Shown: positions 1-64,000 of the stretch, piece after piece
Position numbering within the stretch: position 1 is the first letter of the stretch
Layout: every line of letters starts with the position of its first letter
NCBI GenBank assembly: GCA_038064835.1
Contig: JBBTSD010000001.1
Coordinates: 234,361-298,360 of the forward strand
Origin: Patescibacteria group bacterium
Lineage (GTDB): Bacteria > Patescibacteriota > Minisyncoccia > Phycocordibacterales > UBA2100
Length of the DNA stretch: 64,000 bases
Direction of reading: 5' to 3'
Position numbers and translations under genes: made by a program
The notes under the pieces: generated by a model
The model's database searches: none
The model's input: the letters and a program-made list of their open reading frames with translations, nothing else
Told to the model about the DNA's origin: nothing

Positions 1-284
1 TCACTGACCTGATAGACATCGCTCGCCATAGGTTCTGGTTTTATCCGACCCTTCTTTTAGTGAAGAATGCTTTTGATAATCAAAGTCTGCTTTCGCGTTA
101 TCTGGGACCGGTACTTGTTTTACACGGAGATGCCGATACCATTATACAAACGAGTCTTGGTAAAGAATTGTTCGAATCACTTCAATCCAAGGAGAAGCAT
201 ATGGAAATTATTCAGGGTGCAGGGCATAACACTATGTTTGAATACCCTGCAACATACGAAAGTATTGGAGCGTTTGCACGGTAA
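1..284 (+). CDS. C-terminal fragment of an alpha/beta-hydrolase (5' partial, continues upstream of window)
   Basis: Open frame runs from the window edge. It has HGDAD and GAGHN motifs typical of the Asp/His region of alpha/beta-fold hydrolases. Stop at 282-284. Confidence 0.4.
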   Translation, partial: TDLIDIARHRFWFYPTLLLVKNAFDNQSLLSRYLGPVLVLHGDADTIIQTSLGKELFESLQSKEKHMEIIQGAGHNTMFEYPATYESIGAFAR

Positions 285-320
285 TAAAGCTACCCAAGTA
301 GACGACCCGAAGGCAGGGAC

Positions 321-349
321 TTGCATTCCTTGTCAGGGTGTTGTATAAT
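321..349 (+). promoter_or_regulatory. Sigma70-like promoter TTGCAT-17bp-TATAAT, probably producing a leaderless mRNA starting about 7 nt before ATG 357
   Basis: TTGCAT at 321-326, 17-bp spacer, TATAAT at 344-349. The first ATG of the downstream ORF follows at 357 with no room for an RBS. Confidence 0.45.
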
Positions 350-356
350 TGAGGAT

Positions 357-857
357 ATGACACCATTCAAGAAAGGCGGGTTTAAAAAGCCCTTTAATAA
401 GGGCTCTTTTGGAGGACACGGCAAGAGGGAAAATCGTGGAGAAATGCATCCAGCGACTTGCTCGACATGTGGCAAATCATGCGAGGTGCCGTTTCGTCCT
501 ACTGGCGAGCGCCCTATTTATTGTCGCGATTGTTTCTCGAGCAATGCACCATCTCGCGATGGGCACGATGCCCCTCGCAAAAATTTCGGCGATTCATCTC
601 AGCGCTCGTTCCGTCCGTCACACGATGGTGGATCGCGCGACGCGCGTCCATCAGCACCACCACCAATGCCTTTGCATTACTCGCCAGAAATCAGCAAACT
701 CACCAAGCAAATCGAAGCTCTCAATGCATCTATTATAAAACTCGCAGGAGCACTCGAAGTATCATCAGTCACTGCACCGGTGTCAGTTGCTGTTGCTTCA
801 GATGAGGCAGAAGTACCAACCGATAAGAAACCTCGTCGCAAAAAGAAAACGGCGTAA
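357..857 (+). CDS. Small basic zinc-ribbon protein (CxxC...CxxC) with lysine/arginine-rich tail; hypothetical
   Basis: CSTCG...CRDC forms a four-cysteine ribbon, followed by a low-complexity R/S/P-rich region and a terminal KKPRRKKKT. The track ORF begins at TTG 321; the first ATG is 357. Confidence 0.45.
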   Translation: MTPFKKGGFKKPFNKGSFGGHGKRENRGEMHPATCSTCGKSCEVPFRPTGERPIYCRDCFSSNAPSRDGHDAPRKNFGDSSQRSFRPSHDGGSRDARPSAPPPMPLHYSPEISKLTKQIEALNASIIKLAGALEVSSVTAPVSVAVASDEAEVPTDKKPRRKKKTA

Positions 858-873
858 CAAAAAGAGGACACAG

Positions 874-896
874 AAAAACCCCGTACGGGGTTTTTC
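874..896 (+). terminator. Rho-independent terminator
   Basis: aaaaaccccgtacggggttttt: GC stem flanked by A and T tracts, immediately after the stop at 857. Confidence 0.7.
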
Positions 897-964
897 TGTT
901 TCCGTGACTCGGATTGTTTCAAGAGGCATGGATTCATGGCGTAATAATGGTACAGTGCAACGCT

Positions 965-2428
965 ATGGCTCGCGCAGAATCACTACTGTCATTCGAAGGA
1001 GTCTCCTTTGAATACGGTCCCAACAAGCCGATACTCGATACGGTGGATTTTTCTGTACGCCGCGGCGCCAAGGTCACTTGCATGGGGCAAAACGGTGCGG
1101 GCAAGAGCACTATTTTTCAGTTGGTAACAGGGGCGCTTTCTCCCGAGAGTGGCAAGATCAATATTCCGCACGGCCTCTCGATTGCGGTATCGCGACAGGT
1201 CATTTCTCGCGACCAGCTTGATCTGACGGTGCGTGATTTTTTCCGCGCTTGCTTCGACACACCCATCTACGATATCGACCCACGCATCGACGAGATGCTC
1301 GAGGTGGTGCATCTGCGTGGACACGAAAAAATCCATGACCGCATCATGCGATCATTTTCGGGTGGGCAACAGGCACGACTGCTTCTCGCTTCCGCCCTGA
1401 TTCAAAACCCAGATTTGCTATTACTTGACGAGCCAACTAACAACTTAGATAAGGCCGGCATTGAGCACCTTACAGATTTTTTGGTCCACTATTCAAAAAC
1501 AGTCATGGTGATTTCGCACGACGCGGAATTTCTAAATGCCTTTAGCAACGGTGTGCTGTATTTGGATGTACGCACTCGCAAGGTCGAGCAATACTCAGGA
1601 AACTATCACGATGCAATCAAGGAAATCGCGGCGCGCATCGAGAAGGAGAATCGCAAAAACGCTCAGCTTGCGAAAGAGATTCAAGAAAACAAAGACAAGG
1701 CAAACTTTTTTGCGAACAAAGGAGGGCAGATGCGTCTGGTCGCCAAACGCATGCGCACCAAGGCGGAAGAGCTAGAGGAAGAAAAGGTTGATGTGCGCAA
1801 AGAGGACAAGACAATCCGTCCCTTTACCTTTCCCGTGCAAGAACGCCTTGGCGGGAATGTGGTCACCTTTTCTTCGTACACAGTGATCGGCAAGAAGAAC
1901 AAGCCGGTGACAAAGAAATTCAATCTGGTGCTTCGTCGTGGTGTGCGCCTGTTGTTGCGCGGACCAAACGGTATTGGCAAGACTACTCTGCTTGAGACAA
2001 TCGCCAAGCGAACAGCTGTGGGTATCGAAGTTCCACCTGAAGTAAAAATTGGGTATTATCGGCAGGATTTTTCGACACTCAATTTTGACGAGACAGTGAT
2101 GAGTGCACTGATGCACGCGTCACCAAAAAAAGATGAGGAATTTGTGCGTAGTCTAGCCGCAGGTTTTCTGGTCACGGGTGAAATGATGCGCACCAAAATC
2201 GGGAATCTTTCCGAGGGGCAAAAAGGACTGGTGGCGTTTGCGCGCCTGGTGCTCGAGCGACCAGGACTTCTCATTCTGGACGAGCCGACCAACCACATCA
2301 ATTTTCGACACATTCCCGAGATTGCCAAAGCGCTTGATCAGTTTGAAGGAGTAATGATTTTAGTGAGCCATGTCCCTGATTTTGTCGCACAAATTCGTAT
2401 TGATGAAGTGTTGGACTTGGAAAGATAA
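965..2428 (+). CDS. ABC-F family ATPase (two ABC domains; translation-associated EttA/Uup-like)
   Basis: Two Walker A motifs (GQNGAGKST, GPNGIGKTT). Two ABC signatures (LSGGQQARL, LSEGQKGLV). Two Walker B (LLLLDEPTN, LLILDEPTN) with a charged linker between them. No transmembrane domain. Track ORF starts at TTG 914; ATG 965 gives MARAESLL. Confidence 0.85.
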   Translation: MARAESLLSFEGVSFEYGPNKPILDTVDFSVRRGAKVTCMGQNGAGKSTIFQLVTGALSPESGKINIPHGLSIAVSRQVISRDQLDLTVRDFFRACFDTPIYDIDPRIDEMLEVVHLRGHEKIHDRIMRSFSGGQQARLLLASALIQNPDLLLLDEPTNNLDKAGIEHLTDFLVHYSKTVMVISHDAEFLNAFSNGVLYLDVRTRKVEQYSGNYHDAIKEIAARIEKENRKNAQLAKEIQENKDKANFFANKGGQMRLVAKRMRTKAEELEEEKVDVRKEDKTIRPFTFPVQERLGGNVVTFSSYTVIGKKNKPVTKKFNLVLRRGVRLLLRGPNGIGKTTLLETIAKRTAVGIEVPPEVKIGYYRQDFSTLNFDETVMSALMHASPKKDEEFVRSLAAGFLVTGEMMRTKIGNLSEGQKGLVAFARLVLERPGLLILDEPTNHINFRHIPEIAKALDQFEGVMILVSHVPDFVAQIRIDEVLDLER

Positions 2429-2467
2429 CCAACTGGCCCCTGCCCCATTTCGTGCTATAAATGGTGC

Positions 2468-4222
2468 ATGAAAAATATCCTTGCGTTCCTATTGCTTGTT
2501 GCGGTGCTTGCTTCAGCAGTACCTGTTCCGGCTTTTGCGCTTACTAAAAAAATCGAGACTGCGGGGAGCCCGTACACAATTGTCGACAAACGCGACTACC
2601 CGATTATTTTCATTCACGGTGCGGCGGGTGCCGAGCTTGAAAAGAACGGTGCAAGCTTGTGGCCAGGGAACCTGGGTGGGGTAGTAAACGATTCGGCGGC
2701 GGCCCAGTTGGCACTCAATAGCGATGGCAAGACAGACTGTTGTGGCACCATCGACGCGCCACGAATCATGAAGTATGCATCGGGTTATGATTCAGTGGGC
2801 GCAGGGTTTATCTCTGTCTACGCCGGGTTCTACACCTACATGGAAGAGCAGGGTTTTGGGTATGAGAAGAAACACGACGGAAAAGTGTTTTACGATTTTG
2901 TGTACGACTGGCGCGAAGACAATCGCACTTGGACGAAAGATTTGGACAAGAAAGTAGACCAAGTACTAAAGGAGACCGGTGCGGAAAAAGTGTACCTCAT
3001 TGGTCACTCGATGGGTGGCTTGCAGGCGCGCTTGTATATGAAAGACGCAGGGCGTGCCAAAAAAGTTGCAGGAGTCATCTTCCTTGGCACCCCACACCAC
3101 GGGGCACCCCAGGTGTATTGGGCATATACCTATGGCTACAATTTCGGGAACCCAAAAGTAGGCATTACGCGCATGTGGGAGGTGATGAAGAACTGGCCAG
3201 CAGGATACCAGTTGCTCCCCGATTATCCGACTGTCCAGGACGAAAGCGGAAAATTCTGGACGCTAGATCAGATGTACAGCGGAGGCACTTTCTACAGTGA
3301 GCAAGAATATTCGCACAAAATCGATGGCGCGATGCAGAGAAAAGACTATTTGATGACATCCGGTCTTCCGAATACGCGTTTTGCAAAAGATGCTGTTGAG
3401 TTCCATAAATATCTCGGCGATAGTGTCGACAAATATCCGGGAGTGAAATATGTGCACATTGCTGGCACCGGACAAAAAACTCTGCAGTATCTCGAGGCAA
3501 CGATGGTGAATCGTCCAGGCTTTGACCTGCCGATTCTCACAATGAAGCGCATCGAAAATACCCATGGTGATGGCACAGTGGCAGCGGCGGGGGCGAAAAT
3601 CGAAGGAGTCGATGAGTATCTGACAGTTGTCGGGGAACACGCGGCGCTTCCAGGGATTCCCGAGGTCACCGGGCATATTACGCGTCTGCGCGAATCATGG
3701 AATGACGAAAAGGCACGCGTGGCTCTTGCACGAAAAGTGAAAGCGTATGCAGAAAACCGTTTGCCACAGCTCGAAGCCATGCGAAGCGCCGGCCTTTCGA
3801 GTGGAGCAAAGCCTGCTGACAACGAAACATCACTCGTCAGTATTTTGTTCCGAGCGCTTTTCTTTGGTGCTCCAGACGAGCAAAAGATTAAACAGCGCGA
3901 TGATCTGCGCCGCTATGTGGCAAAGATATTCGAAGACGGAAATGTGAATGTAAAGATTTTGGCGAGTGATGGTCGTTCCGAAGAAGATTTGTTTGCGGTA
4001 ATTCGCGGATTCAAGGTGATAGAGACAGGTACAGGTATCGCGTCACCACAACGCGCCTTGGTAACCGTGAAAGACTATGCCACATTCGAGGCGCTGACGA
4101 ATGGAAATATGGATGCGCGCGACGCGCTCAAGTCTGGTGCCATTAGCCTTTCAGGGGGCGGCCTTATTGATGGTCTCAAAACAAAAGTCTATAGCTGGTG
4201 GCTGAAGTATGGAGCAAAGTAG
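2468..4222 (+). CDS. Secreted alpha/beta-hydrolase, lipase/esterase-like (GHSMGG nucleophile elbow)
   Basis: N-terminal signal peptide MKNILAFLLLVAVLASAVPVPAFA. IGHSMGG lipase motif, then FLGTPHHGAP, as in class-2 lipase / PGAP1 / LCAT-like folds. Confidence 0.7.
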   Translation: MKNILAFLLLVAVLASAVPVPAFALTKKIETAGSPYTIVDKRDYPIIFIHGAAGAELEKNGASLWPGNLGGVVNDSAAAQLALNSDGKTDCCGTIDAPRIMKYASGYDSVGAGFISVYAGFYTYMEEQGFGYEKKHDGKVFYDFVYDWREDNRTWTKDLDKKVDQVLKETGAEKVYLIGHSMGGLQARLYMKDAGRAKKVAGVIFLGTPHHGAPQVYWAYTYGYNFGNPKVGITRMWEVMKNWPAGYQLLPDYPTVQDESGKFWTLDQMYSGGTFYSEQEYSHKIDGAMQRKDYLMTSGLPNTRFAKDAVEFHKYLGDSVDKYPGVKYVHIAGTGQKTLQYLEATMVNRPGFDLPILTMKRIENTHGDGTVAAAGAKIEGVDEYLTVVGEHAALPGIPEVTGHITRLRESWNDEKARVALARKVKAYAENRLPQLEAMRSAGLSSGAKPADNETSLVSILFRALFFGAPDEQKIKQRDDLRRYVAKIFEDGNVNVKILASDGRSEEDLFAVIRGFKVIETGTGIASPQRALVTVKDYATFEALTNGNMDARDALKSGAISLSGGGLIDGLKTKVYSWWLKYGAK

Positions 4223-4224
4223 GT

Positions 4225-4411
4225 CCCTAAGGGCACTTCCATAAATAACACCATCATCTTTCGCCCACTGCATCACCGTATACAACCCTTGCTCTGTCGC
4301 GAAATATCTCGGCGTACTTATAGTACGACTCGATATTTCACTCGGTCGCAAGGGCCGTCTACGGTGCGCATTAAGCGAAATCTGAAGCAGTTATTTACGG
4401 AAGTGCCCTAA
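4225..4411. mobile_element. MITE-like element, family A, copy 1 (about 187 bp, 22-bp terminal inverted repeats)
   Basis: About 99% identical to 40423..40609 (one internal mismatch). The ends ttagggcacttccataaataac and gttatttacggaagtgccctaa are inverted complements. There is an internal palindrome around gaaatatctcgg...cgactcgatatttc. Confidence 0.65.
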
Positions 4412-4560
4412 GAAGCTGTCTAACTTCAGTGGGCTACTGAAGAGCTTGAATTGGTCTACACGGAGCGCGGAGGAGTGCTCAAGCTCATGTGCGTCAATAG
4501 TTTTCGCCAGAGCACAACAGAGCAGGGGTCACAAGCCTCTGCTTTTGCTATAATTGAGTC

Positions 4561-4911
4561 ATGACTATCGATGAGCTGACCGAATTCATCGACGAACAAG
4601 ACGCGCTCTTCCGCACGGTAAAAGATACTCACCAGACTGAACGGGAACGGACTTTTTCTCGCACGATTAAAATGGCAGAAGAATTTGGAGAGCTCTGCAA
4701 CGAAGTTCTTGCGTCGGTGGGAGATCAGCGTAAAGAGAAGCTAGATGCCCACGATGGACAGAGTCTTCGCGATGAGTTTGCCGATGTCATCATCACCACA
4801 TTCCTGCTTGCAAAATCTATGCGGGTGGATGTGATGGGCGCACTAGATCACAAGGTGAAAAAAATTCGCGAAAAACATAACAAGCAACTTCTTGCGGATA
4901 GACAGCTATGA
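4561..4911 (+). CDS. MazG-like nucleoside triphosphate pyrophosphohydrolase (small all-alpha type)
   Basis: EEFGELCNEV and EFADVII match the helix pair of MazG/HisE-like NTP-PPases at about 116 aa. There is a 4-bp ATGA overlap with the next gene. Confidence 0.55.
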   Translation: MTIDELTEFIDEQDALFRTVKDTHQTERERTFSRTIKMAEEFGELCNEVLASVGDQRKEKLDAHDGQSLRDEFADVIITTFLLAKSMRVDVMGALDHKVKKIREKHNKQLLADRQL

Positions 4912-5207
4912 AAAAGAGTTATCGTATGAAAGCGAAAATATGGCTGTATCCAGGCGACACGGCGTGGCATTTTGCGAGTGTTGGCGAGAAGCATGCCGCT
5001 GTTATAAAAAAAGCGCACGGCGCACACGCGCGAGGATTTGGCTCACTACCAGTGCGCGCGACGGTCGGGAAAACTTCCTGGGACACTTCGATTTTCCCAG
5101 ACAAAAAAAGTGGCACCTACCTTTTGCCACTCAAGTTGGCAATTCGCCGCAAGGAGGGGATTGCAGACGGTGACATTATTTTGCTGACCCTTGAAGTACG
5201 CGTGTAA
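4908..5207 (+). CDS. DUF1905-family protein
   Basis: WHF..V, GSLPVRATVGKTSWDTSIFP and LPLK..IRRKEGI..GD match the DUF1905 signature. Confidence 0.55.
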   Translation: MKKSYRMKAKIWLYPGDTAWHFASVGEKHAAVIKKAHGAHARGFGSLPVRATVGKTSWDTSIFPDKKSGTYLLPLKLAIRRKEGIADGDIILLTLEVRV

Positions 5208-5254
5208 CCCCCCGCTACCTACTGTGTACGAGTGCGGGTGTATACTGGCTTTGT

Positions 5255-5650
5255 ATGAAAGGATATACAGGAAACATCGAGACAGACACACGGGCCAATG
5301 CCGATTTTCGGCGCGTACTTTATACGGGGAGACATAGCCAGCTAGTTCTCATGAATCTGCGGCCCGGCGAAGAAATTGGTCTCGAGGTGCATACTGACAC
5401 AGATCAATTTTTCAGGTTTGAGACGGGGCAAGGGCAAGTGATTATTGACGAATCTGTGTATGAGGTGGCTGACGGAGTAGCGGTTATTGTGCCTGCAGGC
5501 GCCCAACATAATGTGGTGAATACAGGGGATATAGATTTAAAGTTGTACACCATCTACTCACCGGCTCATCATAAGGACGGTATCGTACGCACAACAAAAG
5601 AAGATGCTGTGGCACAGGATGCGCCGTTTGATGGTGTGACAACTGAGTGA
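5255..5650 (+). CDS. Cupin-domain protein
   Basis: The G(X)5HXH..E and later H pattern (EVHTDTDQFF ... PAGAQHNV) indicates a single cupin barrel. Confidence 0.5.
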   Translation: MKGYTGNIETDTRANADFRRVLYTGRHSQLVLMNLRPGEEIGLEVHTDTDQFFRFETGQGQVIIDESVYEVADGVAVIVPAGAQHNVVNTGDIDLKLYTIYSPAHHKDGIVRTTKEDAVAQDAPFDGVTTE

Positions 5651-5651
5651 T

Positions 5652-5972
5652 ATGAAAAGTGAAATCGAGAAATCAATAGGCACGCTTTTTCAAAAAAAGG
5701 TGTGGCATGAGTTGTGCAAAATTAAAAAGGGTCAGGTGATTACCTACGCCGAGCTTGCGCGGAGGATTGGAAAACCAAAAGCCATTCGCGCAGTGGGAAA
5801 TGCGGTGGGGAAGAATCCTTTGGCGCCAGAAGTACCGTGCCATCGTGTGATACGCACTGATGGAAGTCTGGGCGGATATTCAGGCAAGGGTGGTGTCAAA
5901 ACAAAGTTGGCATTACTAAAAAAGGAGGGAGCTGCTCTCGCGCTCATCAAAAACATCTCCGCCAGAGGATGA
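5652..5972 (+). CDS. ogt: Methylated-DNA-protein-cysteine methyltransferase, C-terminal (active-site) domain only
   Basis: The PCHRV active-site motif has the cysteine present. The helix-turn-helix YAELARRIG and the downstream GGY..G motif are also present. The 106-aa length lacks the N-terminal domain of classical Ogt. Confidence 0.7.
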   Translation: MKSEIEKSIGTLFQKKVWHELCKIKKGQVITYAELARRIGKPKAIRAVGNAVGKNPLAPEVPCHRVIRTDGSLGGYSGKGGVKTKLALLKKEGAALALIKNISARG

Positions 5973-5986
5973 AGAAGAAGTAGAAA

Positions 5987-6012
5987 GGGCCCCACCGAAG
6001 TTGGTGGGGCCC
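5987..6012. terminator. Bidirectional GC hairpin between convergent genes
   Basis: gggccccaccgaagttggtggggccc has an 11-bp stem, but the T-tract is weak. Confidence 0.4.
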
Positions 6013-6038
6013 CTGTCGTCAGTGTCGCGTTGCCGGTA

Positions 6039-6704
6039 TTAGCGGCCCGCCCATCCTGTAGGCACCATGCACCCAGTGCCGACATCCGCCGGGAAGGCGC
6101 TCGGGTCCGGATCGAGGCGGAAACCTCGGCGGATGAGCCCTTCTCGGTCGTCGTATCGGACGATCAGGGTCTGCAGAGTCGAGGGATCGCGGTCGAAGTC
6201 GACCTCGGTCACCTCGTGCCGAGCACGATCGCCGAAGCCGGTGCCGATTCCGCGAGTCGCTCCTTTCGAAGCGCCCATAGACTCGGGCACGCCACCAAAC
6301 CCGCGCGTCACCGCGAATCGCTTGTGCTCGAGGAAGAACGCCGCGCCGATGATGCCGAGGTTGCCCCCGCGCTTCATCTGGGTGGCATACGCCTCGGGTT
6401 GCGACGCGAAGACGAATTTAGCAACCTCGTTGTTGTTGAGGCGCCAACCCGGTATGGTCGTCGTCTTCTGGGCACCGATCACATAGCCGTCGCCGCCGGA
6501 TGAAGCCAGCTTACCATCGATGATCGACAGGCCGTCGACGGCGATGACAGCGAGCGCGCGGTGATTGCTCCGGTTCGAGATGCGAAGCTCGTAGTCGGTG
6601 CTCCGCAGACCTTCGATGAACGGGTCGGCATAGTTGGCGTTGACATACTCACGAGCCGGCTTGCCAGCGACGAGGACGGTCAGTTCGAAATTGGCCTTGA
6701 ACAT
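6039..6704 (-). CDS. Hypothetical protein encoded in a high-GC island (probable horizontal acquisition)
   Basis: 221-aa ORF with ATG start. The local GC is far above the roughly 50% background, with a strong GC3 bias. Long spurious ORFs appear on other frames, as expected for high-GC DNA. Confidence 0.5.
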   Translation of the reverse strand: MFKANFELTVLVAGKPAREYVNANYADPFIEGLRSTDYELRISNRSNHRALAVIAVDGLSIIDGKLASSGGDGYVIGAQKTTTIPGWRLNNNEVAKFVFASQPEAYATQMKRGGNLGIIGAAFFLEHKRFAVTRGFGGVPESMGASKGATRGIGTGFGDRARHEVTEVDFDRDPSTLQTLIVRYDDREGLIRRGFRLDPDPSAFPADVGTGCMVPTGWAGR

Positions 6705-6864
6705 GTGCTTGGCTTCCTTCGTCTGTTTTTTCTCTCGAAGTTACGCCACTCGATCGTCAGAGCTGCGCAATCTTCATTATATACCACATAAATGTTCTTG
6801 TCAAGTTTCAAAGGAAAAACGCCTAACTATGGTATGTTTTCCCGAGATAGAATGGAGGAGAAGT

Positions 6865-7458
6865 ATGGACATTATTCTGGCGACAAGAAATGTCACCAAA
6901 ACCAGGCAGATTCGGGCAATTTTTATAGGCTCGCCCGTCACAGTCTGGTCGCTTGACGATGCGCGGATTCAGGGTGATTTCGTTGAAGACGGCGCCACCC
7001 TCGAAGAGAACGCGCTCAAAAAGGCGTTGTTTGCCTGGAAGCGTTCGGGTGAAAGATGTATGGCAGACGACACTGGTCTATTCATCGATGCGCTTGGTGG
7101 TGAACCAGGAATTCATGCGGCTCGTTGGGCGGGCGAAGGAAAGAATACTGAAGACATAATGCGGTACACACTCAACCGTCTCGAAGATGTGCCGACGGGG
7201 AAGCGACAAGCAACTTTCAAAACCGTGGCCGCATTTGTTGATCTCACGGGTGCTCATTCTTTTTTCACAGGCCAACTGCGCGGAACAATCTTGCGAGAGC
7301 CCCGCGTACCGTGTCAATCCAAGATGCCGTACAGTGGAATTTTTCTGCCCGATGGGCACGACAAGGTATGGGCTGAAATGTCGGTTTCAGAAGAGAATGC
7401 TATCAGTCATCGTGGAAAGGCTTTTTGGCAATTACGGGATAGCTTGATGTGCGAATAA
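6865..7458 (+). CDS. rdgB: Non-canonical purine NTP pyrophosphatase (dITP/XTP), RdgB/HAM1 family
   Basis: Begins MDIILATRN.K..E, consistent with the family. GGAGGAG RBS lies 4 nt before ATG 6865. The track ORF is extended upstream. Confidence 0.8.
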   Translation: MDIILATRNVTKTRQIRAIFIGSPVTVWSLDDARIQGDFVEDGATLEENALKKALFAWKRSGERCMADDTGLFIDALGGEPGIHAARWAGEGKNTEDIMRYTLNRLEDVPTGKRQATFKTVAAFVDLTGAHSFFTGQLRGTILREPRVPCQSKMPYSGIFLPDGHDKVWAEMSVSEENAISHRGKAFWQLRDSLMCE

Positions 7459-7460
7459 TC

Positions 7461-7488
7461 AGCGGCCGTTATATGGCCGCTTTTTTAT
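7461..7488 (+). terminator. Rho-independent terminator
   Basis: agcggccgttatatggccgc followed by ttttttat. Confidence 0.7.
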
Positions 7489-7501
7489 ACCCGTATTTTT
7501 C

Positions 7502-7666
7502 CTAGTACCCCATTCATAAAATTTTGTCCATAAAACCGCATAATCGTGGCTGCGGCTCGGCAAAAATTCCTTGCCAATGCCCCTGCATTGCCTCGGTATT
7601 TTTACCTTCGCCTCGCTCACGATTCTCCGGTTTTCTCAGGACAAAATTTTACGAACGTGGCACTAG
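7502..7666. mobile_element. MITE-like element, family B, copy 1 (about 165 bp)
   Basis: The first 88 bp are near-identical to 39652..39739. The ends ctagtaccccattcataaaattttgtcc and ggacaaaattttacgaacgtggcactag are degenerate inverted complements. Confidence 0.6.
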
Positions 7667-7697
7667 ACGCCCGCGCGGTGTGCGGTATAGTTTTCGC

Positions 7698-8573
7698 ATG
7701 ATACATAAGTCTTGGATTCTGGGAGGGGTCACTGCACTGTCACTGTTACTTGTGACCAGTGTTCACGCGGCACCAAAAACTGAGTTGCATATAAAAGCTG
7801 ATGGCACCATCGTCGCTACTAATGTAGTTGTTCGGCAAAAATCTGGATCTAATCTTTTCTCGCGCATGACTTGGGGAGAGGCTGTCTATGCGCGCCTGGT
7901 TGTTTTGACGAAAGACACGACAGTGGTAACCAAGGCCTATGGCGAACGCGCGACCAAGGATGATATTCGCGAAGGCGATGTGCTTGATGTGGAGGGCAAG
8001 CTGGTAGGGGCTGACGGATCTATCACTATCGACGCGACGAGTGTGCGCGACCACTCACTACTTAAAGAGTCGAAAGTTATTTCTGGTATTGTAAAAAGTA
8101 TTGACGGTTCGGCACACTCATTCATTCTCCCCAACGCTGAATTCAAAGACACGACAGTTATGGTAACTAGTACCACCACCATTCAGAAAGGTGCCCGTTC
8201 GATCGGCTTTGGCGAACTCACACCTGGGTCAAAAATCATTTCCGTCTCTGGTGTCTACAGCTATCCCACCAATACGCTTTCAGCGATGCATGTAGAAGTG
8301 CACCAAGACAAATTGATTTTCACGCCAAAGAATTTCCAAGGTAAGCTCAAGGAGATTATTGGAACAAGTTTGCCAACTACACTAGTAGTTACCGTGGAAG
8401 GAACCGACTACACCGTGTATCTGTCTGCAACGACTAGTGTTTTGAATGGCGCGAAGGCAAAGACTACCCTCAGTCGGTACGAACTAGGGGACACCGTTCG
8501 TTTCTATGGTGCAATTCGGCCGGTAAATCTATCGGAGATTGACGCAGAAATCGTTCGCGACATCGATTTCTAG
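7698..8573 (+). CDS. Secreted hypothetical protein (signal peptide, beta-rich repeats)
   Basis: Signal peptide MIHKSWILGGVTALSLLLVTSVHA. The track ORF starts inside the MITE; ATG 7698 is used instead. Confidence 0.5.
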   Translation: MIHKSWILGGVTALSLLLVTSVHAAPKTELHIKADGTIVATNVVVRQKSGSNLFSRMTWGEAVYARLVVLTKDTTVVTKAYGERATKDDIREGDVLDVEGKLVGADGSITIDATSVRDHSLLKESKVISGIVKSIDGSAHSFILPNAEFKDTTVMVTSTTTIQKGARSIGFGELTPGSKIISVSGVYSYPTNTLSAMHVEVHQDKLIFTPKNFQGKLKEIIGTSLPTTLVVTVEGTDYTVYLSATTSVLNGAKAKTTLSRYELGDTVRFYGAIRPVNLSEIDAEIVRDIDF

Positions 8574-8631
8574 TACCTATATTCTTCATAAAAATCCTGG
8601 CGTACACGGGAATGATGAGTATAATCCCCGA

Positions 8632-9168
8632 ATGAAAACATATCTTATTGCGGGTGTTATAGCGGTTGTGGTTTTGGGAGGTGGGTGGATGCTGTGGTCG
8701 GGAAGCGATTCGACGACTCCAGAGGCTGAGGTACCGGTCGCTGTAGCAGATACAAATGACACATTGGTAGTCGACGGAAAATTCAACGGATCAATCTTTG
8801 ATTTGGCAAAAAGCGGCAAGTCGTACAAGTGTACCCTGTCACACACCATTCAGGGCGTGACTACAAACGGTACTATCTATGTTTCTGGATCAAATGTCCG
8901 AGGAGATTTTTCGAGCACCGTGCCTGTTGTGGGCACAGTTGAAATGCACATGATTTCTGACGCCGATTTCGTGTACAACTGGAGCTCGATGATGCCGACA
9001 GGTTTTAAGGCAAAGCGAACGGACGGAGGTGTCACTGACGGAGGTGACGCACTGTCCGGACAATCGTTCGATGCGGACATGGTATACGAGTACGACTGTG
9101 TACAGACACCAGCAGACGCATCACTGTTTATTGTCCCTACAGACATCATCTTCAAAACGACAGGCTAA
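8632..9168 (+). CDS. Membrane-anchored hypothetical protein
   Basis: N-terminal TM anchor MKTYLIAGVIAVVVLGGGWMLW. No recognisable domain. Confidence 0.45.
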   Translation: MKTYLIAGVIAVVVLGGGWMLWSGSDSTTPEAEVPVAVADTNDTLVVDGKFNGSIFDLAKSGKSYKCTLSHTIQGVTTNGTIYVSGSNVRGDFSSTVPVVGTVEMHMISDADFVYNWSSMMPTGFKAKRTDGGVTDGGDALSGQSFDADMVYEYDCVQTPADASLFIVPTDIIFKTTG

Positions 9169-9222
9169 GTAATTGTTCATACGACCGCTTGATTTTCAGG
9201 TGGTGTCTGGTAAAGTGTCGCC

Positions 9223-9615
9223 ATGTTAAAGATTCGCTTTCAGCGCACAGGTCGTATCAATGATGCTGCTTTTCGCGTGGTAGTTGTCGAACATACCATG
9301 AGCCCAAAGAGTGGTCGCTTCGTTGAACGCCTTGGATCATATAATCCAAAGACCAAGGTCCATACGATCGATGCTGAACGCGTTACCTACTGGCTTTCAA
9401 AAGGCGCAAAGGCCAGCGACACACTCCACAACCTTCTTTTGAAATCAGGTATTATCAAAGGCAAGAAGATAAACATTCTCCCCAAGCGCAAAATCCTCGC
9501 AAAGATTGAGGCAGAACAAAAGAGTGCAGCCGACAAAGCGGCCGTAGAAGCTGAAAAGACCGCACCAGTCGTCGAGGCTGCCCCTACAGGAGGTGCAACG
9601 CCGGTCGCCGCTTAA
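9223..9615 (+). CDS. rpsP: 30S ribosomal protein S16 (with Ala/Lys-rich C-terminal extension)
   Basis: N-terminus MLKIRFQRTGRINDAAFRVVVVE and GSYNP are the bS16 signature. Confidence 0.85.
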   Translation: MLKIRFQRTGRINDAAFRVVVVEHTMSPKSGRFVERLGSYNPKTKVHTIDAERVTYWLSKGAKASDTLHNLLLKSGIIKGKKINILPKRKILAKIEAEQKSAADKAAVEAEKTAPVVEAAPTGGATPVAA

Positions 9616-9709
9616 GTGCACACCGCGCTTCCGATTGACCGTGCCTCTAAAAGCGAGTACCATAGAAATACAGGTGCAATAGCACCCCTTACGAGTTAGC
9701 TATATCAGC

Positions 9710-10015
9710 ATGGAACGAGATCAGGAATTTCTTGAGTATGTAGTGAAGGGATTGGTAGACAATCCAGACTCCATTCAGATTACCCGCAAAGTAGACGAGA
9801 TGGGTGTGCTCCTCACGCTCACTGTGCACAAGGACGATATGGGCAAAGTAGTAGGTCGCGCTGGCGCAACAGCCAAGGCGATTCGTACGCTTTTGCGCGT
9901 TGTCGGTATGAAGAACGACGCACGCGTTAACCTAAAAATAAACGAACCAGAAGGTGGAACCCGCGCATTCGAGCAACGAGAAAAGAGCGTTGACGAGGCC
10001 ATTGCCGATTTGTAG
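9710..10015 (+). CDS. KH-domain RNA-binding protein (UPF0109/YlqC-like)
   Basis: VGRAGATAKAIRTLL is a KH GXXG-type motif. The position immediately after rpsP is conserved. Confidence 0.7.
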   Translation: MERDQEFLEYVVKGLVDNPDSIQITRKVDEMGVLLTLTVHKDDMGKVVGRAGATAKAIRTLLRVVGMKNDARVNLKINEPEGGTRAFEQREKSVDEAIADL

Positions 10016-10030
10016 GCAGTGTCGCCTTGA

Positions 10031-10069
10031 GCAACAAGCCGGAGGGCCACAGGCCCTCCGGCTTGTTGC
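10031..10069 (+). terminator. Rho-independent terminator
   Basis: gcaacaagccggagggcc...ggccctccggcttgttgc (18-bp stem) followed by atatttt. Confidence 0.7.
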
Positions 10070-10124
10070 ATATTTTACATTTCGTGATATAAAGATTTCG
10101 GTCCGGACAAACAAAGGGAAGAAA

Positions 10125-10526
10125 ATGCCAGTATCCAGCAAGCCAATGCTCTGCTCGGAAATTAGAGGATATTCTAACGAGGCCGGATGGGCCTTGCTGA
10201 TTCTCTCGAGGCATGGAGTCGTTGCGTCTCAGCTCTCGCATATCATCGTGCTTCGTGATTTTCTGAAGGCATGCGTCGAAAAAGAGACATTACGGCTCAA
10301 TAATATCAATGCCCTCCTAGGGCAAACAAATGCGATTGAGTGGGGTGCGTTAGTTGCGATTCTCGATGAGGTGATTTCGCAGAATGCGAAAAGTCGAAAC
10401 GACATCGAGACCGCCAAGCTGAAGGTCGCGTCGCTCTCGACGGCGATGCACTATGTCGAATCACAGGTGCAGGGATATCGCGCTGGTCTGCAAAGACAAT
10501 ACGACGAACACACACGCAAGTTCTAA
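10125..10526 (+). CDS. Hypothetical protein in the position normally occupied by rimM
   Basis: ATG 10125 with an AGGGAAG RBS. No similarity to RimM motifs could be recognised. Confidence 0.4.
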   Translation: MPVSSKPMLCSEIRGYSNEAGWALLILSRHGVVASQLSHIIVLRDFLKACVEKETLRLNNINALLGQTNAIEWGALVAILDEVISQNAKSRNDIETAKLKVASLSTAMHYVESQVQGYRAGLQRQYDEHTRKF

Positions 10527-10562
10527 ACTATCCGGGCACCGAGTGCCCGTTTTCCATAAGAT

Positions 10563-11201
10563 ATGATCCACTTTCACATTGTCACACTATTTCCCGAATC
10601 AATTGAGCCGTACCTTTCGGCGTCGATTCTAGGGCGCGCACAAGAGAAGAAGCTTATCAAAGTGTCATTTTACAATCCTCGCGACTATACCGATGACAAG
10701 TGGCAACGCGTCGACCGCAAGCCCTATGGCGGTGGACCTGGCATGGTACTTTCCGCTGAACCGTTTTTGCGCGCTGTGAGTGCGGCCTTAAAAGGGCGAA
10801 AGGGCGAGATTGTATTTTTCTCGCCGTCTGGCGAACAGTTTGAGCAGAGCGCCGCAAAAAAATTGGCACAGAAAAAGCATATCGTTTTTATTGCCGGGCA
10901 CTATGAGGGAGTTGATGCTCGTGTGCAAAAAATTCTGAAAGCAAAGCTTGTCTCAGTCGGTCCCTATGTGCTTACGGGTGGCGAGCTTCCTGCGGCAACT
11001 ATGATTGATGCTATTGCGCGCAATATTTCCGGCGTCTTGGGGAAAGAAGAATCTCGCGAAGATGAACGCGTGGCGAGTCCGGAAGTGTATACGCGTCCGG
11101 AAATTTTGGTATGGAAAAAGAAAAAGTACAAAGTTCCCCCAGTTCTTTTGTCGGGCAATCACGCAAAAATCGAAGAGTGGAAGAAGGGTGTTCGTGGTTG
11201 A
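10563..11201 (+). CDS. trmD: tRNA (guanine37-N1)-methyltransferase
   Basis: VTLFPE, NPRDYT, VDRKPYGGGPGMV and GHYEGVD are TrmD SPOUT motifs. Confidence 0.9.
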   Translation: MIHFHIVTLFPESIEPYLSASILGRAQEKKLIKVSFYNPRDYTDDKWQRVDRKPYGGGPGMVLSAEPFLRAVSAALKGRKGEIVFFSPSGEQFEQSAAKKLAQKKHIVFIAGHYEGVDARVQKILKAKLVSVGPYVLTGGELPAATMIDAIARNISGVLGKEESREDERVASPEVYTRPEILVWKKKKYKVPPVLLSGNHAKIEEWKKGVRG

Positions 11202-11227
11202 CATTTTTAGCTTAGTGCGAGCCCTAA

Positions 11228-11352
11228 GCGCAGGTAGTTCGCCGAGGGCTCGCGGAACCAAAAAGGCATGGTTTGCGAAGCAACTTTTTGGTGAGCGGGA
11301 GCGCGGGTGCCTGCTGGGGCACCCGACGCGTACCTCGCCGAACTACCTGCGC
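11228..11352. repeat. Structured intergenic element: 20-bp inverted repeat (1 mismatch) enclosing nested hairpins
   Basis: gcgcaggtagttcgccgagg at 11228-11247 pairs with cctcgccgaactacctgcgc at 11333-11352. Internal hairpins are ccaaaaag...ctttttgg and gggtgcctgctggggcaccc. Confidence 0.45.
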
Positions 11353-11392
11353 GGCCACAATAGCAAAAGGGGTGCGCGAGATACGCACCCCC

Positions 11393-12493
11393 CTAGATTG
11401 AGAAGAGGATCGGCATCGATACCGTCTTCCCGCGTTTCTTGTCGAACAAAAAGAACGATTGCTGTGGCGGTTCGAACCCAAAGCCTTTGTGAATCGCGAA
11501 CGCGCTATAGCCGATGAGTGATCCATTCCCAGACGCTCGCGGAAGTGGCATGTAGGTATGCAAGTGCCCAAAGACATCCATATGGGCGGGTTGTTCCTTG
11601 TTCCATCCCGCAATAACGCGATTGAGAGGAACAGTGATACCGCCGACGCCGCCATGATACTTGATGGCGTGACCGTGGTGGAAGCGGATGACTTTCCCAT
11701 AGATTGGCACCAGGGTGTGATAGGCATCTTCGATAATGAAACGCACACGGTCCTTGGTCGAAAAGCGCTGAGCAAGTGTGTGATACATCATCCATTCGAG
11801 CGAATTGCCCGTTTCGGTGGCCATGTGGATTTTTGCGGTCGTTCGACCGTGGTTGCCTACCTTACAGATGCAAGTGATGCGTAGCTTGGTGTGATTGAGC
11901 AAGAATTCGATACCTGATTGCAACAGCTCCTGGGCAAAGATTGCCGCGTCGAGCGGAAGCAGAAGAGCCTTTTCACGGTCCTCCTCGCGCAGGACACCAC
12001 TAATGAAATCACCCAAAAGCCCGAGCACAAGCTCTGTAATCACCACATCCTGCTGTTCCTTGCGGGCCAGCCGAGCGATGCGTTCAAAGAACTCGGTCGC
12101 ACGCTTTTTTGCGATCTCGAGGTTATACCTATTGAGTCCGTTCACCGTCGAGGGCTTCACTTCCTCCTCGATATGCCAGTCTGAAGCGATAGCAAACGCA
12201 GTTGCTTCGCTGTCGCGTTGAGATGCGCGAGGCTCAATCTTGAATGCCGACACGCCGGTCTTGAGTGCAAGAGCGGCCGTTAGCTCTTCCTCGAGGCGTT
12301 CGTTTGCCTGGAGGACATGCTTGTACTTCTTTGAGAGAGTACCTTTTTCGAGAGACAGTCGACCAAGTCGTTTGTCGCTCTCAATGGCTTGCTCGGTTGC
12401 TACCAGGTCTTCTTGGGTAGCTTGTGCTTTTGAGAGTTTCTTTACCACCGGGGCAGTGCCCGCATTTTTTAAGCCAGTCTTCCTACGCGTCAT
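11393..12493 (-). CDS. Calcineurin-like metallophosphoesterase with lysine-rich coiled-coil N-terminus
   Basis: All five metallophosphoesterase motifs are present (DWH, GDFISG, GNHG, HHGH, GHLH). The track start is GTG 12502; the first ATG is 12493. The hairpin ggggtgcgcgagatacgcaccccc lies downstream on the minus strand. Confidence 0.7.
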   Translation of the reverse strand: MTRRKTGLKNAGTAPVVKKLSKAQATQEDLVATEQAIESDKRLGRLSLEKGTLSKKYKHVLQANERLEEELTAALALKTGVSAFKIEPRASQRDSEATAFAIASDWHIEEEVKPSTVNGLNRYNLEIAKKRATEFFERIARLARKEQQDVVITELVLGLLGDFISGVLREEDREKALLLPLDAAIFAQELLQSGIEFLLNHTKLRITCICKVGNHGRTTAKIHMATETGNSLEWMMYHTLAQRFSTKDRVRFIIEDAYHTLVPIYGKVIRFHHGHAIKYHGGVGGITVPLNRVIAGWNKEQPAHMDVFGHLHTYMPLPRASGNGSLIGYSAFAIHKGFGFEPPQQSFFLFDKKRGKTVSMPILFSI

Positions 12494-12835
12494 CTGGTTC
12501 ACCTTTATTCAAAGACCATTCTCATCACAGCGATACCGGCCTGTGACACGCCGGCCCGCACGCACTAAATGCATACGGGCCGGAGCGCCACCTAGGGGGA
12601 GGTTGGCGAAGGTTTTTGCACACCTCTCATGGAAACTATTGTATGAACTTGATATAACGAAGCAAGTTTTTATCCCCATAAAATACAGTGAGGACACAGA
12701 GATTTACGCGAGGGAAATGCTGTGAGAGGGAAATCACACTACCCACAGTGACCTCTTGACGAGATGTGCGAATGGCAGGCATACTGAATTTCAGTCGTTC
12801 TTGAAACGACATTACTAGGGAAGGGAAGGCCACAC

Positions 12836-13069
12836 ATGGCCCACCAAAGTCATTCTGAGACAAAGAAACCGGTGATGCGACGGCCGTATATCCGTCACAC
12901 TGCAGGTGAAAATGCCCGCGCGTGGCAAATACTCCGTGACACCCCTGAGCTTTTCGGAGAGGATGTTGCTGAGACCCTCTATGATCCTGACTGTGACCCC
13001 GAAGTGATACGGGAACAGATTTCTGAGGTGAGGGAACAGTACCCCCGCTTCCACAAAGGCAATGAGTAG
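12836..13069 (+). CDS. Small hypothetical protein (77 aa)
   Basis: ATG with a GGGAAGGGAAGG RBS upstream and a terminator downstream. No domain recognised. Confidence 0.35.
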   Translation: MAHQSHSETKKPVMRRPYIRHTAGENARAWQILRDTPELFGEDVAETLYDPDCDPEVIREQISEVREQYPRFHKGNE

Positions 13070-13086
13070 TAGTTTCAATATAAGAA

Positions 13087-13109
13087 AACGGGCGCCATTG
13101 GCGCCCGTT
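13087..13109 (+). terminator. Rho-independent terminator
   Basis: aacgggcgccattggcgcccgtt followed by ctttgt. Confidence 0.6.
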
Positions 13110-13198
13110 CTTTGTAGGGGTATTGACTTTATTATAATACAGTGTAGAGTCTTTTTAGGACGGAGTCCCGTCCTTCGACTACACGAGAAGGAGAGACG

Positions 13199-13648
13199 AT
13201 GACAGGGTATGCATCTGCTGTCGTGGCAATTATGCCCGACGGAACATTTCCGATGGTCAAGGATTATCGGAAACATCCCGAAGATCCGCGCTGGAAGTTT
13301 CCTGGCGGTAAGAGTCAGGGAAACGAGACAGCGCAGGAATGCGCCGCACGCGAACTCGACGAAGAGACGGGGGTCAAGGTCGATCCTGAACAGCTTGTGG
13401 CAATTCACCGTGAGCGGCGTCGGAATCGTGATGATGGTGGCTGGCACGACCTTGTCGTGTTCCAGACGACTCTTCCGATGCTTCAAGAAGTGAAGCGCAC
13501 TGGGAACCACGGCGAACATGTTGCCCTCTGGAGCTCTGAAGACCTCCTCGACCCCCGGTCGGAGATGGATGTGTTCGCGCCACACCTCAGTATCGCCAAG
13601 AATCTGGTGCGATTCAACGATGCACGCGCGCTTGAAGCGGCTGAGTGA
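13199..13648 (+). CDS. NUDIX hydrolase
   Basis: GGKSQGNETAQECAARELDEETGV matches the Nudix box GX5EX7REUXEEXGU. GAAGGAGAG RBS. Confidence 0.8.
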   Translation: MTGYASAVVAIMPDGTFPMVKDYRKHPEDPRWKFPGGKSQGNETAQECAARELDEETGVKVDPEQLVAIHRERRRNRDDGGWHDLVVFQTTLPMLQEVKRTGNHGEHVALWSSEDLLDPRSEMDVFAPHLSIAKNLVRFNDARALEAAE

Positions 13649-13731
13649 TTAACCTCGCGCGATTTTTGACCCAAGATTGTACCCCGGCATGACCGGGGTA
13701 TCTTCACATCTACCCCATCCCCACCCACTTG

Positions 13732-13760
13732 TTGACTTCGCTCTACTGTTCTGCTACTAT
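13732..13760 (+). promoter_or_regulatory. Candidate sigma70 promoter upstream of rpoB (TTGACT-17-TACTAT)
   Basis: TTGACT at 13732-13737 and TACTAT at 13755-13760 with a 17-bp spacer, about 140 nt before rpoB ATG. Confidence 0.4.
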
Positions 13761-13898
13761 CCTCGAGTAGATTTTGTGCGAATGAGTCCTGCCTGCAACG
13801 AAATTTTAAGTACATCGGAGGCTGTATTTAATAGGCGGTAACCGCATACCAAGAGGCGTCACCACTTTCACAGAGAAAGCGGGCGTTTCATTACCCAT

Positions 13899-16800
13899 AT
13901 GGCACACAAGAAAAGCCTGCCGCAGAAGTTTTTTGGCCGGTTCAAGGAGCCCCTTGTAGAACTCCCCAATCTCGTCGGCCCCCAGGTCGAGTCTTTTCGT
14001 TTGCTTATCGAGAAGGGCACAGAACAGGTATTGAAGGAATTTTCTCCCATCTCTGACCACTCCTCAAAGAAGTTTGAATTGACCATAAAAAAGTTTGTGT
14101 ACGGTAAACCAAAGTGGGACGAGCACTATGCCAAACGAATGCAGCGATCATACGAAGCCCCACTTTCCGTCACGGTGAAATTGAAGAATCGCATCACCAA
14201 TGAAGAGCGCGAACAAGAAATTTTCCTTGCAGATTTTCCGTGGATGACCGATCACGGCACATTCGTTATCAACGGCGTTGAGCGTATCGTGGTGCCCCAA
14301 CTCGCCCGCTCATACGGTGTCTTTTTTGAAGGTGTCCCTTACCGCGGTGTGAACTACTTTATGGGAAAGATCATCCCATCTCGTGGTGTATGGATTGAAA
14401 TCGAATCCGATCCAGACAAAGCAGTCTATGTAAAAATTGATCGCAAACGACGCTTTCCGGTGACCAGTCTTCTTCGGGTCTTGGGCGCAGCCAAGGACGA
14501 AGACATGATCAAACTCTTCGAAACTATTCCTGGTGGTACAGAAATGATCAAAGCGACACTGGCGCTCGACCACGCAAAAACAGTACAAGAAGCATTTGTC
14601 GAGATTTATCGCCGTCTTCGCGACGGGGATATTGCTACGGCGGATACCGCCCGTGATTATGTCACCCTCATGCTCTCGCGTGAACGCTACGATCTCTCTC
14701 GCGTCGGTCGTTTTCATTTTAACCGTCGCTTTGGTCTCTCTACTGCCGACAAAGATTTGAACGAGACAGTGCTTTCGGCGGATGACATCGTACGCATCAT
14801 CGGACACATGCTCGAGCTCAACGAAGATCCGTCAAAGCATGCTGACGATATCGATCACCTTGGCTTCCGCCGTGTGCGTTTCGTGGGCGAGCTCCTTGAA
14901 CAAAAAATGCGCGTTGGCCTTTCACGCATGAAGCGCAATATCCAGGATCGTATGTCCATGGTAGATACGACTACTGTTCTGCCAGCTCAAATCATGAACC
15001 CGCGACCATTTGCGGCAAGTATTCGTGAATTTTTCACAGGAAACCCGTTGGCGCAGCTCATGGATCAATTCAACATTCTTGACGAAATGGAGCATCTCCG
15101 CACACTCTCCACACTCGGTCCCGGTGGGCTCACATCAGAGCGCGCAGGCCTCGAAGTGCGTGATGTACACTCGTCTCACTATGGTCGTGTGTGCCCCGTG
15201 CACACACCTGAAGGAAAGAATATTGGTCTTGTGCTCCACATGTCTTTGTACGCTCGGCCAAACGAATTTGGCATCATCGAAACGCCATACGCAAAAGTTG
15301 AGAAAGGAAAACTTACTAAAGAAATTGTGTACCTCAACGCGCTTGATGAAGAGCAGTATGCGATTGCGCACGCAGGTGTCGAGCGCGACGAAGACGGTAC
15401 CCTCACCGGCAAGCTTATTGAAGTGCGTCGTGCAGGAGAGCCAACACTGGTAAAGAAGGAAAATGTCGACCTCATGGAGGTTGCCACCAACCAGGCTTTT
15501 TCTGTCGCCACTTCACTTATTCCATTCGTCGAGCACGACGATGCAAACCGCGCGCTCATGGGTTCAAACATGCAGAAACAGTCAGTCCCCTGCATCATTC
15601 CTGCTGCTCCGGTTGTCGCGACAGGTGTCGAGGCAGTCGTTGCACGCGACTCCGGCCGTCTTGTTCATGCTGAAGAGGCAGGTGAAGTTACGCTCTCTGA
15701 TGCCCGTAAAATCGTTGTTGAAAACAAAGAAGGGAAGTCGAAAGAGTACATGTTGGTCAACTACTCGCGTACCAATGGATTCACCATGTTCCACCAACGC
15801 CCCCGCGTGTCGGTGGGCGATAAAGTAAAGCGCGGAGAGGTCCTTGCTGATATGTCCTCGACTGTCGATGGTAATTTGGCAATCGGCCAGAATGTGCGCA
15901 TCGCCTTCATTCCGTGGTCAGGCGCAAACTTCGAAGATGCAATCATTGTGTCTGAAAAAATGGCAAAGGACGGTCGCTTCACTTCAATCCATGTCGAAGA
16001 GTTTGAGTGCGTTGTTCGCGACACCAAGCTCGGGCCTGAGGTTACTACGCACGACATTCCTAATGTGAGCGAATTCAAACTCCGCAATCTCGACGAAGAC
16101 GGCATCATTCGCGTGGGAGCCGAAGTGCGTCCCGGCGACATTCTTGTTGGAAAGGTAACACCAAAAGGTGAGGCACAACTCACTCCTGAAGAGCGCCTCC
16201 TTCACTCAATTTTCGGTGAGAAAGCAAAGGATGTGAAAGATACTTCGCGTCGCATGGATGGCGGCAAGCGTGGCCGTGTGGTGAGCGTCAAAGTCTTTGC
16301 TCGCGAGAACGGTGATGTACTTGAATCAGGTGTCATCAAGCGCATTCATGTCGAAGTTGCTCAGCTCCGTACAATCTCAGTGGGCGACAAGCTCGCCGGT
16401 CGCCACGGAAACAAAGGTGTCATTTCTCGTATTCTTCCAGAAGAAGACATGCCGTTCGATGAAAATGGTGAGCAGGTAGACATCATCCTCACGCCGCTCG
16501 GTGTGCCAAGCCGTATGAACCTTGGCCAGATTCTCGAACTTCATCTTGGTCTTGCCGCAGAGGCCCTCGGCTACCAGGCAATCGTACCGTCCTTTGTCGG
16601 TGCTACCGAGGAGGAAATTCGCGCAGAGCTTAAGAAAGCCGGCTTTAGCGAGGATGGCAAGCGCAAAATGTTTGATGGACGGACTGGTGAAGCATTTGCA
16701 CAGCCAATCGCCGTGGGAGTGATGTATATGCTTAAGTTGCATCACATGGTGGAAGACAAGATCCACATGCGATCAATCGGTCCCTACTCGCTCACCACAC

Positions 16801-17090
16801 AGCAGCCACTTGGAGGAAAGGCGCAAAACGGCGGTCAACGATTGGGAGAAATGGAGGCCTGGGCATTCCTCGGATATGGTGCCGCGTACACACTCCGTGA
16901 AATGCTCACTATCAAATCCGACGATATCCTTGGTCGTTCTGCCGCGTTCGATTCAATTGTGTCCCAGTCGCGCATTCGCGAACCAGGAATTCCAGCCACC
17001 TTCAATGTCTTTGTTCGTCACCTGCGTGGATTGGGTATCGACATCACCTTTAATGGCCAGACGGAGCGCGAGCCTCGTCCATTTAACTAA
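13899..17090 (+). CDS. rpoB: DNA-directed RNA polymerase subunit beta
   Basis: 1063 aa. Has the NIGLV, rifampicin-region SQLSQFMDQ-like QLMDQ, and GGQRLGEMEAWA motifs. Confidence 0.97.
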   Translation: MAHKKSLPQKFFGRFKEPLVELPNLVGPQVESFRLLIEKGTEQVLKEFSPISDHSSKKFELTIKKFVYGKPKWDEHYAKRMQRSYEAPLSVTVKLKNRITNEEREQEIFLADFPWMTDHGTFVINGVERIVVPQLARSYGVFFEGVPYRGVNYFMGKIIPSRGVWIEIESDPDKAVYVKIDRKRRFPVTSLLRVLGAAKDEDMIKLFETIPGGTEMIKATLALDHAKTVQEAFVEIYRRLRDGDIATADTARDYVTLMLSRERYDLSRVGRFHFNRRFGLSTADKDLNETVLSADDIVRIIGHMLELNEDPSKHADDIDHLGFRRVRFVGELLEQKMRVGLSRMKRNIQDRMSMVDTTTVLPAQIMNPRPFAASIREFFTGNPLAQLMDQFNILDEMEHLRTLSTLGPGGLTSERAGLEVRDVHSSHYGRVCPVHTPEGKNIGLVLHMSLYARPNEFGIIETPYAKVEKGKLTKEIVYLNALDEEQYAIAHAGVERDEDGTLTGKLIEVRRAGEPTLVKKENVDLMEVATNQAFSVATSLIPFVEHDDANRALMGSNMQKQSVPCIIPAAPVVATGVEAVVARDSGRLVHAEEAGEVTLSDARKIVVENKEGKSKEYMLVNYSRTNGFTMFHQRPRVSVGDKVKRGEVLADMSSTVDGNLAIGQNVRIAFIPWSGANFEDAIIVSEKMAKDGRFTSIHVEEFECVVRDTKLGPEVTTHDIPNVSEFKLRNLDEDGIIRVGAEVRPGDILVGKVTPKGEAQLTPEERLLHSIFGEKAKDVKDTSRRMDGGKRGRVVSVKVFARENGDVLESGVIKRIHVEVAQLRTISVGDKLAGRHGNKGVISRILPEEDMPFDENGEQVDIILTPLGVPSRMNLGQILELHLGLAAEALGYQAIVPSFVGATEEEIRAELKKAGFSEDGKRKMFDGRTGEAFAQPIAVGVMYMLKLHHMVEDKIHMRSIGPYSLTTQQPLGGKAQNGGQRLGEMEAWAFLGYGAAYTLREMLTIKSDDILGRSAAFDSIVSQSRIREPGIPATFNVFVRHLRGLGIDITFNGQTEREPRPFN

Positions 17091-17101
17091 CACCACTCTC
17101 T

Positions 17102-20100
17102 ATGCAAAAACGAGATTCAATTCCGCACGACTTCACCGAACTGACTGTGAAGCTTGCGTCGCCAGAGCGAGCACTGGAGTGGTCACATGGTGAAGTGACG
17201 AAGCCAGAAACTATCAACTACCGCACCCAACGCCCAGAAAAGAGCGGACTATTCGATGAGAAAATATTCGGTCCAGAGCGCGACTACGAATGTTACTGCA
17301 GTAAGTACCGAGGCATCCGCTTCAAAGGTATTGTGTGTGAAAAATGTGGCGTCGAAATTACCCGCGCTATCGTCCGGCGCGAGCGCATGGGCCACATTGA
17401 TTTGGCCACCCCGGTGGCGCACATCTGGTATCTTCGCAACATTCCTTCGCGCATCGCGCTCATCCTCGGTCTCTCATCAGGAGATGCAGAAAAAGTGGTC
17501 TACTTCGCTGGCTATATTATCGTCAAAGTAAATCCTGAAGAGAAAACTCGAGTGCTCAAAGATCTCGAGCAGGAGCTTGAAATCAAGGTAAAGGCGGCAA
17601 ACAACGATGCAGAAAAGCTCCGCCTCAAGAATTTGGCGACACAGGCAAAGAAAGATATCGAACATATCGAAGTGGGTGCAGTTTTGGACGAAGCGGCATA
17701 TCACCTTTCTGCGGTGAAATATGGCGCATTCTTCGAAGCTGAAATCGGTGCAGAAGCCCTGTACACAATTCTTAAGAATATCAACATGACGAAGCTTCTT
17801 GAGGAGCTTAAAAAGAAACTCGAAAAGGCCCCAGCATCAGATCGCGAAAAGCTCAAGCGCCGAGTGTCGCTCGTGGAAACCATGCACCGTGCAGGCATTC
17901 GCCCTGAGTGGATGTTCCTCACGCGCCTACCAGTGGTGCCACCGGCACTTCGTCCGATGGTCGCGCTCGAAGGAGGACGCCATGCATCGTCAGATCTCAA
18001 TGATCTCTACCGTCGTGTCATCAACCGCAACAATCGTCTCAAGAAATTGCTTTCAATCAAGGCGCCAGAAGTTATTTTGCGCAACGAGAAGCGTATCTTG
18101 CAGGAGGCGGTGGATGCACTCATGGATAACACCATCCGCAAGAACAGTGGTTCCGGTGCGGTCCTCGGTGCTCGCCGTCGCGAACTCAAGTCGCTTGCAG
18201 ACTACTTGAAGGGCAAGCACGGATACCTCCGCCAAAACCTTCTCGGTAAGCGCGTCGACTACTCGGGTCGTTCAGTCATTGTTGTTGGTCCAGAGTTGGA
18301 TCTCGATGAATGCGGTTTGCCAAAGCATATGGCGCTTGAGCTTTTCCGTCCGTTTGTGATTGCGGGACTTCTCGAACGAGAACTTGCTTACAACATCCGT
18401 GGTGCCGGGCGGCTTATCGAAGACGGTGTGCCGGAAGTCTGGGCGATTCTGGAAGATGTCATCAAAGACAAACATGTTCTTTTGAACCGCGCACCAACGC
18501 TTCACCGCCAAAGTTTCCAAGGATTTCGTCCGACTCTTATCGAAGGAAACGCAATTCAGCTGCACCCGCTCGTATGTTCAGCCTTCAACGCTGACTTCGA
18601 CGGCGACCAGATGGCCGTGCATGTGCCACTTTCGCCAGAAGCACAGTGGGAAGCGCGTGAAATCATCTCGGCCAACAAAAACATCCTCAAGCCAGGATCT
18701 GGTGAGCCAGTGGTTATGGCGAAACTCCTTGATATCCTCCTTGGCTGTTACTGGATGACACAGGAAATTCCAGGACTTAAGGGCGAGGGGACAGCATTCC
18801 CGACAGCAAATGCGGCAATCACTGCACTTGATTTTGGTCATGTCGATATTCGCGCAAAAATCTGGGTCTTGCCAAGCAAGAACGAAAAGTACGCACAGTA
18901 CAACGGGGAGCGCTTCGAGACTACTATCGGAAGACTTCTCTTCAACTCATCTCTTCCAAACGACTTCCCGTACATCAACGAAGCGGTTGTTTCGAAAAAG
19001 ATGCGCAGTATCGTTGGCGACCTGGTCAAGCGCTATGGTCTCAGTGGCATTCCCGCAATCATCAACAAGGTAAAAACATTCGGTTTCAACAACGCGACGC
19101 GCGCAGGTATTACCTGGGGCCTTTCCGACCTCAAGACACCAAAATCAAAACCACAGATTGTGAAGGATGGCCAAGACCAAGTTGCAGAATATTGGCGCCA
19201 ATACAACGATGGACTTCTCACAGAACGCGAACGCTACCTCAAGGTCATCGAAGCATGGACATCGGTTAGTGATCGTATTCGCAAGGCGCTGGTGGAAGAG
19301 CTCGATCCGACTACTTCCGTACACAACATGGCTATATCTGGTGCTCGTGGCTCGATTGGTAACTTGCATCAGATGGCGGGCATGAAGGGGCTCATCACCA
19401 ACCCACGCGGAGAGACAATCGAATTCCCGATTATTGCTTCGATGAAAGAAGGACTTACTCCGATTGAGTATTTCATTTCAACTCACGGCTCGCGAAAAGG
19501 TTTGGCTGACACCGCACTCAACACCGCTCGCGCAGGGTACCTCACCCGTCGCCTCTTCGATGTGGCACAGGATGTTGTGGTGCTCGAAGACGATTGTGGT
19601 ACAAAAGATTCCATTGTCATCAAACGACCAGGCAAGGAAAATCTCGGTAGTGGTTTTGCTGACCGCTTAAGCGGGCGTGTCCTCGCAGACGCTATACCAG
19701 GCACCGAATGGAAACGAGGCGATCTCTTGAGTGCGCTCGATGCGCAAAAAGTGGAGCCACTTCCAGTATCTGAAGTATCTGTGCGCTCACCGATGACTTG
19801 CGCAACCATGCGTGGCGTTTGTCGAAAGTGCTATGGGATCGATCTTGCAACACAAGAAATGATTGATGTGGGTGAAGCTGTTGGTGTGGTGGCGGCCCAG
19901 GCGATCGGTGAGCCAGGGACCCAGCTGACTATGCGTACATTCCATGCCGGTGGTGTGGCGGCTGCAGGGGGCGACATCACCATGGGTCTGCCACGCGTGG
20001 AAGAGGTATTCGAACGACGCAAGCCGAAAGTTCCTGCAGTAGTTTCTCGCATTAACGGTACCGTCACCAGCATCGAAGAGGTTGAAGGAGAGATGATGAT

Positions 20101-20785
20101 TCGTGTTACTCCTGAAAGTGGCAAGGGTGGTAAGCGCGATACTGAATACACCATTCACCCCGCACGCATCATTCATGTAAAGGCTGGAGACACTGTCGTG
20201 AAGGGACAGTTCCTCACTGACGGCTCTGCAAACCTCGAAGACCTCTTTGCCTATTCGGGTCGCACAGCTACACAGGAGTACATCATCGAAGAGATTACAC
20301 GCATCTACGAAATGCAGGGCGCCTCAATCTCGCGCAAACACCTCGAACTTATCGTGAAGCAAATGTTCTCGCGCGTTACCATCACTGATGTTGGTGACAC
20401 CGAGTTTTCGTCCGATGACACAATCGAAGATTTCGAAGTTGAGCGCATTAACAAAAAGATGAAGGCAGAGGGCAAGGAACCTGCAAAGAGCAAGCCATTG
20501 GTTCTGGGTATTGCAGAAGTCGCACTTACTCGGAGTAGCTTCCTTTCATCGGTTTCTTTCCAGCACACGACACGGAAAGTCGTTGAGTCGTCGCTTGCTG
20601 GTACGGTAGATACGCTGATCGGGCTTAAAGAGAATGTGATTGTTGGCCGGCTTATTCCAGCCGGTACTGGATTCAAGGGAAGTCCAAAATACAATCGCCT
20701 CAAGGCACTTCAAGCAGAGATTTACAAGGATGTTGAAGAGCGAGAGCCGCGCGAGCGCCGTCCGCAGTCCGACGACCGCTCCTAA
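17102..20785 (+). CDS. rpoC: DNA-directed RNA polymerase subunit beta'
   Basis: 1227 aa. Has the zinc motif CxxYxxxRxxGxxCxxC and the catalytic NADFDGDQM motif. Confidence 0.97.
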   Translation: MQKRDSIPHDFTELTVKLASPERALEWSHGEVTKPETINYRTQRPEKSGLFDEKIFGPERDYECYCSKYRGIRFKGIVCEKCGVEITRAIVRRERMGHIDLATPVAHIWYLRNIPSRIALILGLSSGDAEKVVYFAGYIIVKVNPEEKTRVLKDLEQELEIKVKAANNDAEKLRLKNLATQAKKDIEHIEVGAVLDEAAYHLSAVKYGAFFEAEIGAEALYTILKNINMTKLLEELKKKLEKAPASDREKLKRRVSLVETMHRAGIRPEWMFLTRLPVVPPALRPMVALEGGRHASSDLNDLYRRVINRNNRLKKLLSIKAPEVILRNEKRILQEAVDALMDNTIRKNSGSGAVLGARRRELKSLADYLKGKHGYLRQNLLGKRVDYSGRSVIVVGPELDLDECGLPKHMALELFRPFVIAGLLERELAYNIRGAGRLIEDGVPEVWAILEDVIKDKHVLLNRAPTLHRQSFQGFRPTLIEGNAIQLHPLVCSAFNADFDGDQMAVHVPLSPEAQWEAREIISANKNILKPGSGEPVVMAKLLDILLGCYWMTQEIPGLKGEGTAFPTANAAITALDFGHVDIRAKIWVLPSKNEKYAQYNGERFETTIGRLLFNSSLPNDFPYINEAVVSKKMRSIVGDLVKRYGLSGIPAIINKVKTFGFNNATRAGITWGLSDLKTPKSKPQIVKDGQDQVAEYWRQYNDGLLTERERYLKVIEAWTSVSDRIRKALVEELDPTTSVHNMAISGARGSIGNLHQMAGMKGLITNPRGETIEFPIIASMKEGLTPIEYFISTHGSRKGLADTALNTARAGYLTRRLFDVAQDVVVLEDDCGTKDSIVIKRPGKENLGSGFADRLSGRVLADAIPGTEWKRGDLLSALDAQKVEPLPVSEVSVRSPMTCATMRGVCRKCYGIDLATQEMIDVGEAVGVVAAQAIGEPGTQLTMRTFHAGGVAAAGGDITMGLPRVEEVFERRKPKVPAVVSRINGTVTSIEEVEGEMMIRVTPESGKGGKRDTEYTIHPARIIHVKAGDTVVKGQFLTDGSANLEDLFAYSGRTATQEYIIEEITRIYEMQGASISRKHLELIVKQMFSRVTITDVGDTEFSSDDTIEDFEVERINKKMKAEGKEPAKSKPLVLGIAEVALTRSSFLSSVSFQHTTRKVVESSLAGTVDTLIGLKENVIVGRLIPAGTGFKGSPKYNRLKALQAEIYKDVEEREPRERRPQSDDRS

Positions 20786-20836
20786 AAGATGTAATTCTTG
20801 GGTGGATGTATCGTCTAGAGCAGTTCGATACATGCT

Positions 20837-23074
20837 CTAGTATTCCATCCCACCCCACTCAATCACACTGAATCCCGTGCGCGTGAATGACTGCAAATTT
20901 TGCGGAACAACCTCAGTGAATGTGTCGCGTGGCTTGAATGCCATGAATACACGCAGTACTGAGTCTGGTTGTGGCGAGATGGTGAGTGGAGCGCTCTCGG
21001 TGTATGCACTGCCAACAAAATGAATGAAGTTGTACGGATTATGTTGCATTTTCGGAAGCCAGAAAACGATGAATTCGTTATATTCGCGCGGAGTGAGTCC
21101 GAGTTTTGCAAGTGTGGTCTGTAGGAACGCACGCGTTTCGCTTCCTTTTACAACGAAGCCGTGGGTCTCGTCCACTCCGATGGGGTAGTGCGCCCCCTCC
21201 CAAAAGAGGTAGCTGTATTCGCGAGCGTTGCTTATGAGTGTGCCATCGGGATGTGCTGTAACGCGCCACCCCCCGATTGCGTCGTCGTATTCTGGATAGG
21301 TTGTGGAAAGTGTACCCTTGAATTGCAGGCCCACAGTCACTTCCTGCGTCTGTGTTGGATATAGATATATGACAGGTTTTAGAGCAATTGGGTAGGGATA
21401 TGGGTACGGAGTTCCCGTTTCAACTCTAGTCCACGCGCCATTGTCGCACTTATACCGGACAAGAATCCCTGGGCCGCAACCGACGACACACGCGACAGCA
21501 CTTGCTGCATTTGTGAGCACAAACGCCGCGGTACGGCTTCTTGAGTAGTCGACTCCCGATGATGATACAGGGCTGAAAGGAAGAATGGTGCCGTGGGGAT
21601 ATTCTTGGCCGTTAAAAGTACAGGCTAGGTCTGTTCTTAAAACACCAACGATTTGTATGCGCGCAGTTCGTGACAGTTGACTTCCCGGCGGGCCGTATGA
21701 AAGACGCAGTGTGTAGGGTATGGTTCCCTGTGCAGATGGATAGGTGTGTACATGCTCCTGCGCATCTGTGCTCGCGTTACAGCCTACCGTGGTGTGCGCA
21801 CGAGTGATTGGAGTGCTACCGTCGCCCCAATCAAGAGTAAATCCAGTGCACCCATTTTCAAGTGTGAAGCGGGCCTGGACTTGTCTCACCACACCGCCAA
21901 AGCCAGGAACAACAGACAAGTCATTCGCCGATGCAAATCCACTCGCGGCTTCACTCACTGATACGGTTTCTACTCTGGCTGCGTTGGTGTAGGCACCAAC
22001 CTGTGTCGTGGGGAGCGGATAGAGTTTGACAACTTTTGCACCCGGGGTGTCATAGCGATGGGTGATGCTAAATTCGGTTGGGCGACATGAGTCTCCTGGG
22101 TAAACCAAGGGAATTCGGTCGCCATCACCGAAATCCAGAGTATATTCGCCTCCGCCACACGATGCAGCTCCGTTGACGCGCACACTAAAGTTAACGGAGA
22201 GGGGTGCGACTCCTGACAGAGGAGAGGCAGTCAACGAGTCGGGAAAAATGGTTTTTGATTGTGTAGGTGGCGCATCTGCGACACGCACCGTGACGGCAGT
22301 TTTGTGCGCGCCAGATGATAGGGTTACCAGATAACTGCCCGGGAGTGCATAAGTATGAGCAATCGACTGAGTCATTTCGACACAGCGCGTTGCTGGGACC
22401 GACAGCTCGAATGGCGTAGTGCCGTCACCAAAATCAAGAAGATAGCTAGATCGTTCACATGAGCGCGAGGTATTTACCGTAGCAGTGGCGGTGACGGTGA
22501 GCGGTGCGCCGCCCGAGATGGGCTCTACCCGAATAAATGCGCCGACTTCTGTAGGGATGACAGAAGGACACCCTTCGGCAAGGGCCTTTCTGGTCCTCGG
22601 GCCGACACGGCCATAGCCAGTGCTCGTATATTCACCAACGGATACAATGCCACAGGAAACTTGGAAACGGCGAACGGCTGTTTCGGTGAGTGAGAGATAT
22701 CGTCCTGAGACGACACCTTCAGGATATATAGAGAAGTCTTGCGCCAAGAATGATTGAAGTCTCGCCACATCTTCTCCATTGCTTCCGCGGGCAATGTCAC
22801 GCGTTAGGAAAAGGCCACCGTGAAGCAGACTACCACTTTCTAAGTTTGTATTGGAACTTGAGGGGGTGTTTTTCAAATAGGGGGTAGTATTTGTGTTTGT
22901 CGGTTGCCCTCCCAAGTCGTTCTGAAGCATTTTGATTCGGTCGAGAAGTACTTTTATTTCTGATTCGAGTTCGGCTGAAGTTTGAGCGTGCGATATGAGT
23001 GGCAAGATGACCAGAGACAGGAGTAGTCCAACCACCACCTTCTGTACGCATATATGAGTAGTCATAGGCCTCAT
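20837..23074 (-). CDS. Large secreted protein with peptidoglycan-binding (PG_binding_1-like) domain and three PKD-like domains
   Basis: Signal peptide. ARLQSFLAQ...VRRFQ matches the PG-binding helix pair. DFGDGT, DFGDGD and DWGDGS are PKD signatures. It is convergent with rpoC. Confidence 0.7.
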   Translation of the reverse strand: MRPMTTHICVQKVVVGLLLSLVILPLISHAQTSAELESEIKVLLDRIKMLQNDLGGQPTNTNTTPYLKNTPSSSNTNLESGSLLHGGLFLTRDIARGSNGEDVARLQSFLAQDFSIYPEGVVSGRYLSLTETAVRRFQVSCGIVSVGEYTSTGYGRVGPRTRKALAEGCPSVIPTEVGAFIRVEPISGGAPLTVTATATVNTSRSCERSSYLLDFGDGTTPFELSVPATRCVEMTQSIAHTYALPGSYLVTLSSGAHKTAVTVRVADAPPTQSKTIFPDSLTASPLSGVAPLSVNFSVRVNGAASCGGGEYTLDFGDGDRIPLVYPGDSCRPTEFSITHRYDTPGAKVVKLYPLPTTQVGAYTNAARVETVSVSEAASGFASANDLSVVPGFGGVVRQVQARFTLENGCTGFTLDWGDGSTPITRAHTTVGCNASTDAQEHVHTYPSAQGTIPYTLRLSYGPPGSQLSRTARIQIVGVLRTDLACTFNGQEYPHGTILPFSPVSSSGVDYSRSRTAAFVLTNAASAVACVVGCGPGILVRYKCDNGAWTRVETGTPYPYPYPIALKPVIYLYPTQTQEVTVGLQFKGTLSTTYPEYDDAIGGWRVTAHPDGTLISNAREYSYLFWEGAHYPIGVDETHGFVVKGSETRAFLQTTLAKLGLTPREYNEFIVFWLPKMQHNPYNFIHFVGSAYTESAPLTISPQPDSVLRVFMAFKPRDTFTEVVPQNLQSFTRTGFSVIEWGGMEY

Positions 23075-23180
23075 TAGGTTTCAGTAATGTCTGGATTATA
23101 CACTGCTCAGGATAGTGGTTACGGTTCTTGAGTAAATGAACTGGGTGGTGGCTAGCCTCTACCCGTCGTATGATGTAGGT

Positions 23181-24899
23181 ATGTCGGACACAGTAGAACA
23201 GATAAAGGCACGGCTTTCCATCGTGGATGTCGTGGCTCCTTATGTAAAGCTGGTCAGGGCGGCAGGCAATTACAAAGCACGGTGTCCCTTTCACTCAGAG
23301 CGAACCCCCTCCTTCACGCTTTCACCAGACAGGGGTACTTATCACTGTTTCGGCTGTAATGTGGGGGGCGATATGTTCTCTTTTGTGCAGGCAATAGAAG
23401 GAACTGACTTTAAGGGGGCACTGAAAATACTTGCAGACAAAGCAGGTGTTCCTCTGGTATATGGCCGTAGCGACAAGAAGGACCCAACTGACAAATTGTA
23501 CGCCGCACTCGAAGAGGCGTGCTTGTTTTCAGAAAATTTGCTCACTAAAACACATCCTGCGTATGCCTACCTTGAAAAACGCGGACTCACCGAAGAGACG
23601 ATACGGTCCTTCCGTATCGGATGGGTGCCGAACGAGTGGCGTGCGCTCGCGACTCATTTGCGCGCAAAAGGTTTTACTGATGCGGATATTGAATCTGCTG
23701 GATTGGGCAAACGAACCGATAAAGGCCTCTACGACAGATTTCGAAGTAGGATTATGTTTCCACTCTGTGATTCTGCCGGTCGGGTGGTGGGGTTTTCTGG
23801 TAGAATCTTTGCCGAATCGGGAGATGTTCCGGCGGATGCGCCAAAATATCTCAATAGCCCAGAGACTCCGCTCTATCATAAATCAAAAATTCTGTATGGA
23901 TTTGATCGGGCAAAACAACATATTCGGAAACTCACTTTCTCGATTCTTGTTGAAGGACAGATGGATTTGGTCTCAGTGCACCAGGCGGGGTGGAAAAATG
24001 CAGTGGCTGTGTCGGGAACGGCACTTACTGAAGATCATATAAACTTGCTTCGTAGGATGGCAGACAATGTAGTGCTTGCGCTTGATGCGGACAAGGCAGG
24101 AGTTGAGGCGGCGCGCAAAAGTGCGCTAATCGCGCTCGCTGCCGGTATGGATGTAAAAGTTGCGCTCCTTCCTGCAGGAAGCGATCCTGCAGATTTTATA
24201 CTTACAGAAGGGAAGGATGCTTGGCGCAGTAGGGTACGAGACGCAAAGCATGTTGTTGAGTTTCTATTGACTGCTCTGACGACACAGCATGACGAAGCAC
24301 GAGCATACGCAAAGGCCGTGCGCCAAGTAGTGCTCCCGTTTATCGCTATGATACAAAGCCCTATCGACCGTGATCATTTTGTGCGCATGGTTGCCGGTCG
24401 TTTGGGTGTCGGTGAAGACGCAGTGCGTGCGGAAGTGGGTGGTGTACCTAGCAGAGAGGGAACACCACCCCTCGCTACGACAGCTTCTGTGGTGGAAAAA
24501 AAAAGAGCGTCATCGCCACGACTGCGGCAGATCTATGGCATTGTGCTTTGGCAGGGGCAGGCAAAAGACCCTGTGTGGGACAAGGAAAGAATTGCGTCAG
24601 TGCTTAGTGAAAGTGTGGGTAGTGGTGCGCTGGACTCACTTAATACACTCGATGAAGCGGTGAAGGAGAAGTTGCGGTTTGAAGCAGAAGAGCAATTTGC
24701 GCATGTGAAAGATGTCGCACAGGCTATCGAATCACTATTCCGTCTGGTTCGGCTCGATAGATTGCGCCGAGAGCTTTCCGAAGTACGCGTGCGCCTTGCC
24801 GAGGCTGAACAGACTGCCGACGGAACCCTTTCCGATGAGATGCTCGCGTTATCCACAGTCTTGACAAATGATATTGCCAAGATTGAAAGAATGCGCTAA
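23181..24899 (+). CDS. dnaG: DNA primase
   Basis: CHC2 zinc finger [11 protein letters not shown]...[10 protein letters not shown]. Toprim LVEGQMD...LDADKAG. The first ATG with family-like [10 protein letters not shown] is at 23181. Confidence 0.9.
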
Positions 24900-24981
24900 T
24901 ATGTCCCACACAGGCGCCGTGAGAACGGCGCAGCTAATTTTGTATATAAAAGGGAAGAGAGGCTTTTTATCGTTACTTATC

Positions 24982-26226
24982 ATGGCAAAAAAGAAAAAAG
25001 GAAACACAAAAAAGGTGGTACTTCGCAAAAAAACGGCGAAGGTTGCGAAACTACCCAAGCCAAAAAAAGTCGTCTCAAAGCGTGCCCCCATCAAGACAGT
25101 TGTTCGCCCCCAGAAACCCGTCCCCAAGAAAAAGACCAGCAAGAAAATAGACGCCGAAGAAAAGAAGGCACTCACACTGCTCTCGCTTGGCAAAGAACGA
25201 GGATATGTAACCTACGATGAAATATTGCGCTCTTTTCCGACAATCGAAGAAAACATCCTCCTTCTCGAAGAGATGTACGAACGATTTGCAACTGCGGGTG
25301 TCGATGTACTCGAGACAGGTAGCATGCTCGACAATGCGCATGCAGATGAAGTTCTTGAACGCAAGAAATTGCATCGTCGTCGGAGTGATTCGTCGTACGA
25401 CTCAATTCAGATGTATCTCCGCGAGATTGGCCAGTACCCCCTGCTTAACGCTCAGCAAGAACGAGAGCTGGCACAGCGCATCGTGGCAGGTGATATGGAG
25501 GCCCAAAACATCCTCGCGCGCTCAAACCTCCGTCTCGTTGTTTCTATTGCAAAAAAATATGCCAACCGCTCTCCAGACCTGACTCTGCTTGATTTGATTC
25601 AAGAAGGGAACTTGGGTCTTGCCAAAGCGGTGGTTAAATTCGATTGGACCAAGGGATACAAGTTTTCTACCTACGCAACCTGGTGGATTCGCCAGGCTAT
25701 TACGCGCGCGCTTGCCGATCAATCGCGCACTATTCGTATCCCTGTGCACATGGTGGAGACAATCGCCAAATACAAGCAAAAGATGCGCGAGCTCTCTCAG
25801 CACCTGGGGCGCGACCCACTACCAGAGGAAGTTGCCTCAGAAATGGGTGTTGAAGTAGAGAAAATTTATACCATCCAAAAAATCAGCCAGGATACCGTTT
25901 CGCTCGAAACTCCTGTGGGAAGTGACGATGATGACAAATCGAGCCTTGGAAGCTTTGTTGCTGACGAGACCATCGAATCACCGGATCATGGGGCCTCGCA
26001 TCGTATTTTGAGTGAGCAGATTCAGTCGGTTCTCGATGAATTGTCACCGAAGGAGCGCAAGATTCTTGAGCTCCGTCATGGACTCACCGAAGAGGGGATT
26101 TGCTACACCCTCGAAGAGGTAGGACGCGAATTCGGCGTTACGCGCGAACGCATTCGCCAAATTGAAGCAAAAGCACTTGAAAAAATCCGCTCACACGGCC
26201 GTGCCAAACAACTTCGCAGTTACTAG
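24982..26226 (+). CDS. rpoD: RNA polymerase sigma factor, sigma-70 family, with lysine-rich N-terminal tail
   Basis: Region 2 ([29 protein letters not shown]) and region 4 ([21 protein letters not shown]) are present. It follows dnaG, as in the conserved macromolecular-synthesis operon. Confidence 0.9.
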
Positions 26227-26314
26227 TCAGCTTTAGGGACGAGCCCTCGCACCTACCTGTGCTGCTTTTGCATACGAGAAGATCAGACCTTCTCATTTCC
26301 GCAACCCCCTGCCC

Positions 26315-26355
26315 AAAACCCCATGTCGGACTTACGAAGTCCGACATGGGGTTTT
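26315..26355 (+). terminator. Strong rho-independent terminator after rpoD
   Basis: aaaaccccatgtcggac...gtccgacatggggtttt, a 16-bp stem with flanking A/T runs. Confidence 0.8.
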
Positions 26356-26437
26356 GGAGGGTGTGAGCAGTTACCTCCACAATTTTGCCAGAGAGTAGAC
26401 AATCCACTCGTTCAGGAGTAGATTTTCTGTTCGTCAT

Positions 26438-26974
26438 ATGTCCAGTGTTTTACGAGTTTTACGAAAAGTAGCCAGCGTTGGCACCCCCACCGAGCCTGCT
26501 CCCGAGGCTGTTTTCGTTGCAAAAGAGCTACCTGTAGGGGAGAACTTGCGCAAAGCCATTGAACAATTATATGGCGGACGGGCACTGCGTATTCGACATG
26601 TGGATGCAGGATCGAACAATGGAGAGGAATATGAAATGACGGCACTCAACAATGCCTTCTACGACATCGAACGATTCGGCCTTTCTTTCGTCGCGTCTCC
26701 TCGACATGCGGATGTGCTCACCGTTTCCGGTCCGGTGACGAGAAATATGGAACACGCCCTGCGGGTGTGTTATGAAATGACACCTGCTCCGAAAATAGTG
26801 ATTGCTGTGGGTGATGGTGCATGCACCGGCGGTATCTGGAAAGACTCCTATGCAGTTGTTGGCGCTGTCGAAAATGTCATTCCTGTTGATCTCAAAATAC
26901 CGGGTGATCCGCCATCACCCAACGAGATTCTTTCAGGGATTCTGCATGCGCTGACGCATGCGCGAGTTCGTTGA
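26438..26974 (+). CDS. NuoB / group-4 hydrogenase small-subunit homolog lacking 3 of 4 Fe-S cysteine ligands (EhrS-like)
   Basis: It aligns to NuoB: RHVDAGSNNGEEYE replaces the CCxxE motif, IAVGDGACTGG replaces GSCAxSGG, and IPGDPP replaces GCPP. The conserved DIERFG and RHADVL regions are retained. Confidence 0.75.
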   Translation: MSSVLRVLRKVASVGTPTEPAPEAVFVAKELPVGENLRKAIEQLYGGRALRIRHVDAGSNNGEEYEMTALNNAFYDIERFGLSFVASPRHADVLTVSGPVTRNMEHALRVCYEMTPAPKIVIAVGDGACTGGIWKDSYAVVGAVENVIPVDLKIPGDPPSPNEILSGILHALTHARVR

Positions 26975-28940
26975 TATTTCTATGGGCTTACTTACTGAAC
27001 TTTTGGTGATTACTGGGTGCGCCGCACCATGTGTCGCGGGTTTTGTGGTTCTCCTTGCCCCGCACCGGAACACGGTCATGCAATCAGTGCTTGTTCTCGG
27101 TTCTCTCGCCGGCTTTTGCGGGACCATCCTTTCGTTCTTTATTGAGAATCCAATTTTCGCGTTGCTCGCACCATACACTATGGTTGACGCGGTGTCTTTG
27201 TTCTTTCTGTTGCTTGTTTTTGCAGGAACGGGCATCACCTCGTTTTTTGCCATCGCGTATGTACCACTATACAAGTATGCATTTCCCGCATCACGCGTGA
27301 ACGGAGCAACAGCATTTTTTGTGACCGGTATGCTGGGTGTTGTAGTTGCAGGGAGCGTTCCGCTGTTCCTTTTCTTTTGGGAAGTAATGTCTATAGCAGC
27401 ATACTTTCTGGTAGTTTCTGATCGTTCGGCAGAATCTATTAAGGCCGGACTCATTTACTTCGTCATGACCCATCTGGGGCTTGTTTCACTCCTTGGTGGA
27501 TTTGCGCTGATTGCGCCCGACTCGATTTTTGCTACCTGGCAAGATGTGGTAATTGCCGCGGGCGGAGCGTCCTACTGGTCGTTGGCGTTTGCCTTCGCGC
27601 TTTTCTGCATTGGATTTGGGTCAAAGGCTGGAATAGTGCCATTTCACGCATGGCTTCCGTATGCTCATCCGCAAGCTCCAAGTCACTCATCCGCACTTCT
27701 CTCTGGCGTTATGCTTCCTGTCGCTGTGTTTGGTTTTATTCGCATCAGCTCGCTATTTCCCTTTATCCCATTTGAATGGGCGTGCATGGTGATTGCGGCA
27801 GGACTCCTCTCCGCCTTCTTCGGGTCACTGCACGCCGCTGTCGAAAAAGATATGAAAAGACTGCTTGCCTATTCGTCAATTGAGCACATGGGGCTGATCT
27901 TTACCGGCATAGGCGTTCTATTGGTCTTGAAAACCGCACCACATGAAATTGCGGGGCCACTCATCGAGGGGGTTTCATTGTTCATAGCGCTTCATCTCGT
28001 CAATCATATGTTTTTCAAGGCAGGGCTTTTTATGTCTGCTGGTATCGTCGCCGCTAAGACACACACACGAAACCTGGATGAGTTGGGAGGTCTCGCAAAA
28101 CGCTGGCCTCTCTTTTCTGGGGGCGTTTTGCTCCTCTCGCTTTCGGCAGCAGCTCTTCCGCCTCTCGGTACTTTTTTTGGTGAGTGGGCTTTGATGCAAT
28201 CACTCGCACTCGGTATTGCTCAGCTACCTTTGCTTTTTGCGGGCGTTCTTTCCATTGTGCTTATGGTTGTCGCGCTCGCTGCTGGTCTTGCGCTCCTGGC
28301 ATCAATCAAATTGTTTAGTGTTGCATTCTTGGGACGAGCGCGTACAGAAAAAGCGGCGCATGTTGAGTCCTTGCCGTGGTCTTTGATGCTGGCTCCTCTG
28401 TTCTGTGCGGTGGGAGGGGTTCTTACTGCATTTATTGCCGTTCCATTTTTTGCGGCCCACACAATGCGGGGGGCAAACATTGTGTTTTCAGACATTAGTC
28501 TTGCCCCGACTGCCAGCGTAAATGTATGGGCGACTGCTGCCACGGTCCTCGTATTGGCCGGTCTCATACTGCTAGTGAGACGCTTGTTTGGTGCAGAAAA
28601 AGTTCGTATCACGGCAACATGGGATTGTGGTGCGCCACTCACGCCACGGATGCAATACACTGCAACAGGATTTGCAGGACCCGTTCGCTTCTTTTTTCGC
28701 CCGTTTCTCTTTTTAAAGAAAACACTCACCGTGACCCCGCTTGCAGGACATTCGTGGATTGCGAGTCGCGTGCTCATTTCAGAAGTAGGATCTGTCTGGG
28801 AGCGATGGGTGTACCAGCCTGTTGCGGATAGTGTGCTTTCAGTCGCGTCGTATGCAGCGCGTATACAAAGCGGAATAGTTCAGGTATATATTCTCATAAT
28901 TTTTGTGACCCTGGTTGCAACACTTACGCTCGCCATATGA
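26958..28940 (+). CDS. NuoL/MnhA-like antiporter-type membrane subunit (HyfB/EhrA-like)
   Basis: 660 aa, about 16 TM segments. WLPYAHPQAPSHSSALLSGV matches the NuoL/M/N signature [22 protein letters not shown]. The start overlaps the stop of the preceding gene. Confidence 0.75.
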   Translation: MREFVDISMGLLTELLVITGCAAPCVAGFVVLLAPHRNTVMQSVLVLGSLAGFCGTILSFFIENPIFALLAPYTMVDAVSLFFLLLVFAGTGITSFFAIAYVPLYKYAFPASRVNGATAFFVTGMLGVVVAGSVPLFLFFWEVMSIAAYFLVVSDRSAESIKAGLIYFVMTHLGLVSLLGGFALIAPDSIFATWQDVVIAAGGASYWSLAFAFALFCIGFGSKAGIVPFHAWLPYAHPQAPSHSSALLSGVMLPVAVFGFIRISSLFPFIPFEWACMVIAAGLLSAFFGSLHAAVEKDMKRLLAYSSIEHMGLIFTGIGVLLVLKTAPHEIAGPLIEGVSLFIALHLVNHMFFKAGLFMSAGIVAAKTHTRNLDELGGLAKRWPLFSGGVLLLSLSAAALPPLGTFFGEWALMQSLALGIAQLPLLFAGVLSIVLMVVALAAGLALLASIKLFSVAFLGRARTEKAAHVESLPWSLMLAPLFCAVGGVLTAFIAVPFFAAHTMRGANIVFSDISLAPTASVNVWATAATVLVLAGLILLVRRLFGAEKVRITATWDCGAPLTPRMQYTATGFAGPVRFFFRPFLFLKKTLTVTPLAGHSWIASRVLISEVGSVWERWVYQPVADSVLSVASYAARIQSGIVQVYILIIFVTLVATLTLAI

Positions 28941-29872
28941 CACTTCTTTTCGCATGTATAAATACCATAGTGATTGTTGCGATCGCCCCACTGACCATTG
29001 GTATAATCCGGAAAGGAAAGGCATATTTGCAGAATAGAAGAGGAGCATCAATTTTTCTCCCATACCTGCAAATTGCGTCACTTATGCGCAAGGAGATGAC
29101 TATAACGGAACATAGCTCATGGGTCTTTCGTAGTGTCCCGTTCGTTGTGCTTGCTAGCGCACTTTTTATAACTATCGCTATTCCTGCGGTGGTTATCGGA
29201 GTGATGCCCAGTGCCCTCACTAATATATTTGTGGTTGTGGGTGCGCTTGCGTTTGGTGCGGTTTTTCTCGTGATGGGCGGAATGGATACCGCTAGCACAT
29301 TTGGCAACATGGGATCCAGTCGAGAAATGACATTATCCGCTCTCGTAGAGCCCGTGATTGTTATCACCCTCTCCACACTTGCACTTCTGGCGGGGAGTTG
29401 GGGAGTGGACGGTATTCTTACAAACGCAGTTTTGAATCCATGGGCAGATGGTGGGGCATTCGCACTCACGCTTTGCGCGCTTCTGTTGATTACACTTCTT
29501 GAAAATGCTCGTTATCCAGTCGACAACCCTGCAACCCATCTCGAGCTGACCATGGTGCATGAGGCAATGATTTTAGAGTACTCGGGCCCGTATCTCGCGC
29601 TACTTGAATATGCAGCGGCAATCAAGCTTACAGTGATGGCTGTTTTTGTAGCAAACCTTGCGCTGCCATACGGACTGGTGGTGGCACCAGTATCGCTTGT
29701 AGGCATTCTGGTGGGCATCAGTTTGTTCTGCGGGAAGGTCGGACTTGCTGCCTTGGTGATTGCGCTAGTAGAGACCCTGGTTGTAAAAATGCGTTTCTAT
29801 CGAATGCAAGAGTATGTGTTACTCTCGCTTGCATTTGCCCTCGCTGGCTTGAGTGTTGCTCTACTCACCTAA
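28937..29872 (+). CDS. NuoH/HycD-like membrane subunit (EhrB-like)
   Basis: 311 aa. IRKGKAYLQNRRGASIFLPYLQ resembles the N-terminal loop motif of the NuoH/HycD family. ATGA start/stop overlap. Confidence 0.65.
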   Translation: MTLLFACINTIVIVAIAPLTIGIIRKGKAYLQNRRGASIFLPYLQIASLMRKEMTITEHSSWVFRSVPFVVLASALFITIAIPAVVIGVMPSALTNIFVVVGALAFGAVFLVMGGMDTASTFGNMGSSREMTLSALVEPVIVITLSTLALLAGSWGVDGILTNAVLNPWADGGAFALTLCALLLITLLENARYPVDNPATHLELTMVHEAMILEYSGPYLALLEYAAAIKLTVMAVFVANLALPYGLVVAPVSLVGILVGISLFCGKVGLAALVIALVETLVVKMRFYRMQEYVLLSLAFALAGLSVALLT

Positions 29873-29880
29873 TACATAGT

Positions 29881-30528
29881 ATGACTTCACTATCAGATAT
29901 AATTGTTATTTTTTCAGGCGGTATCTTGCTGGTGTCATTTTTCATGGTAAGCAGGATGCGCCTGAGGACAATGGTTTCTTTGTTCCGTGCGCAGTCTCTC
30001 TTGCTCGCTGGGTACACCAGTGTACTCGCACTTATTCTGGACGAGCCTGCCATGCTCATACCCGCCGGATTGATATTTGTTGCGAAAGTATTCGCCGTGC
30101 CTTACTTGATTCGTTCGTCCAGTAGGCGGATGAACGCTTCAGAGCGCCTCTCCTCCTTCTTGCGTCCTACAGGGTTATCAATTGCGGCACTTGTTTTAAT
30201 TAGCGGAGCTTTTCTCGTCGCACAATCACTGCCGTTCACTACATCAGAGCAGGGGATTGTGGGTACCGCTTTTGCTCTTATTGCACTCGGGTTTCTTCTG
30301 CTTGTAACACGCACAGATATGTATGGGCAGACGCTCGGTTTTCTGACGCTCGAAAATGGCATTTTTGCTTTCGGGCTTTCGCTCACCCATGGTATGCCGT
30401 TACTTGTCGAGCTCGGCGTTGTATTCGATGTTATGGTTGCATTCCTTCTGATGACGGCACTGTTGGCGAGAGCCCAAAAAGAATACCGATCAGTAGGTAC
30501 TGAAAACTTACGCGAGCTTATCGGCTAA
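29881..30528 (+). CDS. Small polytopic membrane subunit (HyfE/EhrC-like)
   Basis: 215 aa with about 6 TM segments. The size and operon position correspond to HyfE. Confidence 0.45.
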   Translation: MTSLSDIIVIFSGGILLVSFFMVSRMRLRTMVSLFRAQSLLLAGYTSVLALILDEPAMLIPAGLIFVAKVFAVPYLIRSSSRRMNASERLSSFLRPTGLSIAALVLISGAFLVAQSLPFTTSEQGIVGTAFALIALGFLLLVTRTDMYGQTLGFLTLENGIFAFGLSLTHGMPLLVELGVVFDVMVAFLLMTALLARAQKEYRSVGTENLRELIG

Positions 30529-30536
30529 TTACTTGT

Positions 30537-32015
30537 ATGCTTCCTTCTCTCCTACTGCTCTCATCTTTGGCAAGTGGCGTGCTGGTATTTATAGTGCGGC
30601 CCGATCGATTTGTGTGGGGGGTTGCTTTTCTCGGCTCATGCATTGCTCTGGGGTTTGGAGTTTTTGTTGGAGTCATTGCGATCACTGGTGGTGGGATTTT
30701 TGGAGGGGGTGCATGGTACCTCAATGGGATCACCGGCGTTATGGTGGTCTTGATAGCAGTGATTCAATTCACTGCGACACTCGTGAGTATTTCACATCTC
30801 TCACATGAAGTGCATCACCAGGTGGTGACAGTGGCGCAGGCGCGCCGTTACTTTGCACTCCTGTCACTCTTCACTCTTTCTATGTTTGCTAGCGTGATGG
30901 CCAACAACCTGGGCATTCTGTGGGTTGCTCTGGAAGCAACGACCCTCGCAACCACGCTTCTTGTCGCATTCTATGCCCGTCCAGGATCACTGGAGGCCGC
31001 GTGGAAGTATCTCACGCTCTGTTCTGTAGGAATTGCTATCGGACTCTTGGGTCTTTTTGTGGCCTACTATGCTGCCTATGTTGCCCATGTGGGCGATCGC
31101 CTCACCAGTATCCAGTGGACAACATTGTTCGAAAACGCACACCTCCTTTCTCCCGAACTTATGCAGTTTGCATTTGTCCTTGTGCTCATCGGTTATGGCA
31201 CTAAGGCGGGATTTGCGCCAATGCACGCATGGCTTCCCGATGCACATTCTCGCGCCCCTGCGCCTATCTCAGCACTTCTTTCCGGAGTGCTTTTACCTGT
31301 TGCTTTTTTTGCAGTGATTCGTTTCAAGGCAATCGTTGATGGAGCGATGGGTGGAAGCGAATGGAGCAGCAGCCTCCTTATCATCTTTGGTGTGTTTTCT
31401 ATAGTAGTTAGCGCGATTTTTATCGTGCGGCAAAGTGATTACAAACGACTGCTTGCCTATTCATCGATCGAACATATGGGTATTGCGGCGTGTGCTTTTG
31501 CACTTGGTGCCTTCGGATCGGTTATTGGTCTAGTGCACATTGTCGGGCACGCTCTCATCAAGTCCGCCTTGTTCTTTGGTGCGGGCGAATTGTTCCTTCG
31601 TTTCAAAACAACGCTCTGTTCCCGTGTTGGTTTTATTTCAGAAACACTTCCACTGACCGCGACATCATTCACTATCGCTCTAGGTGCGTTACTGGCTATC
31701 CCCCCGTCTCCTCTTTTCTTTACTGAGTATCAGCTCGTGTTGTATGGCATGCGCTTTGAGCCGCTTTCTATTTCGCTCCTGCTTGTTGCTTTGGTGGTTA
31801 CCGCGGCTGGCTTCATGAGAACTGTGGTGCCTCTTTTAGTGGCACCAGCGACTGCTGTTGAAACACATGAAGTCCCCAAGGGTGAGTTCTGGACATTGGC
31901 TCATGTAGCAGTGTATGTGCACTTGCTGCTTGCCGTTATGTTGGGTGTTATGGTATGGACGCCACAAGGCCTGGCCTTTTTTGCGCATATTAGTATGGTG
32001 TCACCACACATATGA
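30537..32015 (+). CDS. NuoM/N-like antiporter-type membrane subunit (HyfF/EhrD-like)
   Basis: GYGTKAGFAPMHAWLPDAHSRAPAPISALLSGV is the canonical antiporter-subunit motif. 492 aa. Confidence 0.75.
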   Translation: MLPSLLLLSSLASGVLVFIVRPDRFVWGVAFLGSCIALGFGVFVGVIAITGGGIFGGGAWYLNGITGVMVVLIAVIQFTATLVSISHLSHEVHHQVVTVAQARRYFALLSLFTLSMFASVMANNLGILWVALEATTLATTLLVAFYARPGSLEAAWKYLTLCSVGIAIGLLGLFVAYYAAYVAHVGDRLTSIQWTTLFENAHLLSPELMQFAFVLVLIGYGTKAGFAPMHAWLPDAHSRAPAPISALLSGVLLPVAFFAVIRFKAIVDGAMGGSEWSSSLLIIFGVFSIVVSAIFIVRQSDYKRLLAYSSIEHMGIAACAFALGAFGSVIGLVHIVGHALIKSALFFGAGELFLRFKTTLCSRVGFISETLPLTATSFTIALGALLAIPPSPLFFTEYQLVLYGMRFEPLSISLLLVALVVTAAGFMRTVVPLLVAPATAVETHEVPKGEFWTLAHVAVYVHLLLAVMLGVMVWTPQGLAFFAHISMVSPHI

Positions 32016-33550
32016 CCCTTTCATTATTGCGCGAACAAATAGGTGTGGCACAAGGGTCGAACGATCTTGTTTCGATTGCCAGAGCCGAGTTTCGTACTAT
32101 GGCCGTGCGTTGTGTGCAGGCGGGTGCGCCACTGGTGTTTATGTACGCGCTTGACGAGCGATCGACGCGTCGTGTGTTTGTTGTGCGTGCAGTGTTTTCT
32201 GTGCCTGGATCGGGATTCCTCACCCTCACCGTCGATGTTCCTGAGCAAGAGTTATCCTACCCGTCTCTAACTACGGAAATCATGGCCGCCCACTGGTTCG
32301 AACGGCTTATCTTCGATCAGTATGGTCTAGTGGCTGAAGAGCATCCAGATTGGAGGCGACTCATGCATCATGAAAATATTCCTGCACATGTGTACCCGTT
32401 GCGCAAGGATTTTGCGTGGAACACCAAGCTTCCTTATGCGAGCGAACCATATCCCATGCACGCGGTGCAGGGCGATGGTATCTATGAAATCCCTGTGGGA
32501 CCAATTCACGCAGGAATTATTGAGCCAGGTCACTTTCGTTTCAATGTACGAGGTGAGAGAATCGTCACACTCGAAGGAAAGTTGTTTTTCAAACATAAAG
32601 GAGTAGAAAAACTAGTCGAAGGAAAAACCCCTGCAGAGGCACTGCCTTTTATTGAACGGGTGTCCGGTGACATGGTAGTGGCACATACACTTGCGTTTGC
32701 AGAAGCAGTTGAGCACGCATCCGGCATGTCAATAAGTGCGCGTGCTGATTCGTTGCGTATGCTGTGGCTCGAAATGGAGCGACTCACGGCTCATATCTTT
32801 GACATTGGCAACATGGGGGGTATGGGGACTGGATTTACTTTCATGGCGGCGCAGTGTTTTCGTGTAGTTGAGGAGTTACGACGCATGCACTATGCAATTG
32901 TTGGGCATCGATATCTCCGGGGTGCAATCACGCTTGGCGGCGCTCACGATATTAGTCAAAAGAATAGAGAAGATCTCGATGCGTTACTGACAAAGGTTGA
33001 AACCGAGCTCGAGACGCTTTGCGGGATTGCGTATGCGAATGATGGCCTCATGGAACGATTTGAAACAACCGGGGTTCTTTCTCGTGCTGCAGCGATTGCC
33101 TACGGTGCGCGTGGAGTGCCGGCCAGAGCATCTGGTGTTACTAGTGACATGCGTCGCGATCATCCGTCAGGTGCTTATACTCGCATCCCGGTAACGGTTG
33201 CTACCAAGACTTCTGGGGATGTGCGCGCACGGTTTTCGGTCCGTGTCCTTGAATGTGCAGAATCTCTTCGTTTGGCTCGTCTCTGTTTGACGCAACTGCC
33301 ACAAGGACCGGCATATACAAAGTTTTCGGTGCATGCAGGAAGTTCGCTTGGATGGGCTGAAAGTTTCCGTGGAGCAGTCATTGATTGGGTACGCATTGAC
33401 ACATCGGGAAAGTTGGATCGTGTAGCGATATCCGATCCGTCATTCTGTAACTGGTCACTGTTCGGAGAAATTGGCCCCGGCAACATCGTCCCCGATTTTC
33501 CTTTGTGTAACAAAAGCCTTAACCTGTCGTACTCAGGAACCGATCTGTAG
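32012..33550 (+). CDS. Fused NuoC-NuoD / hydrogenase large-subunit homolog without Ni-Fe binding cysteines (EhrL-like)
   Basis: N-terminal NuoC-like region, then a NuoD/HycE-like region (GPIHAGIIEPGHFRF). No N-terminal CxxC is present. The C-terminal motif is DPSFCNW instead of DPCxxCxxH. ATGA overlap with the upstream gene. Confidence 0.75.
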   Translation: MTLSLLREQIGVAQGSNDLVSIARAEFRTMAVRCVQAGAPLVFMYALDERSTRRVFVVRAVFSVPGSGFLTLTVDVPEQELSYPSLTTEIMAAHWFERLIFDQYGLVAEEHPDWRRLMHHENIPAHVYPLRKDFAWNTKLPYASEPYPMHAVQGDGIYEIPVGPIHAGIIEPGHFRFNVRGERIVTLEGKLFFKHKGVEKLVEGKTPAEALPFIERVSGDMVVAHTLAFAEAVEHASGMSISARADSLRMLWLEMERLTAHIFDIGNMGGMGTGFTFMAAQCFRVVEELRRMHYAIVGHRYLRGAITLGGAHDISQKNREDLDALLTKVETELETLCGIAYANDGLMERFETTGVLSRAAAIAYGARGVPARASGVTSDMRRDHPSGAYTRIPVTVATKTSGDVRARFSVRVLECAESLRLARLCLTQLPQGPAYTKFSVHAGSSLGWAESFRGAVIDWVRIDTSGKLDRVAISDPSFCNWSLFGEIGPGNIVPDFPLCNKSLNLSYSGTDL

Positions 33551-33600
33551 AATTCGGTCACATCTTCCAAAAAAGAAGTCCGCACTAATGCGGACTTTTG

Positions 33601-34290
33601 CTAACTAAGAAGTCGTTGGCGAATGACCGCCATAGCTTCTTTGCACATATGGGCATGAGAGAGAGCAGCGTTCAACATGTGCGGAACCTTCTGTCCGTGC
33701 CCGGGGTCGAAGTACGCGTCAATAATGGCCTCTTCTTTTTCGATAAAACTGTGGCAAGCATCTTTGCCCATCCCGACCAGCACAGAAGAGGCAAGATAAC
33801 AGCTAACAACTTCACTGTCCGCTCGGGTAATGAAATACTCGGGCGGCTCGATTCCCTGCTCTTTGATGCGCGCGGCCACAATACCGTGGTGCATTGAAAG
33901 GACTTCGTTGTCCACACTTTCGCAATCAACGCATGCGGTTGCGTAGAGAACGGCGTTAAGCCCATAGCCGTCAGTAATTACGACATCATGTGCCGCGAGC
34001 GCTGGCTTCAAGTGTCGCGCATTGAATTCATTCAGGTGCGCCCAACATTTGAATAGGCGCGTTACAGGGTGCTGTGTTCGCTCACTTTCAGCCCATAAAA
34101 GTGGGTGTGGCAGTTTCCCAAACGGGTCCTCCAGGAAGGCACATGAATGTTGAGGAAATGTGATTGGCACCGTGCGCTTGAGTCCTTTGAATACCTCTGT
34201 TCGTCCGCTTCCTCGCATTCCTGAAACGGAAAAGAAATGGACTTTCTTGGCAGACTGGCTCTGCTGTTTCTGTGCTGTGCTTTCGTGCAT
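33601..34290 (-). CDS. Thymidylate-kinase-like protein with atypical P-loop (GSGRTE, Lys to Arg)
   Basis: Aligns to dTMP kinase: VSGMRGSGRTE versus EGxDGxGKTT, IKPALAAHDVVITDGYG versus IKPAL....VIxDRY, and a LID-like region. The track start is TTG 34344; the first ATG is 34290. Confidence 0.5.
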   Translation of the reverse strand: MHESTAQKQQSQSAKKVHFFSVSGMRGSGRTEVFKGLKRTVPITFPQHSCAFLEDPFGKLPHPLLWAESERTQHPVTRLFKCWAHLNEFNARHLKPALAAHDVVITDGYGLNAVLYATACVDCESVDNEVLSMHHGIVAARIKEQGIEPPEYFITRADSEVVSCYLASSVLVGMGKDACHSFIEKEEAIIDAYFDPGHGQKVPHMLNAALSHAHMCKEAMAVIRQRLLS

Positions 34291-34425
34291 GTAACCCTCT
34301 TTCAGTGCGGTCGCTATGGTACTCCGGGCATTGCTAGTTTTCAAATGATCTTTGTGTTATGGAAACAAGAAAAAGAAGGGCGCGAGCCTCACTTTTTGGA
34401 GCACTCTCTATGGTATAGTGCCCCC

Positions 34426-37392
34426 ATGAAGAGAGATCAAGGAGGATTCGCGAGTCTCTATGCGAAACTCAACCAGATTCAAAAGCACGCAGTTGATTTG
34501 ATTGAAGGACCAGTGATGGTAGTGGCGGGTCCGGGGACAGGAAAGACGCAGATTCTTACCGTACGAATTGCAAACATTCTTAAAAAGACCGACACGCCAC
34601 CCGATGCGATTCTCGCTCTGACCTTCACCGAGTCTGGTGTTGCCGCAATGCGGCGCAGGCTTGTCGAGATTACAGGCTCCGCAGGGTACAAAATAAATAT
34701 CCACACCTTTCACGGTTTTTGTAACGAAATCATTCGTCGTTATCCAGATGAATTTCCACGCATCATCGGCGCAAAGCCTATTTCTGAAGTGGTTCGTATT
34801 GAACTCTTCCGACTCTTGCTGGATACTTTGCCCCTTGCGCTTCTGCGCCCGTTTGGTGATCCCTACTACCATGTGTCGTCTCTTCGTCGCGTTATTGGTG
34901 AGCTGAAACGAGAGAATATTTCACCAGAAAAACTTCACTCACATGTCAGTCGTGCGATGAGCGAGCTTGAGGACACACCGGATCTATATCACGAAAAAGG
35001 AGTACACAAAGGATCAATGAAGGGAAAGTATCAAACAGAAGAGCGGCGCCTTGAGCGAACTCGAGAGCTTGCGCAGGTATACGAAGCCTATGAATCCGCA
35101 TTGCGTGAACGCAGGCTTTTTGACTTTGAAGATATGATTGTCGAAGTTGTTTCCCAACTCGAAACAAACAAAGATCTCCTCTTGCGTTTGCAAGAGGAGT
35201 ATCATTATATTCTGGCCGATGAGCATCAGGATGCGAACGGTGCACAAAATCGTCTGCTCGAATTACTATCGGGTTTTCATGAGCGTCCAAATCTTTTTAT
35301 TGTGGGAGACGAGAAACAGGCAATCTTTCGCTTTCAGGGGGCGTCACTCGATAACTTCCTTTACTTCAAAAAACTGTATCCGGATGCCGAACTCATCACC
35401 CTGACGGAAGCATATCGCTCTGGACAAAAGATTCTTGACTCCGCACATGCCATGATTGGGCGCGATGGGGTGGCTGGGCGTATTCCACTGGTATCACGGG
35501 CGAATATCTTGAAAGATACGGTTGAGTTGAGAAGCTACCCAACGCATGATGACGAAGTGCGCGGTGTGGCGCGAGAGGTGCGGAGACTTATTGATGAAGG
35601 TGTTGCATCGCAAGAAATCGCACTCCTATTTCGTGCAAACGCAGAAGCTGAGGCACTTGCGCGGGCACTGGAACAAGAGGGGATTGTGGTTGCAATTGAA
35701 TCAGATCAAAATGCTTTGGCTGACCCTGATATCCGCTCGCTTATGCTTTTGTTTGAAGCCGTGGCGCACCCCGGGAGCGACGAAGCGCTGGGAAAAGTCT
35801 TGCATGCACCCTTTCTTGGGCTCTCACCCGTTGATGTGTATCGAGTGGGCAGTTTTGCGTACAAGCGACGCATCCCACTGGCGGATGTGCTTGAAAGCAG
35901 AAAGCTAATCGAGGAGGCAAAAGTACGCGAACCAGATGCTCTACATGCTGTATTCACGCTTATCGAAAGTCTGGCCAAAAAGCGCGGCTCGGTTCTCGAT
36001 AGGTGCGACGAGGCTATTCACGAATCGCAGTTTTTTGCCCATGTGTTAAAACTTCCACGGGCTGTTGAGGTAGTAGAAAAACTAGCTGGACTATTGAGTG
36101 ATATTGAGGCGCTTGCTGATGGTAACCCCGATTACTCAATGCGTGATTTGGTTGGACACCTGCGCCTCCTTGCCGAATACCACATTCCAGTGCGTAAGGA
36201 AATTCGAGCAAAACCCAGGTCGGGGGCAGTGCGCTTAATGACCGCACACAAATCAAAAGGTCTCGAGTTCGACTATGTATTTGTGACGAATGTGGTAGAT
36301 GGTGCGTGGGGTGGCAAGCGTGAGAAGTCACTGTTCGAGCTTCCAACCGGGGGTGCGGAGGGTAGTGATGACGACGAGAGACGATTGTTATATGTGGCAC
36401 TGACTCGCGCTCGTTACGGAGTCTTTATGAGCCACCCCGAAGAAAAGGAGGGTAAGGCGCTACTGCCGTCTCGGCTTATTGAAGAAATCGATGAAACACA
36501 TATTGCACGGGTTGCCGTACGCGATGCCCCAGGTCCTGAAGAGCGGATACGCGCACGCCGGCGAGTCAATCAAAGCCCCGATATTCATAGCAAGGTTTTC
36601 TTGCGTGAGCTCTTTGTGGCACAAGGGATATCGGTTACTGCTATAAATAATTACCTGAACTGTCCATGGCGCTATTTCTACCAAAATCTTATTCGCCTAC
36701 CTCAAGCTCCGCACAAACATTTGCTCTACGGTAACGCGGTGCATGCGGCGCTCAGTGAATTTTTTAACATGCGCACCCGTGGAAAACCTGCAACACCTCA
36801 GACGCTTGTAAGCGCATTTGTGGACGCACTCGAGCGCACATCAATTGGCCGAGCGGATCTCGAAGTGGCGCGGGCACGAGGTACTGAACACTTGATTGGC
36901 TGGTACAAAAACGCAGAATCCCGTTTCCCTAAAGAAGTTTTGACTGACTACCGTATTTCTCATGAGTTTGAAACTGATCATGCCGAAATCCCTGTCATTA
37001 AAGTAGTTGGTGCGCTTGACCGCGTCGATATTCATCCCGAAGGTGATGTCTCTGTCGTTGACTACAAAACGGGAAATCCCAAAAGTAGAAATGAAATTAC
37101 GGGCAAGACAAAAAGTAGTGAGGGAGAGTATTGGCGGCAGCTCGTCTTTTACAAAATGCTGTTAGACATGGAAGGGAAGTACCACATGCGCCAAGCTTCT
37201 CTCGACTTTATTGAGCCAGACAAGAAAGGTAAGTATCATCGTGAAGATTTTATTGTTACCACAGAAGATGTGGAGATACTTCGTGCGGAAACTAAGCGTG
37301 TGGTGGGAGAGGTATGGGACTTTTCATTCTGGGAGAGGACTTGCGACGAGAAAGGATGCGAACATTGCGCTTTGAGAGATATAGTGCTATAA
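34426..37392 (+). CDS. UvrD/PcrA-like SF1 helicase fused to a C-terminal PD-(D/E)XK nuclease with 4-Cys cluster (Cas4/AddB-like)
   Basis: Walker A VVAGPGTGKTQ. DEHQD (motif II). Helicase motifs III-VI are present. C-terminal LDRVDI...VSVVDYKTG and the cysteines YLNCPWRYF...CDEKGCEHC. Confidence 0.85.
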   Translation: MKRDQGGFASLYAKLNQIQKHAVDLIEGPVMVVAGPGTGKTQILTVRIANILKKTDTPPDAILALTFTESGVAAMRRRLVEITGSAGYKINIHTFHGFCNEIIRRYPDEFPRIIGAKPISEVVRIELFRLLLDTLPLALLRPFGDPYYHVSSLRRVIGELKRENISPEKLHSHVSRAMSELEDTPDLYHEKGVHKGSMKGKYQTEERRLERTRELAQVYEAYESALRERRLFDFEDMIVEVVSQLETNKDLLLRLQEEYHYILADEHQDANGAQNRLLELLSGFHERPNLFIVGDEKQAIFRFQGASLDNFLYFKKLYPDAELITLTEAYRSGQKILDSAHAMIGRDGVAGRIPLVSRANILKDTVELRSYPTHDDEVRGVAREVRRLIDEGVASQEIALLFRANAEAEALARALEQEGIVVAIESDQNALADPDIRSLMLLFEAVAHPGSDEALGKVLHAPFLGLSPVDVYRVGSFAYKRRIPLADVLESRKLIEEAKVREPDALHAVFTLIESLAKKRGSVLDRCDEAIHESQFFAHVLKLPRAVEVVEKLAGLLSDIEALADGNPDYSMRDLVGHLRLLAEYHIPVRKEIRAKPRSGAVRLMTAHKSKGLEFDYVFVTNVVDGAWGGKREKSLFELPTGGAEGSDDDERRLLYVALTRARYGVFMSHPEEKEGKALLPSRLIEEIDETHIARVAVRDAPGPEERIRARRRVNQSPDIHSKVFLRELFVAQGISVTAINNYLNCPWRYFYQNLIRLPQAPHKHLLYGNAVHAALSEFFNMRTRGKPATPQTLVSAFVDALERTSIGRADLEVARARGTEHLIGWYKNAESRFPKEVLTDYRISHEFETDHAEIPVIKVVGALDRVDIHPEGDVSVVDYKTGNPKSRNEITGKTKSSEGEYWRQLVFYKMLLDMEGKYHMRQASLDFIEPDKKGKYHREDFIVTTEDVEILRAETKRVVGEVWDFSFWERTCDEKGCEHCALRDIVL

Positions 37393-37437
37393 TACAAAAA
37401 GCATGCCTTGAGCATGTGGCCAGAGAAGGGGCTAAAA

Positions 37438-37728
37438 ATGAATGAGATCTTTTCGGCGAGCTGGCAGATTCAGCTCTATATGATGCTTGCGATCGGCGTG
37501 GCGGCACTGCCATTGCTCGGTCTTTTCAAGGTGGTCAGTCGGCCAGTGGCGATGCTGGGATTCGTGGCCCTGAATGTGATTGGTGTTGCAGTCCTTGTGA
37601 CACTCTTGCCAGGGGACTTTCGGCGTGCCCATGAAGATGTGTGGCATGTGGCCCGCATGCTTGACCTGACGACGACCGTCTTTGGAGTACTCTGCTTGTC
37701 ACTTCTCTATCTGCGGAAAGAGGAGTGA
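37438..37728 (+). CDS. Small membrane protein, hypothetical
   Basis: GAAGGGG RBS before ATG 37438. Two or three TM helices. Confidence 0.35.
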   Translation: MNEIFSASWQIQLYMMLAIGVAALPLLGLFKVVSRPVAMLGFVALNVIGVAVLVTLLPGDFRRAHEDVWHVARMLDLTTTVFGVLCLSLLYLRKEE

Positions 37729-37731
37729 ACC

Positions 37732-38013
37732 ATGATTGTCGATCTACTGACCTGGCTGGTTGCACTTGGGGCAACGACAGCACTTATTATGGGGACCCTG
37801 GGGCTCGATGCTCCTTTTCCTCAGAAATGGGTTGCAATAGGGGCTGGTATCTGGGGGCTTGGTGTCCTCGTGCCATGGCTTGCAAATCCACTGCCCTACC
37901 TCGAATTGGTATTCGCAGTAGCGACTGCGGCAGCCTTGGTCTTGTTTCTTGGCAAGGAGCCACACAAAGGCGAGATTGGAGGGAACCCCAACGACCCCAA
38001 TGACCGTCGCTAA
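37732..38013 (+). CDS. Small membrane protein, hypothetical
   Basis: AGGAGTG RBS and ATG. Three hydrophobic helices. Confidence 0.35.
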   Translation: MIVDLLTWLVALGATTALIMGTLGLDAPFPQKWVAIGAGIWGLGVLVPWLANPLPYLELVFAVATAAALVLFLGKEPHKGEIGGNPNDPNDRR

Positions 38014-38033
38014 CAGCTCGATTTCATGAAAAT

Positions 38034-38070
38034 AGAAAAGCCGGACCTCCACGGGTCCGGCCTTCTCTTG
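38034..38070. terminator. Bidirectional terminator hairpin
   Basis: aaaagccggacctccacgggtccggcctt, with T-runs on both strands. Confidence 0.6.
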
Positions 38071-38086
38071 TGTATGGCTTTGAAAT

Positions 38087-38794
38087 TTATTCGCTCTTTG
38101 CGAGAAGCGCGTCAATCATCCCTTTCACCACTTCATACGGTTGCCCGCCTTCGATTGGGAACTGTTCGCCAGCAAAGATAACAATTGAGTGGGGTGTACC
38201 GCGTCCGCCGGCCGCGATTACTTCGTCCATGTCTGTAGAGACACGATCAGCGTGTTTACCACTAGCAAGACATTTCTCGAACGCCACTTTGTTTAGACCG
38301 TTCTTCTCGGCGAGCACAGGAAGTTGCGCGGCATCGAATCCATTATTGGAAGGAGTTGCCTCGTACAATGCATCGGTGTACTTCCAGAATCCATCGTTAC
38401 CTCCAAGTTCGGCAGCACATTCGAGTGCTTGCGCCTCGTTTTCGGCCTTTGGGTGAAGCTGGGTAAGAGGGAAGTGCCGATAGACCCATGCGACTTTTCC
38501 GTCTGCACCATATTCAGACGCAATTTGCTTCATGGTGTTGTGGAAGTTCTTGCAGAATGGGCATTCAGTATCTGAATATTCGACAATAACCACTTCGGCG
38601 TTTGGGTTACCTCGGATATGGTCGTCGGCCTGTGGGCCACGAACCTTCTCGAGAACAACACCTGCTGGTGGCTGTTCGCCTCCGGCGGGGGTGGGGGCAG
38701 GTTTTCCTTGATTAACAAAGTAGAGGGCGCCGGCAATCAAAGCGCCAGCAAGGACGATGGCAATTGGGACTGCGAGTTTCTGAACTGTCTCCAT
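38087..38794 (-). CDS. DsbA-family thiol:disulfide oxidoreductase (membrane-anchored)
   Basis: CPFC active site in a thioredoxin fold. N-terminal anchor. The start is taken as METVQK. Confidence 0.7.
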   Translation of the reverse strand: METVQKLAVPIAIVLAGALIAGALYFVNQGKPAPTPAGGEQPPAGVVLEKVRGPQADDHIRGNPNAEVVIVEYSDTECPFCKNFHNTMKQIASEYGADGKVAWVYRHFPLTQLHPKAENEAQALECAAELGGNDGFWKYTDALYEATPSNNGFDAAQLPVLAEKNGLNKVAFEKCLASGKHADRVSTDMDEVIAAGGRGTPHSIVIFAGEQFPIEGGQPYEVVKGMIDALLAKSE

Positions 38795-38850
38795 ACGAAT
38801 TACAACACAGACTATTATGATTAACCGCATCAGTATAGCATACTGTTGTC

Positions 38851-39669
38851 ATGAACATACTTGACGCGATTATACTCGGAGTGGTGCAGGGGCTCACTGA
38901 ATTCCTGCCTGTTTCTTCGTCCGGTCACCTTATTTTGGCTCGTGAGCTGTTTGGCGTTGGTATAGAGGGGGGACTTGCATTTGATGCAGCCCTTCATTTT
39001 GCGACCGCATGCGCTGTGATAATGTACTTCCGCGCTGACATAGTCGTCCTTGTGCAGTCGTGCTTTCGATTCATTATGCGTCATGAGGACTCTGCGGACG
39101 GCAAGGCTATGATGTGGGGCATTGCCCTTGCAACTATCCCCGCATTCGCACTAGGCCTTTTGCTTGAAAGTGTCATGGAAACAGTCTTTCGAAATGGCTC
39201 GTTGGTGGCAGGTACGCTTGTCGCAGGATCAGTAATTATGTATGCGGCAGAAAAATGGGTGTCGGTGGACACTAAAAGCCAAGTACCCACATTACGCACA
39301 GCGTTTCGGATAGGGCTCTTTCAATCACTCGCCTTGATTCCTGGTATGAGCAGATCGGGTATGGCTATTGCGGGAGGTATGTTTTTAGGGCTTTCACGAG
39401 AAGCGTCGGCGCGGTTTGCATTTCTGATTGCTGTGCCACTTATGCTGGGCGCCGGCTTGAAAAAAATTATAGACCTGGGGGCTGAAGGGTTGGCGGCGGA
39501 GGGAAATATATTGGCGGCGGGGATGATCACCGCGTTTTTGGTCGGGGTGTTCGTTATTCACTACTTGATGCAGTTTTTGCGTACGAATTCACTTACGGTA
39601 TTCATATGGTATCGCATGATCCTGGCGATGCTAGTACTTGGATCTATATGGCTAGTACCCCATTCGTAA
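38851..39669 (+). CDS. uppP: Undecaprenyl-diphosphatase
   Basis: GVVQGLTEFLPVSSSGHL and PGMSRSG are BacA/UppP motifs. The last 5 codons and the stop lie inside MITE-B copy 2. Confidence 0.9.
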   Translation: MNILDAIILGVVQGLTEFLPVSSSGHLILARELFGVGIEGGLAFDAALHFATACAVIMYFRADIVVLVQSCFRFIMRHEDSADGKAMMWGIALATIPAFALGLLLESVMETVFRNGSLVAGTLVAGSVIMYAAEKWVSVDTKSQVPTLRTAFRIGLFQSLALIPGMSRSGMAIAGGMFLGLSREASARFAFLIAVPLMLGAGLKKIIDLGAEGLAAEGNILAAGMITAFLVGVFVIHYLMQFLRTNSLTVFIWYRMILAMLVLGSIWLVPHS

Positions 39670-39802
39670 AATTTTGTCCATAAAACCGCATAATCGTGGC
39701 TGCGGCTCGGCAAAAATTCCTAGCCAATGCCTCTGCATTTTTCAGATATGGGGAAGATTATGAACAGCTACTTAGGACAAAATTTTACGAATGGGGTACT
39801 AG
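39652..39802. mobile_element. MITE-like element, family B, copy 2 (151 bp, perfect 28-bp terminal inverted repeats)
   Basis: ctagtaccccattcgtaaaattttgtcc and ggacaaaattttacgaatggggtactag are exact inverted complements. The first 88 bp match 7502..7589. Confidence 0.65.
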
Positions 39803-39805
39803 TGT

Positions 39806-39829
39806 GAAAAAACCCTCGAGAAGAGGGTT
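39806..39829 (-). terminator. Terminator for clpP (minus strand)
   Basis: aaaccctcgagaagagggttt hairpin with a T-run on the minus strand. Confidence 0.55.
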
Positions 39830-40366
39830 CTACACTATCTTATCTATCAGTCCCATGCGCCGTGCCTCAAGCGCAGTTACTTCGCGTTCGTCGTTCAACA
39901 GTTTGATCATTGTGTCGCGGGAGCGACCAGAACGATCTGTAAGGATGTCGAGGATTTGATTTTGCACACCGCGTGCTTGTTTCTCGCGTTCGCGCATGAG
40001 TCCCGTATCCTTGAGGCGATTGTAGGGAACCGACATGTTACTGAGGACATTATGGAAGAACATACGAGCATTGCGGGCACATTCGCGAGTAGTACCTGCT
40101 TGCACCAAGAGCGCCGCCATGGAATTGGCATAACCAATGACGCGGGTGGTTTTTTTGCCTGGGTAGAGACGGAGGGAATCATAAATCAAGAATCCTGCCG
40201 CCGCGTCGCCGCCATGGCTCGTGATCAGCACCGAAATGTCTGGGGAGCCCTGAGCTATGAGCGTACTAGTTGCGTGGCGAACATAATCCGCCATATTTCC
40301 GCACACCTCTCCGGTCAGATCGATGTGGTGGTGAAGTAAAAGACGAGCAAGTAGATCCTCTGTCAT
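39830..40366 (-). CDS. clpP: ATP-dependent Clp protease proteolytic subunit
   Basis: ITSHGGDAAAGFLIYDS, GYANSMAALL (catalytic Ser) and MFFHN (His) are present. The track ORF is extended 5' through MITE-A; ATG 40366 with a GAGGTG RBS is used. Confidence 0.8.
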   Translation of the reverse strand: MTEDLLARLLLHHHIDLTGEVCGNMADYVRHATSTLIAQGSPDISVLITSHGGDAAAGFLIYDSLRLYPGKKTTRVIGYANSMAALLVQAGTTRECARNARMFFHNVLSNMSVPYNRLKDTGLMREREKQARGVQNQILDILTDRSGRSRDTMIKLLNDEREVTALEARRMGLIDKIV

Positions 40367-40422
40367 GGCACACCTCATCCTGTCTATACCGAGCATCCTC
40401 TGTAAAAAGGATTTACGCAAGG

Positions 40423-40609
40423 CACTTAGGGCACTTCCATAAATAACACCATCATCTTTCGCCCACTGCATCACCGTATGCAACCCTTGCTCTGTCGCGA
40501 AATATCTCGGCGTACTTATAGTACGACTCGATATTTCACTCGGTCGCAAGGGCCGTCTACGGTGCGCATTAAGCGAAATCTGAAGCAGTTATTTACGGAA
40601 GTGCCCTAA
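40423..40609. mobile_element. MITE-like element, family A, copy 2
   Basis: About 99% identical to 4225..4411 (one internal mismatch), with the same terminal inverted repeats. Confidence 0.65.
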
Positions 40610-41181
40610 AAACCAAGTGTTTGTGTCAACGGGCGCGAGGAGGGCTTGAGCCACTGTCGGGTATCAAGTTTTAAATCTTTCAACTTACCAAGCTCACGAT
40701 AGCGGACAGCCCCATTTTTAAGTGCAAAATCAAAAATCTTTCGTGTAATTTCAACATCTTTAAGGCAATATTCCCGCACCTGATCAATCTTGCCTTCTCG
40801 CCACCACTTCAGCGATTGAAGGCCATGACCGCTTTTGCGCTCGCCCAAAGTACCCTCGGCAATGGTATCCAATTTGATGCGCCTACCAAGGACAGCATAC
40901 ACTTCTTTGAGTAGGTCAAGACTTTTGAGTTGGGTGAGATCGCCTGGATAATATTTATTGAGTAGCGGAATATCGAAGTGATCGGAATTAAATCCGACAA
41001 GCATATCTGCTTTTTCAAGTACTTTCCAAAGACGAGGGAGGTCGCTCATTAAAAATGAGTCGTAGGAGCCATCTTGTGAATCGTGAATGCCAACAATCGC
41101 AAGTTCAAGTGCCGCGGGGTCTGATGATCCGACATCGGAGAACTGATTCGTAGTTTCAATATCAAAGGTGATGATGCGCAT
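40606..41181 (-). CDS. DEDD-family 3'-5' exonuclease (DnaQ/RNase T-like)
   Basis: FDIETT (Exo I), HFDIP (Exo II) and YCLKDVE (Exo III). The stop codon lies in the MITE-A terminal repeat. Confidence 0.65.
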   Translation of the reverse strand: MRIITFDIETTNQFSDVGSSDPAALELAIVGIHDSQDGSYDSFLMSDLPRLWKVLEKADMLVGFNSDHFDIPLLNKYYPGDLTQLKSLDLLKEVYAVLGRRIKLDTIAEGTLGERKSGHGLQSLKWWREGKIDQVREYCLKDVEITRKIFDFALKNGAVRYRELGKLKDLKLDTRQWLKPSSRPLTQTLGF

Positions 41182-41202
41182 GGCGACAGTGTACTACAGC
41201 GA

Positions 41203-42459
41203 CTATCCCTGCGCCGATAACAAGTGTGATGCGATGCGATCCGCGGCGAGGACTGTTTCTTTTGCTGAAGGAAGGTGTTTGAGAGTGTACTGCCCGGTCT
41301 CGCGTTCGTGTGAACCGATGCAAATGATCGAGGATATACCCATCTTGAGCGCGTGTTTAATCTGGTCCCCTGCGCGCTTGCCAGAAAAATTGACGGCGAC
41401 AGTTACATCTTCGGTACGCAAATCATGCGCCAGCTTCATTGCGTGTGCCATGTGCCCCGGTTCGAGGACACATAACATGAGCTCGGTTGCGGGTGTGTAT
41501 GAAGGGAGTAAGCCGTGGGTATCGAGGAAGTCGCGGGCCGTGACATCGCCCATGCCAAACCCGACAGCGCTCATTTGCTCGTCGTCAAAGAGCCCAAAGA
41601 GATTGTCGTAACGACCGCCACCAAAAAGAGAGCGGGTGTTCTCGGGCGAGGTGTCGAACACTTCAAAAATCATACCTGTGTAATAGTCGAAGCCGCGTAC
41701 GATACTGGTGTCTATGTGCACATTTTCAATACCAAGTGTGTAGAGTAAGGAAAGTAGCTCCTCAAGATAGGCGCTTGAATTTGCGCGTGCAAGTTCCTTT
41801 TCAACAATGGCGGCGCGATCGGCTCCGATGTGCCCTACCAGCTGTGCACTAAAGTCGTCAATCTTGTCCCTACGGTCGAGCAGACGCATGACAAAGGATT
41901 TCTGGCTATCATCAAGTTCAGTTTTCGTAAATATTTCATTGAGAAGACGGCGGTCATTCACGCGAATTTCGAAAGCTTGCGGGGATGCACCCATGTCGAG
42001 CATAAGCTGGTGGGCGAGTGCGATGATTTCCGCGTCGGCTTCTACGCCCGGTGCGCCAAAAATATCAGCATTGAGCTGCCAGTGCTCGCGCACACGCCCT
42101 CGCTGTGGGCGCTCATAGCGAAACATATTGGCTATGGTGTACCAGCGTAATGGAAAGACCAGCTCGCGTCTTTTTCCGGCAACCATGCGGGTGACTGTAG
42201 GGGTCATCTCTGGGCGAAGAGTGACTTCGCGCCCGCCACGATCCGTGAAAGTGTAAGTCTGATCATTTACGATTTCTTCGCTCGTCTTGCTGCGGTAGAG
42301 TTCTGCGGGTTCAAGAATGCTGGCATGGTAGGATTCGTATCCAAAGCGTTCGCAGGTTGTGCGCATCGTTTCAAAGAGGTACTCCTGAATGAATTGGTCT
42401 TGCGGGTAAAAATCCCGAACACCCTTGTACGACTCGGTAGAAAGTTTCTGGTTACTCAT
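41203..42459 (-). CDS. hisS: Histidine--tRNA ligase
   Basis: Class II motifs: GVRDFYP, RYERPQRGR and GGGRYD. 418 aa. Confidence 0.9.
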   Translation of the reverse strand: MSNQKLSTESYKGVRDFYPQDQFIQEYLFETMRTTCERFGYESYHASILEPAELYRSKTSEEIVNDQTYTFTDRGGREVTLRPEMTPTVTRMVAGKRRELVFPLRWYTIANMFRYERPQRGRVREHWQLNADIFGAPGVEADAEIIALAHQLMLDMGASPQAFEIRVNDRRLLNEIFTKTELDDSQKSFVMRLLDRRDKIDDFSAQLVGHIGADRAAIVEKELARANSSAYLEELLSLLYTLGIENVHIDTSIVRGFDYYTGMIFEVFDTSPENTRSLFGGGRYDNLFGLFDDEQMSAVGFGMGDVTARDFLDTHGLLPSYTPATELMLCVLEPGHMAHAMKLAHDLRTEDVTVAVNFSGKRAGDQIKHALKMGISSIICIGSHERETGQYTLKHLPSAKETVLAADRIASHLLSAQG

Positions 42460-43021
42460 GTTGATTGCGCTGACTCATAATATCCTTGAAGTCGGAGTCG
42501 TTTGGGTTCTTGGCAAACCGGTCTGCTTGGGTGAGGACAAAGCGCTTCACCTCCTCGGGGCGAGGGATGTCGTGCATCAGCACATCGTTTTCCGACGCTC
42601 CCGCGCTCTGAACGCGCAGTGTACCAAAATCGAGTACTGTTTCAATGAAGTTCCCGTAGCGCACAGTGGCGTCTTGGATGCGCTCGAGGGGGAGTGTTGT
42701 GACTTCGCGCACAAAAAAGCGAACTTGCTCGACATAGACGACACGGCGTTCGGTGATGACCCACATATCGAGATAATGATTCGTCCAGGCAACAGCCATC
42801 ATCATCCATGCAATCAAAAGCCACAGAGAGCCAAAGAAAAGAACTAGCGCGCCGATAAGTGGATTTGTGCCTAGTGCGCCTGCAAGAAATCCGGCCACAA
42901 TAAAGGGGAGTATGCCGGCGAGCGTCAAGCCGAACAGATTTTCCACAAGGACAAACCAATGCTTACGCACTTTTGCAAGGATGCGTTCGTCTGGATGGAT
43001 GTTGAATGTGGTATGCGACAT
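42452..43021 (-). CDS. Membrane protein with bacterial PH (bPH_2/YdbT-like) domain
   Basis: Two TM helices followed by YLDMWVITERRVVYVEQ, as in the bPH_2 fold. Confidence 0.5.
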   Translation of the reverse strand: MSHTTFNIHPDERILAKVRKHWFVLVENLFGLTLAGILPFIVAGFLAGALGTNPLIGALVLFFGSLWLLIAWMMMAVAWTNHYLDMWVITERRVVYVEQVRFFVREVTTLPLERIQDATVRYGNFIETVLDFGTLRVQSAGASENDVLMHDIPRPEEVKRFVLTQADRFAKNPNDSDFKDIMSQRNQHE

Positions 43022-43022
43022 A

Positions 43023-43244
43023 TCAAAGGATAGTGATCAGAGAAAAAAGCATGATGGCGACAAGTACGACACAACCTATGGCGTAGGTAACTATAGAAAA
43101 GAATGCAACCAGTGGGCTCGCGGCAAATCGTATCCAGTGGTACGAAAGTATAAGTCCGAAGATTGCACTAACAAGCACTGCGAGCGCAAGTAGAATCCAA
43201 AAAAGTGGCGCGAACGCTGCGAATGAGCCAACAGAAGCATCCAT
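43023..43244 (-). CDS. Small membrane protein, hypothetical
   Basis: Two TM helices. ATG at 43244 (track GTG at 43283). Confidence 0.3.
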   Translation of the reverse strand: MDASVGSFAAFAPLFWILLALAVLVSAIFGLILSYHWIRFAASPLVAFFSIVTYAIGCVVLVAIMLFSLITIL

Positions 43245-43315
43245 CGCTTTAGTATGCAACAAGATGACAAAATTGCACGCCACCGATGAGGTAACCCCTC
43301 ACGGGGATTATTAGG

Positions 43316-43457
43316 GAACCTCTGGCAGTAAGGTTTCTGGAGTGTAGGACCGGTTAGCGATCAAGAAAACAAGGAGTGGCTACGACTATGTTTTTGGAAG
43401 CACCCTTTGTGGTGCGGCCTTGGAGCGCACTCCAGAAACCTTACTGCCAGAGGTTCC
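43316..43457. repeat. 29-bp perfect inverted repeat enclosing an 83-nt loop that contains an RBS plus 28-codon ORF
   Basis: ggaacctctggcagtaaggtttctggagtg at 43316-43344 pairs with cactccagaaaccttactgccagaggttcc at 43428-43457. aaggag at 43371-43376 and ATG at 43388. Confidence 0.55.
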
Positions 43458-43570
43458 TCACTCGGAGGTGTGAGAGGTTTTACACCGAGTAGGTAAATTC
43501 CCTTGCGTGGCGGCATGCAGTTACGCTGGAGGATTCATTCACGGAAGGTGGTATCGGGTATACTGCCTAC

Positions 43571-44152
43571 ATGACACCGCGCGAGAAAAGACTACACGAT
43601 GTTGTTCGCGCACGGCGACGGGGTATCAGGATTATTCTGGAAGATATTCATGACCCGCACAATGCAGGGGCAATCATGCGCACGGCAGATGCTTTCGGCA
43701 TTCAGGAAGTGTGGTTTATCTTTGCGCAGGAAAAGCCCTACAATCCCAGGCGTGTGGGCAAGGGGTCATCGAGCTCGGCCAATAAATGGCTTTCTTTTCG
43801 GATCTTTCAGAGTACTGAAGACTGCGTCGCGGCGCTTGCAGTAGAAGAATGTGTATCTGTCGCAACGACCCTTCACGGAGGTGTGCCTATAGGAGAGGTC
43901 GCTCTTGAGAGTTTTCCAGAGGTGGCTCTGTGGGTAGGGAACGAGCATCGAGGACTTTCAGAGGTAGCGATCGCTTCCGCCGCTGTGCGTGTACTGCTCC
44001 CTATGGAGGGAATGGTCGAGAGTTTGAATGTTTCAGTCGCCACAGCGTTGTGCATTCAGTATCTCGTTGGGGCACGCATCCGTGCGGGGAAAGACGAGCG
44101 ATTGACCGACACTGAGGCTACAGCGCTTGCACAAGAGTTTCTTGCGCGGTAG
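43571..44152 (+). CDS. SpoU/TrmH-family RNA 2'-O-methyltransferase
   Basis: DPHNAGAIMRTA, GNEHRGLS and ESLNVSVA are SPOUT motifs. Confidence 0.75.
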   Translation: MTPREKRLHDVVRARRRGIRIILEDIHDPHNAGAIMRTADAFGIQEVWFIFAQEKPYNPRRVGKGSSSSANKWLSFRIFQSTEDCVAALAVEECVSVATTLHGGVPIGEVALESFPEVALWVGNEHRGLSEVAIASAAVRVLLPMEGMVESLNVSVATALCIQYLVGARIRAGKDERLTDTEATALAQEFLAR

Positions 44153-44163
44153 TTTTTTCTTTC

Positions 44164-44613
44164 ATGACTAAAATTATCAAAATATCTGTGCGGCCTGCAC
44201 AAACAGGCGAAGGTCTTTTTGCTGATGCACCAATCCTCGAAGGTTCGGTGATTGTCGAGTATACCGGAGTCACTATGCCGACAACTGTTGCCGATACGCT
44301 CGCATCCCGTTTTCTCTTTGATTTGGAGAATGGGTGGACCATCGACGGAGAAGCCAAGAGCAACACCGCGCGTTATGTGAACCATGCCTGTGATCCCAAT
44401 AGTGAGGCAGAGATTGAAGGGAAACGCGTTTTGTTTCGGGCGGCGCGTAACATAGCTGCCGGAGAAGAAATAACTATCGATTATGGAGAAGAATATTTTG
44501 ATGAGTATATAAAACCGTATGGATGTTTGTGCGAGGAGTGTAAGAAAAAGCCGTCAGGTAAATACCTAACGGCTACTCCACCAACGACGGGGACGAACGG
44601 GGTGAATCGGTAG
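44164..44613 (+). CDS. SET-domain protein (putative lysine methyltransferase)
   Basis: ARYVNHACDPN, EEITIDYG and the post-SET CLCEEC. Confidence 0.75.
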   Translation: MTKIIKISVRPAQTGEGLFADAPILEGSVIVEYTGVTMPTTVADTLASRFLFDLENGWTIDGEAKSNTARYVNHACDPNSEAEIEGKRVLFRAARNIAAGEEITIDYGEEYFDEYIKPYGCLCEECKKKPSGKYLTATPPTTGTNGVNR

Positions 44614-45090
44614 GTGCGGATGAACCAGCATCTCGTTGATCGCTTGAACAACCACATCGGGTGTCGTGCGCGCACCAAAAAGGGTATTCCACGCATCCCG
44701 TTGGTCCCCGGTCATTTTCGAGTGAATATTTCTGAGATTCCCACCACGACCATGTCCAGACCAAGGGCGGAGACGAAACCATCCGCCAGTACTCTCCTCC
44801 TGTTCAGTTTCTTTGCACACAAAACGCAGTCGCTTTTCTCCCTTAAAGATGTAGCCCCATGCCATCCATACCGTCAGCTGGATTGCGATCTCTCGTGAGG
44901 TTTTGTTGCGAAAGATTTCATGCCAGTGAGCATGGAGAACCTGATTGATTTCGACAAGATTTTCAGGACTGTTGTCGCCACCGCGGCTACGCGGAAGACG
45001 ATGATGTATATTACGCGGCCCTGTTCGTAGGTGGGCGCGTACATCCTCGATTGCTCGTTTGGTGCCATGAGCTTCGTCTGGCTTTGGCAC
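44566..45090 (-). CDS. HNH-like nuclease domain protein (cysteine-less HNH), hypothetical
   Basis: HHRLPRSRGGDNSPENLVEINQVLHAHWH follows the H-x(P)-GG-N-L-H-H spacing of the HNH motif. GTG start with a GAGGAAAGGGG RBS. Its 3' end overlaps the SET gene by 48 bp. Confidence 0.4.
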   Translation of the reverse strand: MPKPDEAHGTKRAIEDVRAHLRTGPRNIHHRLPRSRGGDNSPENLVEINQVLHAHWHEIFRNKTSREIAIQLTVWMAWGYIFKGEKRLRFVCKETEQEESTGGWFRLRPWSGHGRGGNLRNIHSKMTGDQRDAWNTLFGARTTPDVVVQAINEMLVHPHLPIHPVRPRRWWSSR

Positions 45091-45218
45091 AGAAAGCCCC
45101 TTTCCTCTGAGTTACTAATTGTTCTTTATCATGCATACGCAGAGTACACAAGGAAGTGTAGGGTAAGCCCTCGCACGGGTTATGGGGTACAGTGCAGGCT
45201 CTGTGCTACCATCGCGCT

Positions 45219-45878
45219 ATGCGGGTGAATATCGAACCGTCGTGGAAAGAGAAGTTGGCGCCAGAATTCTCTCAGATGTATTTCGCTGACATGAGTGCCT
45301 TTGTGCGTAGCGAATACTTGTCCAAGACGGTGTATCCAAAACCAGGCAATGTATTTCGCGCATTTTCATTGTGTCCGTTTGATCAAGTAAAAGTAGTCGT
45401 CTTGGGACAAGATCCCTATCATGGTGCAGGACAGGCGAACGGCCTTTGTTTTGCTGTTGATGACGGGATGCGGATACCACCCTCGCTGCAAAATATCTTT
45501 AAGGAAATCGAATCCGATATCGGGAGTGCAACTCGTGTGGGAAATCTGGAAACCTGGGCAAAGCAGGGAGTCTTGCTACTCAATGCAACACTGACGGTAC
45601 GCGCTCAGTCACCAGGAAGTCATCAGGGGCGTGGGTGGGAGCGATTCACTGATGCAGCAGTGCAGGCACTCTCGGATGAAAAAGAACATCTGGTATTTCT
45701 ATTATGGGGAAATTACGCGCGTCAAAAAGGTGCGCGTATCGATCGCGAGAAACATCGGGTGCTTGAGGCACCACATCCATCACCATTTTCAGCACATACA
45801 GGATTTCTGGGGTGCAAACATTTTAGCAAGGTGAATGAGTACCTAATTGAGAAAGGAAAGCAGCCGATTGTATGGTAG
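45219..45878 (+). CDS. ung: Uracil-DNA glycosylase, family 1
   Basis: VVVLGQDPYHGAGQANGLCF and HPSPFSA are UDG family 1 motifs. Confidence 0.85.
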   Translation: MRVNIEPSWKEKLAPEFSQMYFADMSAFVRSEYLSKTVYPKPGNVFRAFSLCPFDQVKVVVLGQDPYHGAGQANGLCFAVDDGMRIPPSLQNIFKEIESDIGSATRVGNLETWAKQGVLLLNATLTVRAQSPGSHQGRGWERFTDAAVQALSDEKEHLVFLLWGNYARQKGARIDREKHRVLEAPHPSPFSAHTGFLGCKHFSKVNEYLIEKGKQPIVW

Positions 45879-45895
45879 CAGCTGAGAGCAAAACA

Positions 45896-45925
45896 AAAAC
45901 CCCCGGCTTACGCCGGGGGTTTTTG
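45896..45925. terminator. Bidirectional terminator between ung and csp
   Basis: aaaaacccccggcttacgccgggggttttt. Confidence 0.8.
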
Positions 45926-45933
45926 TTTTAGGC

Positions 45934-46134
45934 TTATGCCTTTGCAACGTTGACGGCGCTAGGGCCTTTCGGTCCCTCAGTGATCTCAAAAGTCACTCGG
46001 TCGCCCTCACGAAGATCGTCGTAGCGGAGTCCCTGAAGATCCTTGGCATGGAAGAAGACATCCTTGTCTCCGCCCTCTGGCTTGATGAAGCCGTAGCCAC
46101 GATCCGTGAGACGCGCGATAGTTCCTGAACTCAT
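45934..46134 (-). CDS. cspA: Cold-shock protein (CspA family)
   Basis: GYGFI (RNP1) and VFFH (RNP2). 66 aa. Confidence 0.9.
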   Translation of the reverse strand: MSSGTIARLTDRGYGFIKPEGGDKDVFFHAKDLQGLRYDDLREGDRVTFEITEGPKGPSAVNVAKA

Positions 46135-46393
46135 GTGATGTGTATGATAGTGCTAAATGCTTTCTGCAATCGTCTTGAAAAAACCGACCCCTTTTCCTCT
46201 CGACGGCGCTGTGCCCAATAGTCTCCTCAGAGACTTCAGAGCCTGCATATCGGAATTACCCGATATGGCTATGATAACACGGGGCATACTGGAAGTCAAT
46301 CGGTACTACTTTGGATTGACGACTTCCCTGCACAGGCATATAAAGACTACAGGAAGAAGGAAGGGGCTCCTTGAAACAAGACAGGAGAAGGGA

Positions 46394-47065
46394 ATGAGTA
46401 AAATCAGGCCAATTACAGGGCTCGGTCCCGTTCGTGTGACCGCAGACTACAATCGCGTACGGTTCTTGGTCTCACTCCTTTTTGCTGCCGCACTAATCCT
46501 CGGGATTATGTGGGCGCAGTATGAAGGATATATCGCGCTGGTAAACAGACTGCAAACAATAGTCTTCACGATTGTGTTTGCTATCGTTCTGGTGGTCGGT
46601 GTGTCGCGTGGTTTGTACGAGTCATGGCACTATTCGAATGCAATCGACGCGATCAAGCGCGTCAATCTTGATACTGAAGAGTTGAAACGACTTCTCGATG
46701 TCCACGACCTCTCTGAGCGCAGTGTTGATCTGTTGCAAAATGAGATTGAAGACGAAGCTTTCCGTCGCGTTGAGAAAATCGAATACTTCGCCTTCATCGC
46801 AGTGCAGGTCGGTCTCTTTGGTACGGTCTTGGGCATGATGCTGGGCATTCTAGAGATCGCCGACAAGGTGCGCTCTATAGAAAGCATGGTTTCCAATCTC
46901 CCGACAATCATCGGCTATATCGCTGTTGCTCCTGCGACGACCCTGGTCGGCATCGTAGTGAGTTTGGCTGTTCTGCAAGTTGCACGAATGGCTCGTGATT
47001 CTGCAATGGCCTTTACGCATCGCGTTGCACGGACATTGCACGACCATCTCGCGCGGAAGGAGTAA
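46394..47065 (+). CDS. MotA/TolQ/ExbB-family proton-channel protein
   Basis: GLFGTVLGMMLGI and AVAPATTLVGIVVSLAVL match the C-terminal motifs GLLGTVxGM and AxxTTxxGLxVAIP. AGGAGAAGGG RBS. Confidence 0.6.
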   Translation: MSKIRPITGLGPVRVTADYNRVRFLVSLLFAAALILGIMWAQYEGYIALVNRLQTIVFTIVFAIVLVVGVSRGLYESWHYSNAIDAIKRVNLDTEELKRLLDVHDLSERSVDLLQNEIEDEAFRRVEKIEYFAFIAVQVGLFGTVLGMMLGILEIADKVRSIESMVSNLPTIIGYIAVAPATTLVGIVVSLAVLQVARMARDSAMAFTHRVARTLHDHLARKE

Positions 47066-47071
47066 TTACTC

Positions 47072-47794
47072 ATGGCCAGAAAGAGTAGATGGCAAGGAGG
47101 TGAATCAGTAGCGCAAAGAGCGCAAGCGGTTACTTTCAATGATGCGCTCTTCAATATGATCGTGGGAATGGTGCTGTTGATTGCGCTGTTCATGCTTATG
47201 CTCAATCCGAAGGGCGCACAGAGCACCAATGTGGCTGCGCCCCCAGGCAACATCATTATCGAGGCCTATTGGAATCAGATTGATTCGCGCACAAAAAAAC
47301 CTGTCGACACGGATGTCGATCTGTGGGTGAAGTGTGTCAATGATCAGCCTGTAGGGTACTCCAATAAGGGCACAGCGCTTTGTAACTATTTGCGCGATGA
47401 CCTGGGTAATCGTTCGCCGGATGATCCGGTGAATTACGAGCTCACGACGAGTCGTGGCATCGCCCATGGGCAGTACTGCGTTAATGTGCATTTGTACAGC
47501 AATCGTAGCAATGTGTATCCGATTACTGTAAAGGTGACAGTAAAGATTGCAAAGAGCGCTCCTGGAGCGAGTGGTGGTGACAAAGTTGCATCAACCCCCG
47601 TGCTTGTGTCCGATGTCGTGTTGAAACGCACTGGCCAAGAGCTCAATGTATTCTGCTTTACCATCAACGAAGGCGGGGCACTCGTGGCGTCGCAAACATT
47701 TACTTCGCAAGGCATCTGCTTGCGCAGTCCTGCGAATGCTGCGACAGGTAAGTGTGATGAAGGCACTGCTCCTTTTTCGCAGCAACAGCCATAG
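47072..47794 (+). CDS. Membrane-anchored periplasmic protein (ExbD/TolR-position partner, atypically large)
   Basis: Single N-terminal TM helix followed by a beta-rich domain of about 200 aa. It starts 6 bp after the channel gene. Confidence 0.4.
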   Translation: MARKSRWQGGESVAQRAQAVTFNDALFNMIVGMVLLIALFMLMLNPKGAQSTNVAAPPGNIIIEAYWNQIDSRTKKPVDTDVDLWVKCVNDQPVGYSNKGTALCNYLRDDLGNRSPDDPVNYELTTSRGIAHGQYCVNVHLYSNRSNVYPITVKVTVKIAKSAPGASGGDKVASTPVLVSDVVLKRTGQELNVFCFTINEGGALVASQTFTSQGICLRSPANAATGKCDEGTAPFSQQQP

Positions 47795-47803
47795 GAGAGT
47801 CAC

Positions 47804-48385
47804 ATGGAAGAGAGATCTTGGTTCTATGATCTGATGTCGTGGTTTGAAGTGCCAACGGTATTGTTTGGTGACTTCACCTTCAGTGCGCTCATCCTCGTTG
47901 TATTGATGGGGACGCTGGGGCTTGTCTACTTTGCTGTGCGCGCACCTAAGTTGCCGCAAAAAATAACGGCAATGATTTTGTGCGTCGCTGTGTGGGGCAT
48001 GCTCTTTGTGTCCCATGTCGAGCAACTCTCATATCCCAAAAAGCTCTCGCTCACCTGGGTGAAGCAACAAGGAAAAGTAGGTATGGCAGTTCACTCTGCC
48101 GTGATGCGTCCGCCCAAGCGAATTTATCTCTCGCTCGATATTGCTGGAGAACCTCGAGGTTTTTGGATTCCCTGGACAAAGGAGCTTGAAAAATCTCTCG
48201 GTACTGCCCTTGAAGAACGACGCAAAAAGGAAGGCCGTGGAACACTGATGTTCAAGTTTGAACCTTCGGAAGAGAAAGAGCGGTTTCGTTTCTATCTCAT
48301 GCCGTGGCCAGTGCCACCGGACAAAGATGAAAACACTCGTCCGCCCGAGCCGTATCGTCTCAAACGGCCGGAACAGGAAGCATGA
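47804..48385 (+). CDS. Membrane protein with proline-rich C-terminus, hypothetical
   Basis: Two TM helices, then a soluble region ending PWPVPPDKDENTRPPEPY. AGGAGAG RBS. Confidence 0.4.
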   Translation: MEERSWFYDLMSWFEVPTVLFGDFTFSALILVVLMGTLGLVYFAVRAPKLPQKITAMILCVAVWGMLFVSHVEQLSYPKKLSLTWVKQQGKVGMAVHSAVMRPPKRIYLSLDIAGEPRGFWIPWTKELEKSLGTALEERRKKEGRGTLMFKFEPSEEKERFRFYLMPWPVPPDKDENTRPPEPYRLKRPEQEA

Positions 48386-48456
48386 TCAGAGCGCCCGCGT
48401 TATAGCGGGCGCTTCTCTGTGGGTATAGGATATAGATAGTAGTAGAGGAGACTTTC

Positions 48457-49191
48457 ATGCCACAAAGCATGCTTTCATCTTCGGTTTTAATTGAAAACAA
48501 AAACGGTAGCTCGGGTTCGGGCACTATCATTTTCTCAGGGAAACATGCCCGCGAGGCTGACGGTCGGGTGCATACCTATGTGTTGACCAATTGGCATGTT
48601 ATCGATCCCAGTATGCTCTTTCGATTCACACGACCACACACGCGCCGCGCACACGCAAAAGGTGAGCAACGCGAACGCTGGAAAGTGAAACGACTTGCGG
48701 TGAAGGTAACGGTGTATCGCTATGCGGCAAGTGGTGTTATGAGCGAAATTTCGCATCAAGCCGATATCGTGGCTTGTGACAAAGAAAAAGACTTGGCACT
48801 GCTTCGGCTTCGTACCGGCAACCTACTTCCTTGCGCCCGCTTTGCGGCACGAACGCATGTGGTCGAAACCTTTGGAAAAGTGTGGGCAGTGGGATGCCCG
48901 ATAGGGTATAGTCCATTCCCGACAGAGGGTATTGTTGGAGGTATTAAGAAGGCGGGTCGGGCACTACGCATACTCGCTTCTACTCCTATTTTTTTCGGGA
49001 ACTCTGGTGGTGGGTTGTACCAGCTTCACGATGAAACAGGACACAAGCTGATCGGTGTTACAACCGAAGTGGGATCGGATGATGGGGTTGCTGTGGCGCA
49101 TCTTTCGCTGAGCATCCCTATCCGCAGTGTCTATGAGTTTCTGGAGCGGCACTCATTCGGTTTTATTGCACGAGTGCAAACAGCTCCCTAG
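48457..49191 (+). CDS. Trypsin-like (S1) serine peptidase without signal peptide
   Basis: Catalytic triad context TNWHV (His), DLALLRL (Asp) and GNSGGG (Ser). AGAGGAG RBS. Confidence 0.65.
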   Translation: MPQSMLSSSVLIENKNGSSGSGTIIFSGKHAREADGRVHTYVLTNWHVIDPSMLFRFTRPHTRRAHAKGEQRERWKVKRLAVKVTVYRYAASGVMSEISHQADIVACDKEKDLALLRLRTGNLLPCARFAARTHVVETFGKVWAVGCPIGYSPFPTEGIVGGIKKAGRALRILASTPIFFGNSGGGLYQLHDETGHKLIGVTTEVGSDDGVAVAHLSLSIPIRSVYEFLERHSFGFIARVQTAP

Positions 49192-49275
49192 CCCCGGTCA
49201 TGCCGGGGTTTGTTTTTTCTTGTGTATAGTGCGCAATACTTTATACTCGCCCCAGTCTACAAAGGGGAAACAAAG

Positions 49276-49764
49276 ATGGGGAACACTCACTTCAAGCCGT
49301 TTGCAGGACTCACGGCAGAGGCACACAGTGTGGTAGTGCTTGTCAGCTTCTTTGGATGCCAGTGTGATTCAGAGCTTTTGAAAGGGGCACATCGGGGCAC
49401 ATTACTCGACATGCTTCGTCGCGCGGTCGAAGGAGCTGGATTCGGTGTTATCGGCGAGTCTATTCAGCCGTTTGGGATGACGACTGGAGAACAGGTCGAG
49501 CATGGTGCCACCATTAATCTGGTTCTTGCCGACTCGGGCATCTCGTTCGATTGCTACCCTGATGCACAACCTGTGCATGGTACGGTGCAGATGAATCTAC
49601 ACTACTGCAATATTACCAACGACAATGATCACAAGGTGAAGCCATGCATCGAGGCGATCGAGCAGGTGTTTAGGCCTCGGGTGACCCAGCGCTATCCGCG
49701 CATGGTAATGCCTATCAATGTGAAGGCGGCTCTCGATCAGGAGTATGAAAAGCTTCCTCGATGA
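49276..49764 (+). CDS. Pyruvoyl-dependent decarboxylase family protein (S-adenosylmethionine decarboxylase SpeH-like)
   Basis: LADSGISFDCYPD versus the SpeH self-cleavage region [13 protein letters not shown]. An upstream FGCQCD corresponds to LWGCD. Confidence 0.5.
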   Translation: MGNTHFKPFAGLTAEAHSVVVLVSFFGCQCDSELLKGAHRGTLLDMLRRAVEGAGFGVIGESIQPFGMTTGEQVEHGATINLVLADSGISFDCYPDAQPVHGTVQMNLHYCNITNDNDHKVKPCIEAIEQVFRPRVTQRYPRMVMPINVKAALDQEYEKLPR

Positions 49765-49820
49765 ACGAGAGCGAAAAACGACGGCGATTCTCGCCGTCGT
49801 TTCTCTTTTCCCAGGTCTTG

Positions 49821-50363
49821 CTAGCGAGTAAATCCGTTGGGCTCACTCACGCAGTGAGGATAGGGAGTTAGCGGGCTATCATACTCGTATGGGTAGCGGA
49901 CATCAAAGAAAATGGAAGTATCTTTGGTCGCCTTAAAAGTATTCATCAGGTAATCATGTACCGGCTTTGGGTCAAACACTTTGCACGAGAATATATCAAC
50001 GCACACTTCTCGAGGTTTCGAAAATGTGTGTATGCCAATATGAGAGAAGTCTACGATACAGACCGCGGTAAAACCCGGGTTCGAGGGAATACCTTTCACT
50101 GCATGCGGTCCGGAGACAATTTTCATATCGCACAACCGCGCGATATCTCGAAGGGCTTTTTCAAGGAGGTTTTTATCGAGCGTCACTGCCCTAGGTACAT
50201 TTGTTGCATCGAATATCCAATGATGCAGACCAGTTTTTAGTAATGCGCGGGGATGCTCTTTCCGTTTTGACGGAGCCGAAGCGGGCTTGCGGATCGTGGA
50301 CGCAGAAGGACGACGAGCCGACAAAGTTGCAGTTTTCACTAGCCAACGGGGAGGGATTAGCAC
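49821..50363 (-). CDS. Second pyruvoyl-dependent decarboxylase family protein (SpeH-like paralog)
   Basis: IVDFSHIGIHTFSKPREVCVDIFSCKVFD versus [28 protein letters not shown]. The start is uncertain: the track uses GTG and there is a basic N-terminal extension. Confidence 0.5.
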   Translation of the reverse strand: MLIPPRWLVKTATLSARRPSASTIRKPASAPSKRKEHPRALLKTGLHHWIFDATNVPRAVTLDKNLLEKALRDIARLCDMKIVSGPHAVKGIPSNPGFTAVCIVDFSHIGIHTFSKPREVCVDIFSCKVFDPKPVHDYLMNTFKATKDTSIFFDVRYPYEYDSPLTPYPHCVSEPNGFTR

Positions 50364-50595
50364 GGGGTTTTTCCCTCCCAGGTTAGAAAGTTAATAAGTG
50401 GGATTGATTGCTTTCGCAATCTCGTCCAACAACGCGCCGCCCGTGGCTCGCGGTTTCGCTCCGCGCAGCTTCTGCTTGCCGCAATTGTGATGCGAGTATA
50501 CAAAACATCACAGGTCTGTAAAGAGTTTCGGGACATTTTCTTATGTGTATAACTTTTGTTAATAAAAGTTTCTAAAAATATTCTTCGGATGAAAA

Positions 50596-50621
50596 GAAAA
50601 GACCCCCGTTAGTGGGGGTCG
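50596..50621 (-). terminator. Terminator for M48 peptidase gene (minus strand)
   Basis: gcgacccccactaacgggggtc followed by ttttcttttc on the minus strand. Confidence 0.6.
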
Positions 50622-50633
50622 CAGTGCACGCGC

Positions 50634-51584
50634 TTACTCTTCGGTGAGCCTCACATTGCCGTGGCGGTCAGCGCGGTACTTTACACCAATCACTGCCGCG
50701 CGGTTGCCCGCGTCGGGGTGACTGGCAAAGATTTCCATGCCGGTTTTTTGCAAAAGCTTGAACGGGCTCTTGCCACTCATGACATGACCCACTTTGATGA
50801 GTCCCGCGACAAGTTCGTCGCGATAGTCCCATCCGGCAATTGCCAGGCCACCAGCATCTGCCAAGTATTCACGGCAACGAGAGTGCGCTGCCGCAAGCAA
50901 GCTGTAGCAGAGCTGTACGAGACTGATGCAAAGCCAAGTAATCACCAGGACTCGGAAGTCACCCCACAATTCAGGTCCCGCCACTCCAGCGAAACAGGTC
51001 ATCATGAGCACAAGCCATTTCTGCCACCTGATGGCCATCTGGCCAGCCATGATGATTGCTCGTGCGGGGACATCCAGGTGTATCAGATGCGCAATTTCGT
51101 GCGCAAACACCACTTCCTCCTCACGATCTTCGAGGAGTTCGATTACACCGCCAATAGCGAGAATTTGATTGCCGTGGAAGATACTTCCGGCGGCGGCGGC
51201 GTTGAGCCCGATCATTCCAGGTACTGGAGCATCGATGATTATTATGTCCGGTGTCCGGCTTAATCCTGCCTTGCGGGCGAGGTGCCGGATTCGTGCCTGG
51301 AAGTTGGGTCGGTTACTCGGGTGCGCTTTTTGTTGAGCCAAAGCTTTCGCCTGGCCCTCGAGTGCAACCCACGCACCAATAAAGCAACCCAGGATGATGA
51401 AGAGATGATTGTCGAACAGATTCTTGGCTAACGGTCCGGGCCTGAGCCCGAGCATGCCATGCAAGTGTTCCACAATAGTGGGAAGGAACCAGAACAGCCC
51501 ACCCATGAGGAGGAACAGTATCCAACCCTTGGTGAACTGCCAAAAGATGTGGCCGTTGAGTCCGCGACACCACGAAAGTAGCAT
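50634..51584 (-). CDS. M48-family zinc metalloprotease (HtpX-like)
   Basis: HEIAHL (HExxH) and membrane helices. ATG 51584 with an AGGAAAGGAGAG RBS; the track ORF starts at TTG 51614. Confidence 0.8.
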   Translation of the reverse strand: MLLSWCRGLNGHIFWQFTKGWILFLLMGGLFWFLPTIVEHLHGMLGLRPGPLAKNLFDNHLFIILGCFIGAWVALEGQAKALAQQKAHPSNRPNFQARIRHLARKAGLSRTPDIIIIDAPVPGMIGLNAAAAGSIFHGNQILAIGGVIELLEDREEEVVFAHEIAHLIHLDVPARAIIMAGQMAIRWQKWLVLMMTCFAGVAGPELWGDFRVLVITWLCISLVQLCYSLLAAAHSRCREYLADAGGLAIAGWDYRDELVAGLIKVGHVMSGKSPFKLLQKTGMEIFASHPDAGNRAAVIGVKYRADRHGNVRLTEE

Positions 51585-51854
51585 CGATCTCTCCTTTCCT
51601 TCATTGTGTTTCAACTTGGACCAGCTCAGAGAGCTAGCTGTCGGTATTATATCATATACACATAGAAAAGCAATCTATAGGACAGTAAAGGACATCGTGT
51701 CCTTTACATGCTGGTGCAAGGATACCACCCGAAAAAAAGGAGTTCCCACATCAAAGAACAGTAATCGGCACAAGTCCATTACTTTACGAGGATGTGCGTG
51801 GTACTGTTGCCCATATTTTAGTAATCGCCGTTATTAATACAGAAATTATTTATA

Positions 51855-54800
51855 TGTTCGTGCGCAATCATCAAGGTGGAAAAAAGGGGTGGATGCAAGT
51901 GGCCCATAGCGCAAAGAAAGGCTTATCAGTTTTTGCAATCGTTGCTCTCGTTGTGATGAGCGTTCCTACCAGCGTTGTGCTTGCCGCGATTAGTTTTGGC
52001 TCCGTTGCTTCCGCAGCAAATGAATCAAGTCCTGGTAGCACTGACGACATAACAATTACTAAGCCAGCGTCCACCGTTTCTGGCGATTTTCTTGTCGCCG
52101 GGATTACCATCAATGGTGGTGATGAGGTGGATATCAACTCTGTCCCGAGTGACTGGGTCCTCATAGAACGCACAGATAATGACGACGATGTGATGTTGGC
52201 GACCTATTACAAATTTGCAGGTGGTTCTGAACCAGCCTCCTATACTTGGTCTTTTGACCGTGACGACAGCGGTGATGTACGCGCTGCGGGTGGTATTATA
52301 AGATACACGGGAGTACACACATCCTCTCCAATAGACGAAGAAGCGGAGAATGAGGGTGGGGACGATGAGCTCGATGCCCCCTCGGTAGATACAGACTATG
52401 CGAATGACATGGTCGTTGTATTCTATGCCCAAGATGACAACCGGGTGCATTCGACACCTTCGGGCACGACAGCTCGCTTTGATGCGGTCAACCCGGATAG
52501 TTCTGGCCCTCGTGTTTCTTCGGCAGATTTTGTCCAAGCGAGCGCAGGAGCAACTGGCGTCAAGACTGCGGAGATTGATGGCAACGAAGATTGGATTGCC
52601 CAAACAGTCGCGCTTCGCATGGCCCCGACCGCGTCAATCACCATTGTGAAAGAGGCGACTCCTGAACACTCGCAAAATTTTGAGTTCTCCACTTCAGGCG
52701 AAGGTCTTTCCGATTTTCTCCTTGACGACGATGCCGACGAAACGCTTTCAAACTCCGTTGTGTTCGACGAACTTGAGGCCGGAGTCTACTCAATCACAGA
52801 AGATGTAGTTGCTGGATGGACACAAACGAGTGCTGTTTGCTCTGACGGGAGCCTCGTTTCAGCCATAGATCTTTCTGAAGACGAGGACATCACATGTACA
52901 TTTGCTAACACTAAGCTCAGCTCAATCACTATCGTGAAGGACACAGTGCCGAATGACGCGCAAGATTTCGCGTTCAGCACCACAGGCACAGGTCTATCCG
53001 CCTTCTCGCTGGATGACGATGCCGACGGCACGCTCTCAAACACGAAGGTGTTTAGCGACCTCGTCGCAGGCGAGTACACCGTGGCAGAAATGACGGTCGC
53101 AGGTTTCGATCTCACCGGCCTTTCCTGCAGTGATGGAAGCGCGGTGGATATAGCAACTGGAACCTCTACGATCAGCCTCGCTGTTGGCGAGGATGTAACC
53201 TGTACCTACACAAACACCAAACGAGCAACATTCCAGATGGTGAAGTACACCGATCCAGCGGTTGGATCCTACGAATTCACTCTTGGCGATGGTGAACTTG
53301 AGCAAGATGGTTTCCCCATGACGCACACATTCACTCCAGCGGGTGAGTGGGGAGTGCTCAGTAATCTTTTGCCAGGTTCCTACAGCCTGAGCGAGACTAT
53401 TCTCGAACTTCCTGAAGAGAACGAGTATCCATCGTGGGAGCGCAACGCATCGTGTAACGGTATCTTTTCTGACCCATCTGGTTCAGTCGAAGGTGAAGGC
53501 CTTGCGCTTTCACTTGTCGCCGGAGAGGAGATGAGTTGTATCGTCAACAATACGCAAAATGCAGTTATCTCGGGCAAAAAGTTTGAGGATACTGACGGCC
53601 ATGGCGCAGAAGCTACAGGCTCGACCTTGAGTGGCTGGACAATCACCATCAAAGAAATCGTGGCGGACATTCCAGAGACTGAAGAAATTGACGAGAGCGA
53701 GGGAACCTATACTAATTCAAACAACACCAACGAGAGTGGCGACTACCTCTTCTTGGTTCCTCCTGGTACCTATCGTGTATGCGAAAGTCCAGAGCCATCC
53801 TGGTACCAATCGTTCCCAACCAGCAATTACAACTGCAACGATGAAGGATCATCCTACGACAATGGCTACGAGATCACTGTCGAGGCAGGTGATGTGGTGA
53901 CCGGCAAAGATTTTGGCAATTATCAACGCGGCACGATTGCTGGCGTGAAGTGGCATGATGCCAACGCAAACGGCACTGTCGAGGATGGAGAGAACGGTCT
54001 CGAAGGGTGGACTATCAATCTCTTAAAAGACCTTGGCGGGGGTTTTGAGTGGGTTGCATCTGCTGTCACTGACTCTGCAGGTGTCTACGAATTTTCAGGT
54101 GAAGGAGCACTTGATCCAGGAACTTACCAGCTTGAAGAGGTACAGCAAGGCGGATGGGTGCAGACATACCCAACCGATCCAACTACCCACACCACCACGC
54201 TCTCATCTGGAGGCTCGAATGTGAACAAGAACTTCGGAAATGTGGGAGATGCAACCATCTCCGGACAAAAGTGGAATGATGAGGACAACAACAGCGAATG
54301 GGATGAAGGCGAAGATGTGGTTACAGGCGATTCATTCACCTTTACGCTCCTACGCGTCGTAGGCGAAGGTGAGCCAGAGTTTGTCATCGCGACCACAACG
54401 ACAACAGGCTTTTACCGATTCATCAACTTGCTTCCAGGAACCTACATCGTTCTTGAGAACTCTGCAGAAGGTTGGATGCAAACATCCCCAACAGATCAAG
54501 GTGGTCACACAGTGACAGTTGGAGCAAACGAAGATTCTACCGACAATGATTTCGGCAACATCGAAGTTATTGAGCTCTATGGCTACAAGTGGAACGATTT
54601 AGACAAGAACGGTATCTGGTACAACGAAGAAGAAGGTGACGATGAGGAGAGTTATGAGCCGGGGATTCAGGACTGGAAGATTCACGCAACCCCGATAGTG
54701 GCAGAAGGTGGGGAAGTTGCGACGACTACCGATCGCATCGCAAAAATCGCACTCACGGACGAGGAAGGAGAATACGAATTTGAATTTCTTGGAAGTGAAA

Positions 54801-56464
54801 GTGGTTGGTGGCGCATTACCGAAGACAATCACCGCGGATGGACACAGACATATCCAGGTGGTATCGACGATGCCTACCATTACGATGTGTTCATCAGTCC
54901 AGAAGGTGATGGTGATGACTGTGAGGGGCCAGGATGGTGCGAGGGCGGATACTACGATTACAACTTCGGCAACTGGCAGTGGCCACTTATCAATGTGTTC
55001 AAGTGGCGTGATGTGAACCGTGATGGTCTATTCCTCGGCGAAGAAGCATCAACCACAGAGCCAGGCGTATCAGGAACACTGATTGGTGTAGGTCGCACTT
55101 TGCCGATTCCAGAGGAATCTCCAGAAGGGACACCGGTGCCTATCGAATTGGTTGCACTTGGTCTCACTGGTAATAATGGCTGGGCGCACATTCCGGTGCC
55201 ACAACAAGGAGATTATGTTGTGTTCGAAGCCGACCATCAATTCTGGGACAAGATGTTCCCTACAGCAACGCGCACTAATCCGTTCGCTCTCCAAAATCCT
55301 AGTGGACAGACTCCGTTTTACATCGACTCATTCTTCGATGTCTTTGCTGAGTTCGGTGCGCCCGCTCCGTTCCCTGGAGCCCCAACAACACAGTTCCCAG
55401 TGGACTCATTCTTTGACATCTTTGTGGACATGAGTGTTGATGGAACACCGACACCAATTCCAGCCCCCACAGCAGTTGATTCATTCTTCGATATCTTTAC
55501 CGAAGTGACTCCGGAACAGCGTGCAGACTCATTCTTCGACATCTTCGTGGAACTTCCTGAAGGTGTGAGCTTGCCTCCATTCCATCTGGACTCATTCTTC
55601 GATGTGTATGTCGGTCCGCTGTCTGGCGGTGAGGTCGCAAACGGTACAACTGGCGGTGAGTACGGTACTTCACCACTTCGTTTCGGCAACGCATTCACTG
55701 TCGCTTGTTCAGACGGTCTTGATAACGATGGTGATGGCCTGATCGATTACCCAGCTGATCCAGGATGTGGTGGCCCACTTGATGGTGATGAACCGCACAC
55801 TACTGGCAGTACCAGTTCGGGTAGTGGCGGCGGAAGCAATGGCCCTATCAGCGGTAGCTTCGGTGGCTCTAATGGTAATGGCCAGGTTCTCGGCGTATCG
55901 ACATCGACGAATGGTCTACCAGGACTTACGATACCTTCAGGCGAACAGTGCACCGACTACATCACTGAAAACATGGGTCCAAACCGCGTAAACAATCCAG
56001 AACAGGTACGACGCCTCCAGGAGATTCTCTTGCGCGAAGGATTCACTGTAGTAGTGAATGGCGTGTTCGACGCGGAAACGCTTGCGGCGGTGAAAGCATT
56101 CCAACTCAAGTACGCGGCAGACATCCTTGCACCGTGGGGTCTCACACAACCGACAGGTTTTGTGTACCTTACGACCAAGAAAAAGCTGAACGAGGTATTC
56201 TGTGGTGTGACAAGAACACTTTCCCCAGCCGAGCAAGCTATTATTGATGGCTTCCGCAGTGGGCAAGGTGGTGGAAATACCGGCGGTGGCGCAGGTGGCA
56301 ACAGTGCTCCTGGTACGCCAACCCCGTCGACTTCTCCGGCTGACACAAACGATGACGCACCAACAGACAATTCGCAGGTAGGTGCGGCAGCAGCGGCAAC
56401 CGACGATACCAAGACCGACAGCAAAGGATTCTGGGGCAAACTCCGTGGATTCTTTGGTCTTTAA
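51855..56464 (+). CDS. Giant surface protein: signal anchor, multiple Cna-B/SdrD-B-like domains, DSFFD[IV]F tandem repeats, C-terminal peptidoglycan-binding domain
   Basis: Repeated modules carry TxxxDxxAGWTQT and EGWxQTYP. DSFFD[IV][FY] occurs six times between 55320 and 55610. PG_binding_1-like NPEQVRRLQEILLREGF...AVKAFQ. Gly-rich tail. The start is uncertain (track GTG 51794; ATGs at 51855 and 51893). Confidence 0.75.
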
Positions 56465-56485
56465 TTGAGTTGATTAAGTAGAAAC

Positions 56486-56515
56486 AAAACCCGCCCTGTG
56501 GCGGGTTTTGTTTTT
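56486..56515 (+). terminator. Rho-independent terminator
   Basis: aaaacccgccctgtggcgggttttgttttt. Confidence 0.8.
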
Positions 56516-56643
56516 CAAAGAGGAATACTTCCTTCGCGACCGCACCTTTTCGGAGACCGCTCCAAGGCCGCTTGGCCAGTCTTAGGGTCGCTCCGTCTGC
56601 AGACCTGTGGATAGACCCCTTTTTAATATGCGACAATGGATTC

Positions 56644-57681
56644 ATGGCAGTAAAGAAGGGGATATTTCAAAAGATTAAACGACATCGCAGAAAGGGCGAC
56701 ACACCATACGAAATGTCGGGCATCACTATCGGTATCGCTTCGGTGACACTGGTCCTTTTTGGTGCGTCGATTTTGCAGCACTTCTCACTGCAAGCAAACA
56801 ATTTTGCTACGGTAGTGACTGCAGTTTTGGTTGATCTGGCAAACAATGACCGCATAAGTGCGGGTGTTGAACGGCTCGCATCCAACGACGCACTGACTCG
56901 TGCCGCCCAGGCAAAGGCCAGTGATATGGCATCTCGTGGATATTTCGCACACACAAGCCCTGACGGGCGCGAGCCGTGGGATTTTATGAAGGACGCACAG
57001 TATAATTTTGAATACGCAGGCGAGAATCTCGCGATACAATTTGCAGACTCTGAACAGGTAGAAAAAGCATGGCTAGATTCGGCTCCGCACCGCGCAAATC
57101 TTCTCGACACCCGGTTTACCGAGGTGGGTATTGCCACGGCCCAAGGTTTCTACCAAGGGCAATCTACTGTCTTTGTTGTACAGATGTTTGGGAAACCGCG
57201 TAAAGACGAACTCATTCGCACAACGCCAGAACCAATCGCAGAAATTACTGAGACGCCGGTTGTCGCAAGTGATTCGCCTGTTACACCGACTGAAAACGAA
57301 GTGGTCATTCCGGCCGAGAGTGCGGTCCTCGGTGTTGCGGCGGCATTAGGAAACACCGATGCCACCCGCCGTAAAATCGACCAGGATCCCCCAGTTGTTT
57401 CAGAAATAAAGTCAGCAATCGCACCAAACGAAGCGCCGTGGTGGAAGCATCTGGCAGCATCGCCCCGCACCTATATAAACTATGCACTGTGGTCCCTGGT
57501 AGCACTCCTTATTTTATTTACAGGGTACATCGTGTATGCCGAAGCTCGACAGCACCACGCGCGGCACATCATATTCGCACTCGCGCTCTGTGTCGCTATA
57601 CTGGCTCTCCTCTATCTTGCTAATGTGTATATTTTTGGCGATGCGGTCATTGGACCACCGTTGCCTATTGTAACCGGATGA
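56644..57681 (+). CDS. CAP/SCP (PR-1-like) domain protein with C-terminal membrane anchor
   Basis: YFAHTSPDG, GENLA and APHRANLL are CAP-domain motifs. N-terminal TM and two C-terminal TM helices. Confidence 0.7.
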   Translation: MAVKKGIFQKIKRHRRKGDTPYEMSGITIGIASVTLVLFGASILQHFSLQANNFATVVTAVLVDLANNDRISAGVERLASNDALTRAAQAKASDMASRGYFAHTSPDGREPWDFMKDAQYNFEYAGENLAIQFADSEQVEKAWLDSAPHRANLLDTRFTEVGIATAQGFYQGQSTVFVVQMFGKPRKDELIRTTPEPIAEITETPVVASDSPVTPTENEVVIPAESAVLGVAAALGNTDATRRKIDQDPPVVSEIKSAIAPNEAPWWKHLAASPRTYINYALWSLVALLILFTGYIVYAEARQHHARHIIFALALCVAILALLYLANVYIFGDAVIGPPLPIVTG

Positions 57682-57723
57682 TATGCGTGGCATAGTACAG
57701 GCAGAAGTTTAAGAGGTATATCG

Positions 57724-58086
57724 ATGGAGAGTCAGAAAAAGCAAGGAATCCTTGCGCGTGTTCAAAACTCACTCCGGGGTATTTTATGTGCCGTCCAGAC
57801 CGAAGGGAGTATTCGCTTGCATGTAGTGGGGTGGGTGGTACTTGCAGTTTTAGGCTTCACGCTTGGCTTCAGTATCACGGATTGGCGCTGGGTATGTTTT
57901 GCCACCACCATCGCTTTTGTGGTGGAATTACTGAACACAGCGCTTGAGGATGTCTGCGACATGTATTCCAAGGAGTACCACCCTATGATCAAACGAATCA
58001 AAGATGTTGCCTCAGGTGCGGTCTTGGTTTCGACTTTGGCATGCTTGGGTGTAGTTGTCAGTGTTGTCTACCCATTTTTTCGGTGA
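57724..58086 (+). CDS. dgkA: Diacylglycerol/undecaprenol kinase (DgkA family)
   Basis: ELLNTALEDVCD and three TM helices. 120 aa. Confidence 0.75.
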   Translation: MESQKKQGILARVQNSLRGILCAVQTEGSIRLHVVGWVVLAVLGFTLGFSITDWRWVCFATTIAFVVELLNTALEDVCDMYSKEYHPMIKRIKDVASGAVLVSTLACLGVVVSVVYPFFR

Positions 58087-58094
58087 GTCTTGAC

Positions 58095-58124
58095 CAGCAG
58101 TCACTATCGGTGACTGCTTTTTTC
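58095..58124 (+). terminator. Rho-independent terminator
   Basis: cagcagtcactatcggtgactgctttttt. Confidence 0.75.
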
Positions 58125-58154
58125 ATTATCGCGTAAAGCGAGTATACTGGCACC

Positions 58155-59546
58155 ATGAAGCTTGAACAATCGATGTTTCGTGAATATGACATCCGTGGGC
58201 GTGAGTCACCTGAAGAACTAAACGAAAAATCGATCGAGCATATCACCCGCGGTTTCGGGGCGCTTTTGCGAGAAAAAGGCATCACGCAAGTGGTAGTGGG
58301 TCATGATGCGCGCGGTACTTCAAAAGCTTTCTACGCTATTGCGCTCCAAACACTGAAAGACTCAGGACTTGAGGTGTCTGCAATCGGGGTGTGTATCACG
58401 CCCATGGGGTACTGGGCGCAATATCACCTGCAAGTTCCCGGACTTTGTATGATTACAGCAAGTCACAATCCCACTGGGTGGAATGGCCTCAAACTCGGGT
58501 GCGGTCTTTCGAAAACACTGTTGCCTGACGAAGTGCAACACCTCTACAGCATTATTGAACGCGAAGCGTATGTTACAGGACCCGGCTCTATCAAAGAAGA
58601 AACTATCATCAGCGCTTACTATAGCGACTTGGTTTCAAGGGCACCTATCCAACACCCTCTGAAAGTGTTGGTCAATACAGGAAACGGCACCGCAGGGTTG
58701 TTTGCTCCCGTTTTGTTGCGCCAAGCGGGCTGTGAGGTCGTCGAACATTACACCGAAGTCGATCCGACTTATCCGCACTACACGGCAAATCCAGATGGCA
58801 CGGCGATGATGCAAGATACAGGTAACCAAACACGGCTGAACCAGTGCGATGTCGGGCTTGCGTTCGATGGTGACGGCGACAGATTAGGAGTTGTCGATGA
58901 ACTGGGTCAGACGGTATGGCCCGATCGCTATATGATTCTCCTTTCGCGACTTATGTTGCGCGAGAAGCCCGGCGCCAAGATTATTTTCGATGTCAAAGTT
59001 TCCGAAGCACTACCCGAAGACATTGCGTTACACGGAGGTGTGCCAATTATGTGGCGCACTGGACACTCCTACATCAAAGCAAAGCTCGCCGAGGAAGAGG
59101 CCGCACTCGCGGGCGAGATGAGCGGGCATATTTTCTACAACGAAAACTTTTACGGATTCGACGATGCAGGTTTTGCGGCGCTCAAGCTGTTGCAGTACCT
59201 CTCCACCGAAAGCAAGAAACTCTCAGAACTTATTGCTGAAACGCCGTACTACCAATCCACCCCGACCATCCAGGTAAGGACAACCGATGCCGAAAAATAC
59301 GGCATTGTTGAGCGGCTGACAGCCGAGTTCAAGCAAGATGGTTTTAGAGTTGTGGATATCAATGGCGCTCGTGTGTATACCCCCGATGGGTGGGGATTGG
59401 TCCGCGCATCTTCAAATACCCCTACACTGGTGCTTCGTTTTGAGTCAAAGACTACAGAGGGTCTTGAGAAAATAAAGACATTTTTTGAGGGAAGGCTTGA
59501 AAAACAGGGGATTGCGAAAGCGGCGTGGGACACAAGCGGGAATTAG
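58155..59546 (+). CDS. Phosphomannomutase/phosphoglucomutase
   Basis: TASHNPTGWNGLK phosphoserine loop. GDGDR metal loop. GEMSGH sugar-binding loop. Confidence 0.85.
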   Translation: MKLEQSMFREYDIRGRESPEELNEKSIEHITRGFGALLREKGITQVVVGHDARGTSKAFYAIALQTLKDSGLEVSAIGVCITPMGYWAQYHLQVPGLCMITASHNPTGWNGLKLGCGLSKTLLPDEVQHLYSIIEREAYVTGPGSIKEETIISAYYSDLVSRAPIQHPLKVLVNTGNGTAGLFAPVLLRQAGCEVVEHYTEVDPTYPHYTANPDGTAMMQDTGNQTRLNQCDVGLAFDGDGDRLGVVDELGQTVWPDRYMILLSRLMLREKPGAKIIFDVKVSEALPEDIALHGGVPIMWRTGHSYIKAKLAEEEAALAGEMSGHIFYNENFYGFDDAGFAALKLLQYLSTESKKLSELIAETPYYQSTPTIQVRTTDAEKYGIVERLTAEFKQDGFRVVDINGARVYTPDGWGLVRASSNTPTLVLRFESKTTEGLEKIKTFFEGRLEKQGIAKAAWDTSGN

Positions 59547-59578
59547 CGACCCCAGAGGCTCTTGGTGTGGATTATGAA

Positions 59579-59965
59579 ATGCCAACTGTATCTGCGTGGT
59601 ATAATCCGCCCATGTTACGCCCCGAACCATATCGAGAGGATCGCCCTTGGGGAAATTTTACGCGGTTTACGCTAAACGAGCCTGTCACCGTGAAAATTAT
59701 CGAGGTTGGTCCGGGTGAAATGACCAGTTTGCAATCACACAAAAACCGCGAAGAGTTTTGGGAGATTCTTGAAGGCGAGTTTCTGATTACGATGGGTGAT
59801 CTTCAAGAGAAAGGGGTGGCTCGAGACAGATTTTGGGTTTCCCAAGGCACCAAGCATCGTATTACTGGCGTTGGTGCTTCCAATCGGCTCCTCGAAATAT
59901 CGTATGGCACCTTTGATGAAAATGACATTGAGCGGTTTGACGACCAATACGGCCGTGTTTCTTGA
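59579..59965 (+). CDS. Cupin, mannose-6-phosphate isomerase type II C-terminal-domain-like
   Basis: DRPWGNF...VKIIEV.PGEMTSLQSHKNREEFWEILEG is the ManC-type cupin signature. Confidence 0.55.
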   Translation: MPTVSAWYNPPMLRPEPYREDRPWGNFTRFTLNEPVTVKIIEVGPGEMTSLQSHKNREEFWEILEGEFLITMGDLQEKGVARDRFWVSQGTKHRITGVGASNRLLEISYGTFDENDIERFDDQYGRVS

Positions 59966-59968
59966 GCT

Positions 59969-61714
59969 ATGGTTACAAAGAAGGCAAGTTCTCAAAAAAA
60001 AGGGAAGGCCGTAGTAAAAGCTAAGAAGCCTGCTCCTACTCGCACGGCGCGTGGCGTCAAAAAAACAAAGACACTCAAGGAAGTCGCCACCAAAGTAGCG
60101 ATACCTAAAAAGAAGGTTGTTTCAAAAAAGTCTGTTGCTAGAAAAATCCCCAAAGACTTTGCATCGGCACCGCTCTTTGTAACTGATAAAGGTGCTCGTG
60201 TGGGTCTGATAAACAAAGATGGCGCGGGGTATCCCGTTCTCACGCAAGGTCGGTCTGTGCAACTCGGGGCAGAGCCTGCTATTCGTTCGCGTGGGCGAGA
60301 TCACGACCCCAATCGTGGTGAATTTTACTTTGATACGCAAGGGGTCGAAGTCGTTGGTGTTTTTCGTATCAAAGAAGGCGTCCTTGTTGTCTACCAGACA
60401 GGTGGCGCACACGATGGTATATACGCAATTAAAATCGGCGCGGCACTTTTCCATGTGGACGGTCTTTCGTGGCACGAACGATGGCGTACTGAGGCTCCAA
60501 TTTTGGACACACAATGGTCACTTACCAAGGGCGAGGTGGTTGCCCCCAGTAGTGTTTTTATCGATGACACGATTACACTCTTTTGGAAAAGTCCAAAAAA
60601 CAGTCGATCGTATGCTTTTCCAAATCCTTTTGGATTCTTGTATGCAGATGCAAAAAAAGGTGCGTACTTAACTCGATACGAAGGAAATCCAATTGTCTCG
60701 CCCGACCCGACGCAATCGTGGCAGTCAGTTGCCACATTCAATCCCGGTGCGGTCCTTGTCGATGGTAAGGTCCATCTTTTTTACCGCGCGGTTGGTATGG
60801 GTGGGCGCTCTGTTATCGGGCATGCAGTATCTAATGACGGCCTTCATTTTACGCGCCATACTGATCCTGCATATGCGCCACATACTCGCGATGAGGGAGT
60901 CCGTATTCCAAAATCTAAGAAGAACCATCTTTTTCGCTCGCCAACACCGTACGGAGTGGATGGTGCCGAAGACCCACGGGTTACCGCGCTCGAAGGAGAT
61001 ATACACATGCTGTACGCAGCTTTTAATGGATATGAACAGGCACGAAGCGCTCATGTGAAAGCGTCAATTCATGGACTCGCAGAAAATGATCTTGATTGGA
61101 CGGAGCCAACCTTGCTAACGCGACCACCAACGCGCTGGGGAACGGGTGGGAAAAACGCAGCGCTTCTCCCCGGGAAGGTTAACGGGAAGTATGTTGTGTT
61201 GCATCGTATGTGGCCCGATATTTGCATCGACTACATCGATACACTCGATTTTGCAGAGTTCAAGCACCCAGAACGGTGGCTTGCTGATCGATGTCGTATT
61301 GCGATTCGACCTACGCACTGGGATTCTGGCAAAGTACTGGTAGGAGCGCCACCTATCGAAACTGACGCTGGTTGGCTTTTGATTTACAATGCAGTATCAC
61401 ATCAGCATGATGGTGGTGGCTACAAAATGGGCGCGATGATTCTTGATCGTGACGATCCTTCACGCGTGCTGTTTCGCACCAAACGACCGATTCTTGAGGC
61501 GCAGACCTGGTATGAGGAAGCTGGCTTAGTTCCTCGCGTTACCTATGCATGTGGCGCTGTGGTAAAAGATGGCACTTTGTTTGTCTATTATGGGGCCGCT
61601 GATACTTACACCGCAGTTGCCACTGCTCCTTTTACGGAATTTGTAGCGGCTGTTATGCGTGATTCTGTCGAACAGGTGGTGCCCACATGCACACCGGTGA
61701 AGCGCAGGGTATAA
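59969..61714 (+). CDS. GH130-like (beta-mannoside phosphorylase family) protein with lysine-rich histone-H1-like N-terminal tail
   Basis: FNPGAVLVDGKVHLFYRAVG, GAEDPRVTAL...YAAFNG and YYGAADTYT are GH130/DUF377 motifs. The N-terminal 70 aa are K/A/P-rich. Confidence 0.6.
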   Translation: MVTKKASSQKKGKAVVKAKKPAPTRTARGVKKTKTLKEVATKVAIPKKKVVSKKSVARKIPKDFASAPLFVTDKGARVGLINKDGAGYPVLTQGRSVQLGAEPAIRSRGRDHDPNRGEFYFDTQGVEVVGVFRIKEGVLVVYQTGGAHDGIYAIKIGAALFHVDGLSWHERWRTEAPILDTQWSLTKGEVVAPSSVFIDDTITLFWKSPKNSRSYAFPNPFGFLYADAKKGAYLTRYEGNPIVSPDPTQSWQSVATFNPGAVLVDGKVHLFYRAVGMGGRSVIGHAVSNDGLHFTRHTDPAYAPHTRDEGVRIPKSKKNHLFRSPTPYGVDGAEDPRVTALEGDIHMLYAAFNGYEQARSAHVKASIHGLAENDLDWTEPTLLTRPPTRWGTGGKNAALLPGKVNGKYVVLHRMWPDICIDYIDTLDFAEFKHPERWLADRCRIAIRPTHWDSGKVLVGAPPIETDAGWLLIYNAVSHQHDGGGYKMGAMILDRDDPSRVLFRTKRPILEAQTWYEEAGLVPRVTYACGAVVKDGTLFVYYGAADTYTAVATAPFTEFVAAVMRDSVEQVVPTCTPVKRRV

Positions 61715-61723
61715 TGACTCGCT

Positions 61724-63643
61724 ATGTTTGTTGTCCGCAGACTTCCTGAGAATCCGCTTCTGCGCCCAAACTTTGATAGGGCGTGGGATGGTTTCGGAGC
61801 CTTTAATTGGTGTCCGGTTGACAAAGAAGGTAAGACACATGTGGTGTATCGGGCTATGTCACTTGCAGATCCGTTGCGTGAAGGGCCACACAATATCTCG
61901 ACGGTCGGATACGCGGTTTCCGAAGACGGAGTGCATTTTAGCGGTAATAGACAACTCATTGCACCCGAGCACGACTGGGAAAAATATGGATGCGAAGATC
62001 CCCGAGTGACCTACTTCGAGGGAACCTACTGTATTTTTTATACCGCTCTTTCACAATTCCCGTTTCGTCCCGAAGGGATTCGCACGGCACTTGCGACAAC
62101 CCGTGATTTTAAAAAAATAGACAGCAAACATCTCATCACCCCATTCAATTCAAAAGCGATGGCGTTGTTTCCCGAGCGAGTCAACGGAAAAATTACCGCT
62201 ATCTTGACTGCCGATTCTGAACGAATGCCGAAAAAAGTTGCGATTGCACAATTTGATACTGACTCCGATCTGATTGATCAGGAATGGTGGAAGAAGTGGT
62301 ATGAAAACATTGATGCGCATCGTATCTATCCAGAGCGTACAAACAATGATCAAGTTGAAGTCGGATCGCCCCCACTCAAAACCGACCGAGGCTGGCTGGT
62401 CATTTACTCGCTTATCGAGAATCATTTTGACAAAGGTATTCAATACCAATATGTCTATGGTATTGAAGCGGTCCTTCTCGATATGCACGACCCGCACAAA
62501 ATTATCGGTGCCACAAAAGGGCCGATGCTGACACCGTTTGAAGGGTACGAACGAGCGGGAATTGTAGGGAATGTCATTTTCCCAAGTGGCGCCCGCATTC
62601 ACGGAGATCAACTCGAAATATACTATGGAGCGGCAGATACAACAGGGTGTGTGGCATCGGTTCGTCTTACAGATCTTCTGGATACCATGCACCCAGAGAC
62701 TGCTTCGCGCATGAGTCTGACTCGTTCATCAGAAGAACCCATCATTACTCCTCGTCCAGAGAACGCATGGGAGAACAAAGCGACTTTTAATCCGGCAGCT
62801 ATCGATATCGATGGCACGGTGCATATCTTGTATCGGGCAATGGGCAATGACGATACTTCAGTCATTGGCTATGCGACAAGTGAGGATGCTGTGCATATTA
62901 CCGAACGACTGAGCGATCCGGTCTATGTGCCCCGTTCAGATTTCGAGCAGAAGCGACGCGGCGGAAATTCGGGGTGCGAAGATCCGCGTATCACGCGGAT
63001 TGGCGACACTCTCCACATGATGTATACCGCGTATGATGGCATTGGGCCTCCCCGTGTGGCAACATCGTCGATTTCAATTTCTAATTTCACAAAAAGGAAA
63101 TGGGAGTGGAGCGAGCCACAACTTGTCACACCGGCAGGTGTCGACGACAAAGACGCCTGTTTGTTTCCACGCACGATAGAGGAAAAATATGTCCTTGCGC
63201 ATCGTATTGCGAATACGATATGTCTATTTCGTTTTGATACGCTCGATTTTGCACACCAAAAAGCAAATACCTGCACACATGTGTTGGGGCCACGACCTGG
63301 CATGTGGGACAATCTAAAGGTAGGACTTGCGGGACCTCCCCTTGAGACACCGGGTGGCTGGCTCCTTTTTTATCACGGTGTTTCCGGATTTCAGAAAACC
63401 TATCGTATGGGCGTGGCGCTCTTGGATCTGAAAGACCCGTCGATTGTTCTAGGGCGCAGTACCGATGCGATTTTCTCTCCCGAAGCCAAGTACGAGAAAG
63501 AGGGTATTGTGCCGAATGTAGTATTCCCCTGCGGACATATTTTGCGAAACGGTATTGTGTACTCTTACTATGGCGGGGCAGATACAGTCATTAATGTCGC
63601 CGAAATGAAGCTCGATACGATACTTACTGCACTCAGACCCTAA
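61724..63643 (+). CDS. Tandem double GH130-like domain protein
   Basis: There are two complete motif sets: NWCPV..VVYRAMS / CEDPRVTYF..YTALS / YYGAADT, and FNPAAIDIDGTVHILYRAMG / CEDPRITRI..YTAYDG / YYGGADT. Confidence 0.6.
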   Translation: MFVVRRLPENPLLRPNFDRAWDGFGAFNWCPVDKEGKTHVVYRAMSLADPLREGPHNISTVGYAVSEDGVHFSGNRQLIAPEHDWEKYGCEDPRVTYFEGTYCIFYTALSQFPFRPEGIRTALATTRDFKKIDSKHLITPFNSKAMALFPERVNGKITAILTADSERMPKKVAIAQFDTDSDLIDQEWWKKWYENIDAHRIYPERTNNDQVEVGSPPLKTDRGWLVIYSLIENHFDKGIQYQYVYGIEAVLLDMHDPHKIIGATKGPMLTPFEGYERAGIVGNVIFPSGARIHGDQLEIYYGAADTTGCVASVRLTDLLDTMHPETASRMSLTRSSEEPIITPRPENAWENKATFNPAAIDIDGTVHILYRAMGNDDTSVIGYATSEDAVHITERLSDPVYVPRSDFEQKRRGGNSGCEDPRITRIGDTLHMMYTAYDGIGPPRVATSSISISNFTKRKWEWSEPQLVTPAGVDDKDACLFPRTIEEKYVLAHRIANTICLFRFDTLDFAHQKANTCTHVLGPRPGMWDNLKVGLAGPPLETPGGWLLFYHGVSGFQKTYRMGVALLDLKDPSIVLGRSTDAIFSPEAKYEKEGIVPNVVFPCGHILRNGIVYSYYGGADTVINVAEMKLDTILTALRP

Positions 63644-63701
63644 GAAGCTGTCTAAAATCTTTCCCCCTGGCAGGGTACCACGAAGATTTTAGACAGCTTC
63701 T
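63644..63701 (+). terminator. 19-bp perfect stem hairpin after the GH130 operon; member of a short repeat family sharing ccctaagaagctgtctaa with 4405..4422
   Basis: agaagctgtctaaaatctt at 63644-63662 pairs with aagattttagacagcttct at 63683-63701. The loop contains cccctggcagggg. Confidence 0.5.
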
Positions 63702-64000
63702 AAGCAGATGAGAGTGTTGTAGAGCTCTTGAATTTTAAACATTTAGTGGTAGGGTACATCTAGCTAAAACCAGACAGACGAGTCAGGGAGAAGCTGTGTG
63801 CAGCAGTCGGAAGCAGAGCTCTCGGCGTCATTTCTGTGCGAAATGAGGTATGCCCTCAGGGCTCATCCTGAAAAAGAAGAGTCCCTTGAACTATTACGCT
63901 CGGACATTGCCTTTCGGCGTTGTACCGAAGAAAGCATTCTCAAGCTGCTAAAAAAGATTAGTCGGGCAAAAGCGCTCGACTATCATGATGTCTCACTGAT

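What the first reader, a model, noticed from the sequence alone, without database searches (positions are those of the whole stretch)
26438..33550. Six-gene complex-I / group-4-hydrogenase-like operon with the composition of an Ehr-type, redox-cofactor-poor module
Six tightly coupled genes, three joined by ATGA-type overlaps, are ordered small subunit (NuoB-like), NuoL-like, NuoH/HycD-like, HyfE-like, NuoM/N-like, and fused NuoC-D-like large subunit. No NuoI/HyfH-type 2x[4Fe-4S] ferredoxin subunit is present. No flavoprotein or formate dehydrogenase partner is present. No hyp/hyc maturation genes are present in the window. The composition matches what has been described as energy-converting hydrogenase-related (Ehr) complexes, whose physiological function is still unknown. 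In a genome that otherwise looks small and host-dependent, this is the only respiratory-type membrane complex in 64 kb. It sits directly downstream of dnaG-rpoD.
Basis: partly seen in the sequence, partly recalled or inferred. Interest (0 to 1): 0.78.

Follow-up and report, generated by a model that had tools for sequence, protein, structure and literature searches.

The report
Cofactor-free complex-I-like Ehr operon
An ultra-small Patescibacteria (CPR) bacterium carries a six-gene operon for a hydrogenase/complex-I-like membrane machine that has lost every ligand for its nickel-iron and iron-sulfur cofactors, so it probably still moves ions but cannot do its relatives' redox chemistry; the group is already in the literature and its function is still unknown.

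Summary
Six co-directional genes at 26438-33550 encode NuoB-like, HyfB-like, HycD/NuoH-like, HyfE-like, HyfF-like and fused NuoC-D-like proteins, bounded by hairpins. The window contains no HyfA/HyfH/NuoI, NuoEFG, Hyp or Hyc maturation homolog.

The Ehr reading is supported and can be sharpened. All four [NiFe] cysteines of the large subunit and all four [4Fe-4S] cysteines of the small subunit are replaced. This holds in 117 and 120 homologs respectively, and 43 small subunits have no cysteine at all.

Most non-CPR Ehr relatives with the same B-C-E-F-G gene core keep the Fe-S ligands. The CPR clade (100% bootstrap) is therefore a fully cofactor-free endpoint.

The proton-path residues are conserved: the antiporter-like Glu/Lys set, the NuoK-like glutamates, five E-channel glutamates, and the ND1, ND3 and beta1-beta2 loops.

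Best reading: a redox-independent, ion-gradient-linked translocator.

In sister CPR lineages the operon lies directly after the F1 ATP synthase genes, sometimes behind a CsoSCA-type carbonic anhydrase. Neither is in this window.

Jaffe et al. 2020 already reported CPR Ehr large subunits lacking the NiFe cysteines. This is a new variant of a known kind, of moderate interest.

The parts
26298..26371 (+). Long near-perfect inverted repeat (hairpin) between rpoD and the operon; probable rpoD terminator and upstream boundary of the transcription unit
   Evidence: Read directly from the sequence. Rfam gives only generic hairpin (miRNA-precursor) matches here and no riboswitch.
26396..26424 (+). Weak sigma-70-like promoter match 14 nt upstream of the first start codon (consensus match only)
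   Evidence: TAGACA-17-TAGATT, 9/12 matches. The number of such sites in the region is no higher than in shuffles.
26438..26974 (+). Small subunit (NuoB/HycG/HyfI-like, 178 aa) with no [4Fe-4S] ligands: C->N59, C->E62, C->G127 (preceded by D126), C->D156
   Evidence: PF01058 E 2e-27. Alignments to MbhJ, HycG and NDUFS7. 13-locus alignment. Among 120 homologs there is no Cys at any ligand position: E 120/120, G 119/120, D 118/120.
26958..28940 (+). HyfB-like subunit (660 aa): NuoL-type antiporter-like module fused to a C-terminal ND3/NuoA-like domain (TWDCG loop, Cys557)
   Evidence: NF005086 HyfB 417 bits. Best PDB hit is HycC. E142, K223, H237, E309, H346, H350, K354, E409, K451 and C557 are conserved in the CPR set (H346 in 8/10, K451 in 9/10, the rest 10/10). 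The TM8 Lys is Pro254 in this genome only. The ND3 homology of the HycC C-terminus comes from PMC9474812.
28937..29872 (+). HycD/HyfC/NuoH-like membrane anchor (311 aa) with E-channel glutamates and the ND1 loop
   Evidence: PF00146. HycD 7z0s_D E 1.7e-33. E130, E138, E189, E203 and E209 are kept 10/10; E199->A and E201->H. The loop PVDNPATHLELTMVHEAMILEYSG is nearly identical to that of NiFe-bearing relatives.
29881..30528 (+). HyfE-like membrane subunit (215 aa); the C-terminal half is NuoK-like, with two membrane glutamates invariant in the CPR set (GF..ENG and VE.G motifs)
   Evidence: NF008556 HyfE E 6e-20, below the curated cutoff. Alignment with E. coli HyfE and nine CPR homologs. Weak PF00420 (NuoK) hits on the homologs in L100 and L102. 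No PDB sequence hit.
30537..32015 (+). HyfF-like antiporter-like subunit (492 aa)
   Evidence: NF005045/NF005044 HyfF about 340 bits. E133, K223 and E397 conserved 10/10. The TM8 position is N/P/S, as in E. coli HyfF (N).
32012..33550 (+). Fused NuoC-NuoD/HycE-like large subunit (512 aa) lacking all four NiFe cysteines (S218, M221, S506, G509) and ending without a C-terminal maturation extension
   Evidence: Pfam. HycE alignment. 117-sequence conservation. Residue map. AF2 model with mean pLDDT 79.8, best fold match 7z0s_E at E 1e-31, TM 0.83.
33576..33597 (.). GC-rich hairpin between the operon and the convergent gene 33601-34344; probable bidirectional terminator and downstream boundary
   Evidence: Terminator scan, 9-bp stem, scored on the - strand. 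Sequence read.

Best explanation
The operon encodes a six-subunit, complex-I-like membrane complex of the Ehr type, related to group 4f/4a [NiFe] hydrogenases. The gene core is hyfB-C-E-F-G with the small-subunit gene moved to the front. SHOWN: it has lost all eight canonical cysteine ligands, four for the NiFe centre and four for the proximal [4Fe-4S] cluster. It has no ferredoxin-like, flavoprotein or formate dehydrogenase partner in the window. It keeps the charged-residue chain of both antiporter-like subunits, the NuoK-like glutamates, most E-channel glutamates, and the ND1, ND3 and beta1-beta2 coupling loops. INFERRED: it no longer transfers electrons but still conducts H+ (possibly H+/Na+) along the conserved path. 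It works as a redox-independent, ion-gradient-linked translocator or converter in a fermentative cell whose primary pump is presumably the F1Fo ATPase. The cofactor-free NuoB/NuoCD cap would act as a proton-loading or gating module rather than a wire. What the ion movement is coupled to is not established; it could be cation exchange or a non-redox reaction at or near the cap.
For: Identity. Cofactor loss: RVCGICGFAH->RVSGDMVVAH and DPCYSCTD->NLSYSGTD. GSCNGCE->GSNNGEE, GAC->GDG and PGCPP->PGDPP. There is no Cys at any ligand position in 117 large and 120 small subunits, and 43/120 small subunits are cysteine-free. No partner genes in the window. Conserved translocation and coupling residues: HyfB-like E142, K223, H237, E309, H350, K354, E409 and C557 at 10/10 (H346 8/10, K451 9/10); HyfF-like E133, K223, E397; NuoH-like E130, E138, E189, E203, E209; large-subunit H166, E171, H261, R372, E414 at 10/10 and R453 at 9/10; HyfE-like ENG and VE.G glutamates. 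The ND1 loop is nearly identical to that of NiFe-bearing relatives. Purifying selection: 64% mean column identity over 33 sequences down to 51% identity, with long invariant motifs. The six-gene order is kept in all 13 CPR-clade loci with a complete operon. Link to the ion cycle: the operon directly follows atpA/G/D/C in L006, L009, L100, L102 and in second-clade L018. None of the Ehr/4f loci outside the two CPR-type clades has atpD within the flanks.
Against: Nothing here measures ion transport or metal content. The Mrp-type Na+ module (MrpB/E/F/G) is absent, so a plain Na+/H+ antiporter mechanism has no obvious sodium path. A pure H+ conductor would need a coupling partner that is unidentified. 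The peripheral arm is more strongly conserved than a passive plug would need: the beta1-beta2 loop is invariant and C499 is invariant in 117/117, which hints at a retained active site. In this particular genome the HyfB-like TM8 lysine is proline, which might impair one proton path. The atp adjacency is absent from this window.
Confidence: 0.55

Rival explanations
1. CO2/bicarbonate-coupled machine (vectorial carbonic anhydrase). The complex would couple ion flow through its antiporter-like subunits to CO2 hydration or bicarbonate dehydration by a CsoSCA-type carbonic anhydrase, analogous to cyanobacterial NDH-1MS/CupA or DabA/DabB.
For: A roughly 350-aa CsoSCA-like gene sits about 115 nt upstream of the small-subunit gene, on the same strand, in L005, L100 and L102. 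In L100 and L102 it lies between the atp genes and Ehr. A homolog lies immediately after an Ehr operon in a Thiobacillus MAG (L060) and at the end of a DabA + 4x PF00361 cluster in Nitrosomonas (L103). The CxDxR and HxxC zinc-site motifs are invariant or nearly so. The model has pLDDT 92.6 and matches CsoSCA structures at E about 2e-16, TM 0.76. The conserved proton pathway into the former active-site pocket would suit a proton-producing or proton-consuming reaction.
Against: There is no CA-like homolog anywhere in the 64-kb window, and it is adjacent in only 3 of 14 CPR-clade loci with enough upstream sequence. In CPR locus L104 the CA follows the atp operon with no Ehr present, and in L105 it is solitary, so its primary link may be to atp or to neither. 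No physical interaction is shown. DAB and CupA do not need a NuoB/NuoD arm.
Confidence: 0.15
2. Still a redox enzyme. It would use a non-cysteine-ligated or novel cofactor, or a partner encoded elsewhere in the genome that docks on the cap and delivers electrons to an unknown acceptor. This is what is usually assumed for Ehr complexes.
For: The literature assumes that Ehr complexes couple cytoplasmic redox reactions to charge translocation. The pocket-lining residues and the proton pathway are conserved. D220, H225 and C499 are conserved near the former site. The whole genome was not surveyed.
Against: All eight canonical ligands are absent across more than 100 homologs, and many small subunits have no Cys at all. 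No Fe-S, flavin or molybdopterin gene lies in 64 kb or next to the operon in the other 13 CPR-clade loci examined. Non-CPR relatives that could be redox-active keep the Fe-S ligands, which makes their loss here look like a real change of function.
Confidence: 0.12
3. Not an energy converter. It would be a decaying relic or a complex re-used for a structural, sensing or assembly role unrelated to ion movement.
For: Pro replaces the central TM8 lysine of the HyfB-like subunit in this genome. The function of all Ehr complexes is unknown.
Against: All six ORFs are intact and tightly coupled. They occupy 7.1 kb, against an 859-kb record for the closest long-contig relative. The family is conserved in more than 100 CPR sequences with invariant functional residues.
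Confidence: 0.08

Closest known systems
[quoted passage not shown] 2020 (PMC7304191)
   Same: The large subunit is related to group 4 hydrogenases without the NiFe cysteines. It is co-encoded with NuoB-, NuoH- and antiporter-like subunits. The CPR sequences are monophyletic. Function is unknown.
   Different: The literature found here describes only the large subunit of the CPR clade. Here the small subunit is also shown to lack all [4Fe-4S] ligands, whereas most non-CPR Ehr loci sampled keep them (CCCC) and some carry a fused or separate 2x[4Fe-4S] module.
Group 4f [NiFe] hydrogenases (nearest NiFe-bearing relatives)
   Same: Same B-C-E-F-G gene core, the same GPIHAGIIEPGHFRF and PDFPL(I/C)NKS motifs, and a nearly identical ND1 loop. 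The literature places Ehr next to group 4f.
   Different: 4f members have ERxCGxC and ELCY[SA]C motifs, all four small-subunit cysteines and usually a ferredoxin-like module. They form a separate clade with 95% bootstrap.
E. coli hydrogenase 4 / FHL-2 (hyfABCDEFGHI) and FHL-1 (Hyc; structure 7Z0S)
   Same: Best-scoring curated families and PDB chains for five of the six subunits. The gene order hyfB-C-(D)-E-F-G is the same. HyfF lacks the TM8 Lys in both. The HyfB/HycC C-terminal ND3-like domain with its conserved Cys is present.
   Different: There is no HyfA, HyfD, HyfH or formate dehydrogenase, no NiFe or Fe-S ligands, no maturation genes or C-terminal extension, and the small-subunit gene comes first.
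Respiratory complex I (Nuo/NDH-1)
   Same: Homologous NuoB, C, D, H, A-like, K-like and L/M/N-like modules and coupling loops. The Glu/Lys chain is conserved.
   Different: No N module and no NuoI. No cluster N2. The quinone-site Tyr aligns with G219 and the beta1-beta2 His with I170. Only two antiporter-like subunits are present.
Mrp cation/proton antiporter
   Same: It is the only redox-free member of the superfamily, built on MrpA/MrpD antiporter-like subunits. It is the nearest functional analogy for a cofactor-free complex (own knowledge; PF00361 shared).
   Different: The subunits here score as HyfB/HyfF and not as MrpA/D. No MrpB/E/F/G homologs were detected. NuoH, NuoB and NuoCD homologs are present, and Mrp lacks these.
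NDH-1MS (CupA) and DAB (DabA/DabB) vectorial carbonic anhydrases
   Same: Carbonic-anhydrase-type proteins encoded next to PF00361 proton-conducting subunits. A CsoSCA-like gene adjoins Ehr in three CPR loci and one Thiobacillus locus, and adjoins a DabA cluster in Nitrosomonas.
   Different: The CA family is different (CsoSCA-type, not CupA or DabA). No CA gene is in this window. No interaction is shown.

Membership tests
Ehr complex | Large subunit homologous to group 4 [NiFe]-hydrogenase large subunit / NuoD | tested here: met
   PF00346 + PF00329 + weak PF00374. HycE E 1.8e-60. Fold match to 7z0s_E at TM 0.83.
Ehr complex | Both NiFe-binding CxxC motifs absent | tested here: met
   C241->S218, C244->M221, C531->S506, C534->G509. 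No Cys at these columns in 117 homologs.
Ehr complex | Co-encoded NuoB-like, NuoH-like and antiporter-like membrane subunits | tested here: met
   The same six genes are found in all 13 CPR-clade loci with a complete operon.
Ehr complex | Phylogenetic placement among Ehr rather than among NiFe-bearing group 4 enzymes | tested here: inconclusive
   In the NJ tree the CPR clade has 100% bootstrap and sits among SGD-type Ehr sequences, apart from the NiFe-bearing clade (95%). Its sister group is unresolved (27%). Jaffe et al. place CPR sequences in an Ehr subclade.
Group 4 [NiFe] hydrogenase (Hyf/4a, 4f) | L1 (RxCGxCxxxH) and L2 (DPCxxC) metal-binding motifs | tested here: not met
Group 4 [NiFe] hydrogenase (Hyf/4a, 4f) | Proximal [4Fe-4S] cluster ligands in the small subunit | tested here: not met
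   N59, E62, G127 and D156 in place of the four Cys. 0/120 homologs have Cys at any of these positions.
Group 4 [NiFe] hydrogenase (Hyf/4a, 4f) | Maturation machinery (hyp genes, endopeptidase, cleavable C-terminal extension) | tested here: not met
   No HypA/B or HycH/I homolog in 64 kb. The protein ends at ...GTDL, with no extension. The rest of the genome is not testable here.
Group 4 [NiFe] hydrogenase (Hyf/4a, 4f) | hyfB-C-E-F-G membrane/large-subunit gene order | tested here: met
   Compared with the E. coli hyf operon and about 80 related loci.
Respiratory complex I | Cluster N2 in NuoB and quinone-site Tyr/His in NuoD | tested here: not met
   No N2 ligands. The NuoCD Tyr aligns with G219 and the beta1-beta2 His with I170.
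Respiratory complex I | NuoE/F/G input module and NuoI | tested here: not met
   No tblastn hit in the window. None is adjacent in related CPR loci.
Mrp antiporter | MrpA/MrpD plus small subunits MrpB, C, E, F, G; no peripheral arm | tested here: not met
   The antiporter-like subunits match HyfB/HyfF 2.5-3 times better than MrpA/D. No Pfam or NCBIfam hit to Mrp small subunits. NuoB/CD/H homologs are present.
Vectorial carbonic anhydrase systems (NDH-1MS, DAB) | Carbonic-anhydrase-type subunit encoded with the PF00361 subunits | tested here: not met
   No CA-like homolog in the window. The feature is met only in relatives L005, L100, L102 and L060.

The most novel reading that the evidence does not exclude
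The CPR Ehr would be a complex-I-type coupling machine that runs without any redox chemistry. Ancestrally it would have been encoded in an atp operon - CsoSCA-type carbonic anhydrase - Ehr string. It would link the ion gradient made by the F1Fo ATPase to CO2/bicarbonate interconversion or another proton-consuming, non-redox reaction at the conserved former active-site pocket. That would make it a third, independent vectorial-carbonic-anhydrase-like use of the complex I scaffold, and a so far unrecognised element of membrane energetics in ultra-small symbiotic bacteria. The window's lineage would be a derived form that moved the operon next to dnaG-rpoD.
Probability: 0.13. Interest if true: 0.85.

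Novelty: new variant of a known kind. Interest (0 to 1): 0.58.

Why it matters
CPR/Patescibacteria are generally described as having an ATP synthase and no other respiratory-type complex (for example PMC12577380). Yet many Parcubacteria-type genomes keep a 7-kb, six-subunit complex-I-like operon under strong constraint.

Both metal sites are gone while the proton-path and coupling-loop residues are nearly unchanged. This makes the clade a natural experiment on whether the complex I coupling machinery can operate without electron transfer. It also gives the long-open question of what Ehr complexes do a tractable, cofactor-free test case.

The recurrent neighbourhood with the atp operon and a carboxysome-type carbonic anhydrase supplies concrete hypotheses: ion-gradient conversion, or CO2/bicarbonate coupling. 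These can be tested by heterologous expression.

If it turns out to be just an Mrp-like antiporter, the result is still useful for modelling how these symbionts energise their membrane.

Tried and rejected
1. Riboswitch or leader RNA upstream of the operon. Rfam at gathering thresholds finds nothing in 64 kb. An E-value scan of 26150-26500 gives only generic hairpin matches to the long inverted repeat.

2. TM8 Lys->Pro in both antiporter-like subunits first looked like a broken proton path. For HyfF-like it is a family trait shared with E. coli HyfF (N). For HyfB-like it is specific to this genome. It is therefore not a property of the clade.

3. The ND1-loop changes E199->A and E201->H looked CPR-specific. 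The THLELTM(V/I)HE loop is in fact shared by the whole 4f/Ehr family, including NiFe-bearing members. Only the first acidic residue differs: it is D in the NiFe-bearing members and A/S/T in most Ehr.

4. The convergent downstream gene (33601-34344) is conserved next to Ehr in the closest relatives. It looks like a degenerate P-loop kinase-like protein, with no significant Pfam or PDB match. It was treated as synteny and not as a subunit.

5. The metagenome scan for close relatives returned only 10 loci, few with usable flanks. These were useful for comparison, but context statistics for the CPR clade rest on 14 loci.

6. The AF2 monomer model of the large subunit has low confidence exactly in the most conserved interface regions (146-195 and 487-512).

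7. No literature was found on loss of the N2-type cluster in Ehr small subunits or on an Ehr-carbonic anhydrase link. Absence from this library does not prove novelty. Marreiros et al. 2013 could not be read.

Full report
OBSERVATION. Six + strand ORFs occupy exactly the stated coordinates: 26438-26974 (178 aa), 26958-28940 (660), 28937-29872 (311), 29881-30528 (215), 30537-32015 (492) and 32012-33550 (512). Pfam and NCBIfam assign them as follows. The first is NuoB/Oxidored_q6. The second is HyfB-like (PF00361; NF005086, 417 bits). The third is NADHdh/NuoH. The fourth is HyfE (NF008556, E 6e-20, below the curated cutoff). The fifth is HyfF-like (about 340 bits). The sixth is a NuoC+NuoD fusion with a weak NiFeSe_Hases hit. 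Best solved-structure relatives are the E. coli formate hydrogenlyase chains HycE, HycG, HycC and HycD and the Pyrococcus MBH chains.

The junctions are two ATGA overlaps (B/C and F/G), one 17-nt overlap (S/B, or a 7-nt gap with the next ATG) and two 8-nt gaps. A long hairpin (26298-26371) follows rpoD, and a GC-rich hairpin (33576-33597) separates the operon from a convergent gene.

The window contains rpoB, rpoC, dnaG and rpoD upstream and an AddA/UvrD-type helicase-nuclease downstream. tblastn finds no homolog of HyfA/HycB, HyfH/HycF/NuoI, NuoE/F/G, HycH/I, HypA/B, HyfJ or FocB. Pfam scans of 39 other ORFs find no other respiratory complex.

ORGANISM AND FAMILY. The large subunit is 100% identical to a protein of a Patescibacteria MAG. 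Its 120 best homologs (51-71% identity) carry Kaiserbacteria, Parcubacteria, Uhrbacteria and Minisyncoccota labels. In a library clustered at 50% identity the clade collapses to one neighbour at 53%, and the next relatives are at or below 44%. An NJ tree of 95 large subunits gives the CPR clade 100% bootstrap, with an unresolved sister group.

Jaffe et al. 2020 (PMC7304191) already reported that CPR sequences form a monophyletic group inside the Ehr subclade of group 4, lack the metal-binding cysteines and 'likely cannot interact with H2'. That paper does not discuss the small or membrane subunits.

COFACTOR SITES. Against HycE, RVCGICGFAH reads RVSGDMVVAH and DPCYSCTD reads NLSYSGTD. The protein ends four residues later, without the cleavable extension. 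Against MbhJ, HycG and NDUFS7, GSCNGCE reads GSNNGEE, the GAC motif reads GDG (a non-conserved Cys lies two residues downstream) and PGCPP reads PGDPP.

None of 117 large subunits has Cys at the four NiFe positions. Those positions read S/T, M/A, S and G. None of 120 small subunits has Cys at the four cluster positions. Those read T/N/S, E in 120/120, G in 119/120 preceded by D in 120/120, and D in 118/120. Forty-three small subunits contain no cysteine at all. The peripheral arm is therefore free of the canonical cofactors.

COMPARISON WITH THE WIDER FAMILY. I scanned one genome per species and annotated about 80 related loci by phmmer. The core order B-C-E-F-G is universal in bacteria and archaea. 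The small-subunit gene comes either first (as here) or last, sometimes behind a separate or fused 2x[4Fe-4S] module.

NiFe-bearing members carry ERxCGxC and ELCY[SA]C motifs. They correspond to what the literature calls group 4f and form their own clade with 95% bootstrap. The many 'SGD-type' Ehr loci come from Rokubacteria, Nitrospirota, Actinomycetota, Chloroflexota, Thaumarchaeota and Thiobacillus among others. They lack the NiFe cysteines, but nearly all keep all four small-subunit cysteines.

Complete loss of the Fe-S ligands is confined to three clades, each with 100% bootstrap. The first is this CPR clade. The second is a CPR-rich clade (Daviesbacteria, Saccharibacteria, Falkowbacteria). 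The third is a Methanosarcinales/Dehalococcoidales clade. Joint monophyly of the first two appears in only 9% of replicates. In all three, acidic or polar residues replace the ligands.

WHAT IS CONSERVED. I mapped the residues highlighted in the FHL structure paper (PMC9474812) onto ten CPR operons.

- Large subunit: beta1-beta2 loop H166 and E171, and proton-pathway residues H261, R372, E414 and R453, are retained. The canopy Asp is Asn (N504).
- NuoH-like subunit: E130, E138, E189, E203 and E209 are invariant, while E199->A and E201->H. The ND1 loop PVDNPATHLELTMVHEAMxLEYSG is almost identical to that of the NiFe-bearing relatives.
- HyfB-like subunit: E142 (TM5), K223 (TM7), H237, E309, H346, H350, K354 (TM11), E409 (TM12), K451 and the ND3-loop Cys557 are conserved. 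It therefore has the full TM5/TM7 Glu-Lys pair that HycC lacks.
- HyfF-like subunit: E133, K223 and E397 are conserved, and the TM8 position is N/P/S as in E. coli HyfF.
- HyfE-like subunit: both NuoK-type glutamates are invariant.

An alignment of 33 large subunits down to 51% identity has 64% mean column identity and long invariant motifs. The AF2 model of the large subunit matches HycE (TM 0.83) and then NuoCD. One peculiarity of this genome is that the TM8 lysine of the HyfB-like subunit is Pro254 (CCT). It is Lys in the nine other CPR operons and in 48 of 55 wider relatives.

GENOMIC CONTEXT. The six-gene order is identical in all 13 CPR-clade loci with a complete operon. The window's arrangement, dnaG-rpoD-Ehr-(unknown, convergent)-helicase, recurs in L004, L008 and L098.

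In the other subclade and in the second CPR clade, the operon lies directly downstream of atpA/G/D/C (L006, L009, L100, L102, L018). No locus outside these two clades has atpD within the flanks.

In L005, L100 and L102 a roughly 350-aa gene lies about 115 nt upstream of the small-subunit gene. It hits Pfam CsoSCA_cat. Its CxDxR and HxxC zinc-site motifs are invariant or nearly so. Its model has pLDDT 92.6 and matches carboxysomal beta-carbonic anhydrases at E about 2e-16, TM 0.76.

Homologs of this carbonic anhydrase occur in several other settings. One lies right after an Ehr operon in a Thiobacillus MAG (L060). One lies at the end of a DabA + four-PF00361 cluster in Nitrosomonas (L103). One lies between the atp operon and the helicase in a CPR locus without Ehr (L104). 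One is solitary (L105). The window has no homolog. Rfam finds no riboswitch upstream of the operon.

INTERPRETATION. Three things are shown. This is an intact, strongly constrained Ehr-type operon. It lacks every canonical ligand for the NiFe centre and the proximal Fe-S cluster. It has no electron-input genes nearby.

Three things are inferred. The complex does not transfer electrons. It still conducts H+ (or H+/Na+) along the preserved Glu/Lys/His chain and E-channel. It operates as a redox-independent, ion-gradient-linked device in a cell whose primary pump is presumably the F1Fo ATPase (confidence about 0.55).

What the ion flow is coupled to remains open. A plain Mrp-like exchange is the simplest idea, but no Mrp sodium module is present. 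The extreme conservation of the cofactor-free cap suggests that something still happens there. The carbonic-anhydrase neighbourhood makes CO2/bicarbonate coupling the most interesting alternative (about 0.15 for the family, lower for this locus). A cryptic redox function with an unseen partner (about 0.12) and a non-energetic or decaying role (about 0.08) are less likely.

COMPARISON AND NOVELTY. The locus passes the descriptive tests for Ehr. It fails the defining tests for a [NiFe] hydrogenase, for complex I and for Mrp (see the membership table). Three points do not appear in the searchable literature. The first is the complete loss of the Fe-S site in the small subunit, in contrast to most other Ehr. 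The second is the residue-level preservation of the coupling machinery. The third is the atp and carbonic-anhydrase synteny. I therefore rate it a new variant of a known kind, with interest 0.58.

Noticed in passing
window 27717-27719 (codon CCT, residue 254 of the HyfB-like subunit): The central TM8 lysine of the NuoL-type subunit is proline in this genome only. It is Lys in nine other CPR operons and in 48/55 wider relatives. The change needs at least two nucleotide substitutions.
   Followed up: partly
L005 3235-4293; L100 3173-4246; L102 3295-4329; L060 12319-13359; L103 10001-11053; L104 10001-11050: A roughly 350-aa CsoSCA-type beta-carbonic anhydrase family (1349 homologs, many from Patescibacteria, most unnamed in the source records). 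It is encoded next to Ehr operons, next to the atp operon, or at the end of a DabA/PF00361 cluster in Nitrosomonas. The fold was confirmed by AF2 and Foldseek.
   Followed up: partly
L006, L009, L018, L100, L102 (upstream of the small-subunit gene): The F1 ATP synthase genes atpA/G/D/C lie immediately upstream of the cofactor-free Ehr operon in two separate CPR-type clades. The same is not seen in any Ehr/4f locus outside those two clades.
   Followed up: partly
L013, L018, L025, L034, L039 (second clade); L075, L076, L080 (Methanosarcinales/Dehalococcoidales): Two further clades of Ehr small subunits have also replaced the [4Fe-4S] cysteines with D/E/N/T. The loss appears to be independent of the CPR clade in the NJ tree.
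   Followed up: partly
window 33601-34344 (- strand): A convergent 210-247-aa gene with a degenerate P-loop (SGxRGxGRTE) and no significant Pfam or PDB match. It is conserved directly downstream of Ehr in L004, L008, L098, L092 and L096.
   Followed up: partly
window 34237-37392: A UvrD/AddA-type helicase with a PD-(D/E)XK nuclease domain. It follows the Ehr operon in both CPR subclades (L098, L101, L102), and it follows the carbonic anhydrase gene in L104, where Ehr is absent. It marks the conserved downstream border of the insertion site.
   Followed up: partly
window 26298-26371: A roughly 27-bp-stem near-perfect inverted repeat between rpoD and the operon. Rfam returns only generic miRNA-precursor-like hairpin matches.
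   Followed up: partly
window 46157-48385: A MotA/ExbB/TolQ-type proton-channel protein followed by two unannotated ORFs. This is another potential consumer of an ion gradient in the same window.
   Followed up: no
window 51794-56464 and 59969-63643: A 1556-aa surface protein with SpaA/SdrD-type repeats, and two tandem GH130 mannoside phosphorylase-like genes.
   Followed up: no
L015 11454-12164 and other 236-290-aa small subunits of B-C-E-F-G-S loci: The small subunit in L015 carries an N-terminal 2x[4Fe-4S] ferredoxin-like domain. If the other 236-290-aa small subunits of this locus type carry the same fusion (not checked individually), it would explain why those loci have no separate HyfH/NuoI gene.
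   Followed up: no

What the first reader, a model, noticed from the sequence alone, without database searches (positions are those of the whole stretch)
26438..26974. NuoB-like small subunit has lost three of the four N2 [4Fe-4S] cysteine ligands
Aligning the 178-aa protein to NuoB/hydrogenase small subunits gives RHVDAGSNNGEEYE where CCxxE is expected, IAVGDGACTGG where GSCAxSGG is expected (one Cys retained), and IPGDPP where IPGCPP is expected. With only one ligand left, a cubane cluster cannot be bound. The subunit that normally hands electrons to quinone or the Ni-Fe site is therefore probably redox-inert. The rest of the fold is well conserved (DIERFGL, SPRHADVLTV, PVTRNMEHALR), which argues against a decaying pseudogene. 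This suggests the complex has been repurposed, for example as a pure ion translocator or scaffold.
Basis: seen in the sequence. Interest (0 to 1): 0.72.

Follow-up and report, generated by a model that had tools for sequence, protein, structure and literature searches.

The report
Cofactor-free complex-I-like machine in CPR bacteria
A tiny uncultivated bacterium keeps, under strong selection, a six-gene relative of respiratory complex I and membrane hydrogenases that has lost every ligand for its metal centres, so it probably moves ions without any electron transfer; related genomes place it directly after the ATP synthase genes, often with a carbonic anhydrase gene.

Summary
The ORF at 26438-26974 is a real NuoB/HyfI-type small subunit (Pfam PF01058). 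It is the first gene of an intact six-gene operon, HyfI-B-C-E-F-G-like, at 26438-33550, in a Patescibacteria (CPR) genome. All four [4Fe-4S] ligand positions are non-Cys: N60, E63, G127 and D157. The "retained" Cys129 lies two residues after the ligand position and varies among orthologs.

The large subunit has also lost all four Ni-Fe cysteines, and no ferredoxin-type subunit is encoded. No ligand set for any canonical redox centre remains.

This is not decay. All 63 CPR loci examined keep the operon, dN/dS is about 0.01-0.16, and the two cofactor-less peripheral subunits are the best-conserved proteins. The proton-pathway Lys/Glu residues of the membrane subunits are kept.

The nearest non-CPR Ehr relatives keep the four small-subunit Cys. 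Other lineages, such as Chloroflexota, appear to have lost them independently.

In a large CPR subclade, which does not include this window's lineage, the operon directly follows the F1Fo ATP synthase operon. A CsoSCA-type carbonic anhydrase gene often abuts it.

Best reading: a redox-free variant of Ehr that works on the ion gradient. CPR Ehr is published. I did not find the Fe-S loss or the synteny in the searchable literature.

The parts
26312..26357 (+). Long perfect hairpin after the upstream rpoD-like gene. It is a likely terminator that separates the operon from upstream transcription.
   Evidence: Read directly in the sequence: CCCAAAACCCCATGTCGGACTT-ACGA-AGTCCGACATGGGGTTTTGG. rpoD-like ORF 24868-26226.
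26396..26424 (+). Weak sigma-70-like promoter match (TAGACA-17-TAGATT) 14 nt upstream of the small-subunit start codon.
   Evidence: The match is 9/12, and the number of such sites in the region is not above the shuffled expectation, so this is only a candidate.
26438..26974 (+). Small subunit (NuoB/HyfI/MbhJ/EhrS-like), 178 aa. All four [4Fe-4S] ligand positions are substituted: N60, E63, G127, D157. Cys129 is non-ligand and variable.
   Evidence: Pfam PF01058. PDB alignments. Family alignments. AF2 model and fold search. dN/dS.
26958..28940 (+). HyfB/NuoL-like antiporter-type membrane subunit, 660 aa. E142, K223, H350, K354 and E409 are conserved. This genome has Pro254 where the family has the TM8 Lys.
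   Evidence: PF00361. Best E. coli match HyfB, 1e-74. Residue conservation.
28937..29872 (+). HyfC/NuoH-like membrane subunit, 311 aa. This is the subunit that joins the peripheral arm to the membrane arm. R129, E138, D196, E203, E209, E214 and R286 are conserved.
   Evidence: PF00146. HyfC 1e-35..
29881..30528 (+). HyfE-like small membrane subunit, 215 aa. E158 and E177 are conserved.
   Evidence: No Pfam hit. NCBIfam NF008556 'hydrogenase 4 membrane subunit' at 6e-20, below the curated cut-off. HyfE 5e-19..
30537..32015 (+). HyfF/NuoM-N-like antiporter-type membrane subunit, 492 aa. E133, K223, H338, K342 and E397 are conserved.
   Evidence: PF00361. HyfF 1e-85..
32012..33550 (+). Large subunit (fused NuoC+NuoD / HyfG / EhrL-like), 512 aa. 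All four Ni-Fe cysteines are replaced: S218, M221, S506, G509. The equivalent of complex I Nqo4 Asp139 is Gly272.
   Evidence: PF00329 + PF00346. Motif alignment with HyfG/NuoCD and 70 relatives. Coordinates.
33576..33597 (-). GC-rich hairpin with a T-run 26 nt after the large-subunit stop. It lies between the operon and the convergent ORF 33601-34344 and is a likely terminator region.
   Evidence: The site was scored on the minus strand. The stem is palindromic, so it could act for both converging transcripts (inference).

Best explanation
The 178-aa protein is the small subunit of a CPR-specific form of the Ehr (energy-converting-hydrogenase-related) complex. Ehr is a six-subunit relative of hydrogenase-4/FHL, MBH and complex I.

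In this CPR form, every canonical redox-centre ligand has been lost:
- the proximal [4Fe-4S] of the small subunit (ligand positions now N/T, E, G, D);
- the Ni-Fe site of the large subunit;
- the two-cluster ferredoxin subunit, whose gene is absent.

The fold, the subunit set and the charged residues of the membrane ion pathways are all preserved under strong purifying selection.

I therefore read the small subunit as a cluster-free structural and coupling element, with polar and acidic side chains filling the former cubane pocket. The whole complex would be a non-redox machine coupled to the ion gradient. Most simply this is an Mrp-like cation/proton exchanger or proton conduit, in which the B/CD/H 'elbow' is kept because it gates or caps the entry to the membrane-arm ion path. 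It would work on the proton gradient that the F1Fo ATPase makes or uses.

Shown here: loss of the ligands, conservation, selection, operon composition and synteny in relatives. Inferred: absence of any other cofactor, ion translocation, its direction and its ion specificity.
For: **Ligand loss**
- Small subunit.
- Large subunit.
- The operon is a one-to-one match to HyfI, B, C, E, F, G, with HyfA, HyfD and HyfH missing.

**Function retained**
- All 63 CPR loci keep the operon.
- dN/dS is 0.01-0.11 for close pairs, with synonymous turnover at E63, G127 and D157.
- Mean pairwise identity within CPR is B 66% and CD 58%, against 37-51% for the membrane subunits. The cofactor-less arm is the most constrained part.
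- The model has pLDDT 84.7, and its best structural match is MbhJ at TM 0.84.

**Ion machinery kept**
- The equivalents of NuoM E144, K234 and E407 are invariant in both antiporter-like subunits.
- The equivalents of NuoH R148, E157, D213, E220 and E228 are invariant.

**Redox reading further weakened in the CPR clade**
- The Asp equivalent to Nqo4 D139 is kept in 16/16 non-CPR relatives but is Gly in 56/56 CPR sequences.

**Link to the chemiosmotic circuit**
- atpF-H-A-G-D-C lies directly upstream on the same strand in 33 related CPR loci, with atpC-to-ehrB gaps as short as 21-181 nt.

**The cluster is dispensable in this family**
- Cys-less small subunits recur in other lineages. Their nearest neighbours keep the four Cys at 75-84% identity.
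Against: - No experiment exists on any member. 'Ion translocator' rests only on conserved residues and gene neighbourhood.
- A purely passive antiporter does not obviously need a 690-aa peripheral arm held at 58-66% identity. Such strong constraint suggests the arm does something specific, such as binding a ligand or a partner.
- The window's own lineage lacks the ATP-synthase neighbour. No atp gene lies within 64 kb.
- This genome has Pro in place of the family's TM8 Lys in the HyfB-like subunit.
- The AF2 model is least confident (pLDDT 49-64) at residues 61-80, just after ex-ligand positions 60 and 63. The state of the former pocket is therefore unknown.
- A non-canonical cofactor, such as a mononuclear metal on E63/D126/D157, cannot be excluded from sequence.
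Confidence: 0.6

Rival explanations
1. The complex is an energy-coupled (vectorial) carbonic anhydrase. A soluble CsoSCA-type beta-CA would dock on the cofactor-free complex, and proton movement through the antiporter-like subunits would drive one-way CO2 hydration. The gradient would be supplied by the neighbouring F1Fo ATPase. DAB and cyanobacterial NDH-1MS/CupA work this way.
For: - A CsoSCA-type CA homologue abuts the operon in 17 of 45 loci of one CPR subclade. It has an invariant C-x-D-x-R motif plus His and Cys. Its profile matches PDB 2fgy at E=7.5e-17, and Pfam PF20686 hits 8/13 members.
- Its position varies: between atpC and ehrB, just after the large-subunit gene, or on the opposite strand. 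The CA sequences are only 15-39% identical. This argues for a maintained association rather than a single inherited accident.
- There is precedent. Complex-I-type proton subunits drive beta-CA-like partners in DAB (PMC13144422; 10.1101/476713).
Against: - No CA-like gene lies in the 64-kb window or within 10 kb of the operon in the window's subclade, L001-L018. At least two thirds of CPR loci lack it nearby.
- The CA-like proteins have no membrane helix, unlike DabA2.
- Nothing shows physical association.
- A free CA next to a pH or ion-homeostasis system would give the same synteny.
Confidence: 0.17
2. The complex is still a redox enzyme. It would use a non-canonical centre, such as a cluster or mononuclear metal ligated by Asp/Glu, Cys129 and the CPR-specific Cys479 of the large subunit. 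Alternatively, it would use an electron-input protein encoded elsewhere.
For: - Acidic or polar residues recur at the ex-ligand positions in several independent Cys-less lineages (NEGD, DAAD, DVDD, DADN, SAES). That is what a cation site would look like.
- The large subunit has a CPR-specific Cys479 in 52/56 sequences.
- The very high conservation of the peripheral arm would suit a catalytic role.
Against: - Cys129 is replaced by I, V or A in 9 of 64 CPR sequences.
- No [4Fe-4S] is known with one Cys and three carboxylate ligands (my own knowledge).
- There is no acceptor site. The Ni-Fe Cys are gone, and the complex I quinone residues His/Tyr are Ile/Gly.
- No ferredoxin, flavoprotein or dehydrogenase gene is conserved next to the operon in 63 loci.
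Confidence: 0.1
3. The complex is a decaying or vestigial remnant. The operon would be on its way out of a reduced genome, or only the membrane subunits would still work while the peripheral arm is dead weight.
For: - CPR genomes are reductive.
- This genome has lost the family's TM8 Lys/Asn (now Pro) in both antiporter-like subunits.
- Distribution across CPR is patchy (PMC7304191).
Against: - There are no frameshifts or stops in any of the six genes here.
- The 45 CPR loci with all six genes show no decay.
- dN/dS is about 0.1.
- The peripheral subunits are the most conserved, not the least.
- Overlapping start and stop codons are maintained.
Confidence: 0.03

Closest known systems
Ehr, energy-converting (Ech) hydrogenase-related complex (Geobacter sulfurreducens EhrA-D/L/S; Coppi 2005 and Marreiros et al. 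2013 as cited in PMC7894505 and PMC6349859). The CPR Ehr clade is from Jaffe et al. 2020 (PMC7304191).
   Same: - Same subunit set: NuoL-like, NuoH-like, HyfE-like, NuoN-like, large and small subunits.
- The large subunit lacks the Ni-Fe cysteines.
- The function of Ehr is unknown.
- The sequences come from CPR, where a monophyletic Ehr clade without metal-binding Cys in the large subunit is published.
   Different: - The nearest non-CPR Ehr-type operons found here keep all four small-subunit Cys and have the order L-H-E-N-CD-B, which matches EhrA-B-C-D-L-S. They come from Methanomassiliicoccales and proteobacterial MAGs, L064-L080.
- The CPR form has lost all four small-subunit Cys, has moved the small-subunit gene to the front, and has lost the Nqo4-D139-like Asp.
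- I found no paper describing the Fe-S loss. The two founding Ehr papers could not be read.
E. coli hydrogenase-4 (Hyf) and formate hydrogenlyase (PDB 7z0s)
   Same: Each of the six proteins has its best E. coli match in HyfI, B, C, E, F and G. HycG is the top Foldseek hit by E-value.
   Different: Hyf/FHL has the Ni-Fe site, the proximal cluster, HyfH/HycF and HyfA/HycB ferredoxins, HyfD and a formate dehydrogenase partner. None of these is present here.
Pyrococcus furiosus membrane-bound hydrogenase MBH (PDB 6cfw), subunit MbhJ
   Same: Best sequence match among solved structures (E=4e-30). Best superposition: TM 0.84, rmsd 2.3 A, 42% identity.
   Different: MbhJ carries the CxxC...C...C ligands of the proximal cluster. 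MBH also has an Mrp-type Na+ module that is absent here.
Mrp-type multisubunit cation/proton antiporters
   Same: Both are non-redox. Both use MrpA/MrpD-type subunits with the same Glu/Lys pattern as the two antiporter-like subunits here. This is the closest functional analogy for a redox-free complex.
   Different: Mrp has no NuoB, NuoC, NuoD or NuoH homologues and has MrpB, E, F and G, which are absent here. The comparison rests on my knowledge of the family.
DAB (DabA/DabB) and cyanobacterial NDH-1MS CupA: PMF- or redox-driven vectorial carbonic anhydrases (PMC13144422; 10.1101/476713)
   Same: In both, a complex-I-type proton-conducting subunit is paired with a beta-CA-fold protein. In 17 related CPR loci a beta-CA (CsoSCA-type) gene abuts the operon.
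   Different: The partner is CsoSCA-like, not DabA (no PF10070 hit), and is soluble. The complex keeps a whole peripheral arm. No CA gene lies near the operon in this window.

Membership tests
Oxidored_q6 fold family (NuoB / hydrogenase small subunit, PF01058) | Sequence match above the Pfam gathering score, and the flavodoxin-like NuoB fold. | tested here: met
   95.7 bits against a cut-off of 27. The model superposes on MbhJ, HycG and NDUFS7.
Functional NuoB / group-4 hydrogenase small subunit | Four Cys ligands of the proximal (N2-type) [4Fe-4S] cluster. | tested here: not met
   The ligand positions are N60, E63, G127 and D157. NCBIfam NuoB models all score below their cut-offs, the best being 113.7 against 116.
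Group 4 [NiFe]-hydrogenase | Large-subunit L1 (RxCGxCxxxH) and L2 (DPCxxC) cysteine motifs. | tested here: not met
   The motifs read RVSGDMVVAH and NLSYSG. All four Cys are replaced, in this window and in all 70 relatives.
Group 4 [NiFe]-hydrogenase | HycF/HyfH/NuoI-type 2x[4Fe-4S] subunit in the module. | tested here: not met
   No such gene lies in the operon or its flanks in the window. None appears in the 63 CPR loci.
Ehr (energy-converting hydrogenase-related complex) | Group-4-hydrogenase-like large subunit that lacks the Ni/Fe-coordinating residues (definition quoted in PMC6349859). | tested here: met
Ehr (energy-converting hydrogenase-related complex) | Cluster encoding NuoL-like, NuoH-like, HyfE-like and NuoN-like membrane subunits plus large and small subunits (Geobacter EhrA-D/L/S names in PMC7894505). 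| tested here: met
   The gene order differs, with the small subunit first.
Ehr (energy-converting hydrogenase-related complex) | Placement of the large subunit inside the published Ehr / CPR-Ehr clade on a reference hydrogenase tree. | not tested
   No reference tree was built. Membership is inferred from the CPR origin, the motif loss, and the statement in PMC7304191.
Respiratory complex I (NDH-1) | Quinone-site His and Tyr of NuoD (Nqo4 H38/Y87), and subunits NuoA, J, K and I. | tested here: not met
   The equivalents are I170 and G219. No NuoA, NuoJ or NuoI genes are present.
Mrp cation/proton antiporter | Full MrpA-G subunit set without a peripheral arm. | tested here: not met
   Only MrpA/D-type domains (PF00361) are present, and NuoB/C/D/H homologues are present. 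All Mrp NCBIfam models score far below their cut-offs.
Mrp cation/proton antiporter | Conserved TM5 Glu, TM7 Lys and TM12 Glu/Lys of the antiporter-like subunits. | tested here: met
   E142/K223/E409 and E133/K223/E397 are invariant across the family.
DAB / Cup-type vectorial carbonic anhydrase | Beta-CA-fold partner encoded with, and bound to, the proton-conducting subunit. | tested here: inconclusive
   No CA-like gene is in the window. A CsoSCA-type gene is adjacent in 17 related loci. Binding is not testable here.

The most novel reading that the evidence does not exclude
The CPR Ehr-type complex would be a third, independent recruitment of complex-I machinery for non-redox work. The proton gradient made by the co-encoded F1Fo ATPase would be fed through a cofactor-free but mechanically intact 'Q-module plus membrane arm'. 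This would drive a soluble CsoSCA-type carbonic anhydrase, or in other lineages the unknown Cys/His protein that occupies the same atpC-ehrB slot. The result would be vectorial CO2 hydration or bicarbonate handling in organisms that have no respiratory chain.

If so, it would also be a natural 'redox-deleted' complex I in which the coupling between peripheral arm and membrane arm can be studied without electron transfer.
Probability: 0.18. Interest if true: 0.88.

Novelty: new variant of a known kind. Interest (0 to 1): 0.7.

Why it matters
**Complex I mechanism.** How chemistry in the peripheral arm is transmitted to the proton-pumping membrane arm is a long-standing open question for complex I and its hydrogenase relatives. 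Here nature has removed every canonical redox centre, yet keeps the NuoB/NuoCD/NuoH 'elbow' more conserved than the pumps themselves. Either the elbow has a mechanical or gating role that does not depend on electrons, or it has acquired a new ligand. Both readings can be tested on a small six-subunit complex.

**CPR bioenergetics.** CPR bacteria are thought to lack electron transport chains, and the use of their ATP synthase is debated. An atp-(carbonic anhydrase)-ehr gene arrangement conserved across many CPR lineages points to a defined chemiosmotic circuit.

**Annotation.** These genes are currently named 'hydrogenase' or 'NADH-quinone oxidoreductase subunit B' in databases. The sequence evidence does not support either name, and metabolic reconstructions that count them as H2 or NADH metabolism are likely wrong.

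Tried and rejected
- **Founding Ehr papers.** Marreiros 2013 and Coppi 2005 are not held. I cannot exclude that they mention Cys-less small subunits. Ten literature searches found no statement on Fe-S loss in CPR Ehr or on atp/CA synteny.
- **Alternative ligation through Cys129.** Rejected. The residue varies within CPR and is a non-ligand position in Cys-containing relatives.
- **ATP synthase or CA-like genes in the window.** tblastn found none in 64 kb. The other window ORFs I scanned are housekeeping genes: DsbA-like, BacA, ClpP, HisRS, PGM and others.
- **The ~210-aa ORF family between atpC and ehrB (alignment A3).** I suspected a degenerate beta-CA because of its C-x-D...H-x-P-C motifs. 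hhalign against the CA-like family was not significant (probability 0.5%). There was no PDB hit and no Pfam hit. It is left as unknown.
- **Promoter and terminator scan.** Counts are not above the shuffled expectation, so this gives only weak candidates.
- **Side-chain content of the old cluster pocket.** The AF2 monomer cannot answer this. Only summary confidence is returned, and the adjoining residues 61-80 are the least confident. A multimer or paired-MSA prediction was not possible with the allowed inputs.
- **NCBIfam.** No model passes its curated cut-off for any of the six proteins.
- **Na+ versus H+ specificity.** The neighbouring c-subunits lack the Gln/Ser/Thr Na+ signature as I remember it from Ilyobacter tartaricus. 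This is a memory-based reading and carries little weight.
Full report
**1. What is at the coordinates**

It matches Pfam PF01058 (Oxidored_q6, the NuoB / hydrogenase small-subunit family) at 95.7 bits. Among solved structures, its best matches are MbhJ of the Pyrococcus membrane-bound hydrogenase (6cfw_J, E=4e-30) and HycG of E. coli formate hydrogenlyase (7z0s_G). A long list of complex I NDUFS7/NuoB chains follows.

An identical protein is in public databases as 'MAG: hydrogenase [Patescibacteria group bacterium]'. The closest relatives are from Kaiserbacteria/Paceibacterota-type CPR genomes.

**2. The ligand positions**

Ungapped alignments were made to MbhJ and HycG, to E. coli HyfI and NuoB fetched from MG1655, and to 18 close relatives that keep the cluster motifs. 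They give an unambiguous register:

| Motif in relatives | Motif in the window | Substitution |
|---|---|---|
| DAGSCN[GA]CE | DAGSNNGEE | ligand 1 -> N60, ligand 2 -> E63 |
| G[ADSV]C..GG | GDGACTGG | ligand 3 -> G127 |
| PGCPP | PGDPP | ligand 4 -> D157 |

E63, G127 and D157 correspond to HyfI C47, C111 and C141, and to NuoB C64, C129 and C158.

- The same +2 position is also Cys in many relatives that keep the true ligand, for example GDCACNGG. It is Cys in 34 of 90 Cys-complete representatives.
- It is I, V or A in 9 of 64 CPR sequences.

So all four ligands are gone. The only other Cys, C111, is Ala in most orthologs.

**3. The rest of the complex**

The gene is the first of six tightly packed, partly overlapping genes spanning 26438-33550. 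Their best E. coli matches are, one to one, HyfI, HyfB, HyfC, HyfE, HyfF and HyfG.

The ferredoxin-type subunits HyfA and HyfH (NuoI-like), and HyfD, are absent.

The large subunit has replaced all four Ni-Fe cysteines:
- RVCGICGFAH has become RVSGDMVVAH.
- DPCYSC has become NLSYSG.

The His and Tyr that bind quinone in complex I are Ile and Gly. No canonical site for a redox cofactor is left anywhere in the six proteins.

**4. Family and relatives**

A scan of one genome per species returned 80 related loci.
- **L001-L063 are CPR.** All complete ones carry the same six genes in the same order, small subunit first.
- **L064-L080 are non-CPR.** They come from Methanomassiliicoccales and a few proteobacterial MAGs. 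They carry the order L-H-E-N-CD-B, which is the order of the Geobacter ehrA-D/L/S cluster as named in PMC7894505. These relatives also lack the Ni-Fe cysteines but keep all four small-subunit cysteines.

The family is therefore Ehr, defined as a relative of group-4 hydrogenases without the Ni/Fe ligands (PMC6349859). Jaffe et al. 2020 already reported a monophyletic CPR clade of Ehr large subunits lacking the metal-binding cysteines. They concluded that these proteins 'likely cannot interact with H2' (PMC7304191).

What that paper does not mention, and what I could not find elsewhere, is that the CPR clade has also lost the small-subunit cluster. One CPR locus looks transitional: L058 (Peribacteria) keeps ligand 1 and has Asn at ligand 4.

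**5. Not decay**

- No frameshifts or stops were seen. The 45 CPR loci with all six genes gave alignable full-length products.
- For the small subunit, Nei-Gojobori dN/dS is 0.013-0.11 for the three closest pairs. The median is 0.16 over 41 pairs with unsaturated dS.
- The replacement residues are held through synonymous change: GAA/GAG at E63, all four Gly codons at G127, and GAT/GAC at D157.
- Within CPR the two cofactor-less peripheral proteins are the most conserved. Mean pairwise identity is 66% for the small subunit and 58% for the large subunit, against 51, 46, 44 and 37% for the four membrane subunits.
- An AlphaFold2 model built from 46 orthologs has mean pLDDT 84.7. It superposes on MbhJ at TM 0.84 and rmsd 2.3 A.
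- The least confident stretch is residues 61-80, next to ex-ligand positions 60 and 63. The content of the old pocket is therefore unresolved.

**6. The membrane part looks functional**

- Both antiporter-like subunits keep the residues equivalent to NuoM E144 (TM5), K234 (TM7) and E407 (TM12), plus the His/Lys of TM11.
- The NuoH-like subunit keeps the equivalents of NuoH R148, E157, D213, E220 and E228.
- The HyfE-like subunit keeps two membrane Glu.

All are at or near 100% across the CPR and non-CPR members.

There is one local oddity. In this genome and its closest relative, L001, the TM8 position is Pro in both antiporter-like subunits. The family has Lys there in the HyfB-like protein (equivalent to NuoM K265) and Asn in the HyfF-like protein.

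**7. Changes specific to the CPR clade**

Besides the four ex-ligand positions, the small subunit has CPR-specific R51, T68, S83 and W134. The large subunit has about 35 CPR-specific fixed residues. One of these is Gly272, where all 16 non-CPR relatives and E. coli NuoCD have the Asp that corresponds to Nqo4 D139. The former active-site region has thus been remodelled and then frozen.

**8. The loss is recurrent in the wider family**

An exhaustive HMMER search of 1.8 billion cluster representatives gave 150 best hits. Of these, 90 have all four Cys. About 20 full-length ones have at most one, with patterns such as NEGD, DAAD, DADN, DVDD, DIDD, SAES and ECED.
- Named members come from Chloroflexota/Dehalococcoidia.
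- One Chloroflexota contig has the same small-subunit-first six-gene order (L083).
- Several Cys-less representatives have a Cys-complete nearest neighbour at 75-84% core identity. A crude NJ tree splits the Cys-less sequences into about 11 separate clades.
- Some versions carry a fused, degenerate HyfH-like ferredoxin domain. A Cys-complete near neighbour is preceded by an intact ferredoxin gene.

Acidic or polar residues at the ex-ligand positions are the common theme. This could mean a cation site or a hydrated, charged pocket, but that is inference.

**9. Gene neighbourhood in relatives**

In the L019-L063 subclade (labelled Uhr-, Moran-, Falkow- and Peregrinibacteria and others), the F1Fo genes atpF-H-A-G-D-C lie directly upstream on the same strand in 33 loci. 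Their identity was Pfam-verified in L023. The atpC-to-small-subunit gap is often only 21-181 nt.

In 17 loci a soluble 340-420-aa protein abuts the operon.
- It lies between atpC and the small-subunit gene in seven loci, right after the large-subunit gene in two, and elsewhere within about 1.4 kb in the rest.
- It has an invariant C-x-D-x-R motif plus His and Cys.
- It hits Pfam CsoSCA_cat in 8 of 13 members.
- As a profile it matches the carboxysomal carbonic anhydrase structure 2fgy at E=7.5e-17.
- It has no membrane segment.

In about ten other loci the same slot holds an unrelated conserved ~210-aa Cys/His protein with no detectable homologue.

None of this is found near the operon in the window's own subclade, nor anywhere in the 64-kb window. 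There the upstream neighbours are rpoC, dnaG and rpoD. The downstream UvrD-like helicase is shared with 16 other loci.

**10. Mechanism**

Shown:
- ligand loss in both peripheral subunits;
- absence of ferredoxin subunits;
- purifying selection;
- conserved ion-path residues;
- synteny with ATP synthase and a beta-CA in relatives.

Inferred: the complex carries no redox chemistry and works on the ion gradient. The simplest version is an Mrp-like cation/proton exchanger or gated proton path. The NuoB/NuoCD/NuoH elbow would be kept as the cap or gate of the entry to the membrane-arm channel.

The very strong constraint on the elbow, together with the recurrent CA neighbour, keeps open a more specific reading. 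In that reading the complex is a PMF-driven vectorial carbonic anhydrase of the DAB/CupA type (PMC13144422; 10.1101/476713). I give this about 0.17-0.18. A cryptic non-canonical redox centre (about 0.1) and decay (about 0.03) are less likely, for the reasons listed under the rival explanations.

**11. Novelty and verdict**

Ehr complexes, and the CPR Ehr clade without Ni-Fe ligands, are known. New relative to the searchable literature:
- complete loss of the small-subunit cluster across the CPR clade;
- its recurrence in other lineages;
- the conserved atp-(CA)-ehr arrangement.

The two founding Ehr papers could not be read, which is a caveat. I file this as a new variant of a known kind.

Noticed in passing
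Related loci L019-L063, e.g. L023:4617-9724 upstream of L023:9902-10438: The F1Fo ATP synthase genes atpF-H-A-G-D-C lie directly upstream, on the same strand, of the Cys-less ehr-like operon in 33 CPR loci. Gaps are as short as 21-181 nt. This is absent from the window and from its subclade L001-L018.
   Followed up: yes
Related loci, e.g. L024:8830-9888, L028:8757-9779, L031:17190-18293, L052:17573-18721: A soluble CsoSCA-type beta-carbonic anhydrase homologue abuts the operon in 17 CPR loci, often between atpC and the small-subunit gene. It has an invariant CxDxR motif plus His and Cys, and its profile matches PDB 2fgy at E=7.5e-17.
   Followed up: yes
Related loci, e.g. L033:9157-9798, L048:9160-9795, L041:9088-9864 (alignment A3): A different conserved ~210-aa protein fills the same atpC-ehrB slot in about ten loci. 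Its invariant residues are C42, D44, Q47, H117-x-P-C120 and H158. It has no Pfam hit, no PDB hit, and no significant profile match to the CA-like family.
   Followed up: partly
window 27717-27719 and 31296-31298: Both antiporter-like subunits of this genome have Pro at the TM8 position. The family has Lys there in the HyfB-like subunit (equivalent to NuoM K265, 56/61) and Asn in the HyfF-like subunit (52/56). Only the closest relative, L001, shares the deviation.
   Followed up: partly
window 32825-32827 (large subunit G272): The Asp equivalent to complex I Nqo4 D139 / NuoCD D325 is kept in all 16 non-CPR Ehr relatives. It is Gly in all 56 CPR sequences, next to a one-residue insertion.
   Followed up: yes
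Proteins P0121, P0153, P0154, P0179, P0208, P0242, P0151; loci L083, L085: Cys-less small subunits also occur outside CPR, in Chloroflexota/Dehalococcoidia and in unnamed metagenome contigs. Their ligand-position patterns differ, and some are fused to a degenerate HyfH-like ferredoxin domain. Their nearest neighbours keep four Cys at up to 84% identity, which suggests repeated independent loss.
   Followed up: partly
L058:6593-7195: A Peribacteria-labelled locus looks like an intermediate state: ligand 1 is still Cys, ligand 2 is Glu, ligand 3 is Gly and ligand 4 is Asn.
   Followed up: no
window 26312-26357: A 20-22-bp perfect hairpin lies between the rpoD-like gene and the operon. The terminator scan did not report it, because it lacks the required T-run directly after the stem.
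   Followed up: no
window 33601-34344 (-): A convergent 247-aa ORF just after the operon has no Pfam or NCBIfam match. A similar ORF follows the operon in about seven Kaiserbacteria-type loci. The UvrD-like helicase further downstream is shared with 16 loci.
   Followed up: no
window 20837-23074 (-): A 745-aa ORF with an N-terminal hydrophobic segment and repeated 'LDFGDG...' modules lies between rpoC and dnaG. It is probably a secreted repeat protein. It was not analysed.
   Followed up: no

What the first reader, a model, noticed from the sequence alone, without database searches (positions are those of the whole stretch)
32012..33550. Large subunit is a NuoC-NuoD-type fusion with neither CxxC Ni-Fe motif
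The 512-aa protein carries an N-terminal NuoC-like domain fused to a NuoD/HycE-like domain. Where hydrogenases have the N-terminal RxCGxCxxxH motif it reads IPVGPIHAGIIEPGHFRF. The C-terminal DPCxxCxxH is replaced by DPSFCNW, leaving a single Cys. Loss of both Ni-Fe motifs together with the small-subunit Cys loss means the hydrophilic arm carries no recognisable metal centre.
Basis: seen in the sequence. Interest (0 to 1): 0.6.

Follow-up and report, generated by a model that had tools for sequence, protein, structure and literature searches.

The report
Cofactor-free hydrogenase-like membrane complex (Ehr)
This gene encodes the large subunit of an Ehr complex, a known relative of membrane hydrogenases and respiratory complex I, in a tiny-genome Parcubacteria (CPR) bacterium. 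This version has lost every metal-binding site in its soluble arm but keeps an intact ion-pumping membrane part, so it probably moves ions without any redox chemistry.

Summary
The ORF at 32012-33550 is real: 512 aa, a NuoC-like domain fused to a HycE/NuoD-like domain. It has no Ni-Fe cysteines. The true L1 equivalent is residues 216-225, RVSGDMVVAH (C->S, C->M). The true L2 equivalent is the extreme C-terminus, NLSYSGTDL (C->S, C->G).

The gene closes a six-gene operon (26438-33550): NuoB-like small subunit, HyfB-, HyfC/NuoH-, HyfE- and HyfF-like membrane subunits, then the large subunit. This is an Ehr complex (energy-converting-hydrogenase-related). A monophyletic, cysteine-less CPR clade of Ehr was already published (Jaffe 2020).

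I found no report of three further points in the papers searched:
- The small subunit has lost all four [4Fe-4S] ligands (0 Cys in 120 homologues).
- No ferredoxin domain is present.
- The coupling loops and all pump residues are conserved as strictly as in cysteine-bearing relatives.

In some CPR relatives the operon sits directly after the ATP synthase genes.

The best reading is a redox-independent, Mrp-like ion translocator. The family identity is near certain. The mechanism is inferred.

The parts
26438..26974 (+). Small subunit (EhrS; NuoB/HycG/MbhJ-like), 178 aa. All four proximal [4Fe-4S] ligand positions are non-Cys: N60 (26615-26617), E63 (26624-26626), G127 (26816-26818), D157 (26906-26908).
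   Evidence: Pfam Oxidored_q6. The alignment to MbhJ and HycG shows GSCNGC[DE] / GAC / PGCPP replaced by GSNNGEE / GDGA / PGDPP. There is no Cys at these positions in 120 homologues, and E63 and D157 are invariant.
26958..28940 (+). HyfB/NuoL-like antiporter-type subunit (EhrA), 660 aa, with a C-terminal extension carrying an invariant W555-D-C-G558 motif. It overlaps the small-subunit gene by 17 nt.
   Evidence: Pfam Proton_antipo_M; NCBIfam hydrogenase 4 subunit B at 1e-124. E142, K223, K354 and E409 are conserved in 69 of 69, 69 of 69, 69 of 69 and 67 of 69 aligned sequences. WDCG is present in 14 of 14 CPR-type sequences.
28937..29872 (+). HyfC/HycD/NuoH-like membrane anchor (EhrB), 311 aa. 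4-nt overlap with the upstream gene.
   Evidence: Pfam NADHdh. Twenty charged, His or Tyr residues are kept in at least 13 of 14 CPR-type sequences, among them E130, E138, E189, D196, H201, E203, H208, E209 and E279. Nineteen of the twenty are also the majority residue in cysteine-bearing hydrogenase relatives. E224 is the exception.
29881..30528 (+). HyfE-like small membrane subunit (EhrC), 215 aa.
   Evidence: NCBIfam hydrogenase 4 membrane subunit at 6e-20, below the curated cut-off. K69, R144, E158 and E177 are conserved.
30537..32015 (+). HyfF/NuoN/MbhH-like antiporter-type subunit (EhrD), 492 aa.
   Evidence: Pfam Proton_antipo_M; NCBIfam hydrogenase 4 subunit F at 1e-101. PDB best hits are MbsH and MbhH. 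E133, K223, K342 and E397 are conserved.
32012..33550 (+). Large subunit (EhrL), 512 aa: a NuoC-like domain fused to a HycE/NuoD-like domain. 4-nt overlap with the upstream gene.
   Evidence: The AF2 model has pLDDT 88.6 and pTM 0.91. The Foldseek top hit is HycE 7z0s_E at TM 0.89.
32132..32422 (+). NuoC-like (Complex1_30kDa) domain, aa 41-137.
   Evidence: Pfam E = 6e-16.
32489..32542 (+). Beta1-beta2 loop IPVGPIHAGIIEPGHFRF, aa 160-177. E171 aligns with MbhL E21.
   Evidence: Twelve of the 18 positions are invariant in 117 homologues and the other six are kept in at least 108 of 117. The segment VGP[IV]HAG.IEPGHFRF is shared with the cysteine-bearing relatives. Alignment to MbhL.
32654..32686 (+). 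True L1 equivalent E215-RVSGDMVVAH-225. It matches RxCGxCxxxH with the Cys replaced by S218 and M221, and carries the Ehr-specific D220.
   Evidence: HycE alignment. S218 in 109 of 117, G219 in 115 of 117, D220 in 103 of 117, H225 in 116 of 117. ER[VI]SGD recurs in Ehr of many phyla.
33434..33454 (+). DPSFCNW, aa 475-481. It is a conserved helix start, not a ligand motif.
   Evidence: It aligns with HycE ...ATYANW. C479 is kept in only 88 of 117 homologues. N480 and W481 are also near-invariant in the hydrogenase relatives.
33515..33547 (+). True L2 equivalent S502-LNLSYSGTDL-512. The Cys are replaced by S506 and G509. The protein ends where mature HycE ends, with no C-terminal maturation extension.
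   Evidence: HycE alignment. S506, Y507, G509 and D511 are invariant in 117 homologues. Relatives read SFELCY[AS]CxDR in hydrogenases and SFNLSY[SA]GNDL in Ehr.
33576..33597 (.). 9-bp-stem hairpin between the convergent ends of the operon and the minus-strand gene 33601-34344. It is probably a shared terminator.
   Evidence: This is a pattern match only, and the scan totals are near shuffle expectation.

Best explanation
The gene encodes EhrL, the large subunit of a six-subunit Ehr complex (energy-converting-hydrogenase-related) in a Parcubacteria (CPR/Patescibacteria) bacterium.

Shown here:
- The complex descends from Hyf/group-4f-type membrane [NiFe] hydrogenases.
- It has lost every redox-cofactor site: the Ni-Fe site, the proximal [4Fe-4S] cluster and the ferredoxin domain.
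- It keeps, under strict purifying selection, the two antiporter-type subunits with their Glu/Lys charge chain, the NuoH-like anchor with its acidic channel and TM5-6 loop, the beta1-beta2 loop of the large subunit, and the WDCG loop of the HyfB-like subunit.

Inferred:
- Electron transfer is impossible, so the complex most likely works as a redox-independent ion translocator. This would be an Mrp-like cation/proton antiporter or converter of ion gradients.
- The cofactor-free arm would be retained as the cap and gate of the coupling chamber rather than as an enzyme.
- It would serve pH and ion homeostasis together with the F1Fo ATP synthase in a cell that has no respiratory chain.
For: Identity:
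- Pfam and NCBIfam hits for all six genes.
- HycE is the best PDB match by sequence (1.8e-60) and by fold (TM 0.89).
- The signature ER[VI]SGD...H / S[FL]NLSY[SA]G.DL is shared with 67 cysteine-less loci from many phyla. These carry the same six genes and sit next to 14 cysteine-bearing hydrogenase loci.
- Published descriptions of Ehr and of a CPR Ehr clade (PMC7304191; PMC6349859; PMC10284858).

Cofactor loss.

Intact pump:
- TM5 Glu, TM7 Lys, TM11 Lys and TM12 Glu are conserved in both antiporter-type subunits.
- Nineteen of the twenty conserved charged, His or Tyr residues of the NuoH-like subunit match those of the hydrogenase relatives.
- The WDCG loop is conserved.

Selection: about 95 invariant columns in 117 large-subunit homologues at 51-70% identity, in genomes known for extreme reduction.

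No partner: the flanks differ between relatives. None has FDH, NuoEF, hyp or ferredoxin genes.

Link to ion-motive force: ATP synthase genes lie immediately upstream on the same strand in L003, L012 and L094, and nearby in L007. That is 4 of 16 CPR-type loci against 0 of 65 others.

From my own knowledge: Mrp uses the same modules without redox chemistry, and deactive mitochondrial complex I shows Na+/H+ antiport (Roberts and Hirst 2012).
Against: - No transport assay exists for any Ehr, and its function is called unknown in every paper read.
- The Na+-handling subunits of Mrp and MBH (MrpE/F/G, MbhA-C) are absent, so the path for a second ion is undefined.
- The former active-site segments are conserved far more strictly than a mere cap would seem to need, for example the invariant E171, H174, S506, Y507, G509 and D511. 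The Ehr-specific D220 and D475 look like gains, which hints at a retained site-specific function.
- The ATP synthase adjacency is seen in a minority of loci and is not corrected for phylogeny.
- AF2 leaves residues 163-170 and 502-512 below pLDDT 50, so the chamber could not be modelled.
Confidence: 0.45

Rival explanations
1. The arm is still catalytic or ligand-binding, but not redox. The conserved polar pocket that replaced the Ni-Fe site (S218, D220, S506, Y507, E171, H174, H225, D475) would bind an ion or small molecule. Its protonation or acid-base chemistry, for example CO2/HCO3- interconversion, would be coupled to ion translocation, as in NDH-1MS/CupA or DAB.
For: - The pocket-forming segments are invariant or nearly so in 117 homologues.
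- The swaps x220D, S475D, E504N and R512L are fixed across Ehr of many phyla relative to the nearest hydrogenases.
- E171 aligns with the Glu next to the Ni-Fe site in MbhL.
- A beta-carbonic-anhydrase-like gene (CsoSCA_cat) directly flanks Ehr operons in two unrelated lineages, L093 and Thiobacillus L054. The latter also has a SulP anion transporter.
Against: - The carbonic-anhydrase neighbour occurs in only 2 of about 99 loci and is absent from the window.
- No ligand or metal site could be modelled.
- Much of the conserved sequence, including the beta1-beta2 loop and NKS...Y..D, is shared with true hydrogenases. Its conservation may therefore reflect subunit interfaces rather than a new site.
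Confidence: 0.2
2. It is still a redox-driven pump. It would use a cofactor or partner that sequence cannot reveal: a flavin, a non-cysteinyl metal centre held by E63/D157/D126 of the small subunit, or a soluble redox protein docking on the arm.
For: - Cys ligands were replaced by invariant carboxylates (E63, D157) rather than by random residues.
- Most other Ehr keep the proximal cluster, and some keep a ferredoxin domain, so the ancestral family function was probably redox.
- Authors have proposed partners such as FDH for other Ehr.
Against: - An Fe-S cluster with no Cys ligand has no precedent known to me.
- There is no ferredoxin domain and no Fe-S motif in the window.
- Eight CPR-type contexts show no conserved partner gene.
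- Neither quinone-site residues nor Ni-Fe ligands are present.
- CPR bacteria generally lack quinones and respiratory chains (PMC11665869).
Confidence: 0.1
3. It is a decaying relic of a hydrogenase operon with no present function.
For: All cofactor sites are lost. Loss appears stepwise across the family.
Against: - All six ORFs are intact with coupled overlaps.
- More than 100 homologues at 51-77% identity keep long invariant stretches and every pump residue.
- The operon is retained in roughly 1-Mb genomes.
Confidence: 0.03
4. It is a genuine [NiFe] hydrogenase whose ligands were missed by misalignment.
Against: With the correct alignment, R216, G219, H225 and Y507, D511 line up exactly with the hydrogenase motifs, and the four Cys positions read S, M, S, G. 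The only invariant Cys, C499, aligns with Ile/Val in the hydrogenases.
Confidence: 0.01

Closest known systems
Ehr complexes (Ech-/energy-converting-hydrogenase-related; Geobacter EhrA-D/L/S, M. tuberculosis Rv0082-Rv0087, Nitrospira, Margulisbacteria), and specifically the CPR Ehr clade of Jaffe et al. 2020
   Same: - The same six-gene set.
- The same gene order as the actinomycete loci (small subunit first, large subunit last).
- A large subunit without Ni-Fe cysteines.
- The same substitution signature, RxSGD / LSY[SA]G.
- Function unknown.

   Different: Of the 64 non-CPR Ehr loci examined here, the 43 with a scorable small subunit almost all keep its proximal-cluster cysteines at the positions scored. 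The exception is a Methanosarcinales/Dehalococcoidales clade of three loci. Four Ehr also keep an N-terminal ferredoxin domain. The window's clade and its CPR sister clade have lost them all. I found no statement of this in the papers I could read. Marreiros 2013 and Coppi 2005 were not available.
[quoted passage not shown]
   Same: - Fold (TM 0.89 to HycE) and the NuoC fusion.
- Hyf-type membrane subunits.
- An identical beta1-beta2 loop.
- The same charged residues in the NuoH-like subunit.

   Different: - No Ni-Fe ligands.
- No proximal cluster.
- No ferredoxin domain or subunit.
- No C-terminal maturation extension.

Respiratory complex I NuoCD / NuoB (E. coli, Aquifex)
   Same: - A NuoC-NuoD fusion architecture that has lost the Ni-Fe cysteines.
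- A structural match at TM about 0.8.

   Different: - The quinone-site His and Tyr are absent (I170, G219).
- The N2 cluster ligands are absent.
- No NuoI, E, F, G, A, J or K genes.

Mrp Na+/H+ antiporter
   Same: - It uses NuoL/M/N-type subunits with the same Glu/Lys chain.
- It works with no redox chemistry.
- It is the functional analogy proposed here.

   Different: - Mrp has no NuoB/C/D/H-like arm or anchor.
- Mrp has MrpC, E, F and G, which are absent here.
The window's complex is therefore not a member of this family.
MBS/Mbx of Pyrococcus (membrane-bound sulfane reductase)
   Same: A group-4-derived complex that lost hydrogenase activity while keeping ion translocation (PMC8165549).
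   Different: MBS keeps two of the four Ni-Fe cysteines, three Fe-S clusters and 13 subunits including an Mrp module. Here none of these is present.

Membership tests
[NiFe] hydrogenase, group 4 large subunit | L1 motif RxCGxCxxxH with two Cys ligands | tested here: not met
   It aligns to R216-V-S-G-D-M-V-V-A-H225. The Cys positions are S218 and M221. No Cys appears at 218 or 221 among the four commonest residues in 117 homologues.
[NiFe] hydrogenase, group 4 large subunit | L2 motif [DE][PL]CxxCxx[HR] with two Cys ligands | tested here: not met
   It aligns to N504-L-S-Y-S-G-T-D-L512. S506 and G509 are invariant.
[NiFe] hydrogenase, group 4 large subunit | Homologous fold of the large subunit | tested here: met
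   phmmer to HycE gives 1.8e-60. Foldseek gives TM 0.89.
[NiFe] hydrogenase, group 4 | Small subunit with a Cys4 proximal [4Fe-4S] cluster | tested here: not met
   The positions are N60, E63, G127 and D157, compared with MbhJ and HycG. No Cys occurs there in 120 homologues.
[NiFe] hydrogenase, group 4 | Hyp maturation genes and endopeptidase in the genome | not testable with these tools
   None is present in the 64-kb window, but the rest of the genome could not be read.
Complex I NuoD (49-kDa subunit) | Quinone-binding His in the beta1-beta2 loop and Tyr in the RxDY motif | tested here: not met
   In the ungapped alignment to the fungal NUCM subunit 9iho_D, the His position is I170 and the Tyr position is G219.
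Complex I NuoB | N2 cluster ligands (CC...C...C) | tested here: not met
Ehr complex | Group-4-type large subunit lacking the Ni-Fe cysteines | tested here: met
   The definition is as quoted in PMC6349859 and PMC10284858.
Ehr complex | Operon with small subunit, NuoH-like anchor, HyfE-like subunit and NuoL/N-type antiporter subunits | tested here: met
   The same set is found in 80 related loci.
Ehr complex | Groups with other Ehr rather than with hydrogenases or NuoD | tested here: met
   - Shared signature RxSGD / LSY[SA]G.
- The NJ tree places the clade among cysteine-less loci. This is a rough distance tree only.
- It agrees with the published tree of Jaffe 2020.
Mrp antiporter | Seven-subunit MrpA-G set including MrpC, E, F and G | tested here: not met
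   Only two Proton_antipo_M subunits are present, with no MNHE, MrpF or MrpG hits. The resemblance is functional only.

The most novel reading that the evidence does not exclude
A complex-I-type coupling machine that runs with no redox centre at all. The re-tooled polar pocket at the former Ni-Fe site would bind an ion or a non-redox substrate such as CO2/HCO3-. This would drive, or be driven by, ion translocation. It would make the complex the missing generator or converter of ion-motive force for the ATP synthase of CPR bacteria.
Probability: 0.2. Interest if true: 0.85.

Novelty: new variant of a known kind. Interest (0 to 1): 0.45.

Why it matters
[quoted passage not shown] They list as an open question whether the membrane charge axis and the three-loop cluster are the main transducing elements (PMC8165549). 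This complex is a natural variant that keeps the loops and the charge axis but has no cluster. It offers a direct test of that question.

[quoted passage not shown] This widely conserved complex lies next to the atp operon in several lineages, which makes it a concrete candidate component.

**Annotation.** The protein is labelled 'NADH-quinone oxidoreductase subunit C' or 'hydrogenase' in public records. Neither activity is possible for it.

Tried and rejected
- **Cavity modelling.** AF2 with 30 sequences gave pLDDT 78.5, and with 117 sequences 88.6. The beta1-beta2 loop tip (residues 163-170) and the C-terminal L2 segment (residues 502-512) stayed below 50, so no pocket geometry is claimed.
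- **Conserved redox partner.** Eight CPR-type genomic contexts and 80 GTDB loci were examined. No FDH, NuoEF, hyp or ferredoxin gene recurs.
- **Metagenome scan with the single protein.** It returned only 10 loci and added little.
- **Literature.** Marreiros 2013 could not be opened. A search for 'EhrL/EhrS' was swamped by electronic-health-record papers. Beam 2020 says nothing on these genes.
- **Na+ versus H+ specificity.** I hoped to read it from the ATP synthase c-subunit next to the operon, but the atpE genes lie outside the fetched loci.
- **C499 as a possible ligand.** Rejected, because it aligns with Ile/Val in the hydrogenase relatives.
- **Promoter and terminator scan.** Counts were near shuffle expectation. 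Only the hairpin at 33576-33597 is worth noting.
Full report
**1. The observation**

The ORF at 32012-33550 (+) exists and encodes 512 aa. Pfam finds three domains:
- a NuoC-type Complex1_30kDa domain at aa 41-137;
- a short NiFeSe_Hases match at aa 196-262;
- Complex1_49kDa at aa 276-436.

The best solved relative is the E. coli formate hydrogenlyase large subunit HycE, itself a NuoC-fused group 4 enzyme. It matches by sequence (7z0s_E, E = 1.8e-60) and by fold (TM 0.89 for an AF2 model of pLDDT 88.6). The fused NuoCD subunits of E. coli and Aquifex complex I come next.

- In the HycE alignment, DRVCGICGFAH pairs with query E215-RVSGDMVVAH-225. R, G and H of RxCGxCxxxH are kept at exact spacing, and the two Cys are S218 and M221.
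- SLDPCYSCTD pairs with S502-LNLSYSGTD-511, so those Cys are S506 and G509.
- The string IPVGPIHAGIIEPGHFRF is the beta1-beta2 loop upstream of L1.
- DPSFCNW lies about 25 residues before L2.

The conclusion of no Ni-Fe cysteines survives. The protein also stops at L512, which aligns with the Arg that ends the HycE L2 motif. From my own knowledge, this is the HycI cleavage site, so there is no C-terminal maturation extension. The HycE numbering C241/C244/C531/C534 is also from my own knowledge.

The NuoD quinone pair is absent too. In the ungapped alignment to the fungal 49-kDa subunit 9iho_D, the His position is I170 and the Tyr position is G219.

**2. The operon**

The gene is last in a tightly packed six-gene operon at 26438-33550. 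Overlaps are 17, 4 and 4 nt, and gaps are 8 nt. The genes are, in order:

| Subunit | Size |
|---|---|
| NuoB/HycG-like small subunit | 178 aa |
| HyfB/NuoL-like | 660 aa |
| HyfC/NuoH-like | 311 aa |
| HyfE-like | 215 aa |
| HyfF/NuoN-like | 492 aa |
| Large subunit | 512 aa |

The flanks are dnaG and rpoD upstream and a UvrD/PD-(D/E)XK helicase downstream. No ORF in the 64-kb window has a CxxCxxCxxxC ferredoxin motif. Pfam scans of most of the other ORFs of 100 aa or more show no hyp genes or redox partner.

**3. The small subunit**

Aligned to MbhJ and HycG, the four proximal-cluster ligands (GSCNGC[DE], GAC, PGCPP) read GSNNGEE, GDGA and PGDPP. These are N60, E63, G127 and D157. In 120 homologues none of these positions is ever Cys, and E63 and D157 are invariant.

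**4. The family**

The exact protein is in NCBI from a Patescibacteria MAG (GCA_964361175.1). About 120 clusters at 51-70% identity come from Kaiserbacteria, Uhrbacteria, Minisyncoccota and other Parcubacteria.

Conservation across 117 full-length homologues is strict.
- The beta1-beta2 loop is almost unchanged. V162-A167, I170-F175, F177 and V179 are invariant, and G168, I169, R176 and N178 are kept in at least 108 of 117.
- The C-terminal D495-FPLCNKSLNLSYSGTD-511 is invariant or nearly so.
- S218, G219, D220 and H225 are kept in 88-99% of sequences.

A scan of GTDB species genomes and a 1.8-billion-protein representative search give the wider picture. The cysteine-less signature ER[VI]SGD...H / S[FL]NLSY[SA]G.DL occurs in Rokubacteria, Nitrospirota, Chloroflexota, Actinomycetes, Acidobacteria, Thaumarchaeota, Methanosarcinales and others. 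It sits beside a smaller set of relatives that keep all four Cys (ER.CG.C / SFELCY.C.DR). Both groups carry the same six genes.

This is the Ehr family. Published work describes Ehr as follows:
- related to group 4 (4f) hydrogenases, lacking the CxxC motifs, and of unknown function (PMC6349859; PMC10284858; PMC4758237);
- the M. tuberculosis Rv0081-87 locus is counted as an Ehr (PMC6728331), and actinomycete loci in my set have the window's gene order;
- Jaffe et al. 2020 reported that CPR sequences form a monophyletic subclade of Ehr without the metal-binding cysteines and 'likely cannot interact with H2' (PMC7304191).

The large-subunit observation is therefore not new.

**5. What goes beyond the published description**

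*Stepwise cofactor loss.*
- The cysteine-bearing relatives have small subunits with an N-terminal extension of 120-160 aa. Seven of the eleven scored match a strict ferredoxin motif.
- Four Ehr keep that domain.
- Most Ehr keep only the proximal-cluster cysteines.
- The window's clade has none. Neither do its CPR-dominated sister clade (Daviesbacteria, Saccharibacteria, Falkowbacteria and others) nor, independently, a Methanosarcinales/Dehalococcoidales clade.
- The tree is only a neighbour-joining sketch.

*The ion-translocating and coupling parts are untouched.*
- Both antiporter-type subunits keep the TM5 Glu, TM7 Lys, TM11 Lys and TM12 Glu.
- The NuoH-like subunit has twenty charged, His or Tyr residues kept in at least 13 of 14 CPR-type sequences. 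Nineteen of them are also the majority residue in the hydrogenase relatives, including the loop E189...D196...H201-E203...H208-E209.
- The C-terminal extension of the HyfB-like subunit keeps an invariant W-D-C-G. I take this, by inference, to be the NuoA/ND3-loop equivalent.

*Fixed swaps.* Relative to the nearest hydrogenases, Ehr show C218S, x220D, S475D/A476P, E504N, C506S, C509G and R512L. This looks like a re-tooled pocket rather than a degraded one.

*Genomic context.*
- The operon moves as a self-contained unit with changing neighbours.
- F1Fo ATP synthase genes lie immediately upstream on the same strand in L003, L012 and L094, and close by in L007.
- That is 4 of 16 CPR-type loci against 0 of 65 others (Fisher p = 0.001, not corrected for phylogeny).

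**6. Mechanism**

Electron transfer through the arm is excluded by sequence. Decay is excluded by conservation.

The most economical reading is a redox-independent ion translocator. It would be built like a hydrogenase or complex I but would work like Mrp. The arm would be kept as the cap and gate of the coupling chamber. From my own knowledge, Mrp itself and the Na+/H+ antiport activity of deactive complex I are precedents. This fits a fermentative cell that has an ATP synthase but no respiratory chain (PMC11665869). I give it 0.45.

Three points count against it:
- no dedicated second-ion subunits are present;
- the former active-site segments are more conserved than a cap would need;
- no experimental data exist for any Ehr.

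The main rival, at 0.2, is that the polar pocket still binds an ion or a non-redox substrate and couples it to translocation. One lead supports it. A beta-carbonic-anhydrase-like gene flanks Ehr operons in a CPR-type locus (L093) and in a Thiobacillus (L054). The latter also carries a SulP transporter. That is 2 of about 99 loci only.

The other readings score lower:
- a hidden redox cofactor or partner, 0.1;
- a relic, 0.03;
- a misaligned true hydrogenase, 0.01.

**7. Verdict**

- Observation: partly confirmed. The conclusion is right but the motif positions are wrong.
- Interpretation: supported.
- Identity: a member of the known Ehr family, in the CPR clade already published as cysteine-less.
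- Distinct variant: the complete loss of Fe-S ligands with full retention of the coupling and pumping apparatus is a clade-wide variant. I did not find it described in the literature I could read.
- Interest: moderate.
- The mechanism remains inferred and needs biochemistry.

Noticed in passing
L093:3235-4293 and L054:12313-13368 (also L054:2609-4729): A beta-carbonic-anhydrase-like gene (Pfam CsoSCA_cat) sits directly beside Ehr operons on the same strand in a CPR-type bacterium and in a Thiobacillus (37% identity to each other). The Thiobacillus locus also has a SulP/STAS anion transporter upstream, and a LysR regulator and an Mrp operon downstream.
   Followed up: partly
L003:1-3701, L012:1-1864, L094:1-3958, L007:2854-3279 and 16187-21421: F1Fo ATP synthase genes lie immediately upstream of, or close to, the cofactor-free Ehr operon in four CPR-type loci from different subclades. 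None lies near the 65 other Ehr or hydrogenase loci.
   Followed up: partly
L037:8603-12280: In this Chloroflexota locus the large subunit keeps all four Ni-Fe cysteines. The small-subunit core reads GSENSCD / GDEACSGG / PGDPP, so most proximal-cluster ligands are lost, yet it retains an N-terminal 2x[4Fe-4S] ferredoxin domain. This is an odd combination.
   Followed up: no
L069, L070, L074 (Dehalococcoidales, Methanosarcina, Methanosarcinales): This is a second, apparently independent clade of Ehr with a cysteine-less small subunit (GSDNS.E / GDDACDGG / PGNPP). Its large-subunit signature is SGDE.
   Followed up: partly
window 33601-34344 (-): This 247-aa gene has no Pfam match and converges on the end of the Ehr operon. 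A similarly placed gene without a Pfam match is seen in relatives (L002, L086; also L096 and L098 by position). It contains a P-loop-like GMRGSGRT.
   Followed up: no
window 46157-47065 (+): A MotA/TolQ/ExbB proton-channel family gene. The organism therefore has at least one consumer of ion-motive force encoded in the window.
   Followed up: no
window 44164-44613 (+): A SET-domain protein (149 aa) in a CPR bacterium.
   Followed up: no
window 58155-63643 (+): A phosphomannomutase-type gene is followed by two tandem GH130 (mannoside phosphorylase) genes. Each GH130 gene has an N-terminal extension of 250-350 aa without a Pfam match.
   Followed up: no
window 51794-56464 (+) and 20837-23074 (-): Two large, probably surface-exposed proteins: one of 1556 aa with SpaA/SdrD prealbumin-like repeats and a peptidoglycan-binding domain, and one of 745 aa with a PKD domain.
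   Followed up: no
window 28620-28631 (HyfB-like aa 555-558): The W-D-C-G motif in the C-terminal extension of the HyfB-like subunit is invariant in 14 of 14 CPR-type sequences. It reads W-x-C-G in most hydrogenase relatives. It is probably the NuoA/ND3 loop equivalent.
   Followed up: partly
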